DNA of 32,000 nucleotides from Candidatus Thorarchaeota archaeon (GTDB lineage: Archaea > Asgardarchaeota > Heimdallarchaeia > Hodarchaeales > Hodarchaeaceae), in the NCBI GenBank assembly GCA_048882505.1, contig JBHLRO010000004.1, positions 140,193 through 172,192 of the forward strand. Reading direction: 5' to 3'. Below are positions 1 to 32,000 of this stretch, piece by piece. Each line of letters starts with the position of its first letter. Positions within the stretch are counted from its first letter, which is position 1. Both the position numbers and the translations under genes were made by a program. The notes below the pieces were generated by a model. That model saw only the letters and a program-made list of their open reading frames with translations, ran no database searches and had not been told where the DNA came from.

Positions 1-258
1 ATCGATATCGCGATCTACATACATGTTAAGCATCGTTGATCCTGAAATTGCGAGAAATAACCCCATGAGGAGCCAGAAAAAATTAGGCAATATAATCCCC
101 GTAGGCCATGCACTTATTAGAAAAGCAAATGCTACAGTATACATCAAGAGAAAAGTTTGTTTGACCTTAATTAATTCTCCATAAAGAGAAAAAGAAAAGG
201 AGGGATACATTGGCGCACCGTATCCCTGGATTGAATCTTGGATCTCTACTCGGGTCAT
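1..258 (-). CDS. ctaB: Protoheme IX farnesyltransferase (heme O synthase, UbiA family), 5' part; runs off the window edge; not in the ORF track
   Basis: Manual translation from ATG at 258: MTRVEIQ...ELIKVKQTFLLMYT...LAISGSTMLNMYVDRDID. NMYxDRDID is the CtaB/CyoE signature. The ATG overlaps the TGA of the upstream gene (ATGA, 255-258). Confidence 0.85.
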   Translation of the reverse strand, partial: MTRVEIQDSIQGYGAPMYPSFSFSLYGELIKVKQTFLLMYTVAFAFLISAWPTGIILPNFFWLLMGLFLAISGSTMLNMYVDRDID

Positions 259-1862
259 CCTGTTACATCCATCTTGCCCTTGAGGATTTCTATTAACTGA
301 TGGAAACAAAACATAATAAGCCCAAACACAAAAAGAACTATTCCAAGATCAATGATAAGGAAGGATAACTGCATCAGGGGAGTGTTTGCGATATATGTGT
401 CAATAATGGCCTCTACATTTGCCACTCCGTAATAGATGCTTTGTGTGATTCTAGGATCAAAGTGAGGGGAGTAAATGAAGATAACCGCAAATAGGAAGCC
501 AAGGATACTACCTATGTTCAGTATCCAACCAATCACTTGACGAACCCTGCCTTGAACATTCAAGTAGTCTAAAGCGAGAAGAAGCATTATGATCGCGGAA
601 AGTGTCGCCAAAACATGCCAGTGTCCTCGAGCCACCATCAGTTCAACAAATTCGGGGCCGCTTTCCCGAAACGATGGAATCCCAGTGATTCGGGTCAATA
701 TTGAATCGTCTCGTAGACTGAGGGCTAGAAAGATTCCAGGAAGAGTCATGACGATGTTTACCCAGATGAATTGAAAATATAAACCCAATTTCACGGGGTC
801 CTTGAAAGCGGCCTTGATACGAGTGAACCGCGATGAAGAATCGTATGAATTTCCCAAAATTTCTTTGCTGGTCTTCTTCCAACCTGTAAAGGCCAGAACA
901 ATTCCAGCCAGAAGGAGAATAGCAGCCCCAGCATAAATCAAATAATGCGAATCGAATGGCAAATTAATTTCGTCAGCGATAGTAACAAGCCAGGCTCCTA
1001 TTGACATTACTAGTATACCTGGTATAGTTAAAACCATGGATGCGAGATACCATCGCCCTTGTTGCTCGGGGAAGGTATAACGAAACACTACCAAGAGTAT
1101 CCCGACATCAATTAGTGCTAGCATGATATGGAGATGAGAGATTATTGCTGCTTCAAAGAGAGTATGTACAAGATGTCTTTCTATAAGAACGTGTTCAGCA
1201 AGGAATGCTTCAAATCCATTTCCAAAATATGCTCCTGCAGCAGCTCCGATTATCGTAGAAACTAAGACACAAAAAACAAACAATGCCAATGCGACTTGTG
1301 CAATATTAATACCGAACAGATAAGGGCCATCCAGCTTCTTTTCCGGATCTGGAAATTTTTTCCATGGAAACACTCCAATAAATAGAAAAAGCCCGCCTAG
1401 GAATACCAAAGAAAGGCCAAAAATAAAGAGCCCATGAATGATCCAGTTGTGAGGGAAGAAATAGGCAAATAATATTCCACAAATGGAAGCGATCATACTT
1501 CCAGGAAAAATCAAAATCTTAGTCCGGGATTCCCAATTCTTCCGAACATCGCAAAATTCCAGAATGAAGTAGGTTATCGCAGCCACAAAGGGGAGTGCAA
1601 ATGAATGATAAAGCATAACAATCCGTGCGACTCGTGTGCCATCATCTAATGTGATTGGTAACAGTGGAGCGCCAAGCAGGTTGACCATCGGTTCAGAGAA
1701 TGATCCCAAGGTTAAAATAAGGATAAATTCATAGACAATCGTGATTGTAAGTAATCCTCTATACGTTCCAAATCCATAATTTATTTTGGACCGTAACCAT
1801 TGGTTTTTACCAGGAAAAGAGTCTTCTTTGACTTTCTCAACGTGTATATTGGCCATCAACAT
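255..1862 (-). CDS. 12-TM His-rich membrane protein, probable heme-copper-oxidase-homology (HCO-like) fold; function unknown
   Basis: About 12 hydrophobic segments in three 4-TM units. His86 in TM2, HxH (243/245) in TM6, HxH (414/416, ARGHWHVL) in TM10. No HPEVY motif and no HH CuB pair. GAGGT SD upstream; true start may be ATG 1856. Confidence 0.6.
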   Translation of the reverse strand: MLMANIHVEKVKEDSFPGKNQWLRSKINYGFGTYRGLLTITIVYEFILILTLGSFSEPMVNLLGAPLLPITLDDGTRVARIVMLYHSFALPFVAAITYFILEFCDVRKNWESRTKILIFPGSMIASICGILFAYFFPHNWIIHGLFIFGLSLVFLGGLFLFIGVFPWKKFPDPEKKLDGPYLFGINIAQVALALFVFCVLVSTIIGAAAGAYFGNGFEAFLAEHVLIERHLVHTLFEAAIISHLHIMLALIDVGILLVVFRYTFPEQQGRWYLASMVLTIPGILVMSIGAWLVTIADEINLPFDSHYLIYAGAAILLLAGIVLAFTGWKKTSKEILGNSYDSSSRFTRIKAAFKDPVKLGLYFQFIWVNIVMTLPGIFLALSLRDDSILTRITGIPSFRESGPEFVELMVARGHWHVLATLSAIIMLLLALDYLNVQGRVRQVIGWILNIGSILGFLFAVIFIYSPHFDPRITQSIYYGVANVEAIIDTYIANTPLMQLSFLIIDLGIVLFVFGLIMFCFHQLIEILKGKMDVTG

Positions 1863-2265
1863 ACCTCGATTATGTCATTTTTAATGGTTAAAACATATTT
1901 ATTATTAAAAATTGCTGTTAGATTAATTACGATTTAAAAGCCGAGAACTCTAATCAGCATGGAGTAATTATGATCAGTTTTCTTGTTTTGCAATTTAAAA
2001 CCGTGTTAATAGTATTTGGTAAGGTTTTGAGAAGCAAGTTTACTTTGTGGGAGCCTGTTACGAAATAGTTACCTGGTAATTTTACTAGGAAAGACTTAAG
2101 AATAGGAATTATTTTTTGATTCATGACGATCTGAATCGTTCTTTTGCAGATTTGACATGATTTGGATTCAAGCCTTTCTGTGAAAGCGATGAAGGATAGG
2201 CAACGTTAGCTCCCAAAATGAACATTTGAACGAGAACCAAACAGTCTCTAAGGATTGATACGGAA

Positions 2266-2721
2266 TTGATAGAAACAGAAGTTGTTAAATCTGAAATTCA
2301 ACACTCAGTAGACGATTGTTCCGCCTTAATTGCCATTAAGATCCTAGGTCGTAAATGGATACCTTGGATAATCTGTGAACTCCTTGAGGAGAATAATCTG
2401 TACTTTTCTGATCTCTTGAAAAGAATAGAAGGAACTTATGGGAGAAAAATCTCCGCTCGAGTTCTATCAGAGTGTTTAAGTAGATTAGAAGAAAATGGAA
2501 TCCTTAGGCGAGAGGTTTTAGGTGGGACGATGCCCATAAGAGTGAGGTACTCTTTAACAGAGAAAGGGATCGATTTTCAAGTGATTTTCGCCGTTTTGAA
2601 GGGATGGGGTTTCAAATGGGGATCAGTACGACAAAAAAAATGCCGATCTTTTCATTGTATTCATAACAGTGTTCCAGTTATTGATATAGATAAAGCGTCA
2701 TCGCTTTTGGACGCTCCCTAG
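2266..2721 (+). CDS. HxlR-family winged-helix transcriptional regulator
   Basis: DCSALIAIKILGRKW start, ISARVLSECLSRLEENGIL recognition helix, RVRYSLTEKG wing; N-terminal Cys18. TTG start. Confidence 0.9.
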   Translation: MIETEVVKSEIQHSVDDCSALIAIKILGRKWIPWIICELLEENNLYFSDLLKRIEGTYGRKISARVLSECLSRLEENGILRREVLGGTMPIRVRYSLTEKGIDFQVIFAVLKGWGFKWGSVRQKKCRSFHCIHNSVPVIDIDKASSLLDAP

Positions 2722-2889
2722 GACAAAACTATTACTAGAGGAAAAGATCGCAAGTTTGGTATGCGCGTTCTGATGGTCCAGATTCCATCGTTCGATGTAA
2801 AGATGGGGATAGGAGACTGGATCTACAAACATCTGTTCTTCAGTAAGTAAATCAGTCCTATCAAGCCATTGAGAGTCCAGGCGAGGGTC

Positions 2890-3633
2890 TTACGTTTGGG
2901 TAGAGGTGGGGATCGGTGAATAAAACATGTTAAGCAAATATCCAATTAACCGAATCAATACTCCAAGGAAGAGAGTGAGTATACCACCAAGGAATTGCAG
3001 TTCTTCAAAATCATAGCCTACGTTCACACCATTAATTATGTGGGTGGCAGGCATAATATATGGCTGTAACATCAATACAATCCCAAATCCGAACAAAACA
3101 AAGGCGAAATCAGAAATCTGTGTTCCCGTACTCATTCCTGGGAGGGTGGCTTTCTCTTCAACCATGCTTTGTATTTCAGTTCTCATTACGGGGAGGAGGA
3201 GCACGATTAGAATAACCGCATTGATAATTGTACGGAACCATGAGGGAGTAAATACCATACCAGTGACTCCATAGCTCGCCCACCATTCATAAAATAGAAT
3301 GGCCACTGGAATAAATCCACTTAGGAATCCTGCTATACTGGTGATTAGCGCCGAATTATAGAACCATGGCTTTTTCACCCTCAAAGCCCAAAATAGAACA
3401 CCCCAAGCCAACGCAACCAACCAGGTGACTATGTAGGTGAGGATGAAGACTAGTTGAAAATCTGCAATAATGGAGAATGAGGGTACCTTCCACCATTGGG
3501 GATCAAAAGTTGTGCATGTACTTCCAATTGCACTTACCAATCCGATTGCGGCAGCTGCGCCGGACAATACCAATAAAATTGTAGTTTTCCTGCTCAAATC
3601 CATTCCTTTCCTTTTTTCTCTCTCAATTTTCAT
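2890..3633 (-). CDS. Hypothetical multi-pass membrane protein (about 6-7 TM)
   Basis: 247-aa ORF with repeated hydrophobic segments and no recognised motif; start may be the Met at 3603. Confidence 0.7.
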   Translation of the reverse strand: MKIEREKRKGMDLSRKTTILLVLSGAAAAIGLVSAIGSTCTTFDPQWWKVPSFSIIADFQLVFILTYIVTWLVALAWGVLFWALRVKKPWFYNSALITSIAGFLSGFIPVAILFYEWWASYGVTGMVFTPSWFRTIINAVILIVLLLPVMRTEIQSMVEEKATLPGMSTGTQISDFAFVLFGFGIVLMLQPYIMPATHIINGVNVGYDFEELQFLGGILTLFLGVLIRLIGYLLNMFYSPIPTSTQT

Positions 3634-3751
3634 AGTTTCTGTGAATGTGAAAATTGATCAGAGGATTCAGATTTTTGCTTCTGATACAGGTTTTCTAGGG
3701 AGATTAAGATTATGAGCGTTTGCTAAAGTGTTAATAATCTAGTATGCAGAA

Positions 3752-3766
3752 AGTAACCTAATTACT
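3752..3766. promoter_or_regulatory. Palindrome AGTAA-N5-TTACT, candidate transcription-factor site
   Basis: Perfect 5-bp arms in an intergenic region; related AAAGTAACC copies at 10554-10570 and 11824-11840. Confidence 0.35.
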
Positions 3767-3886
3767 CTCCGTCCTCTGTCCTAGGGGGACTTTACCTGTA
3801 ATTTCTGGGTTTCATTCAATTCAAAACCTCAAACTTGGAGGCTTCTTTATGAATTCATAATCCTTCGAGGCAGATGTTGGGTTTTA

Positions 3887-4276
3887 CTAGGTGTATTTCG
3901 AGGGACACTTAGTACTGATCAATCTTGCCTTGAACTTCCATAGATTAGCTATAGAGAGGAGCTCTCCTTCAACAAGCACTGTTTTTCCAATCTCAAATCC
4001 TGAGGGTCTTATCACATTAGTTGAATTGACATAAATGAGTAATGACGTATTATCAACGTCTTCAGGATCAGAGATATAGAAACCCGTGCTATTCATGTCT
4101 TCTACAACTCCTATAACTTGGATATTTTTATTCATTAAAGAATCGGGTTGAGAATGATCTATTAGTTCTTTTACGGTAAATACTGGAGTAGAAGTATTTG
4201 CTATGAGAAGAAAGAAAGCACCCAAGCAAACAATGACAGTCGAGATAACTATGATAAGATTTTTTGTACCAGTCAT
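3887..4276 (-). CDS. ccmE: Cytochrome c maturation heme chaperone CcmE, CxxxY variant
   Basis: N-terminal TM, OB-fold-like core (IQVIGVV...VLVEG), C-terminal KCPSKY; lies 18 nt downstream of ccmF. Confidence 0.85.
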   Translation of the reverse strand: MTGTKNLIIVISTVIVCLGAFFLLIANTSTPVFTVKELIDHSQPDSLMNKNIQVIGVVEDMNSTGFYISDPEDVDNTSLLIYVNSTNVIRPSGFEIGKTVLVEGELLSIANLWKFKARLISTKCPSKYT

Positions 4277-4294
4277 TCTGTTCGCCCTCGGTTT

Positions 4295-6520
4295 CTATGA
4301 TTTCATTTGAGTGGGAATACTTTCTCCAGGCTTAATTCTACCTTTGTCTGCCTTGGATGAAGAGAATACCTGTTTGACATCAATAAATCTCTTGATCGTT
4401 AAGGGAATCATTGCAAAATGCAAGAGAAGGCAGCCAATCCAGAGCACACCGATATAAGGGATTATCCTTATTTGCAGAGTACACATGTCAAATCTGTTGG
4501 TAATCCTATTTTGAAATACTCCCGAAGTAACCACATATATATCTGCAAGGAGGTCGCTAATGATGGTTACCTTTGGATTTTGTCTGTCTACACGATCCAG
4601 AGCAAATTGACTGATGGCAACACCGATTACTCGCGTACCTGTGGTGATCATGAAAGTGGTATCGTATTCAACAGAGTTTTGCCCGCTTTCAGGAAATCTT
4701 TGATCCAAATCCAGTATTGAAATTTTGAGAGATGTACCTGCTATTTCATACTCATTTCCCGCTTGAACCGTGATTTCGTGAGTAAGTACCATATTAGCAC
4801 TTAGAATTGCTCCCAAAATAATCACTAGGAATGATAAATGCAACATTATCTGGGAAGATTTCCGCATTAGCTGTTTTTCTTCCTTTAGTGCTACAGTTAT
4901 GAATTCAATGAAGAGGCCCACCATTCCCAGAACAATGAGCGGGACGACCAAATTTGCCTTATCACTAGTAGTCCAAAAATTACTGAAGAATGCCGAAATC
5001 AGATTCCCGTCTCCTAGAATTGATGAAAGAATTCCATTTCGATGTAGGATTCCGCTAACAGCGAACAGAATCCCCGCAGTGACTCCCCCAAATACTAATC
5101 CGAATTTTCCTTTCAAACTTATTCTGGGGTAAAAGGTACAGAAAAACTGTGTTAAAAGCATTATACCTCCAAACAAGGCAAGCATTGTATTATAAAAAGG
5201 TGGACCAATCGATAAAGTAAATTCAAACCCATTAGGACTCAACGTAACAATATACCCAAGAATGTCAATCAAGATCGGTGTTATTAAACCTAGGATCATA
5301 ACGATTGTCCCGAAAAAAAGGGCGAGATATGAGATTTTTAACGCGGTTCGTCGGGCCTTCTTTGTTTGAAAATCAGATTTGGTCAATGTAATAGGAAGAC
5401 GCATAATTTCTTCGTTTTTTATACCCATTAAATGCACAGCAATAAAGGTTACAAGAATAACAACGAATAACAGTAACATCCTTTCATCAGGGATTATTCT
5501 TAAAATAATTGCCATAATAAAGCTATTTGAAGGTATGACGATCGTCAAAAGACTTTCTAGAATTCCATCTGGAGCAAATGTGTGAACACTGGAGAGAATT
5601 CCGCTTCGTGTTAGATACGTTGCAAATAAGGCGCCAAGGTACGTCATACTGATGATATAATTTCCAAGATATTCGTTTTTACGATGAAAAGACATTCCAT
5701 GGAAGTAAAGGGTTAAGAATAGCCAGGGTATTAATGAAGCTGTCTCTACGGGATCCCATGCCCAAAAACCCCCCCATCCGAGGGTTACATAAGCCCAATA
5801 GCCACCAATGATAATACCCGAGCCCAAAACAAGCCAAGCTAGGGTAACTACAAAATCAAAGTATTTATCTACCTTATCTTTTCCATCAAAATTGGGAACT
5901 TTCCCTTTTTCAAGAATGGAAATTCGAACAATTCCAATAACCATAGGAATTAAACATAAAGCGTAGCCCACAAATATTATAGGCGGGTGGATAAAATTCC
6001 AGAAATTCATTAATAGTGGATTGAGGCCAATACCATCTGTCTTTGGTATAGGTTCGATTCTAAATGGTTCACTTAAGATTGTCAATAAGGTCAATAATGC
6101 CACTTGAAATGCCATCAGCGCAAATACACGCCAGAAAAAGGTTTCATGTGAGTATTGCCGGAATAGTAATCGCGTTATGGTATAGATAACTATCGCTAGA
6201 AACGCCCAGAAGAAATAAGAGCCCGCCTGACCTGACCAAATAGCAGATATCCTCATAAAAATATCCATACTATTGTTTACAAAACTACTAACGTATGTGA
6301 AACCATAATCAGCGGTAATGACAGAGAAACCAAAATAAACAAATGAAGTTATCAATGCTAATCCGCTGATAATGAGGCTTATCTCCGAATAATCTTCCCA
6401 TCTTTCGATGTATTCGCCCAAAAGTACAATGAATAAATCAAAAATCAAGCCTATGAGGCTTACAAGGAGTAAAACTACCCCTAAATCCATTCCAAATATA
6501 CCTAAATTAATGTAAAACAT
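4295..6520 (-). CDS. ccmF: Cytochrome c biogenesis heme lyase CcmF
   Basis: IHPP, WGGFWAWDPVETASLIPW (WWD domain), TRSGILSSVHTF, HLSFL; multi-TM. Confidence 0.92.
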   Translation of the reverse strand: MFYINLGIFGMDLGVVLLLVSLIGLIFDLFIVLLGEYIERWEDYSEISLIISGLALITSFVYFGFSVITADYGFTYVSSFVNNSMDIFMRISAIWSGQAGSYFFWAFLAIVIYTITRLLFRQYSHETFFWRVFALMAFQVALLTLLTILSEPFRIEPIPKTDGIGLNPLLMNFWNFIHPPIIFVGYALCLIPMVIGIVRISILEKGKVPNFDGKDKVDKYFDFVVTLAWLVLGSGIIIGGYWAYVTLGWGGFWAWDPVETASLIPWLFLTLYFHGMSFHRKNEYLGNYIISMTYLGALFATYLTRSGILSSVHTFAPDGILESLLTIVIPSNSFIMAIILRIIPDERMLLLFVVILVTFIAVHLMGIKNEEIMRLPITLTKSDFQTKKARRTALKISYLALFFGTIVMILGLITPILIDILGYIVTLSPNGFEFTLSIGPPFYNTMLALFGGIMLLTQFFCTFYPRISLKGKFGLVFGGVTAGILFAVSGILHRNGILSSILGDGNLISAFFSNFWTTSDKANLVVPLIVLGMVGLFIEFITVALKEEKQLMRKSSQIMLHLSFLVIILGAILSANMVLTHEITVQAGNEYEIAGTSLKISILDLDQRFPESGQNSVEYDTTFMITTGTRVIGVAISQFALDRVDRQNPKVTIISDLLADIYVVTSGVFQNRITNRFDMCTLQIRIIPYIGVLWIGCLLLHFAMIPLTIKRFIDVKQVFSSSKADKGRIKPGESIPTQMKS

Positions 6521-6537
6521 TTTTTCATCTCCATTGT

Positions 6538-8760
6538 CTACTTAACGCTCTTTACACCTCTTCTGGCTCTCCTTCCTTTCCGTCTTTGGTATCTTTCAGC
6601 CCTCATGGACTTTAATGTCCTACGTGCGCTCTTTTTCTTTAGTTCGACATATCCATAAAGCCCTCCAGGAATACCAACCAAAACTACAGCTAGTACCAGG
6701 ACTATGAAAGAGATTGGAACTGGCTGTAGCGGTGCAAGTATTTGAAATGCCCCGCTCTGACCGTAACCATAATTGCCGCGATCATCGATGGCCTCAAAAT
6801 AATAGGCATATGTACCTACAAGATATAATCCATTAGGAAAATTGACTTTCCAAAGATGAGGACCAATCTTGTTTAGGGATACGGATTCTTCGGTGGTTTC
6901 GGGAAGATGGTAATACATACGAACTGATTGAACTTCCCCTTGGACAGGGACATCGATTGCTGTTACAACGATTGAAAATTCTGCTCCGGGAATGATTTCA
7001 GTCGAGGGATCAAAACCCACTTCTGCAATATGAGGCGCCCAAACATCATGTCTCCAAAGGATTTCATAAAAACCACGGACAACCTGATTCCCTAAGGTGT
7101 CATTAACGATGATATAAAACCCAATCTTTGTACCTTCTTTGTGAGAAGGAAGTTCCAAGTTATAGAGACCCCCAACTTTGGCACTCGGCTCCATGTCTAT
7201 TAATTCGTAAGGAGCCTCATCTAGCGTATAGTTAAACAAGACGTCTGATATCCCATCAGAATCAGATGCTGCAACTGTTACTGTTACAGATTCTTGGGGA
7301 CGGGGATTCGAAGGTGACCAGATGGCATTAAGAACCCCCGGTTTGCTGTACATCCAGAGATTTGCCAATTCGTACACGGATAATGCCTGTGTAACACTGA
7401 ATTTGTTGTTCCAATAATCAGAACCGACTGATCCATCAGCATTTGTTATTTGATAATAGCCCAAGTGATTTTGATCGTATAACTTATTGTTGAGGAATTC
7501 AACAATATCTAGAATGATATTGTAGAATATATCCTTATTTGTGACCTTAAATGCTTCATCAAGGGCCCTGATGCCGTAAAAAAGTCTCTCGGTGTATTTC
7601 TTTTCATCTCTCTGAATAGATTCATCGGATGAGTAGGTTGCGTAAAACCCGCCATATCGTGAATCCCAAAAATCGAGCATGACGATATTTATCAGGTACA
7701 TAAAGTCATAATAATATCTAATATCTTCTGTGGAATTATAAAGATGGGCCAGAAAGCTAAGGATAAGTGAGTTCGTAAAAATATCCACTGAGGACGGATT
7801 TACGACATCTTTTTTGCTATCCAATCCATCATAAAACAATCCAGTTTTGGCATCTCTGCACGTTTCATTTAAGAAATCAAAAATCTGGATAGCTTTTGCA
7901 AGATATTCCTCATCGTTTTCAACCTGATATAGATTCAGTAGTACATCTCCCATTAATGCGTTATGATCAACCCTAACGGATCCAGGATCGAAGGGATCGT
8001 TAGGACTTGGATTTTCAGTCGCAGTTAATCCATAATGAGTGAGTAAATAATCGTAATATCCATAATTGCCCTTCCATGCATGAGAATCTAGAAATTCTTG
8101 TGCATCTAACGCGATTTCATGATAGCTCTGATTTTCAGTAGTCTCATAGAGAGCTAAAAGCGCCTGGATGGCTTTTGCGTTAACTCCTGGCTTTTTGTAT
8201 TGATTATTTGAAGCAATATAGAATCCACCGACATTATTGTCGTACAGATCTCTGATCAGGCAGTTTCCAGTTTCTATGGCAATCTCAAGAGCAAAATTTC
8301 TTTCTGCCTCATTAATTACAGCATCTGAAAGTTTTAACAATGCCAAAATCGCTTGGGCATTATCATAGGTACGCTTTAGGTGATTTACGGAACTTGGCTC
8401 CCAATTTACGCCCGCAGAAACGTAAAAACCTCCTGAAACGTTATCATATAAATAATCAATAAGAGCATTAGCAATTTCCACTGAATAATAAAGAAAATTC
8501 GGAAAATATGCTTCAGGATCATCTGTAGTTTCTGAAGTTGACTTCCATCGAACGGGGAAACTATTCTGAGAATCTTCGTCGATTTCTCGTACTATTTGCC
8601 CTCCCCTGGTGTTATAATTTAAATAGGCAAAGCTCGGGTTCGAAAAACCAATGAAGCTCTGAAAGACTAGGATATTCGCCAAAACCAAGAGGAGGGCACA
8701 ATTCAACCATTTGGTTTTTCCATTACGGAAATTCAAGGTAATTTGCATAATAGTGTTCAT
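6538..8760 (-). CDS. Exported, membrane-anchored six-hairpin (alpha/alpha)6-barrel protein (YyaL/AGE/GH76-like) with C-terminal Ig-like domains
   Basis: Repeated (L/W)(Y)D..GG(F/Y)Y units; HLKRTYDNAQ resembles the YyaL motif HFEKMLYDNAQ. N-terminal hydrophobic signal, C-terminal TM plus very basic tail. Frame is open to 8904; likely start is ATG 8760 or 8748 after AGGAGA. Confidence 0.6.
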   Translation of the reverse strand: MNTIMQITLNFRNGKTKWLNCALLLVLANILVFQSFIGFSNPSFAYLNYNTRGGQIVREIDEDSQNSFPVRWKSTSETTDDPEAYFPNFLYYSVEIANALIDYLYDNVSGGFYVSAGVNWEPSSVNHLKRTYDNAQAILALLKLSDAVINEAERNFALEIAIETGNCLIRDLYDNNVGGFYIASNNQYKKPGVNAKAIQALLALYETTENQSYHEIALDAQEFLDSHAWKGNYGYYDYLLTHYGLTATENPSPNDPFDPGSVRVDHNALMGDVLLNLYQVENDEEYLAKAIQIFDFLNETCRDAKTGLFYDGLDSKKDVVNPSSVDIFTNSLILSFLAHLYNSTEDIRYYYDFMYLINIVMLDFWDSRYGGFYATYSSDESIQRDEKKYTERLFYGIRALDEAFKVTNKDIFYNIILDIVEFLNNKLYDQNHLGYYQITNADGSVGSDYWNNKFSVTQALSVYELANLWMYSKPGVLNAIWSPSNPRPQESVTVTVAASDSDGISDVLFNYTLDEAPYELIDMEPSAKVGGLYNLELPSHKEGTKIGFYIIVNDTLGNQVVRGFYEILWRHDVWAPHIAEVGFDPSTEIIPGAEFSIVVTAIDVPVQGEVQSVRMYYHLPETTEESVSLNKIGPHLWKVNFPNGLYLVGTYAYYFEAIDDRGNYGYGQSGAFQILAPLQPVPISFIVLVLAVVLVGIPGGLYGYVELKKKSARRTLKSMRAERYQRRKGRRARRGVKSVK

Positions 8761-8991
8761 TCTCCTTAAATAAACTATTAAACCAGTTATTTCTGAATAA
8801 ATTTTCGATTTGCTTCTCAAATGCGGGTTAAAAGACAAAAAACACAGCGTTCTTCTTCCCAACTCCCAGCCGGCTGATAGAAAAAACGATAAGAACAGCA
8901 ACAAATTGCTGCTGTTCTTATATTGACAATGGATAGCTTATTCTGAAGCTTATTCACGTAGTAGATTCCAAAGAATCTTTACTTTGCTCCG

Positions 8992-10332
8992 TTACCGTTT
9001 CCTGCGTCGAATCAATACTGATAAGCCGAGTAAGCCAAAAGCTAACAATATTCCAAGCAATTCAAACCCAGGTGTACCAGCAGGAGTAGCTGCGTCTATT
9101 GCATCAGCAGCGGTCTCATAAGCTTCTTCTAACTTAGCTAACGCCAGCAACAGTTTTTCTTCAGCGAGGTTGGGATTGTGGAAACCCATGCTATTGTCGC
9201 CTTCAACAGCATCATACAGATCTTCTGCTTCCGCAATCAGATCATAGGAGTTGTTCACTTTTGCCTGATCGACACCTGTGACATTCTTTGCCTCATCGGC
9301 CTTACCCGTAGCATTGGCTATCTCATCTTCAACCTTATCCATTAATTCGCCAATGTCAGCCTGGATGGTTGTCAAGGTAGCTTCTTGAGTAACATTCTCA
9401 CCAATGTGGCATCGTTCACATGCGTCGGGGACGTCCAGGGCCCAACTGTGATTTAATGTATAGGCCGCTTCAACCCAGCCTCGTGAGGAGTTGTGAGCTG
9501 GAACAAACTGAGAACCATGACAATCAGTGCAATCTAGCTCGTTGTGAGGGCTAGTCGTTCTCCAGTCACTCGTGTCTGTAAGAAACTCACCAGAATCGCT
9601 ATGGCATTCTCCACAAAGTTCTGTGACGCTTGCTCTTCTGAGCTGGTCTTCATTGGTAGAATCATGTGGATTGTGACACGTTGCGCAGAAGATGTTGGAG
9701 AGTTCTGTATTATCTAGCGTCAGATCCTCGGGGTCCGCAAATAGGCCTTGTCCAGCCATACAATGTAAACAGAAATCCTGGGCATGGGCATTTGCAAGCA
9801 AATCATCAAGTGAGTTCGAGTGCGCAGCTGCGGAATTGTCTGATTGGTAAACACCTTTTGGCGTATGACACGTCATATCACAGCTCGTAGACGAGGTTGG
9901 GGCTACTCCAGGGGCCTCATGACAGGCAGCACAAGCAACTCCAAGATCCCAATAAGTGAGATCTGTTTCATTCCAGCGTGTTGCCATACAATGGGAACAA
10001 GATCCGTTGAACGCGACTATGGAAGTAGGTATTGTACCCCACACCAGCACGTGCGTGGAATTCAGATAGGTTGACGCATTCCAGTGGAGCGTCTGGTTCC
10101 AAGATGCTATCTTGTCATCGTGACATGGAGAACAGTCACTTGGATGCCAGGGTTCCGTGATGCCCGTATGGGGATTGGTTTGGTCAATGGAATATCCTTG
10201 ATTCAAAACAGTGGCCCCGATACCTGCAGCGGCCGCTGTTCCAACGAAGACAACGGAAAACCAGTAGAGTAAGACCACTCGTCGACCACTCCATCTGCTC
10301 TGGCGTACTAAAATTTCTTCTTGGTCGGTCAT
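8992..10332 (-). CDS. Multiheme c-type cytochrome with PGF-CTERM anchor
   Basis: 6 CxxCH, 1 CxxxCH (CDMTCH), 2 C-x-H-C-M. Helical C-domain with SMGFHNP, as in NrfA/c552-type C-termini. Ends TPGFE-TM-RRRKR. Confidence 0.9.
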   Translation of the reverse strand: MTDQEEILVRQSRWSGRRVVLLYWFSVVFVGTAAAAGIGATVLNQGYSIDQTNPHTGITEPWHPSDCSPCHDDKIASWNQTLHWNASTYLNSTHVLVWGTIPTSIVAFNGSCSHCMATRWNETDLTYWDLGVACAACHEAPGVAPTSSTSCDMTCHTPKGVYQSDNSAAAHSNSLDDLLANAHAQDFCLHCMAGQGLFADPEDLTLDNTELSNIFCATCHNPHDSTNEDQLRRASVTELCGECHSDSGEFLTDTSDWRTTSPHNELDCTDCHGSQFVPAHNSSRGWVEAAYTLNHSWALDVPDACERCHIGENVTQEATLTTIQADIGELMDKVEDEIANATGKADEAKNVTGVDQAKVNNSYDLIAEAEDLYDAVEGDNSMGFHNPNLAEEKLLLALAKLEEAYETAADAIDAATPAGTPGFELLGILLAFGLLGLSVLIRRRKR

Positions 10333-10736
10333 TAAAAAACCACCATATTTGCATTACACTATGAAGTTCCGATTCTAAAATCGGCTTCTCTGATTCTTTT
10401 GAAGATCCTAAATTGTACATGTTTTTTATGTTATTACTTGGTTTAATTGTAAAGCGTATCGCATTACATTATCGTACAACAAAGGAATCCATTAAACAAA
10501 AGGAATAAAGAAATTTTGAACATTTTCTAATGTTTCAATAAGCAACTAGGAATAAAGTAACCTACTTATGAAGCAGCGTCAAAAATCCGGTAAAACAAAG
10601 GAAATTACAGGAATCTGCGAAGCAGATAGATTAGAGATTTGTGATTAACCCCAAACATTTAACGGTTCTCAACACCTTATCACTTAAAAAATCCTGATTG
10701 ATTGTTGATGGAGCATGAATCAGTCCTAACCTAACA

Positions 10737-11654
10737 CTAGGTTTCCTTTTTTCTAATAAATCTTGCTTTGATTATTACCAAACCGCCAAGAATTAAGCTC
10801 GTTGGTAATAACAGGTAACCTTCGGTTCGTCTTCCCAAACTTGTTGTAGTTGTGGTGCGTACGGCTGAAGGATCAGTGGTTATGGTAAAAACGAACGCAG
10901 CTGAAGTCCAATTTCCAACTTCGTTCTCTGCATAAACACTCAGTTTGCATGTGCCATTGTCAATCGGTGAATAAACACTGTATGGATACGTGAGAGTCAA
11001 ATTACCTTGGTTTGTATCCCAACTGTAGAGAACCTGGTTTATGTCGTGAATACCGTCTTCAACATCCAGATCAATACTTGTACCATTCAAGATCGTCGTT
11101 TCATTCGTAAGTGATTTGAGCATTATCGAAGGAGGAGGAATCCCAACTACAAAGCAAAAAACAGCTGAAACCCAATTTTCCGAACCATCTTTTGCATAAA
11201 CGGTCAATGAATGTAGCCCTTTCTCTGTTGGTAGGACAACATTGTACGGAAAGCTTAGGGACGAGTTTGTTTGGCCATCCCATCGGTACAGGACCATCGT
11301 CGGCAAGTTATCGTCGATTGGATTATCATCAGTAAGCAACAGATCTATTGTTGTTCCACCTAAGTTAACAGAATTATTATGAAAACGGTTCCAACCCCAG
11401 GATGAATTGAGGGCTATAACAGGAGGAGTTGAATCAGTATGCCCACAACACTCATCCATAATATGATCAATTTCCAGTTTGGTATGGTTTTCGGGGATTT
11501 CACCATGTTCCGTGTCATTTTCCCCTTTTGAAAAAAAACCGATAACAGAATAATAAGATGGGTTTACATCTATCAGGAAAATCCGCATTCCAATTAAACC
11601 GGAAATAAGTATGAAAGGAATTAATAAACCTATACGCTTAAGCTTTTGATCCAA
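10737..11654 (-). CDS. Cell-surface protein with two tandem Ig-like repeats and a C-terminal TM anchor
   Basis: Two related units (PP.I.L...T.IDL...D.....VLY.WD.....L..PY.V..P...G...L.VYA.....NW.SA.F.F), a Thr-rich linker, TM and basic tail. TTG start. Confidence 0.65.
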   Translation of the reverse strand: MDQKLKRIGLLIPFILISGLIGMRIFLIDVNPSYYSVIGFFSKGENDTEHGEIPENHTKLEIDHIMDECCGHTDSTPPVIALNSSWGWNRFHNNSVNLGGTTIDLLLTDDNPIDDNLPTMVLYRWDGQTNSSLSFPYNVVLPTEKGLHSLTVYAKDGSENWVSAVFCFVVGIPPPSIMLKSLTNETTILNGTSIDLDVEDGIHDINQVLYSWDTNQGNLTLTYPYSVYSPIDNGTCKLSVYAENEVGNWTSAAFVFTITTDPSAVRTTTTTSLGRRTEGYLLLPTSLILGGLVIIKARFIRKKET

Positions 11655-12368
11655 CTTTTTGTCTCCGAAGGTTAAATCCTGGGATTAAATCCGTCCTTTA
11701 CCAATTAAACTGTTCCAGATGATCATAATATGAAAATTCAAGCAATATCTGGCTGAGTTCATGAGAACAGATCAAGTCGAAAAATAAGAAGGTTTTCTTA
11801 GGTTTCGGTAATCAAGTAAGTAGAAAGTAACCCAATGACCTGTATTAAATTCCCGAAGATTGAAACTACTTGGCTTTCTAGTTCTTCCCTCATTGTACCA
11901 AATCCTGTTCGGTTTGGAGTCTTTTAACAGATTTATTCCACGTATAGACGTGGATGATGTCCATGTGTTACAGCGGATTAATGTTCGGCCAATAAGATGT
12001 TGTCGTGAAATAAATCTCTTCTATTATACTATTTTCAATAATTGGATTTGATTCAGATTAATTCCGTTGGATCTAGGATTATGAAAAATGAAAACTACCC
12101 AATCCCTGTATTCGTTTATATGGCAAAATCTTCGTCTCTGGCAGTCAAACTCAGATTCTGCCTTGATTTATCAATCTTACACCAGACGTTTGAATTCCAA
12201 CCTTAGGGTTAGATCCTTAGCCACTTGCCATTTCCTTTGCAAATCGAGGTCAAAAGGAATAAAACGGCAAAATTTCTGACGTTTTAATTTGAAAACTGGA
12301 AATCAGGGTTCAACACTCTCTTCCTCAAATTTAGGTCAAATTTTCCCAATGAACCAGTAGAATCCCTT

Positions 12369-13388
12369 TTAGAGATGAGAGACACGTCCCCCTACCCGAT
12401 GATAACGATCCATTGAATGCGGCCTCGCATCTAAAACCCAGAGATGATCATCGTGGTCAAAAGCAAATTCTACATCATACCCAATTTCGAAGTCTCTGCG
12501 GATCTTCTTTGCCAACTGTGTCAATACTGTTATTTTTTCCGGTGAGAGAGATAATTCTCGTTTTTTATCAGGGTGATTCTCCACGACCACTGCGTGCTGT
12601 GAATTTTCAGGAATTTGGGTAATATTCTCTTTGAATGATACGAACGTTTCAACTGGTTCCCCTTCCTTACCCTCGTTAACAATTATGTGATCACAAAAAA
12701 TCCCATTGTCTCCTTCATACACCTGCGTTCCCCAATTAGATCGGATGTGAATATGCAATCCATTGTTAGTTGCCTCATTTCTCTTTTTAGTTGATATGAT
12801 GCCACTAACCTTGGCATGAATCATTTCTTCTACGATGGTGGCGATGCGCACGCTATCAGGAGGCAGACCAAATTCGAGGAGATCAGCCAAAACATCGGGC
12901 GTATAGGCTGATGCCCAACATGTCTTCATGGTTTGAATAATGTTACTAATATCCGAGAGGTGAAAGTAAACTCCACGACCGAAACATAAATGCCGTGCGG
13001 AATCCTCGACATGTGGAGAGGTCCTTACCACAAGAGTTCGATCTTTCTGAATTCTATCCATAAGCTCGTACAGCTTTTCAGCAATAGTGTTTGCCATAGG
13101 CATGGGTACGGGACTATTGAGCAAAATATCTTGAATTTCCCTTGCTGCCTCATTTAAATTGTCGGGGTTCATCGTTCCGATTAGGGTTTCAATACGTCGA
13201 GTACCTGCCAGCGTATTTAGAAATCGCTTGAACACCTTGGTACTAATAACCACACCGAATGGTACCCGATAGCCTTTTTGTATTAATCTTGAAAGTGAAC
13301 ATGCCCGTTCCCCAAAAAAGTCTGCTCGGGAATAATCTACACTCGACAGTGTCTGGATAGGGTCAGCTTGAAGCAAAAAAAACAACAC
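12369..13388 (-). CDS. Stand-alone PEP synthase/PPDK N-terminal (nucleotide-binding) domain protein
   Basis: FFGERACSLSRL...GYRVPFGVVIST, VRTS..ED, IVEEMI.A.VSGII, DVEFAFD...LWVLDARP. No His-swivel or PEP-binding domain. Start uncertain (GTG 13388). Confidence 0.75.
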   Translation of the reverse strand: MLFFLLQADPIQTLSSVDYSRADFFGERACSLSRLIQKGYRVPFGVVISTKVFKRFLNTLAGTRRIETLIGTMNPDNLNEAAREIQDILLNSPVPMPMANTIAEKLYELMDRIQKDRTLVVRTSPHVEDSARHLCFGRGVYFHLSDISNIIQTMKTCWASAYTPDVLADLLEFGLPPDSVRIATIVEEMIHAKVSGIISTKKRNEATNNGLHIHIRSNWGTQVYEGDNGIFCDHIIVNEGKEGEPVETFVSFKENITQIPENSQHAVVVENHPDKKRELSLSPEKITVLTQLAKKIRRDFEIGYDVEFAFDHDDHLWVLDARPHSMDRYHRVGGRVSHL

Positions 13389-13658
13389 ACGCGCGCCGAT
13401 AAAGGGTCATGAGTACAACTCGGGAATCCATTTTTATCTCTATCGTATTTCCGTATTCTTCTCTTTTATGGCTTTTTTCGTTAAAAACGATTCTTAGAGA
13501 AGATCCTGACGTCTGATTTGTTGTGAATCTTGATTTAATCCCCATAGATCTGAAGGAAACTCTATGGATCCCAGATTTTAGACACGAAAACCTACAACGA
13601 TTACTTGTCAAATCCTTGAGTATGATAGAAAAATCAGGAAAAAAGGGGGAGGGAGCTT

Positions 13659-16600
13659 TTAAGCTGCTCGTTGGATCTCTGGGATATACCGTCTGAGGAA
13701 GAGACTATTAGTAACTACGGATACAGAACTTAACGCCATGGCTGCTGCTGCAATTTCAGGAACAAGGGTCAATCCTAGCGGAATGAATAACACACCAGCG
13801 GCGATAGGGATTCCAAGTACGTTGTACAGAAAGGCCCACACTAGATTTTCCTTTATTTTTCTGAGGGTTTTACGTGAAAGCTGAATACCGGCGACCACAT
13901 CTCTCAAATCCTCTTTTATGAGAACTATGTCCCCTGTTTCAATCGCCACATCGGTCCCACTCCCAATTGCGATTCCAACGTCAGCTTGGGCAAGTGCAGG
14001 TGCATCATTAATACCGTCACCGACCATTCCAACGAAAAGTCCTTCCGATTGAAGCTGTTTGACGATTTCTGCTTTATTCTCTGGAAGTACCTCAGCAAGA
14101 ACATCGGTAATTCCTATTTTTGCAGCAATTGCTTGAGCGGTACGTTCATTATCGCCAGTTACCAAGTACGTTCTGATCCCAAGTCTTTGCAGCTGATTAA
14201 CCGCTTCGATCGAATATTCCTTTAACGGATCTGCAATCGCCAGAATGCCAACGATTTCCCGATTAATGCCCGCGATGACCACTGTTTTTGCTTCCGCTTC
14301 AAACCTCTGTATTTCATCTTCTATATCGGCGGTGGAAATATCTTCCCGTTGAAAAAGTCTCCTGGTTCCCACACGAACAATATCACCATTAATTCGGGAT
14401 CGTATTCCGTGTCCGGGGATTGCCTCAAAATCCTTAGGTTCGTATAAGGTTATGCCCTTTTCTTCTGCTGTATCAATGATGGCCTGTGCCAAAGGGTGTT
14501 CTGAACCTTTCTCCGCTGAAGCAACTAATTGTAGGACCTCGTCCTCGGTTCTGTTCTGAGAATATATTATCATGTCGGTCACTGAGGGGTGTCCTTGAGT
14601 AAGTGTTCCCGTCTTATCGAAGATAATGGCATTCATCTTGTGAGCATTTTCCAAGGCTTCCGCGCTTTTAATGAGAATACCCTGTTCGGCTCCTTTTCCA
14701 GTTCCAACCATGATCGCGGTTGGTGTGGCCAATCCCAATGCACATGGACATGCGATCACCAATACAGCAATCATTAGCTTAAATGCGAATACAAAGGCAT
14801 CCGGATCTGATTGAGGTAATAAAGACTGAGGTAAAAGGCCGAGAGTAAAAGCTCCATACCAGAAAATGAACGTAATAAGCGAGATTATTATCACTGAGGG
14901 AACGAATCTGCCAGCAACAATGTCAGCGATACGCTGAATCGGTGCTTTTGATGCCTGAGCGTCCTCAACTAATTTGACAATTTGTGCAAGTGCTGTGTCT
15001 GCTCCAACTTTTGTTGCCTCAATTTTTAGTAATCCATTTTTGTTCAAAGTTGACCCAATCACTGGATCCCGGATTTTCTTTTTGACGGGCATAGATTCCC
15101 CTGTAATCATTGATTCGTCAACTGCTGATTTTCCCTCACGAACTACACCATCTACTGGGATTTTTTCTCCAGGACGTACAAGGATTATCATACCTACTTT
15201 TACGTCTTCGACGGGGAGATTGTACTCCAATCCATCATCCCGTAAGACTCTGGCCTCTTTAGCTCGTAGATCCATTAGTTTACGTATAGCTTGCGAAGTC
15301 TGTCCTTTTGCCCGGGCTTCAAGATACTTCCCCAACAGGAGAAACGTTATCAGTAAAGCGGCAGTTTCAAAGAATACTGCTCCCTGACGAAATACAAATA
15401 ATGTCAGGACGGAATACCAGAACGCAGCATTGGTGCCCATAAAGACCAAGACATCCATATTGAACTGGCCATGACGTAGGACTTTTAGGGCACCATTATG
15501 AAATTGCCACCCGGAAATGAACATAACTGGGATCGTAAACAGCATAACAATAAACTGCTGAGTTTGGGTGGCGTCAAAGCCAAGCACGAGATTTGGTGGC
15601 AATATAAGAGGAACATTTAATCCCAGAGTGTTTGTTCCAAGGCTATAGAGAATCACAGGGATCGAAAGCACAAATGCTGAGATTAAACGGAACCTTTGAA
15701 GTCGTAGTTCACGAGTTCGTTCTTCTCTCTCTCTATCTTCAAACAAGCTGGTCGGTTTGAGATGCTTTGCGCCATAACCGACGTTCTCAACAGCCTTAAT
15801 AACCGTCTCAATATCGGTTTGAGTATCATCGATTGTTACAGTTGCTTTCTCCGTCATCAAATTTACTGAGGCATTGAGTACGCCATCTACACCAAGAATA
15901 GCGTTTTCAACAGTGGATACACAGCTGGCACAAGTCATTCCCGATATTGCCAAAGAAACTTGGCCTAGATCCTCTGGAGGGGTGATATCAATCGCTCCAT
16001 ACCCAGTTGATTCGACTCCTTCGATCACCGATTCAACCGTAGTTTTGGTCGGATCGTAACTTACGGTCGCTTTTTCCGTCATTAGGTTTACCGAAGCGTT
16101 CATTACCCCATCTACGTTGGCTATTCCTTTTTCTACTGTATTTACACATGATGCACAGGTCATCCCTGTTATTCGCAGGGTGACCACTTGTAAATTGTCA
16201 TCTGTAATCATCATGCCTGGTTCAGATGTCGGTATGGAAGCATTTATCGAATCCTCAACTCGGGAACCACCCGTACTCATCAGCATTGGTTGACCGTGAT
16301 GAGTAGGGATTTCCAGCTTACCACAACCAGATCCCATCCAGCAGACCAACATTTCCTTCCCCTCCCCTTCGACCATCTCTATATGCATAGGTTGCCCACA
16401 ATGGTCTGGAATTTGTTCTTCATGCCCACACTCTTGACATACCAGATGTGGCTCTTTCTCAGGCACGGACTCTTGATTTATGCGCCCTAAGTGATCTTCC
16501 CCAACATTTTCTATTCGCATTGAATGGCCATGATGAGTGGGGATTTCCTGCTTTCCGCAACCGGGCCCCATCCAACACACAAGCATTTCGATGCCATCCA

Positions 16601-16685
16601 CTTCCTCAATGTGCATGGGTTGGCCACAGTGACTGGGTAATGCCAATATTTCGTCACATTCTAGACATTTTAAAATCTCTGTCAT
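13659..16685 (-). CDS. copA: Cu(I)-translocating P1B-1 ATPase with two HMA domains and an extra duplicated Cys/His N-terminal module
   Basis: 2x [33 protein letters not shown] and MxxSS. ATG 16685 is preceded by a GGTGAG SD. Confidence 0.95.
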
Positions 16686-16745
16686 CAAAACTCACCGTTT
16701 TATTCCTATTAGATCCGTTCTCAGCAAAACCTTTAGGGATATGTG

Positions 16746-16898
16746 TTAAAATTTTAATGACGTTTCTCAAAAAACTGCAGAATAGGATTTATTGGATGTT
16801 GAAGGTTAAAAGTTTAGAGGAGTATTTTTCATCAGGGCTTTCGATGTGAAAATGCATTTTATCATGGATATTTACGTTTTTGATGGTTAAAATTTTAA
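16746..16898. promoter_or_regulatory. Two perfect TTAAAATTTTAA palindromes (16746-16757, 16887-16898) and a 10/12 copy (16806-16817) between divergent copA and DUF420
   Basis: One perfect copy about 55-60 nt upstream of each divergent start; could be TATA boxes, operators or both. Confidence 0.4.
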
Positions 16899-16951
16899 AG
16901 TATCAAAAGAATGGCGAGCGAAAATACTCATAGGATAGTTGGTATGTTAAT

Positions 16952-17437
16952 ATGGGTCTTTTTGGAACATCTGCATCAATTCTTTCTGATCTCGCATTGG
17001 TAACTGTCATGGTCTCAGCGATAACCGCGTTTATAGGACAGAGACGAATCCTAGCTAAACGATATTGGCCACACCATCTTACTATGCTTGTTGCTGTGAG
17101 TCTATTGGGTTTGTTCTTTGGCTTTTACCTCTCGAATTACTTTCTATATGGCGTTACGCCATTTCAAGGTTCGGAAACAGAAGGATTGATCTATTTCCCC
17201 TTCCTGATTGCTCATATTGCTGGGGCTATCATCATGGCAGCTATCTGTCTATATTTAGTTGTCAAGGGCCTACGTCGGACGGATCGGTCCCAAGAAAGAG
17301 AACGCTCCCGATTCAAATTTGAGCCAGAGTTCAGAAACCGTCACAGAAAACTAGGAAAGTGGGGTTTTAGATTATGGTACCTGACTGCCCTGTCAGGCCT
17401 GGGCGTGTATATCCAGTTATATATCCTATTTGTGTGA
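16952..17437 (+). CDS. DUF420-family membrane protein
   Basis: 4 TM; HHLTML, LIAHIAGA, HRKLGKWGFRLWYLTALSGLGVY. Confidence 0.75.
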   Translation: MGLFGTSASILSDLALVTVMVSAITAFIGQRRILAKRYWPHHLTMLVAVSLLGLFFGFYLSNYFLYGVTPFQGSETEGLIYFPFLIAHIAGAIIMAAICLYLVVKGLRRTDRSQERERSRFKFEPEFRNRHRKLGKWGFRLWYLTALSGLGVYIQLYILFV

Positions 17438-17486
17438 GGATTCAGAGGAGGTCATTATATACCCAAAGGATGGTACATAATACAAA

Positions 17487-18104
17487 ATGTCAATAGAACT
17501 AGATGCCAAAGATCTGGCCATTTTAGATTGGCTGAACACAAACGGACGAGCGACCTATTCGGAAATCGCCAGCAGTGAGGGTATCAACCTCACGGTTCCA
17601 GCCGTAAAAGCACGGATCGAAAAACTACAAAAAATAGGCGTGATCAATCATATTGGGATCTACCTGAATCCTCACGCTTTAACGACCGATGGTACTGCCC
17701 TAATTCGTTTGCAGGTTGATAAGGATGACAAAGATGGACTTCTAGAATCAATCACGGATCTGCCAGAAGTGAAAGAGGTTTTTGAGGCCCTAGATGAGTA
17801 CAACATTGTAATTTTGACCCAAATTCAACCTTTAAACATGCATCAATTATTCTTTGAAGAATTGAAAGCTAATTCGCGTGTAAAACAGGCAAAACTGACG
17901 CTACTCCTCAAAGAAGTGGTCTCTCGCCCTCATCGTATTCCCAAACACAATGTTCTCCTTACTGTAAACTGTGAGTACTGCGGGAAACAGATCAAAAATA
18001 CTGAGAGTTATGAAACTTGGAAAGTAAATGATATCCAACACTATCTTTGCTGCACATCCTGTCTCGGAAATTATCAGAAGTGGTATAAAAAACAAATTTC
18101 CTGA
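17487..18104 (+). CDS. Lrp/AsnC-family regulator with C-terminal TRASH domain (CopR/CopT-like)
   Basis: LDAKDLAIL...NGRATYSEIA...VKARIEKL HTH, RAM-like middle, CEYCG...YLCCTSC; adjacent to copA. Confidence 0.85.
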   Translation: MSIELDAKDLAILDWLNTNGRATYSEIASSEGINLTVPAVKARIEKLQKIGVINHIGIYLNPHALTTDGTALIRLQVDKDDKDGLLESITDLPEVKEVFEALDEYNIVILTQIQPLNMHQLFFEELKANSRVKQAKLTLLLKEVVSRPHRIPKHNVLLTVNCEYCGKQIKNTESYETWKVNDIQHYLCCTSCLGNYQKWYKKQIS

Positions 18105-18149
18105 AAAGCAATTTGTTCTAAAGTGTGGTATTAAGAGAGTCTTGCTTTT

Positions 18150-18911
18150 TTGCCAAACAAGATGCACTCTAAACAGATGATAGCATTTCCTCTTGTACTG
18201 GCACTGTTCTTGGGTTTTGTATCATCTATTGCCTATAATCCAGAGGGGATTACTTCTTTTGAAGATTACCCTCTTGGGCCATTTTCTTCTTCTGCTTCCT
18301 CGCCGTATTCGCTCCATTCATGGTTTCCAGAGGTGGCCTCAGACCCTATCGCCGCCATCGTAGAAGATTCAAATCACGTTTACCATGGAAATCGCTCGCT
18401 CATGTTGAAGATTGATGGGAGTGGAGACGATGGCACTGTATGGCTGCAAACGGCCATTCCTGCTGCTTCGATTGGTAATCCAGGATCCAAACACACTTTT
18501 TCGATCAGTGCCTGGATTTGGGCCGCCCAACAGTCCGACTTGAACCAATGGCCTGTAATCGCAGCCATTAATACGTCTCCTCCCGTTGTAAATGACGCAC
18601 GGCAAGAAATAGATTTTACAATCATTGGATTTACAGAAGAGAAGGCTGGCTGGAGCGAATACAGTCTCGAAATTATTGATTTCGAGCTGGTTAACCCATT
18701 GGATGCCCAGATCTATGTTTCTTTTGGAATCTCCGTGACATGGGAAGCAAATCGCACATATTGGGTGGATTACATGACGATTAAAGTCGACTCTAAGATA
18801 TATCAAGGTCTAACCATGAACGAACCATTTCCAGGGATCCTTCTGGTGAGTGGTGGAATTGCCCTAGCTCTTTTCGTTGCGGTAAGAAAGAGAATGCGAA
18901 GATTTAACTAA
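18150..18911 (+). CDS. Exported beta-sandwich (carbohydrate-binding-like) protein with C-terminal TM anchor
   Basis: N-terminal signal, YHGNRSL and WVDYMTI strands typical of galactose-binding-like domains, C-terminal TM followed by RKRMRR. Confidence 0.55.
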   Translation: MPNKMHSKQMIAFPLVLALFLGFVSSIAYNPEGITSFEDYPLGPFSSSASSPYSLHSWFPEVASDPIAAIVEDSNHVYHGNRSLMLKIDGSGDDGTVWLQTAIPAASIGNPGSKHTFSISAWIWAAQQSDLNQWPVIAAINTSPPVVNDARQEIDFTIIGFTEEKAGWSEYSLEIIDFELVNPLDAQIYVSFGISVTWEANRTYWVDYMTIKVDSKIYQGLTMNEPFPGILLVSGGIALALFVAVRKRMRRFN

Positions 18912-19588
18912 TGTCTTTTCTTCCTACGCGATTTTTTTACTTCTATCAGTTTTTCTTTCTCAAAAATTCCCTCAATACTCTCCATTCTTTGATCTAAACG
19001 TTTTTGAATTACTGCTGAGAATCCTTCAAGCTCCTGACTCCCTTCCATACCTAGCTCCTTGGAATATTCGTAGTTTAGGTTTCCATAATCCTGCAAACGT
19101 CGTGACATGTATTTCTCCAGAATCTCTTCCATACTCCCCTCCTTGCCAATAAAGCCCCGTAACAGTCCCATCAGCCCCAACCGATCTAACGTATCAGCGT
19201 CATACACCACCTTTTCTTCAGGAGTCTGAGGAGGAATACCACTTGTCGGAGTATGTCTTACTACTACTCGAGTAATTTGATCTCTGACTTTGTGATCTAA
19301 ACTGCCGATACCTTCTAGGAACTCCTCTGCAATGGATCCTCCAAAAAGCCCATGGAAACTGGAAAACATTGAATTAGTTTTACCAATATCATGTAAGAGG
19401 GCACCACTGATGGTTACAAAAGGGTCAACAGGATCTTCAATATTCTTAGCTATTTTGATAGCATTTCGCGCCACAGTGAGCACATGCGAATAGTCATGGG
19501 AATCCGATGTGGCATGACAGCGTTTTACAAACTCCTGAATACGCAGGAGAATTCCTAACTCCTCGTTTGTTAAAGTTCGAGTAAACAT
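18908..19588 (-). CDS. HD-domain metal-dependent phosphohydrolase
   Basis: HDYSHVLTV, LLHDIGK, HT, YDADTLD. Convergent 4-nt overlap with the neighbouring gene. Confidence 0.85.
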   Translation of the reverse strand: MFTRTLTNEELGILLRIQEFVKRCHATSDSHDYSHVLTVARNAIKIAKNIEDPVDPFVTISGALLHDIGKTNSMFSSFHGLFGGSIAEEFLEGIGSLDHKVRDQITRVVVRHTPTSGIPPQTPEEKVVYDADTLDRLGLMGLLRGFIGKEGSMEEILEKYMSRRLQDYGNLNYEYSKELGMEGSQELEGFSAVIQKRLDQRMESIEGIFEKEKLIEVKKSRRKKRH

Positions 19589-19725
19589 GAATGATCTTTC
19601 TGCATTCCCAATTTTTGAATGTATGCGAACGAAAGGCGGATAGTTTCTCTAGACGCTGATAGAAGTCAATTTAATTGTCAAATAGCACCAAAATCAACCA
19701 TTGGCTTCTGATCCTTGGTTCATTG

Positions 19726-20883
19726 TCAAGTATGTTTCTCTGCGAAAATGAGCTCTAATGCTTCCTTAACTGGGGAATTAAGCTGATAATTCACCTCTCG
19801 GCCGATCTTCATGTATTTAACCAATTTTTCCTGAACGAGCCCTTGACAGGAATAGGTGAGGGAACTTTCTTTGATCCCTGTTCGTGCTTGGAGCTCTGAA
19901 CGCTGAATTATACCCGTTTCGTGGTTCAGGAGTAACATCTCATCCAAGATTGTTGTTTGTGATTCACTAAACGGTCTCATTGGAGTCCCGAGAAGATTTA
20001 CGATTCCTTCCGCGTTTACGAATTCTTCGAACCTAGAGAAGCGAGCCAAAAGCTTGAGTGCAGGAATGTAACGGAGTTGGCTGATCCAATGCTCCAGATC
20101 AGGGAGTTCTAAACGAGGAACTTCTATTCCAACTCCGAGACTAGGGATTCCGTTCAGAATATTCCTCACAAGCCAAATAGCTAAGCCTGGAAGCCCAAAT
20201 GATAGCGTTGCGATTGCTTGGATAGCCTCAGGTGAAAAAGGGGACGGTTGTTGGGACCATCGAATGCGAGATTGGATAATTTCCACGATTTCCCTTGTCT
20301 TGGAGATCCCAAAGGGATGAAATTCTCCTGGTTTATCGAAGACCATCAGGTTCGTATCTGGAGCTCCTTGACGTAACCAGTAGTATTCCAATGTGCTTAT
20401 GATGACCAAAACGACAAGTTTATGCTTTTTAGCGCGGTATTGAAGGTTTTCCAAAGACTCTTGCTTCAAATCACGCCAAATTGGGAATACGCTGTCTAGA
20501 ACCAAAAATTTGGTGTTGCTAAGATCGACATCCTCCCACCAGGCCCAAAATTCTGGGTCATACAGCCTATATTGCGCATATTTCGGGCCATATTCTGCTT
20601 GCAACTGATTAACTGCAATGAGCGCTGCGGTGGACTTTCCACTTCGTCTTGGCCCATGGATAACCACCACGTCTTTCTTAATTTCGTCAATCCAAGCAAT
20701 TTTGTTTGCTAAAACACTGATTTGTTCCGTATCCACCGTTAAATTTGGTTTTTGGCGGGTTAATTCAAATTCATCACTAAACGCTTCAAGAAGGAGTTGT
20801 GAATTTTCGTATTGTGCCTTCCGTTTTTTCGCTTGGTCTTTGGCCTGCTTAAATGAATCAATAAACGAAGGCAGATAAGCCAA
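19726..20883 (-). CDS. P-loop ATPase (AAA+/Cdc6-like architecture) with C-terminal winged helix
   Basis: Walker A GPRRSGKS, degenerate Walker B LVLDSV, lid-like FSPEAIQAIATLSFGLPG, wHTH ending KIGREVNYQL. Confidence 0.65.
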   Translation of the reverse strand: MAYLPSFIDSFKQAKDQAKKRKAQYENSQLLLEAFSDEFELTRQKPNLTVDTEQISVLANKIAWIDEIKKDVVVIHGPRRSGKSTAALIAVNQLQAEYGPKYAQYRLYDPEFWAWWEDVDLSNTKFLVLDSVFPIWRDLKQESLENLQYRAKKHKLVVLVIISTLEYYWLRQGAPDTNLMVFDKPGEFHPFGISKTREIVEIIQSRIRWSQQPSPFSPEAIQAIATLSFGLPGLAIWLVRNILNGIPSLGVGIEVPRLELPDLEHWISQLRYIPALKLLARFSRFEEFVNAEGIVNLLGTPMRPFSESQTTILDEMLLLNHETGIIQRSELQARTGIKESSLTYSCQGLVQEKLVKYMKIGREVNYQLNSPVKEALELIFAEKHT

Positions 20884-20936
20884 CTCCAGAAATAGGAATC
20901 TGAGTACGTTGTAAGGATTGGATCACGAGTACTCAC

Positions 20937-20984
20937 TTCGAAACACCCGAAGTATTTGAAATATTCGAAATTTGAAATATCCGA
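20937..20984 (+). repeat. Three tandem imperfect 14-bp repeats TTYGAAAYAYYCGA
   Basis: TTCGAAACACCCGA (20937), TTTGAAATATTCGA (20955), TTTGAAATATCCGA (20971), in a divergent intergenic region. Confidence 0.55.
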
Positions 20985-21074
20985 CAATATATGTATATGA
21001 CGATATTATCCCCAGACATTTCGCCAATTACAGGGAAAGAACCTCTTTAAACCACTTTCAGAATCTGTTCAATC

Positions 21075-21323
21075 ATGAGGATTACCTACCCCGAAGATCT
21101 TAAATGCCCTCATTGCAAGGCGGTCATTAGACTAGATTCCAGCGTAGGACTTACAGCAAGAACAGACGATTTACTCATAATCAGTATTGATGTTCCTTGG
21201 AGTATGAACAGCGCGAAAGATATGCGATCCAATAAACAGAATATCGGGCTTAGCGCACCCAAATTTGTTATCTGCCAATACTGTCACACGATCTTGGGGA
21301 CATATGATTATAGATCACATTGA
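21075..21323 (+). CDS. Small Zn-ribbon protein
   Basis: 82 aa with CPHC and CQYC pairs. Confidence 0.55.
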   Translation: MRITYPEDLKCPHCKAVIRLDSSVGLTARTDDLLIISIDVPWSMNSAKDMRSNKQNIGLSAPKFVICQYCHTILGTYDYRSH

Positions 21324-21357
21324 AGTTTGGTCTTCTTATGGCTACTATGAGTTTGAC

Positions 21358-22029
21358 TCAATGTGTATATCCTGCAAGAACAGCTGAGATAATCCGATTC
21401 TCAGCTTTACGTAAATGTTCTGTCACAGTGGATTTAGTTATACCGAGCTGTTTGGAGAGGTCTTCCGTGGTGATTCCCCTAGGGGATTGATAATAACCCC
21501 TCTCTTTAGCTTGCAAGAGAATGTCTTTTTGTTTTTCTGTCAGGATAGAAAGTAGATCAAATTCAGTGAAGGAGTAATTCTGGATTGAAGTTACTTTGAT
21601 GGTCCATAAATCCTTAAAAAACGAAAGAAGGGCTTTTATTGTCTCATTTTCCCCAATAAAGGATAGAACTAGTTTCTCCTCATTGATGAATCCCGGAAGG
21701 TCAAATATGACATCGAACTTTTGAGCAAGAGGAGCGTATTGTTCAAGCATACCAAGTTGGTCAGATAGATATTGAATTTTGGCCAGACAGGTGTAATTAT
21801 TGCCGCTTTCGCTTAAAATCGCCAATGAAAAAAGGTGTTCAGGGGTTTGTAGGTCCTTTAGAGTGTAACCTTCTTTCATCTGAATTTGTATGATAAGTAG
21901 CTTCATACCTCTCTCCAAATCCAATCTTAAAACGGCCTTTAGTTCAACTGATTCAACAGTATCAAAGATAGCAGAGGGTAGAATTCCTGAGAGTGATTTC
22001 GGATCTATTTCGAGGATGACTTTCCGCAT
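21358..22029 (-). CDS. Bacterio-opsin-activator-type (HTH_10) transcriptional regulator
   Basis: LTEKQKDILLQAKERGYYQSPRGITTEDLSKQLGITKSTVTEHLRKAENRII; divergent from the methyltransferase. Confidence 0.85.
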   Translation of the reverse strand: MRKVILEIDPKSLSGILPSAIFDTVESVELKAVLRLDLERGMKLLIIQIQMKEGYTLKDLQTPEHLFSLAILSESGNNYTCLAKIQYLSDQLGMLEQYAPLAQKFDVIFDLPGFINEEKLVLSFIGENETIKALLSFFKDLWTIKVTSIQNYSFTEFDLLSILTEKQKDILLQAKERGYYQSPRGITTEDLSKQLGITKSTVTEHLRKAENRIISAVLAGYTH

Positions 22030-22067
22030 ATGGGAATTCTGATTCGCTGCTTTAAAAATACCCGCCC

Positions 22068-22797
22068 ATGAACGGAGATAAGTTCATGGGGAGGACCGAC
22101 AATATTGTCCTGAATTCAGATGTGATTCGGATGGGGCAAAATCAAGAACAAAAATCTAAACGAAACCTAAGCATTTACGACATCGGGGGAATCTTGGGAA
22201 CAGAAGCTGGTCATTTCGGAGGAATGCCTGCTACAGCGCGTTTACTAGAAATTATGGAGATCAATCCAATGGAGGACAAACGGTGGCTGGAGATTGGATG
22301 TGGTTCGGGTACAACAAGTTGCTTTATTGCAGAGCGATTTCCCCAACTTCAGGTGATCGGAATTGACCTTTCTAAACAAATGATTGCTAGCGCGAAAAAA
22401 CGCGCCCAAAAGAATCAGCTTTCCAATGCAGAATTCCTCGTCGCCAATGCCCATAATTTGCCTTTCAAAGACAATTTTTTCGACGTGGTAATCGCTGAGT
22501 CCGCTACTGGTGTAATACCAGATAAATCAAGGCTTCTTCGGGAATACTTAAGAGTTCTAAAGCCAGGTGGTAAATTTGGGAACATTGACGGATTTTTGAC
22601 TTCTGAAGCCGCCCCCGAAGTGGGAACAAAGATAAGTGAACTAATGACCGGCGTTATTGGATCATCAATTGCCATCCGCACCAGCCAGGAATGGAAAGAT
22701 CTATTTCGCGATGCAGGGTTTTCAAATATTAGAACGGAAGAAAGTAGACAAGACGTGCTCCCTTTTACAACTACTAAGGTCATTCGTAAAACATATG
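22068..22797 (+). pseudogene. Class I SAM-dependent methyltransferase, 5' part of an interrupted gene
   Basis: WLEIGCGSGTT, VIGIDLS, ANAHNLPF, FDVVIAES, RVLKPGG. The 255-aa ORF reads into the insertion, stops at 22835 and lacks the final beta strand. Confidence 0.88.
22791..22797 (+). repeat. Left copy of 7-bp direct repeat ACATATG (target duplication or crossover core)
   Basis: Identical to 27478-27484 and in the same codon phase (ACA TAT G) of the methyltransferase. Confidence 0.85.
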
Positions 22798-22830
22798 TTG
22801 ATCTTAAGGATACCTCGGCGCTTAGAAATG

Positions 22831-22851
22831 TGTAAAGTTAGGTGGTGTGCT
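22831..22851 (+). repeat. Left arm of an imperfect 21-bp inverted repeat (partner 27460-27480)
   Basis: TGTAAAGTTAGGTGGTGTGCT versus reverse complement TGTAAAGTGGTGGGGTTTGCT: 16/21, first 8 identical. Confidence 0.65.
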
Positions 22852-22982
22852 TTATTCTTGGTGGGAATATGCTTATTCTTTCGGAAATAATGGGGAAGTA
22901 TAATCCTACGGAGACATTATCTATTATTGATTCAACAACAGCCTCAAAAAGGGTGCAAAAGTAAACGATCTCACCCTACCCC

Positions 22983-23014
22983 TATATCTTACTATCTATA
23001 TATCTTACTATCTA
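22983..23014 (+). repeat. Perfect 16-bp tandem duplication (TATATCTTACTATCTA)x2
   Basis: Read directly; lies in the non-coding left end of the element. Confidence 0.85.
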
Positions 23015-23024
23015 ATCCCTTCTC

Positions 23025-23537
23025 TTAATCCCTTTCTACTCGTCTTTTACGAATCAGAACTAATGTTAGCCCAATTAAGACCAACCCGATAATTTCTATC
23101 CCGTAGGACGCATCTGAAACAACACCCGTCTTTGTAATCGTTGCAACGACCATATCGGTGAAAACGATCTGGAAAGTCACTTCATAAGAATTTGCGTAAA
23201 TAGTCTGAATTTCAAACGTAAAATTAAGAGTATTTGAACTAGAAAAGGTAATCTGACCCGTCCAAGTGTCTTGAAGAGAGCTTAATCCATCGGGGCTTGA
23301 TGTCCATGTAAATAATGTTGCTGTATTATTAGATGCTGAAACATACGCCACGTATGAGCCAGCAGATCCATTTGCTTCAATAAAAACATGATAATCGCCT
23401 GCTGGTATAAACACTGATTGTTGACTCGGCGTTGTTGTCGTTGCTCCTCCAATGATCGATATTTGATTACCACTAACAGGAATTAAAGTCATACCCAGTA
23501 GTAAACTAAAAATAACCAATAACCCTATCTTTTTCAT
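23025..23537 (-). CDS. Element-borne cell-surface protein with signal peptide and PGF-CTERM-like anchor
   Basis: MKKIGLLVIF signal, beta-rich body, SYGIE-TM-RKRR tail, GAGGTGG SD. Confidence 0.75.
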   Translation of the reverse strand: MKKIGLLVIFSLLLGMTLIPVSGNQISIIGGATTTTPSQQSVFIPAGDYHVFIEANGSAGSYVAYVSASNNTATLFTWTSSPDGLSSLQDTWTGQITFSSSNTLNFTFEIQTIYANSYEVTFQIVFTDMVVATITKTGVVSDASYGIEIIGLVLIGLTLVLIRKRRVERD

Positions 23538-23586
23538 CTTCTACCACCTCATTTTCCTCTTCATTTAAAATTCCGTAATTTCTTGA

Positions 23587-23811
23587 CTAATCCGTTGAAA
23601 TGTTTCTTACAGCGCTGACAATTTCAACTTCACCTTGATTGTCCATTTCTAATTGCTGTTTTAAAATGGTAGCTAATTGAGTTTTAGTTGAAATTGTATG
23701 AAAACTTTCTTCTGCTCGTTCTTGATTTCGTTTATCGGCAAAATCTTTGACAATTATAGCTAAACGCTTGTATAACACCATCTTTTTTTTGATTATACAG
23801 CATAGGTTCAT
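23587..23811 (-). CDS. Element-borne small hypothetical protein (74 aa)
   Basis: GAGGTAGAGG SD; ATGA overlap with the upstream micro-ORF; helical and charged. Confidence 0.55.
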   Translation of the reverse strand: MNLCCIIKKKMVLYKRLAIIVKDFADKRNQERAEESFHTISTKTQLATILKQQLEMDNQGEVEIVSAVRNISTD

Positions 23812-23879
23812 TTTCTAGCCTCTACCTCTGGAATATAATAGTATCCATCTTTGTATTCCTGGAATAGGGAATATAACAT
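23808..23879 (-). CDS. Putative 23-aa micro-ORF MLYSLFQEYKDGYYYIPEVEARK
   Basis: ATG overlaps the upstream TAA (TAATG); its TGA overlaps the next ATG (ATGA). Confidence 0.4.
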   Translation of the reverse strand: MLYSLFQEYKDGYYYIPEVEARK

Positions 23880-24499
23880 TAATTCCTTGTATTATTCTCC
23901 GATTTCTCAAGATTCGGATTCTTTTTTACATCTTTGAGAAAATACTCTAAATTACTTGGTTTAATCACTTTTGGATACCCTACTAGTGCAATCTTAACTA
24001 CTCTGTCTTTGGGTCTTGCTTTAATGGGAATATCTACCTTTTTAACGCTTCTAATCACATGCACTCCCATAGCCTCAGGAAGTAGCGTGAAAATTCTAGG
24101 GGTATTCTGACAAAATTGAATACATTTTTTCTTTAACCTTGATCTTACTCCTCCTTGCCAATATAGCACATTTCTACACTGTTTTTCCGTCCAATTCGGA
24201 TGTTTCTCTTTCATTTTGTCTCTATGTGCTTTCAGATTAAATTCTTCCAAAATAAACCAATGGTTCTTACTTAAATCGATAAAATCCTCGATTAATGGGG
24301 CTTGCGGCGGACATTCCAGTTTCTTGGCATAGTTAGGACACCCTCTAGGATGATTGGGATACGGTAGCCTGCACCACTCCCTCGCTCTATGATCAATAAC
24401 CAGCTTGCCTGTGACATCACACCAAGATACTGATAGCTTTGAAGCCCTAGCAACTATAGAAACCCATATACTCGTCAAAAAATATTTTGAAAACACCAT
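23879..24499 (-). CDS. DUF2284-like Cys-rich predicted metal-binding protein
   Basis: WCRLPYPNHPRGCPNY....CPP, CRNVLYWQ, PEAMGVHV; GGAG SD before ATG 24499. Confidence 0.7.
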   Translation of the reverse strand: MVFSKYFLTSIWVSIVARASKLSVSWCDVTGKLVIDHRAREWCRLPYPNHPRGCPNYAKKLECPPQAPLIEDFIDLSKNHWFILEEFNLKAHRDKMKEKHPNWTEKQCRNVLYWQGGVRSRLKKKCIQFCQNTPRIFTLLPEAMGVHVIRSVKKVDIPIKARPKDRVVKIALVGYPKVIKPSNLEYFLKDVKKNPNLEKSENNTRN

Positions 24500-27296
24500 T
24501 AAACTCCGAAATCAAGAGGAATATGGGGTAATTGAAGCTGCTGGTGTCCTTGGAAGAAAAAAATGGGGAATATATAATAAAAAAGGAGAAATCCATTGTA
24601 AAGTTCACGGCAAAGGGGCTTACAAAGGTTCTGATGAGGCCTACAAGGAACTCTATAGAAACTATCTAACTACTGACTATTCCCATCAAGAAAATGCTCG
24701 TCTAGCCATCAAAAAGCACCCCGTTTTTCAATCCGTCAGTTATCGTAAAAGTGATTCATCATTTTTCAAAGGAATTATTCCCTTTCTTAAAAAAGGAGAA
24801 TTAATCAATCAATTCCAATTCAACGAAATTCCCCTCTACATCTATAAACTCCAAAACGGAAAAGACTACGATTATTTGATTATTAACACTACCAAAATCA
24901 ATAAAGCTCAGTTCGGGTCGTATCTCAAACTCGATCAATTCTCTAGTAATAAAGTCATTTTCTGTATCCTCGCTCCTTGTCAATTTATGAATATTGTCAA
25001 ATTTATCTTATCCAAACCAGAAGAAGAGACAGGCATAATACGCAAAACCAAATACCATTATACTAAAAAAATTCGCCATATCTATGATGATTTGACAATT
25101 ATTCTTGATCCTCTTACTCCCGAGTATAAAGTTGATGATTACGGAGAGGTCAATACTTTTATTCAAGAGCCCTTTGATCATTTACGAAATGTAAAAAACT
25201 TTGAAGAATTTTTCAAAAAAGACAAACGCAAATTAGCCAATGCTCTTAAAGAAACCTTTGAACGTCTTCTTGGAGGATCATTACGAGGAGACCTAGAAAA
25301 TCTTACACCAAAAACCTGGAATAACCTAAGTGAATCAGCAAGCGAATTAAATCTTGACAAAGATGAATTCCTTGAAGTATTCGCAAGATATGCTCGTTTA
25401 AACAAGCTAGTAGATTACCATTACGACCAACTCAATCTAGAAGACATAGAAAAAGCCGATTTATACAGTCAAGCCTCCGAAAAGAAAAAACTCCATAAAA
25501 AATTCGTTAAACTCCTCGAATTTGACAAATCACGCTTTCATCGGAACCGTAAAATCCTACCAAACAAAACCTACAATATTATGATTCCAAGACCTTATAA
25601 ACGGCGAATTAAACATGATACCCTCAAAGAATATAAGAATCGTGACAAATTTACCTCTGATGGCTTCAGTTTTATCTATTCTGGAAATCTCCCAGATATG
25701 GATTTTTCCGCTGATCTGCTAAGCCAACAAAACAAGTACTATTCCCAAGCCATTACTAATATAGCCTTAACCGCCAGCATAATCTGGGCCAAAACACATT
25801 ATACTAATCTTACCACCATAAACGAAAAAATCAATAACTACCTTACTGCAAAAAAAGAAGATCAAATAACCCTTCCCTGCCCAAAAACCAACAAATACGT
25901 CCTAGTTCCATTCAAAATTCAACGTAAAATCCCTCTAGATACCACCCAAATCGATCATGAAACCTTCGTTCAACTTTTCGATTTGACCCTTCGGCATAAA
26001 TTAATCAAAAACAAAATCCTCATCAAACAAGATAATAAATATATTGTCAACGATACTTCTAAATTCAAATCTTACCTCAAACGCAATTATAAATATGAAT
26101 GGATTGAAATTGACTGGTTAAAGCGAAAATGGAGCGTTTCTATCGAAAAAGGTGCAAGCCTTGATTATAATGCCACCCTTGCCAACAAAATTACCGTTGA
26201 TGAAACACAACTCGGTAAACGCACCTTTGAGTGTGGTCTCCGTCTAAATCCCTCCTCAAAAAATTTACACAACATAGATCTGTTTAAAACAAGCGTTGAT
26301 GAACTAGATGAGAATTCTGCAATCGGCAAAATTCTGCTAGAAAAACTCTTTGAATCGAATCTGTTGACTTATTTTGCCAAAAAACGGGCAACCCATAAAG
26401 AAGATTTACAAAGCGCTTCTAAACCGTACGATGGCTATAAAATAACCTATCTTACACTCGCCCATTCCAACATACAACGTAAAATTCCCCAATTACGCCC
26501 TAAACTAAGTATTGTTGCTTATACCTTGGATTTGAATACATTAAGTTCCACTACTAAGCTCGTTCCCCATTTAAACGGTCTTTTCAGAGCTCGATTAAAC
26601 GATATTTACAATCAAATCGAAGACATGGGCGAAAGAATCCAAAAAATGCTATCAGTCAACGTTTCAACAAATCGATTCTCCCTTGGATTCAATATCAATT
26701 ATTATGAAGACAAATTCACAATCTCTATCTACGGTAAAGACTTCTACCAACATTTAAGCAAAATCAAAAGAGTCTCAAACCATGAAAAACTAGAAGATCT
26801 ACCCCTGCAAAAAATACGCCATCTAGAAGAACTCAAAGAACTAGAAAACGATCGACATAAGCTTAGAATTGAATTAACAATCCGAGGGTGGGAACAAATT
26901 CACACAAAAGCCTACTACCAATACTTAGACCAAATAAAACATCTCATTTTGCGTCAAGATCTCGCTTTATACAATGAAAACATCAATCTACACTGTCCAA
27001 TTAAAAAATGTCAAAAACAACCATTTAAAATCTTCTATTTAGAAAATCATATCGAATTAATGTGTCCCAAATGCCATACCACCCATAAATATGATTATAA
27101 CGAAATCAAAAACAATACCCAACATTCTGAATTAAAAAAACTCACTGAACTAGAAATTCAAGCCAATAAAGAACTAGATAGCATAGAAAGAAAAATCGAG
27201 AATGCTACTGGTAAACCAAATGGATTGAGTCGGAACAATGGAGAAATTAAAGAAGACGAACAATCTAAACAAACAAAATTGACTGATTTTGGGTAA
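24405..27296 (+). CDS. Large basic element protein (963 aa): putative Rep_trans-fold replication initiator or TnpB/Cas12-like RuvC protein, with Zn finger and C-terminal PIP box
   Basis: Motif order IDWL(569), LRLNPSSK(612), SIVAYTLDL(702), ISIYGK(773), LRIELTIR(820); CPIKKC...CPKC(864-890); QTKLTDF(956-962). Start uncertain (TTG 24405 overlaps the divergent gene). Coding status is secure; the family call is tentative. Confidence 0.4.
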   Translation: MPVTSHQDTDSFEALATIETHILVKKYFENTIKLRNQEEYGVIEAAGVLGRKKWGIYNKKGEIHCKVHGKGAYKGSDEAYKELYRNYLTTDYSHQENARLAIKKHPVFQSVSYRKSDSSFFKGIIPFLKKGELINQFQFNEIPLYIYKLQNGKDYDYLIINTTKINKAQFGSYLKLDQFSSNKVIFCILAPCQFMNIVKFILSKPEEETGIIRKTKYHYTKKIRHIYDDLTIILDPLTPEYKVDDYGEVNTFIQEPFDHLRNVKNFEEFFKKDKRKLANALKETFERLLGGSLRGDLENLTPKTWNNLSESASELNLDKDEFLEVFARYARLNKLVDYHYDQLNLEDIEKADLYSQASEKKKLHKKFVKLLEFDKSRFHRNRKILPNKTYNIMIPRPYKRRIKHDTLKEYKNRDKFTSDGFSFIYSGNLPDMDFSADLLSQQNKYYSQAITNIALTASIIWAKTHYTNLTTINEKINNYLTAKKEDQITLPCPKTNKYVLVPFKIQRKIPLDTTQIDHETFVQLFDLTLRHKLIKNKILIKQDNKYIVNDTSKFKSYLKRNYKYEWIEIDWLKRKWSVSIEKGASLDYNATLANKITVDETQLGKRTFECGLRLNPSSKNLHNIDLFKTSVDELDENSAIGKILLEKLFESNLLTYFAKKRATHKEDLQSASKPYDGYKITYLTLAHSNIQRKIPQLRPKLSIVAYTLDLNTLSSTTKLVPHLNGLFRARLNDIYNQIEDMGERIQKMLSVNVSTNRFSLGFNINYYEDKFTISIYGKDFYQHLSKIKRVSNHEKLEDLPLQKIRHLEELKELENDRHKLRIELTIRGWEQIHTKAYYQYLDQIKHLILRQDLALYNENINLHCPIKKCQKQPFKIFYLENHIELMCPKCHTTHKYDYNEIKNNTQHSELKKLTELEIQANKELDSIERKIENATGKPNGLSRNNGEIKEDEQSKQTKLTDFG

Positions 27297-27459
27297 TCCT
27301 TCCTTTTCAATCTAACTCTAAACTGATTTTTTCATATCATTTCTGTTTTAAATACTTACAATTCCCTACTTTTCTTGATTTTCGCAGACTTAGCTTCACG
27401 CTAGGCCTACCCCGACTGTGCTTGACTGCACTTGACCTCGCTTTGTTTCCCTTACCCTC

Positions 27460-27480
27460 AGCAAACCCCACCACTTTACA
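27460..27480 (-). repeat. Right arm of the imperfect 21-bp inverted repeat, abutting and overlapping the 7-bp core
   Basis: AGCAAACCCCACCACTTTACA pairs with 22831-22851. Confidence 0.65.
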
Positions 27481-27663
27481 TATGGAATTTTTGGAATAAT
27501 CAAAATTACCTTCCGACTCGGGTATTACATGATTGTCAACTCCAGTTTCAGAGGCGTCATAAACAAAATCAGAAAAACTCGAGGGTTTATGTTCGCAAAA
27601 ACTAAGGGCGGATCGTATCGTAATTTGGGATATCAAATTCTGGCGGCCTCAAAACCTATCTAG
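27478..27663 (+). pseudogene. Class I SAM-dependent methyltransferase, 3' part (61 codons plus TAG); first 7 nt are the right ACATATG copy
   Basis: TYGIFGIIKITFRLGYYMIVNSSFRGVINKIRKTRGFMFAKTKGGSYRNLGYQILAASKPI*. Ends in an LGY....(R/S)KP-type terminal strand, has host-like GC and joins the 5' part in frame. Confidence 0.85.
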
Positions 27664-27719
27664 CTGTTGTACAAGGAAACAAGATTATTTCAAACCTTCA
27701 AGGTTTGATCCGCACGCGT

Positions 27720-28556
27720 TCATATTGTAATCAAAATAATACAAAATACAGCCAGGACCATCCCAATTATTTGAAGTCGCGTGATTTTTTCCTTGAGAAT
27801 CAGCCATGCCAAGAAAACCGTAACCACTGGAAAGAAAGATGTCAACACTGCAGCTATGTCGAGACGTCCTGTCTGCGTTGCCAAAGCGAAAAAAGTATTT
27901 CCCCCGATATCGAAGATACCGGCTAACGCGATTACAATGAACATTTTTAAGTCCTTAGGGGCGTCTATTTGCCTTTTAGTGAGTAAAATAATCGTCAGGA
28001 CACTAAGTGATGCGAGACGAGCGGCAACTAGTGGAAAAAAGAGTGCTCCTGTAGTCACTCGATCAATAAAGACGAGAAAAAAACCGAACCCCGTTCCCGC
28101 AAGGACTGCAAGCTTGAGCGATTGGAGATGGTAAGTATAATTTGAACCTGAAACAAGCCAGATCGCAACTAATGCCAGGAGAAAGCCAGATATTTGTAAA
28201 GGTGTAGGAAACGTCTCCAAGAATAGTCCTACTAGTAAAGGTATGATTACTGTTGTTACAGAAGAAACAGGAGAAACTATCCCCATGTTTGTCGCTAATC
28301 CGCTGTATAAAGCTAATATTCCTAACACACCACAGGTACCAGCTAAAATACCCCAAAAAATATCATTTAAGGATGGCAGTTGTTCTAACGAGATGAAAGC
28401 AAGTACCAACAATGCTAGCAATCCAAAAATCTGTGAAATGAATACTACAGAATAGACATTCTTTTGTTTTGTAGCCAGTCCCCCGCTAAAATCGCCAACT
28501 CCCCATGAAACCGCGGAGGACAACCCATAGATCGCAGCAACTAGTTCAGTAGACAT
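27720..28556 (-). CDS. EamA/DMT-family transporter
   Basis: 10 TM in two repeats; WGVGDFSGG, MGIVSPV, LAWLILKEKITRLQIIG. Confidence 0.9.
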   Translation of the reverse strand: MSTELVAAIYGLSSAVSWGVGDFSGGLATKQKNVYSVVFISQIFGLLALLVLAFISLEQLPSLNDIFWGILAGTCGVLGILALYSGLATNMGIVSPVSSVTTVIIPLLVGLFLETFPTPLQISGFLLALVAIWLVSGSNYTYHLQSLKLAVLAGTGFGFFLVFIDRVTTGALFFPLVAARLASLSVLTIILLTKRQIDAPKDLKMFIVIALAGIFDIGGNTFFALATQTGRLDIAAVLTSFFPVVTVFLAWLILKEKITRLQIIGMVLAVFCIILITI

Positions 28557-28574
28557 ATGATCTGTATTCCAGCA

Positions 28575-28967
28575 TTAATCTCTTAATGAGCGATTAGGCG
28601 GAAATGCAAGCAACCGAATTCCGACGCCCATAGAACCACCAAGAAATCCAATTAGGGCACCAACGAGGAATATGATTAGTAAAACCAGCCATCCCATCCC
28701 CTGTCCAAGAACCAAAGCTCCAAATTGATTGAGCAGTGTATGAATTGGATTCATCAGCATGTAAACAAACCACGCAAATCCCACACCAGCTGTACCCGTA
28801 AATGCCCCACGCTTCATTGTGGTACAAAATAAACCACCAAAAAACGGAGCAATTATTATGAGTTGCCACAGTGGGGTCAACGAAATTACAAAAGAGAGAA
28901 TGGTTGTTATTAATACGGGAATAGTCTCCCGGTATAATTGATACTGATCAATTTGATTCTGTTCCAT
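28575..28967 (-). CDS. Small Gly-rich membrane protein (about 4 TM), hypothetical
   Basis: Hydrophobic ORF; likely start is ATG 28967 after a GGTGA SD that overlaps the acylase stop (frame open to 28994). Confidence 0.7.
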   Translation of the reverse strand: MEQNQIDQYQLYRETIPVLITTILSFVISLTPLWQLIIIAPFFGGLFCTTMKRGAFTGTAGVGFAWFVYMLMNPIHTLLNQFGALVLGQGMGWLVLLIIFLVGALIGFLGGSMGVGIRLLAFPPNRSLRD

Positions 28968-28968
28968 G

Positions 28969-31638
28969 CTATTCACCTGATTTCCTGAAAACAATTGTAC
29001 CTTCTATGCGAACTGCACGATTGTGGATCTTGGTTGGGGTATCTGCCAAAAAGTAGGGATCATGATATTTGCCCTCTAAGAATAATTGGAGTAACTGGTC
29101 ATTATAGTGCCTTGAGGACGTTATTCCTCTTTGCCCTGATGGAATTACAGCCAAAGACTTATTCATATTCGAGAAATCCACGATGATCCGTTCCGATGCA
29201 CCTCCTAGCGAGGAATCGGGCCTCAGAATCCAGTTGGCAAAGTCTATGTTGTTTGTATAACTTGGACTTAGAGTTACGCGTGACCCATCGCCAGGGAAAG
29301 GTCCAGAACTAAAGGCTCTAATTGGGAGAAAGAGCTCGAACAAATGGCTGAACTTTTTCTGGTGTAGCGTCCCCCACGTCCATGTGGAGATATCTGTACC
29401 AAAATAGTCTTGAAGTAACTCAAGGGCTTTATCAAATGCTTTTAAAATAATACTGTTTCTTGTTTCAACGATAGAGGGTGTATTGACATCATCAAACCAC
29501 TTTGAACTGGGATTTTCCTTCGTCAATTTTTCTAAAACTGGCCACGATGGGGTCCTAGGACTTCCCTGCGCGGCCATATCATCTTCAAAAGTCATATGAT
29601 GATAGATATTGAACCATATTTCGAAGATAGTGGGAGCAACTGCATCTTTCTCCATGATGAAGTTCCAACCGTCGAGTACCTTGTATGCTGCCTGTTGAAT
29701 TCCTTCAAGGGATCGGATTTTCAGTGTATTAAGAAGATATGGAGTAAAATTACCCGCCCGCACGTCGTACACATCATTCTGGAAGGTTATCATGTCTTCG
29801 ACCGTTATCGAATCGTCGTAGGACAAAAGATGGTTAATTCGACGTGCACGATAGCCATCTGCCCCGCCTTGATTAATAATAGATACATTGGAATATTTTG
29901 GACCCGCTATCACTTGATTTGCGGAGGCCAAATAGCCTTGCTTGGGATTTTCAGCCTGAGGCCGCTGCTCAAATGGCCAGAATCCAAGCCATTCACCTTG
30001 GCCCAACGAACCATTATATGGCATAGAACCTCCTCCAGTGTGCCATGTGGGAAGATTAGTATCATTTCGAATGGGAACCTTGGCATTTGGTCGCATTCCA
30101 ATGTTGCCATTCACATCTGCATAAGCGACGTTTAAAGGAAGCATTTCAAAGTAACGAATCGCATCCCCAAACTCCGAAATATCATGCGCATGAATGAATT
30201 GATAGCCAGCCCGAAAATCCATCGTAACGGCTTGGGATACCCACCTACAAGCGAGGACATTCTCCGAATAATTGTCGGGAATGGGAATTAATCCTGTAAA
30301 AACGGGCCCATGGACAGTAGAATTGACAACAAATTTTACAGGTTCAGGTTCTCCCTTTACAGGGATTTCTATTGCTATATTTTCAAATTCGGTGGCAACT
30401 CCTTTGTACCAGTAGTGAGTTTCATTTATGCCATTGTAATAGTACCAATCCAAAAGATCATATGCTGCAATTGTGTTTCCCCATGCCACATACCTGGTAA
30501 ATCCGGCTGCAGGAAAATTGATTCCTGGAAGGAACACGCCATAAACGTTGAAATCACTGGATAGATCGATCAAATGAGCTTCGTACCACATCCCGGGAAG
30601 TGTCCACCCCAAGTGCATGTCGATCGCTAGCATAGAGTTACCAGTAGCTGTTTTGTTACTGCCAACGACCCAATTATTGGAACCTCGATACCCAAGGTCA
30701 AGTTTTTCATTAATTCGGCCAGCTTCCATTGGAAGCTGGGCCAATCTATCCATGAATGAATTAACGAGGTCTGATAACCGTTCCGGAGGGGATTTGACTG
30801 AGTATTCCTCTCTGCCCTTTAATTTTTCAGGATTGGAGGCATTCAACGAAATATCAGAATATTCGCCATAGCTAGGGACTACCGGAATTTGGTAAGGGAG
30901 GGGAAAGCCGAATAATTCGTTATAATCTGCTGCGCCAAGCGCATCCATTACCTGAAATCGTGAAAAATCTCCGTAACCCCAGGTAAAGTATTCTGATAGG
31001 AATTTTACCAGAACCATTGTATCAATGAGCTTCCATAATCTATTATTTGGTTCAGCACCAATCAAATAATATTCGATAGGCTTATCCTCTGGATGGAGGG
31101 TAAGATATGTGTTTATCCCCTCCGAATAGGCAACCAAGGCTTGATATATCGCTTCAATTTCAGGATCATCGCGATTTGCAAGGATGAAGTTGACAGTCTC
31201 ATTAGCCCAATGATTTTGGAGTTTCATAAGATTAAACATGTCTGTTTTTAGGCTAGCTGGGCCTAAAATCTCCGAAAGAAGGCCACGAGCAATGCGGCGA
31301 AAAAGATCCATCTGAAACCACCGATCTTGGGCGTGTACATACCCTAACGCAAACATCAGGTCGGGTTCATTGGTTCCGTAAATGTGGGGAACTCCCCATT
31401 CATCACGATACACGCTCACGTCATCAACCAATGAGGGCAAAGAGAGGGTCTCCCAGTTGGGATTTTCTTGGGGGATAGTCCAAATACCATTTCCCGGGAG
31501 CAACAAGGCTCCGAGAGGGGGTATAATGCTTAATGGCAAGGATAACAAAATTATCATGAGTAGAGTGGCTATTCCAGCTATAGTTGTTTTAATCAGAACC
31601 ATTTTTCGGGAATAAGACATAATCAATCCGATAAGCAC
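28969..31638 (-). CDS. Penicillin acylase family Ntn-hydrolase (peptidase S45), membrane anchored
   Basis: RDEWGVPHIYG, GYVHAQDRWFQMDLFRR, GSNNWVV (N-terminal-nucleophile Ser), DMHL, STVHGP, SANQ; N-terminal TM. Start probably ATG 31620. Confidence 0.92.
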   Translation of the reverse strand: MLIGLIMSYSRKMVLIKTTIAGIATLLMIILLSLPLSIIPPLGALLLPGNGIWTIPQENPNWETLSLPSLVDDVSVYRDEWGVPHIYGTNEPDLMFALGYVHAQDRWFQMDLFRRIARGLLSEILGPASLKTDMFNLMKLQNHWANETVNFILANRDDPEIEAIYQALVAYSEGINTYLTLHPEDKPIEYYLIGAEPNNRLWKLIDTMVLVKFLSEYFTWGYGDFSRFQVMDALGAADYNELFGFPLPYQIPVVPSYGEYSDISLNASNPEKLKGREEYSVKSPPERLSDLVNSFMDRLAQLPMEAGRINEKLDLGYRGSNNWVVGSNKTATGNSMLAIDMHLGWTLPGMWYEAHLIDLSSDFNVYGVFLPGINFPAAGFTRYVAWGNTIAAYDLLDWYYYNGINETHYWYKGVATEFENIAIEIPVKGEPEPVKFVVNSTVHGPVFTGLIPIPDNYSENVLACRWVSQAVTMDFRAGYQFIHAHDISEFGDAIRYFEMLPLNVAYADVNGNIGMRPNAKVPIRNDTNLPTWHTGGGSMPYNGSLGQGEWLGFWPFEQRPQAENPKQGYLASANQVIAGPKYSNVSIINQGGADGYRARRINHLLSYDDSITVEDMITFQNDVYDVRAGNFTPYLLNTLKIRSLEGIQQAAYKVLDGWNFIMEKDAVAPTIFEIWFNIYHHMTFEDDMAAQGSPRTPSWPVLEKLTKENPSSKWFDDVNTPSIVETRNSIILKAFDKALELLQDYFGTDISTWTWGTLHQKKFSHLFELFLPIRAFSSGPFPGDGSRVTLSPSYTNNIDFANWILRPDSSLGGASERIIVDFSNMNKSLAVIPSGQRGITSSRHYNDQLLQLFLEGKYHDPYFLADTPTKIHNRAVRIEGTIVFRKSGE

Positions 31639-31711
31639 GTAGAATAAAAAGTTAGGTTGATCCCTTCATCCTTGACAAAACTGGTTTGATAGCTGTTTTA
31701 GTCGTTCAAAA

Positions 31712-32000
31712 CTATATCGCGATAGCGCGTCCCCTTGTTACGAGGAGTATGGGGATATCTGTAAGGTCTTGGTACATATCGGGATGTTCAGAGTGGATCG
31801 GAATTAGAAGGTCAGGGGAAATTGATTCTACGATGCGTTTCAAATCCCTTCGGGGGGCATGCCCAGACGCATGTAACTGTTTGAAATCTAGATGAAAGAA
31901 TTCGGTCCATTGTTGCAATCTCTTGAAATCTATTAGTCCCTCTTCATCAAAGGGATCTCCATGAGAGTAAATGAATACGGATTGGGCCTGTGGGTGGATA
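31712..32000 (-). CDS. MBL-fold beta-CASP ribonuclease (RNase J-like), 3' part; runs off the window edge
   Basis: Frame is open from 31999: FIYSHGDPFDEEGLIDFKRLQQW...HASGHA...LIPIHSEHP. Confidence 0.8.
   Translation of the reverse strand, partial: IHPQAQSVFIYSHGDPFDEEGLIDFKRLQQWTEFFHLDFKQLHASGHAPRRDLKRIVESISPDLLIPIHSEHPDMYQDLTDIPILLVTRGRAIAI

Follow-up and report, generated by a model that had tools for sequence, protein, structure and literature searches.

The two ends of an integrated Asgard-archaeal element carry the halves of a site conserved beside genes for a polymerase joined to an initiator-like domain

The window analysed here, a stretch of 32,000 nucleotides from a heimdallarchaeial genome, contains an insert with an inverted repeat whose right arm lies at the very end of the insert and whose left arm lies inside it. 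We find that the two arms are the halves of a single site, conserved within a small family of mobile elements from Asgard archaea, and that the window copy entered its host gene by breakage and rejoining exactly at the ACATATG core of that site. The features that bear on this finding are the following:

22068–22797, plus strand: 5′ part of the host gene for a class I SAM methyltransferase, which now reads into the element and ends at 22835
22791–22797, plus strand: left 7-bp core ACATATG (attL-type junction)
22798–22830, plus strand: 33-nt element segment from the core to the left arm, forming the site's downstream (P′) side; the empty site lacks it
22831–22851, plus strand: left arm of the inverted repeat, TGTAAAGTTAGGTGGTGTGCT, matching 27460–27480 at 16/21; its position agrees with that of the second arm in relatives L031 and L029
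24405–27296, plus strand: 963-aa ORF for an N-terminally truncated fusion of a family-B DNA polymerase (PolB) to an initiator-like domain, identified from homologs, PolB motifs, AF2 models and fold searches
27439–27459, plus strand: conserved C-rich block CGCTTTGTTTCCCTTACCCTC, preceding the right arm; aligned with copies 1 and 2 of genome G020 and with L045
27460–27480, plus strand: right arm of the inverted repeat, AGCAAACCCCACCACTTTACA, flush with the element end
27478–27484, plus strand: right core ACATATG (attR-type junction), 181 nt past the stop codon of the large gene
27485–27662, plus strand: displaced 3′ part of the methyltransferase gene, continuous with 22797 in the empty site of genome G016

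The insertion is precise and its boundaries are firm. A genome of the same genus (G016:C108) carries the empty site, with flanks 89-91% identical to those of the window and a single ACATATG where the window has two; the insert within the methyltransferase gene is therefore 4,687 bp. The 5′ part of this gene matches the Pfam families Methyltransf_31/11/25, and the G016:C108 ortholog shares 91% identity with it as far as residue 243, then goes on with the sequence found in the window from 27485 onward. Three runs of a single sediment study contain contigs that skip the element and join 22790 to 27478. In that study empty alleles coexist with the occupied allele, which suggests that the element moved recently; no circle-junction contig was seen in this search of contigs alone. 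Because ACATATG occurs 483 times in the genome, the heptamer alone is insufficient to explain the choice of target.

The preliminary description of this DNA had reported the 16/21 match between 22831-22851 and the reverse complement of 27460-27480, with arms that read TGT...ACA, and its coordinates hold on the sequence. The right arm takes in the ACA of the right core, the left arm starts 33 nt past the left core, and no duplication flanks 22831, as had also been stated. Joining the ends into a circle would place the arms 37 nt apart. Taken by itself, the match in the window copy exceeds chance by a modest margin only (p about 0.01-0.05). When the terminal 100-150 nt are shuffled with dinucleotides preserved, 1-3% of trials yield a 21-mer that matches at 16 or more positions; an extended 18/24 match has p about 0.05, and the fold of the junction has no exceptional stability (z -1.1 to -1.3). 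Considered without its relatives, the repeat of the window copy thus carries little weight. Exact matches to a degenerate 22-mer pattern of the right arm were confined to G000 and G020 among 400 Asgard genomes; four other genomes match only with 2 mismatches, about the rate of a reversed-pattern control.

The comparison with related elements, on which the preliminary description had made the repeat stand or fall, turns out in its favour: they retain this architecture with element-specific arm sequences. The right arm and the block upstream of it are conserved in other copies. The common layout is a C-rich block, a variable arm of ~20 nt and a TA(C/T)ATAT(G/A) core, placed about 170-190 nt past the stop codon of the large gene in L031, L032, L004 and L045; the block appears as TTTCC..CCCCAG in L031, L032 and L004. 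In uninterrupted relatives both arms occur on a single molecule, a short way downstream of the homologous gene, with the core at the inner edge of the first arm and the inverted partner 97 nt (L031) or 67 nt (L029) away, beyond the core. This is the arrangement that had been deduced for the excised circle of the window copy, with arms around a spacer and the crossover at its edge. The arms match at 18/19 in L031 and 12/12 in L029, and in neither case did any of 100 shuffles do as well. Those of L031 lie in a 168-nt hairpin (z -6.7 and -7.3), with the core mostly within the stem, not in the loop, and adjoining a small internal loop. For L032, L004 and L030, a distal partner could not be clearly recognised. 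The 33-nt segment of the window copy begins TTGATCTTAA and bears a weak likeness to the post-core TT.CT.AAT of L032 and L029.

An ACATATG-type core is present in the unintegrated relatives L031 and L032; it is therefore the element's own sequence and not a target-site duplication. Independent integrated copies, whose flanks differ from those of the window, lose similarity exactly after the core. For example, L045 and copy 2 of G020 are near-identical through ...TTTACATATA and unrelated beyond.

The 963-aa protein retains only the C-terminal part of a family whose members, 1,600-2,000 aa long, combine a family-B DNA polymerase with a TBP-fold domain. It sets in at polymerase motif C (DTDS); beyond the TBP-fold domain, at about residues 403-860, come a zinc ribbon, a coiled coil and a QTKLTDFG tail (AF2 models with pLDDT 77 and 89). 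Its 1,600-2,000-aa relatives contain Exo I-III and polymerase motifs A, B and C, with a PF00136 match in P0016 and matches to PolB structures in the PDB at E 6e-8; their polymerase part is nearer to primer-dependent PolBs than to phi29. Without the exonuclease domain and motifs A and B, the window copy falls short of the full family-B motif set and is probably a defective derivative. Neither the missing polymerase part nor a full-length copy is found anywhere in this genome.

In fold searches on the predicted structure, the nearest folds to the TBP-fold domain are those of Rep_trans/G2P rolling-circle initiators, and the model shows a TBP-like pair of beta-sheets such as forms the catalytic domain of Rep_trans proteins. 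The scores are middling, and with a model of the isolated domain Rep_trans falls outside the best 50 PDB matches, which generic helix-grip and TBP folds lead. Sequence profiles do not support membership of Rep_trans: neither the 963-aa protein nor any of 26 relatives had a Pfam hit, a PF02486 search of the genome returned nothing at E<=10, and hhalign against five Rep_trans sequences gave probabilities of 0.2-0.3%. Eight residues are invariant (D417, N613, N621, Y774, K776, K784, R819 and E821 in P0001 numbering), and Y774-x-K776, R819-x-E821 and D417 are so in 24 sequences, the Y774 codon lying at 26730-26732. The order of Y-x-K, R-x-E and D appears colinear with the motifs of RepC, a comparison of sequences in which spatial clustering is not established. 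With that qualification, these residues seem to mirror the Rep_trans active site, which comprises Y191, K193, R212, E214 and D46/D142 (PMC4797284). Likewise, RepC and RepD of the pT181 family have a TBP-like double beta-sheet with Y-x-K and R-x-E strands and an acidic residue, and their IRII/IRIII origin has inverted repeats, with a defined nick site in pT181 (PMC4797284). Unlike those initiators, the archaeal domain described here shows no profile similarity, spans about 460 residues with a large insertion and is fused to a polymerase; nicking is not shown.

The arrangement of gene and site also recalls the Rep-Arvir initiators, whose TBP fold is linked to Rep_trans by structure only and whose origin lies 150-210 nt downstream of rep and combines a non-conserved inverted repeat with a conserved element (PMC13107129). 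Both Rep-Arvir, as in SNJ2, and the present family are archaeal mobile-element proteins with a TBP-like fold, an invariant tyrosine and acidic residues, with a downstream cis site made of a lineage-specific inverted repeat and a conserved element (PMC13107129). Our site meets this description of an origin, since the core lies 181 nt past the stop codon, and similarly in relatives, and the block and core are conserved while the arms vary. The fusion of the domain to the C-terminus of a family-B polymerase sets our family apart. SNJ2, moreover, encodes its own tyrosine integrase and targets a tRNA gene (PMC13107129), whereas here the junction falls in the origin-like site and no integrase is present. 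Membership of Rep-Arvir (DUF7845) was not supported: a PF25227 search of the genome found nothing, although the control matched in Haloferax volcanii, and no wHTH was recognised in the AF2 models. A limited literature search brought up no earlier account of a PolB that carries a Rep_trans-like domain as a fusion.

We propose that the site is a rolling-circle-type origin at which recombination also takes place, with the fused initiator-like domain as the enzyme that cuts and rejoins it; we regard this reading as evenly balanced between right and wrong. In the free element, the site would lie about 180 nt downstream of the gene for the polymerase fused to the TBP-fold, Rep_trans-like domain, and would run from the C-rich block through an element-specific arm and the TA(C/T)ATAT(G/A) core to a 30-100 nt spacer and the inverted arm. 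The arms may act as a hairpin or a binding determinant of the origin. Nicking is inferred to take place at the core and to be the work of the fused domain through its invariant tyrosine, Y774; it would leave a 3′-OH that the polymerase half could extend. Integration, which we likewise attribute by inference to the fused domain, would be the same chemistry misdirected, with the core cut and rejoined to a host ACATATG. If the element were linearised at the core in this way, the upstream half-site (block and right arm) would end flush with the right end and the downstream half (33 nt and left arm) would form the left end, with a hybrid core on each side, and this would account for the asymmetry of the ends. 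The attP-like site, rolling-circle origin hairpin or protein-binding pair envisaged in the preliminary description gains support from the arms of the relatives, the element-owned core, the breakage at the core and the initiator-like fold; the choice among the three remains unsettled.

More tentatively, and with the balance of doubt against it, this may be a new kind of self-replicating integrative element in Asgard archaea (Heimdallarchaeia), in which one giant protein combines a primer-dependent PolB with a Rep_trans-like tyrosine nuclease; the nuclease would nick an origin shortly downstream of its own gene, so priming rolling-circle synthesis by the polymerase half, and by the same reaction would insert the element into ACATATG-like chromosomal sites with neither integrase nor transposase. 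If this holds, an origin, an attachment site and a polymerase-initiator fusion, which are normally separate, are joined in one compact module, and integration without an integrase has a mechanism in the archaeal lineage nearest to eukaryotes. The archaeal TBP-fold initiators, a recently recognised group, would also gain a branch fused to a polymerase. The minimal replicon would be the gene and about 250 nt, a potential Asgard vector.

Other explanations must be weighed. No integrase, transposase, tyrosine or serine recombinase, Cas1 or rve domain was found by Pfam or PHROG in the ORFs of 22798-27477, which speaks for the proposed reading and against an integrative element that encodes its own integrase. 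The site could instead be an attP for a recombinase encoded elsewhere (host XerA, another tyrosine recombinase or a helper integrase), perhaps acting on a folded single strand; we think this unlikely, yet a serious possibility. The CTX phage offers the precedent. It carries no integrase and has a Rep_trans-type initiator, RstA; its attP(+) hairpin, in which a pair of inverted half-sites forms the stem and the crossover lies to one side of it, is integrated by host XerCD. Our element resembles it in having inverted half-sites, a spacer of tens of nucleotides and a one-sided crossover that gives asymmetric prophage ends, with one arm flush and the other a loop-length inside, as crossover on a single-strand hairpin predicts. 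The 7-bp identity between element and target is the length of a tyrosine-recombinase overlap region, the element is without a recombinase of its own, and rolling-circle replication would supply the single strand. The long hairpin of L031, with its core beside a small internal loop, folds as such a model would have it (z about -7), while the window junction folds only weakly. However, CTX uses the chromosomal dif site and needs arms that bind XerC and XerD, whereas the targets here differ and attB and attP share no arms beyond the heptamer. The position of the target within a methyltransferase gene and the different flanks of other copies speak against a single dif-like site (the host dif site was not identified). 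A trans-acting host enzyme would also leave unexplained why the crossover is the most conserved element beside an initiator-like gene, and a helper element with a full-length gene is absent from this genome.

Alternatively, only the right-end block may function, as an origin, terminator or regulatory site, with the 16/21 match a coincidence and the repeats of L031 and L029 perhaps terminator-like hairpins between convergent genes. The weak shuffle and fold statistics of the window copy, the three relatives without a distal partner and the overlap of the second arm in L031 and L029 with the 3′ end of a convergent ORF are all compatible with this. We nevertheless consider it improbable, given that the partner arm stands at the same relative position in three lineages with different sequences, that the recombination core always abuts the first arm and that the L031 hairpin far exceeds a terminator. 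Least probable of all, to the point of being a marginal candidate, is a cut-and-paste or self-synthesizing transposon (DDE, casposase or polinton-like), with ACATATG as a 7-bp duplication and the arms as degenerate terminal or subterminal repeats, or a protein-primed linear replicon. Casposons and polintons are likewise integrated, have a family-B polymerase as hallmark gene and are flanked by a short direct repeat, and arms reading TGT...ACA would suit a transposon. Yet they have true terminal inverted repeats, a target-derived duplication, a Cas1 or rve integrase and mostly a protein-primed PolB, none of which is met here: the left arm is 33 bp inside the end, unintegrated relatives have the core next to an arm with the arms 67-97 nt apart on one molecule, transposase, Cas1 and rve domains were not found, and the polymerase profile fits primer-dependent PolBs, not the phi29 type. 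The element accordingly does not fit a terminal-inverted-repeat transposon with target-site duplication, in agreement with the preliminary description. The integration of IS91, ISCR, Helitrons and, through Rep proteins, ssDNA replicons shares features with our preferred reading of an origin reused for recombination, as an initiator nicks and joins at a short origin- or terminus-like sequence, with subterminal hairpins and no terminal inverted repeats flush at both ends. Those systems differ in using HUH (Y1/Y2) nucleases and in lacking a 7-bp repeat of this kind, and we know of none that carries a polymerase fusion.

Only the large gene and the junction site are common to the related elements. 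The remaining ORFs of the insert are:

23025–23537, minus strand: 170-aa ORF whose start resembles a signal peptide and whose C-terminus carries a membrane anchor (from the ORF list)
23587–23811, minus strand: 74-aa ORF with no function assigned
23879–24499, minus strand: 206-aa Cys-rich ORF with a DUF2284 match (PF10050, E 5.8e-8, residues 32-107)

The 170-aa and 206-aa ORFs have no homolog in related loci, and the former matches nothing in Pfam or PHROG. The 170-aa ORF is cargo and would be convergent with the large gene in the circular form, and the first ~30 codons of the 206-aa ORF are antisense to the start of the large ORF.

The element interrupts a class I methyltransferase gene whose ortholog is intact, and lacks the insert, in a genome of the same genus (G016:C108). 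The flanks of this empty site are 89-91% identical to those in the window, with the left flank aligning to position 22797 and the right flank from 27478, and ACATATG occurs there once; the insert is therefore 4,687 bp long with ACATATG (the core) at both ends.

Features of the element, by position in the window
22791-22797: left copy of the core
22831-22851: left arm of the inverted repeat, TGTAAAGTTAGGTGGTGTGCT
24405-27296, plus strand: ORF of the 963-aa protein
27460-27480: right arm of the inverted repeat, AGCAAACCCCACCACTTTACA
27478-27484: right copy of the core

The element is lower in G+C (about 0.31-0.39) than its flanks (about 0.41-0.45) and is present as a single copy in its genome. 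Comparison of public contigs with the region revealed the empty-allele joint (22790 to 27478) in three runs of one sediment study, including the probable source sample, where the empty-allele contig has a depth of 14.5 and the element 20.9. Occupied and empty alleles therefore coexist. Among the assembled contigs of that study, the only data considered (no raw reads), none is reported to connect the two ends of the element as a circle or a tandem would. The window contains no tRNA gene. Between 23500 and 27500, along the element, the GC skew is strongly negative (-0.1 to -0.41) and the AT skew positive, unlike in the flanks of the element; such strand asymmetry may mark a replicon that is copied from one strand.

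The preliminary description had reported a lopsided inverted repeat at these ends, and the repeat is present as described. The arms are complementary at 16 of 21 positions; the right arm is flush with the right end and shares its last bases with the first three of the right core, and the left arm starts 33 nt past the left core. In an excised, circular form the junction would read ...CTTTACATATGTTGATC..., with the arms 37 nt apart. Complementarity of 16/21 is reached in 1-3% of dinucleotide-preserving shuffles of the terminal 100-150 nt. When folded, the junction of the window copy has no more stability than its shuffled versions (z -1.1 to -1.3). Extending the arm match gives a score of 18/24, with p about 0.05. 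By itself, the arm match in the window copy is only modestly unusual.

A site built from the same three parts lies ~170-190 nt downstream of the homologous gene in every relative examined, namely the homologous loci L031, L032, L004, L029, L030 and L045 and two copies in another Asgard genome, G020.

Parts of the downstream site
Part 1: C-rich block of the type TTTCC..CCCCAG
Part 2: about 20 variable nt
Part 3: core, TA(C/T)ATAT(G/A)

The right arm in the window is the variable stretch, with the core directly after it, and the entire ~45-nt run of block, arm and core is kept in the closest relatives (copies 1 and 2 in G020:C144, and L045, whose DNA is that of G002:C137). L045 and G020 copy 2 are near-identical to …CTTTACATATA and unrelated past that point, so the element boundary is flush with arm and core in independent insertions. 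In L031, L029 and the window the arm sequences are element-specific, and each pairs with its own partner. The arms of L031, which encodes a full-length fusion protein (P0004) 44% identical to the window protein, match at 18 of 19 positions (TTTAACCAGCACTATACAT) and lie 97 nt apart within a 168-nt hairpin (z -6.7 and -7.3); those of L029 are perfect over 12 nt, 67 nt apart. L031 is without terminal overlap, and its circularity is not shown. No clear distal partner arm was found in L032, L004 or L030, where L004 has a marginal 10-nt match about 700 nt downstream and L030 has a local hairpin immediately 5' of the core. L031 and L032 also have ACATATG, with a similar T.TCTCAA after it, and the heptamer is therefore element sequence and not a target duplication.

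These alignments agree with the earlier view that the ends are not simple terminal inverted repeats with a duplication. They also bear out the repeat as a feature of homologous elements, in that relatives keep block, variable arm and core, and two of them have paired arms of their own. Judged from sequence comparison with relatives, the meaning of the repeat appears close to what had been proposed for it, an attP-like site, a rolling-circle origin hairpin or a protein-binding pair. Among 400 Asgard genomes, a degenerate 22-mer pattern of the right end matches exactly in the window's own genome and G020 only; with two mismatches it reaches four more, about the rate of a reversed-pattern control. 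The pattern is absent from viral contigs, and six of its seven metagenome matches were unrelated chance matches.

In G020 the right end (~110-150 nt, with block, arm and core) occurs twice in direct orientation (L028, G020:C144 3745-5361, minus strand); L045/G002 has the single-copy arrangement. The 1.4 kb between the copies holds an unrelated gene for a 334-aa membrane-anchored protein with a Thr-rich stalk and a C-terminal anchor; this gene shares no homology with the 170-aa one in the window. The duplicated end has the look of a second insertion at the element's own site or, in reverse, of a loss by recombination between both copies. The 1.4-kb segment may represent either a tandem insertion or a cassette that occupies the same site, and the arrangement fits a site that is used repeatedly. 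At the junction of copy 1 the sequence is ACAAATA, a hint that the cut falls after ACA. No left boundary could be assigned to the G020 remnant, and contig G002:C137 stops within the element. Empty sites for the L045/G002 and G020 insertions were not found, since relatives conserve neither the first ~800 nt of the L045 flank nor the G020 junction.

No ORF of the element matched an integrase or transposase family, the 963-aa ORF has no Pfam match, and a PHROGs search returned no match. An exhaustive HMMER search identified 39 relatives of the window protein, most of them 1,600-2,000 aa long. The C-terminal ~550 residues of these giants match residues 330-860 of the window protein, and their aligned N-terminal parts contain every family-B polymerase motif.

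Family-B polymerase motifs in the N-terminal alignment of the giant relatives
Exo I: FDxEAD
Exo II: HNAxYD
Exo III: YxIxD
Motif A: DFxSLYPH
Motif B: KxxxNSxYG
Motif C: YxDTDS

One family member reaches the PF00136 profile. Against the PDB, a profile of the N-terminal parts matches primer-dependent PolBs (E 6e-8; Thermococcus PolB, Pol alpha and delta, E. coli Pol II) and does not match phi29. The window ORF starts exactly at motif C (…QDTDSFEA), and the missing 5' part of the polymerase gene is absent throughout the 94.5%-complete genome; the window copy is therefore a truncated derivative. Other truncated copies are the homolog P0003 (1,323 aa) and a pseudogene in G020. None of the element's remaining ORFs in the window has a homolog in a related locus; the conserved module is the large gene with its downstream site.

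AlphaFold models were judged usable for the C-terminal TBP-fold domain (pLDDT 77 for the whole protein, 89 for residues 403-860). Among predicted viral structures an inovirus G2P replication initiator ranks first (E 7.4e-4), ahead of giant-virus TBPs and more inovirus initiators, and the nearest ESM Atlas clusters are the G2P/Phage_CRI and Rep_trans families. Foldseek found no PDB match at E<=0.001 with either model; triphosphate-tunnel (VTC) proteins gave its best rows, with a TM of about 0.1, and were not trusted. A whole-family profile run against PDB sequences returned a coiled-coil artefact only. Residues D417, N613, N621, Y774, K776, K784, R819 and E821 are invariant in the Asgard family and fall in Y-x-K, R-x-E and LRxNPxSxN strands, which are colinear with RIYNK, WRVEIE and RIEFNPNK of RepC. 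The PF02486 and PF25227 profiles gave no match, and hhalign against Rep_trans was not significant (probability 0.2-0.3%). Rep-Arvir proteins are archaeal TBP-fold initiators tied to Rep_trans by structure only (PMC13107129), and the kinship of the window family to Rep_trans is likewise invisible to sequence methods. Since kinship by fold alone is the same situation as in Rep-Arvir, we judge it likely that the domain works like a Rep_trans-type nicking enzyme, although nicking is inferred. We assign the protein to neither the Rep_trans nor the Rep-Arvir family.

The experimentally shown origin of SNJ2 lies downstream of the initiator gene and consists of a lineage-specific inverted repeat and a conserved element (PMC13107129). 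The window-family site is similar, with a lineage-specific repeat and a conserved element ~180 nt downstream of the initiator-like gene, and it fits the bind-plus-nick logic of pT181 origins. Given these likenesses, we read the site as a putative rolling-circle-type origin in which the core would be the nick site; the fused primer-dependent polymerase could then extend the nick. In the chromosome the element is opened at the core, where it meets a host ACATATG. The simplest account would be nick-and-join at a pseudo-site by the initiator-like domain, as has been suggested for IS91, for Helitrons and for small single-stranded DNA replicons integrated by Rep. Such a break at the core accounts for the uneven ends, since the core adjoins the first arm on its inner side instead of lying halfway to the second arm.

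The same asymmetry is predicted by the main rival explanation, in which a recombinase acts in trans and may use a folded single strand, as happens in CTX phage. The only points that disfavour such a recombinase are that targets are varied and that no arms are common to target and element. With 483 copies of ACATATG in the genome, further target determinants are needed under any model. We class the site, whose anatomy and conservation are observed, as a putative Rep_trans/Rep-Arvir-like origin that is attached to a polymerase fusion and also forms the chromosomal junction; that nicking occurs, which enzyme acts and that this enzyme takes part in integration are inferences. A limited literature search found no description of a polymerase/initiator-like fusion of this kind. 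Aloposons, the giant-gene transposons of Heimdallarchaea, are unrelated, with tandem 3,000-6,000-aa genes and tRNA targets.

Several further observations concern the large gene and its relatives. The first ~30 codons of the 963-aa ORF (24405-24499) are antisense to the annotated start of a 206-aa DUF2284-like ORF, an overlap that resembles the scar left when an internal deletion took out about 2.6 kb of the polymerase gene. Among the C-termini of P0001-P0027, a PCNA-box-like end, Q(T/S)KL(T/I)DFG, is found only in the window protein (P0001) and P0002; in many other members the C-terminus is KDPPD or a PPP-containing tail, which could be a docking motif of another kind. P0004 has a weak PT-HINT match (residues 1125-1193; E 0.0036, below the cut-off) within the linker that connects its polymerase part to the initiator-like domain. 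In the source sample the exact copy is accompanied by contigs that match stretches of the large gene (24806-25129 and 25568-25955; run X1) at about 91% identity, and that community therefore has a second element or gene variant. Two genomes of another family of the class (L021, G024:C46; L022, G042:C26) carry a 1,106-aa open frame that matches the first ~240 profile positions (polymerase palm/thumb) and has no initiator-like domain; it may be a related polymerase without the fusion. In L032, a 45.7-kb Logan contig (SRR29324599), the full-length fusion gene stands amid small ORFs without Pfam matches, which make up nearly all of the contig. This contig, probably a virus or large plasmid of Heimdallarchaeia, also encodes a second giant ORF of >1,700 aa, and its conserved site lies at the switch between convergent gene blocks.

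Follow-up and report, generated by a model that had tools for sequence, protein, structure and literature searches.

The window, a 32,000-nucleotide stretch of DNA from Candidatus Thorarchaeota archaeon, carries a gene for a 963-amino-acid protein (P0001). This protein is probably the broken-off rear 55% of PolB-Rep, a fusion replicase of mobile elements in archaea that joins a family B DNA polymerase (PolB) to a Rep_trans-like nuclease module (Rep). The general view is that rolling-circle replicons rely on the polymerase of their host. If the reading is correct, the fusion would be initiator and replicase in one self-contained protein, a nickase together with a whole, proofreading family B polymerase; a literature search found no earlier description of a PolB-Rep_trans fusion. 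The fusion would also represent a second archaeal branch, after Rep-Arvir, of Rep_trans/TBP-fold initiators; this branch occurs in Asgard-type archaea, the mobile elements of which are poorly known. For annotation, the gene is best recorded as the truncated remnant of an element whose insertion broke up a methyltransferase gene, not as a CRISPR-like nuclease.

The truncated gene and its insertion site

The gene lies in an insert with the following features.

22791-22797, no strand: left ACATATG direct repeat of 7 bp, lying within the methyltransferase sequence of the host (empty-site comparison with the related genome G070)
22798-27477, no strand: inserted element remnant of 4,680 bp, absent from G070 (empty site)
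23025-23537, reverse: secreted or membrane-anchored protein of 170 aa, element cargo (ORF; homologue in G058)
23587-23811, reverse: ORF of 74 aa, element cargo (tblastx match of 45% in the G058 element)
23879-24499, reverse: DUF2284 gene, head-to-head against the truncated polymerase ORF (Pfam PF10050, E = 5.8e-8)
24405-27296, forward: probable 5'-truncated PolB-Rep fusion gene (ORF call, homologue alignment)
27478-27663, forward: right ACATATG copy, then the displaced methyltransferase end, its last ~60 codons (ORF 27436-27663)

In the close relative G070 (contig C108), the counterparts of 18501-22797 and 27478-31663 are contiguous, with 90-91% identity, and ORF 27436-27663 continues the G070 reading frame over the empty site. 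The insert has split a methyltransferase gene between ACATATG repeats. Its G+C content is 0.35-0.37, compared with 0.42-0.44 outside. The homologue of the 170-aa protein (75% nucleotide identity) lies in a G058 element with the same right end. The 963-aa ORF sits at the right end of the 4.68-kb insert; the preliminary description had placed the end of the gene ~180 nt before the element end, and the distance from the stop (27296) to the insert end given by the empty site (27477) is indeed 181 nt.

The reading frame is open stop-to-stop from 24393, and none of 2,000 shuffles of the ORF sequence was stop-free. P0001 aligns solely with residues ~780-1664 of a 1,755-aa relative (P0005), and its alignment to full-length relatives begins at motif C (DTDS). 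Neither the ORF nor the genome as a whole contains exonuclease motifs I-III or polymerase motifs A and B, all of which are present and invariant in the full-length relatives. No match to the missing polymerase portion was found upstream of the ORF, nor any other piece of it in the genome. The first ~30 codons of the DUF2284 gene overlap the ORF; a search of genomes from the same genus and the same class turned up no homologue of this gene. The loss of the exonuclease and of palm motifs A and B, the abutment on an unrelated DUF2284 gene and the position in the insert together indicate that the ORF is a decaying remnant. Judged from its sequence, P0001 is a fragment that no longer functions as a polymerase and should be unable to polymerise DNA; the Rep module appears intact, with putative activity.

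Truncation also explains the size of the protein and its seemingly unrecognisable N-terminus. The first ~560 aa had been said to match nothing, which does not hold: residues 8-11 (DTDS) and 50-55 (GRKKWG) are the family B motifs C and KKxY.

Fold and conserved residues of the Rep module

The module and the C-terminal features of P0001 are as follows.

25632-26984, forward: Rep_trans-like (TBP-fold) nuclease module, aa ~410-860 (predicted structure and structure matches)
25659-25661, forward: D419 of the SDG motif, almost invariant, suggested equivalent of RepDE D46 (alignment A4)
26730-26738, forward: Y776-G-K778, with Tyr and Lys both invariant and the Tyr proposed as catalytic (A4)
26865-26873, forward: R821-I-E823, invariant, proposed counterpart of RepC R212-V-E214, a metal ligand (A4)
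26994-27104, forward: four-Cys zinc ribbon CPIKKC ... CPKC, aa 864-900 (A4 columns 750-840)
27132-27209, forward: long C-terminal helix, aa 910-935 (DSSP helix 516-541 of the model)
27270-27290, forward: QTKLTDF, PIP-box-like C-terminal motif (C-termini in A1 and A4)

An AlphaFold (AF2) model of residues 395-963 (pLDDT 84, pTM 0.82) has a TBP-like fold as in RepDE and RepSTK1. It matches TBP-like Rep_trans/G2P initiators in five structure libraries, every match being modest. The AFDB clusters returned 'Replication initiation factor' twice, G2P and RstA; BFVD returned an Inoviridae G2P (E = 1.1e-3) and also A0A345MNV4. Five of the first seven ESM Atlas matches were Rep_trans, Phage_CRI or G2P (TM by hit 0.41-0.55 across 197-253 aa), and among Swiss-Prot structures NicK and a staphylococcal Rep matched weakly. 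A Foldseek search of the PDB gave nothing at E <= 1e-3. The fold class of the module is thus predicted to be TBP-like, of the Rep_trans/G2P type.

Sequence methods (Pfam, PHROGs, PDB profile, hhalign) do not link the module to Rep_trans significantly. Pfam and PHROGs gave no informative match for P0001, for ten full-length relatives or for any of the 25 homologues in alignment A4. PF02486 (Rep_trans) matched none of these 25 at E up to 5, nor the genome at E up to 1. A PDB profile search with A4 gave no match, and hhalign of A4 was not significant against a single RepC or against a seven-sequence Rep_trans alignment (E = 0.41), although the latter pairs RxE with RxE. A RepC homologue search returned only near-identical staphylococcal proteins, useless for a profile. 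Since PF02486 does not match and the hhalign E-value is 0.41, the module is not a sequence-level member of Rep_trans.

The region singled out in the preliminary description, 26097-27104, corresponds to residues 565-900 of P0001. All of the strings and residue numbers quoted for it are in place: IDWL (569-572), LRLNPSSK (612-619), KLSIVAYTLDL (700-710), FNINYY (762-767), TISIYGK (772-778), LRIELTIR (820-827), YYQYLDQIKH (837-846) and CPKC (887-890), as well as D709, E823, D897 and N899. The pT181 RepC strings given there for comparison are also real; RepC (P0049, 314 aa) contains RIEFNPNK, TRLD(142)LAFD, FIRIY(191)NK and WRVE(214)IELK. The Rep_trans reading is favoured by the fold searches and the invariant residues, with the module starting near residue 410 and not 560.

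Conservation was scored in A4 (n=25). Y776, K778, K786, R821 and E823 are invariant, while conservation reaches 90% or more at D419, N615, N623, F657 and R789. K778, R821 and E823 had been put forward as candidate catalytic residues together with Y766/Y767; the latter pair is not invariant, and Y776 is invariant instead. In Rep_trans, which has a TBP-like fold, Y191 is catalytic and D46, D142 and E214 hold metal (PMC13107129). The order SD419G, LD709, IY776GK, RIE823 is that of RepC (SFD46, LD142, IY191NK, RVE214). The equivalences of Y776 with Y191, E823 with E214 and D419 with D46 are proposed from motif order and strand position. D709, the counterpart of D142, is not conserved; in RepSNJ2 the counterpart of D142 is dispensable (PMC13107129).

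The module shares several features with Rep_trans proteins (PF02486: pT181 RepC/pC221 RepD, RepDE 4CWC, RepSTK1 4CIJ, CTXphi RstA, ICEBs1 NicK): the TBP-like, two-lobed alpha/beta fold found by structure search, the motif order (NP after a strand, an invariant Tyr then Lys within a strand, an invariant R-x-E on the next strand, an N-terminal S-x-D) and a proposed origin adjoining the gene. It differs in lacking significant sequence similarity, in its tyrosine motif (YxK, not the YxxK of the family), in the unconserved D142 counterpart, in its size (~450 aa with extra helical inserts), in its usual fusion to a PolB C-terminus and in its archaeal hosts. Filamentous-phage gpII (Phage_CRI PF05144/G2P) is among the best BFVD and ESM Atlas structural matches; however, it has no sequence similarity to the module and belongs to bacterial ssDNA phages without a polymerase.

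Rep-Arvir/DUF7845 (PF25227), which includes RepSNJ2 of pleolipovirus SNJ2, is likewise an archaeal initiator whose kinship to Rep_trans is visible only structurally (PMC13107129). Its matches follow the same pattern: proteins of the TBP fold together with Rep_trans of Inoviridae, entry A0A345MNV4 being common to both sets. A conserved DNA element lies downstream of its gene, too (PMC13107129). Unlike Rep-Arvir, the PolB-Rep module is fused to a polymerase and lacks a PF25227 match, whether the genome (E up to 1) or the members of A4 (E up to 5) are searched; the PF25227 model was confirmed in the library by detection of a control in Haloferax. In addition, no winged helix was recognised after its catalytic domain; in close relatives that position is taken by a zinc ribbon and a long helix. 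The ribbon, three short strands in the model, is found only in the five closest relatives in A4. The putatively binding PIP-box-like motif is common only to P0001 (QTKLTDF) and P0003 (QSKLIDF). The Rep-Arvir paper reports a single doubtful Asgard homologue (PMC13107129).

The preliminary description also entertained a TnpB/Cas12-like RNA-guided nuclease, with a RuvC triad of D709, E823 and D897, a zinc finger and an omegaRNA in the 180 nt past the gene. CPKC-x6-D-x-N and the other quoted strings are present, and Foldseek returned Cas12f chains at E 0.057-0.25 and Swiss-Prot Cas12f1 at E 0.12. However, of the proposed triad only E823 is kept across the 25 homologues, with D709 and D897 varying, and the Cys pairs are confined to the five closest relatives. 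The Cas12f matches are at noise level (TM 0.09-0.13, probability 0.09-0.15), the Cas12f1 match covers model residues 20-302, outside the proposed RuvC region, and the top 50 VIA matches include neither a Cas12 nor a TnpB chain. This reading was rejected and is almost certainly wrong.

A second alternative is a non-catalytic, TBP-like or START-like domain that binds DNA or a ligand and tethers the polymerase to the origin without cleavage. This is improbable: an invariant Tyr, two Lys, Arg and Glu occupy adjacent strands and follow the same order as the motifs of the Rep_trans active site, and the named matches in three predicted-structure libraries are replication initiators, not TBPs.

Rep_trans proteins reportedly serve as relaxases in Firmicute ICEs. 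The module could be a MOBT-type relaxase like NicK or Tn916 Orf20, acting in cell-to-cell transfer instead of vegetative replication, and NicK, a relaxase of the Rep_trans family, is among the structural matches. The fusion to a polymerase points to replication, however, and conjugation genes were not recognised in the neighbourhoods inspected, which makes an exclusive transfer role very improbable. Relaxase and replication roles are not mutually exclusive.

The family B polymerase half

An exhaustive profile search found 45 relatives. In 17 of them, 1,591-2,037 aa long, the P0001-like part starts at residue ~780-880. Among relatives with a name, the nearest comes from a Hodarchaeales MAG, and it is likely that the fusion replicase belongs to mobile elements of Asgard-type archaea. 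In intact relatives, a family B DNA polymerase, complete with its 3'-5' exonuclease and polymerase parts, is followed by a variable linker and, at the C-terminus, by a putative nuclease module of ~450 aa. P0001 retains the following parts ahead of the Rep module.

24423-24569, forward: family B polymerase palm remnant (alignments A1, A3, A5)
24522-25034, forward: alpha/beta domain at the polymerase-thumb position, aa 40-210, confidently folded and family-conserved
25035-25586, forward: variable linker, aa 211-394, disordered or helical in the model (A5)

The palm remnant contains motif C (QDTDS, aa 7-11) and the KKxY-type motif GRKKWG; these align to an invariant DTD and K in full-length relatives. 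The linker is poorly conserved, with pLDDT < 50 across aa 215-351. In A3, an eight-sequence profile of the relatives' N-terminal halves, DxE, NxxxD, YxxxD, DxxSxYP, KxxxNxxxG, DTD and the K of KKxY are all invariant. This profile matches solved family B polymerases at E = 1.7e-10, covering motifs B, C and KKxY, and one relative (P0017) has a precomputed PF00136 match. A3 alone among the PDB queries succeeded; P0005:1-820, A1 and A4 gave nothing relevant. The polymerase part had no match in a phage collection (tblastn), and an IMG/VR scan found no relative with the query used.

The HelPrimPolB-type polymerases of mobile elements likewise combine a family B polymerase and a replication starter in one chain, but their partner is an N-terminal helicase-primase, whereas that of PolB-Rep would be a C-terminal nickase (PMC7544198). 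A standalone Rep homologue (P0024, 508 aa) has its own start and ribosome-binding site, lacks the polymerase and begins 10 aa ahead of the SDG motif; the module thus appears to be autonomous.

The fusion raises the alternative of a terminal-protein-like priming domain, in which the invariant Tyr supplies the hydroxyl for protein-primed synthesis without DNA cutting. Terminal protein-polymerase fusions exist in linear plasmids, and here too a module with one invariant Tyr is covalently joined to a family B polymerase. The polymerase profile, however, matches RNA/DNA-primed enzymes (Sulfolobus B1, KOD, Pol delta, Pol alpha), with no phi29-type enzyme among its matches to solved structures at E up to 10. 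The fold resembles Rep_trans/G2P nickases and the module also exists without a polymerase. Furthermore, long terminal inverted repeats were not seen, and at locus L017 the conserved terminal site is internal to a 46-kb contig. Protein priming is accordingly unlikely, and a Rep_trans-like nickase remains the preferred reading.

Terminal block, replication and integration

The right end of the insert carries a conserved block, and a possible partner lies near the left end.

27425-27484, forward: conserved right-terminal block, proposed origin and nick region (A7)
22831-22848, no strand: left arm of an imperfect inverted repeat, matching the reverse complement of the right end (TGTAAAGT..GGTGG)

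The block (~60 nt; mean identity 76% over five instances in A7) contains TTGAC repeats, a C-rich tract and then CTTTACATATG, with the host junction inside. It is conserved in six places, and model R1 detected an untrained instance at L017:15459-15514 (E = 0.003). By model, it occurs only in closer relatives (at least ~41% identity); TACATAT-like strings seen by eye in L015, L016, L018 and L034 were missed by R1 and are not counted as evidence.

A conserved 3' flank of the gene could be taken as the site of an omegaRNA, which would be a likeness to TnpB/Cas12f beyond the short strings and the zinc finger. However, the flank is also found in elements without such a gene (G058; second copy in G061), the host junction falls within it, and it has no Rfam match. 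It is most probably a DNA terminal block, common to elements without the Rep gene. A hammerhead-like Rfam match within the ORF was sub-threshold (E = 0.35) and was taken as chance.

The left arm is the best window partner of the reverse-complemented right terminus, but its score of 20 is little above the 18 of chance matches. No convincing inverted-repeat partners of the right end were found in other loci, nor any left-end similarity between the insert and other loci. A hairpin at the reconstructed circular junction was not more stable than shuffles (z = -0.8).

We infer the following mechanism. In the intact protein, the Rep module would bind to the repeats of the conserved block, which lies ~120-190 nt past the end of the gene, and would nick near TACATATG by means of Tyr776, while Glu823 and Asp419 would hold a metal. 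It would remain attached to the 5' end after the nick. The fused polymerase could use the nick as its primer, extending the freed 3'-OH by strand displacement; the outcome would be a rolling-circle replicon carrying its own polymerase.

More tentatively, PolB-Rep elements may be self-synthesizing rolling-circle integrative elements, in which the same Rep starts replication at TACATATG and joins the element into ACATATG-like targets; we regard this as possible, on balance doubtful. If true, archaeal mobile elements would gain a new class to set beside casposons and polintons, one that pairs an IS91/Helitron-like cut-and-copy step with a polymerase of its own. The defined terminal block, the 7-bp site and the lack of a recognisable integrase may offer a handle on how PolB-Rep elements integrate. 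Rep-driven integration would explain why no integrase or transposase was seen in PolB-Rep elements, as well as the junction within the terminal block, the ACATATG flanks and the two element ends that stand in tandem in one relative.

Architecture of the polymerase-Rep gene

The gene and its neighbour on the opposite strand lie as follows.

24405-27296, + strand: ORF of P0001 (963 aa; ORF call)
23879-24499, - strand: DUF2284 gene (Pfam), abutting the start of the P0001 gene with no intergenic space

The motif strings and residue numbers of the preliminary description are all correct when checked against the translated ORF, and the pT181 RepC motifs that it cited are present in the retrieved RepC (RIEFNPNK, TRLD142LAFD, FIRIY191NK and WRVE214IELK). 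P0001 has no match in Pfam or PHROGs. Three relatives come from a word-based search, including a 1,323-aa protein of a Hodarchaeales MAG; on that contig the reading frame is open over 1,755 codons (P0005). An exhaustive profile search recovers 45 relatives, of which 17, with lengths of 1,591-2,037 aa, have the P0001-like part as their C-terminal half.

Eight full-length members have invariant DxE, NxxxD, YxxxD, DxxSxYP, KxxxNxxxG and DTD, and an invariant K in KKxY, in their N-terminal halves (alignment A3). Searched against solved structures, the A3 profile hits family B polymerases (Sulfolobus PolB1, KOD, Pol delta and Pol alpha) with E down to 1.7e-10, and one member of the fusion family has a precomputed PF00136 match. 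The window gene is a polymerase fusion truncated at the 5' end, since P0001 starts at polymerase motif C (QDTDS, aa 7-11; GRKKWG follows at aa 50-55) and the missing 780 N-terminal residues have no match upstream in the window or elsewhere in the 4.3-Mb assembly.

No description of a polymerase-Rep_trans fusion was found in the literature searched. The nearest precedents are Rep-Arvir, which has no polymerase and belongs to a different sequence family, and HelPrimPolB, whose initiator differs from that of the fusion.

The C-terminal module

Positions within P0001 and of a standalone homologue are as follows.

P0001 aa 211-394: variable linker, mostly modelled as disordered
L034 6001-7527: standalone Rep homologue P0024 (508 aa), own start

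Five positions do not vary at all in alignment A4 (P0001:395-963 and 24 relatives at 21-60% identity): Y776, K778, K786, R821 and E823. D419, N615, N623, F657 and R789 are each at least 90% conserved among its 25 sequences; D709, D897 and the Cys pairs vary, and the zinc ribbon is limited to the five closest sequences. P0024 begins ten residues upstream of SDG and is equipped with an ATG and a ribosome-binding site of its own; the Rep module (about aa 410-860) is therefore an independent unit. L034 also encodes a 905-aa topoisomerase-like protein, which resembles a 903-aa protein beside the Hodarchaeales polymerase-Rep gene (L001).

The AlphaFold2 model built from A4 is confident (pLDDT 84, pTM 0.82). 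Foldseek finds nothing significant for it in the PDB. Matches in AFDB clusters are 'Replication initiation factor' (twice), G2P and RstA; those in BFVD are Inoviridae G2P (E = 1.1e-3), viral TFIID and A0A345MNV4. Five of the first seven rows of an ESM Atlas shape search are Rep_trans, Phage_CRI or G2P clusters (TM by hit 0.41-0.55 across 197-253 aa), and the Swiss-Prot structure rows include NicK and a staphylococcal Rep, both weak. An equal match pattern, including the same Inoviridae entry, is described for the archaeal family Rep-Arvir in a 2026 paper (PMC13107129).

Rep_trans enzymes have a TBP-like fold, catalytic Y191 and metal ligands D46, D142 and E214; in RepSNJ2 the ligand corresponding to D142 is dispensable (PMC13107129). 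By motif order, SD419G, LD709, IY776GK and RIE823 would correspond to SFD46, LD142, IY191NK and RVE214. With the exception of D709, these positions are fully or almost fully conserved in the P0001 family, and D709 is the counterpart, by the same order, of the dispensable ligand. The predicted structure shows the fold class of the module; its candidate active site is conserved among the relatives.

At the sequence level, Pfam, PHROGs and PDB profile searches with A4 members give no match, and neither PF02486 (Rep_trans) nor PF25227 (Rep-Arvir) has a match in the genome. Alignment of A4 with a small Rep_trans alignment by hhalign pairs RxE with RxE, but insignificantly (E = 0.41). The Rep_trans-like reading first proposed is thus favoured by fold matches and conserved motif residues, and lacks a significant sequence match.

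The competing proposal, a TnpB/Cas12-like protein with a D709/E823/D897 RuvC triad, is rejected: D709 and D897 are not conserved in A4. Cas12f structure rows are at noise level (TM about 0.1). As to the omegaRNA suggested 3' of the gene, an Rfam search finds no RNA there, and the flank is a DNA terminus common to elements without the gene. A sub-threshold RAGATH-1 hammerhead match within the coding region (26266-26339, + strand; 26 bits, gathering score 56, E = 0.35) is taken as chance.

After the Rep module P0001 continues with a zinc ribbon and a long helix, and its tail has the terminal sequence QTKLTDFG. This tail, which is similar to a PCNA-binding box, occurs only in P0001 and its closest relative, P0003 (Q-x-K-L-x-D-F-G ends); many other members of A4 have a DPPPD-like or PPP-type C-terminal motif. 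The two endings may serve as alternative tails for binding partners.

The insert and its right end

In the same-genus genome G070, the orthologous region (90-91% identity) has window positions 22797 and 27478 adjacent.

22798-27477: insert, 4,680 bp (empty site in G070)
22791-22797 and 27478-27484: flanking ACATATG copies
22068-22835 and 27478-27663: SAM-dependent methyltransferase gene split by the insert

In the second segment lie the final ~60 codons of the methyltransferase gene, displaced by the element, which supplies the upstream part with 13 new codons and a stop. No homologue of the DUF2284 gene turned up in the genomes of the same genus and class that were searched; homologues occur in another family of the phylum (25-42% identity). 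The DUF2284 gene probably came by rearrangement within the element, since no intergenic space separates it from the polymerase fragment.

The final ~60 nt of the insert consist of TTGAC repeats, a C-rich tract and CTTTACATATG. This block is found in four other places (mean identity 76%) and adjoins the polymerase-Rep gene; the host junction lies inside it. One instance adjoins the gene of the Hodarchaeales MAG, two are in tandem in G061, 1.5 kb apart, and one is in G058. A sequence-only model of the five instances finds a sixth, untrained one (E = 0.003) 120-175 nt after the P0007 gene, on a 46-kb contig crowded with small unknown ORFs.

L013 (G061:C144) 3745-3807 and 5253-5315, both - strand: tandem right-terminal blocks
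L035 (G058:C47) about 4240-5590, locus coordinates: G058 element; 170-aa protein homologue at 75% nt identity

In L013 one block adjoins an N-terminally truncated polymerase-Rep gene with two stop codons and the other only a 349-aa ORF, which suggests that insertion at an element end has happened repeatedly. The right end, a 170-aa surface-protein gene and a 74-aa ORF are common to the G058 element and the window insert. DUF2284 and a polymerase-Rep gene are both absent from the G058 element, and the G058 genome has no polymerase-Rep match. This element is a shorter derivative, possibly non-autonomous. Both elements therefore derive by deletion from a larger one, and the window ORF is one stage of decay.

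The Rep module would nick near TACATATG and become linked through Y776; the fused polymerase would then extend the 3' end. More speculatively, Rep might also join the element into ACATATG targets, which would account for the repeats on both sides, for the ends found in tandem and for the absence of an integrase. Loss of an integrase by deletion, in place of joining by Rep, explains the same facts.

Full-length polymerase-Rep genes also occur in other surroundings. L016 (46,969 bp) and L017 (45,658 bp) carry them amid dozens of small ORFs without Pfam match, and look like a virus or large plasmid; a weak TFIIB-like gene is present on L017. Genes directly upstream of the full-length polymerase-Rep gene include a weak HNH_5 protein gene in L015 (3550-4359) and DndB-like and RNase_T-family genes in L018 (1557-3693).
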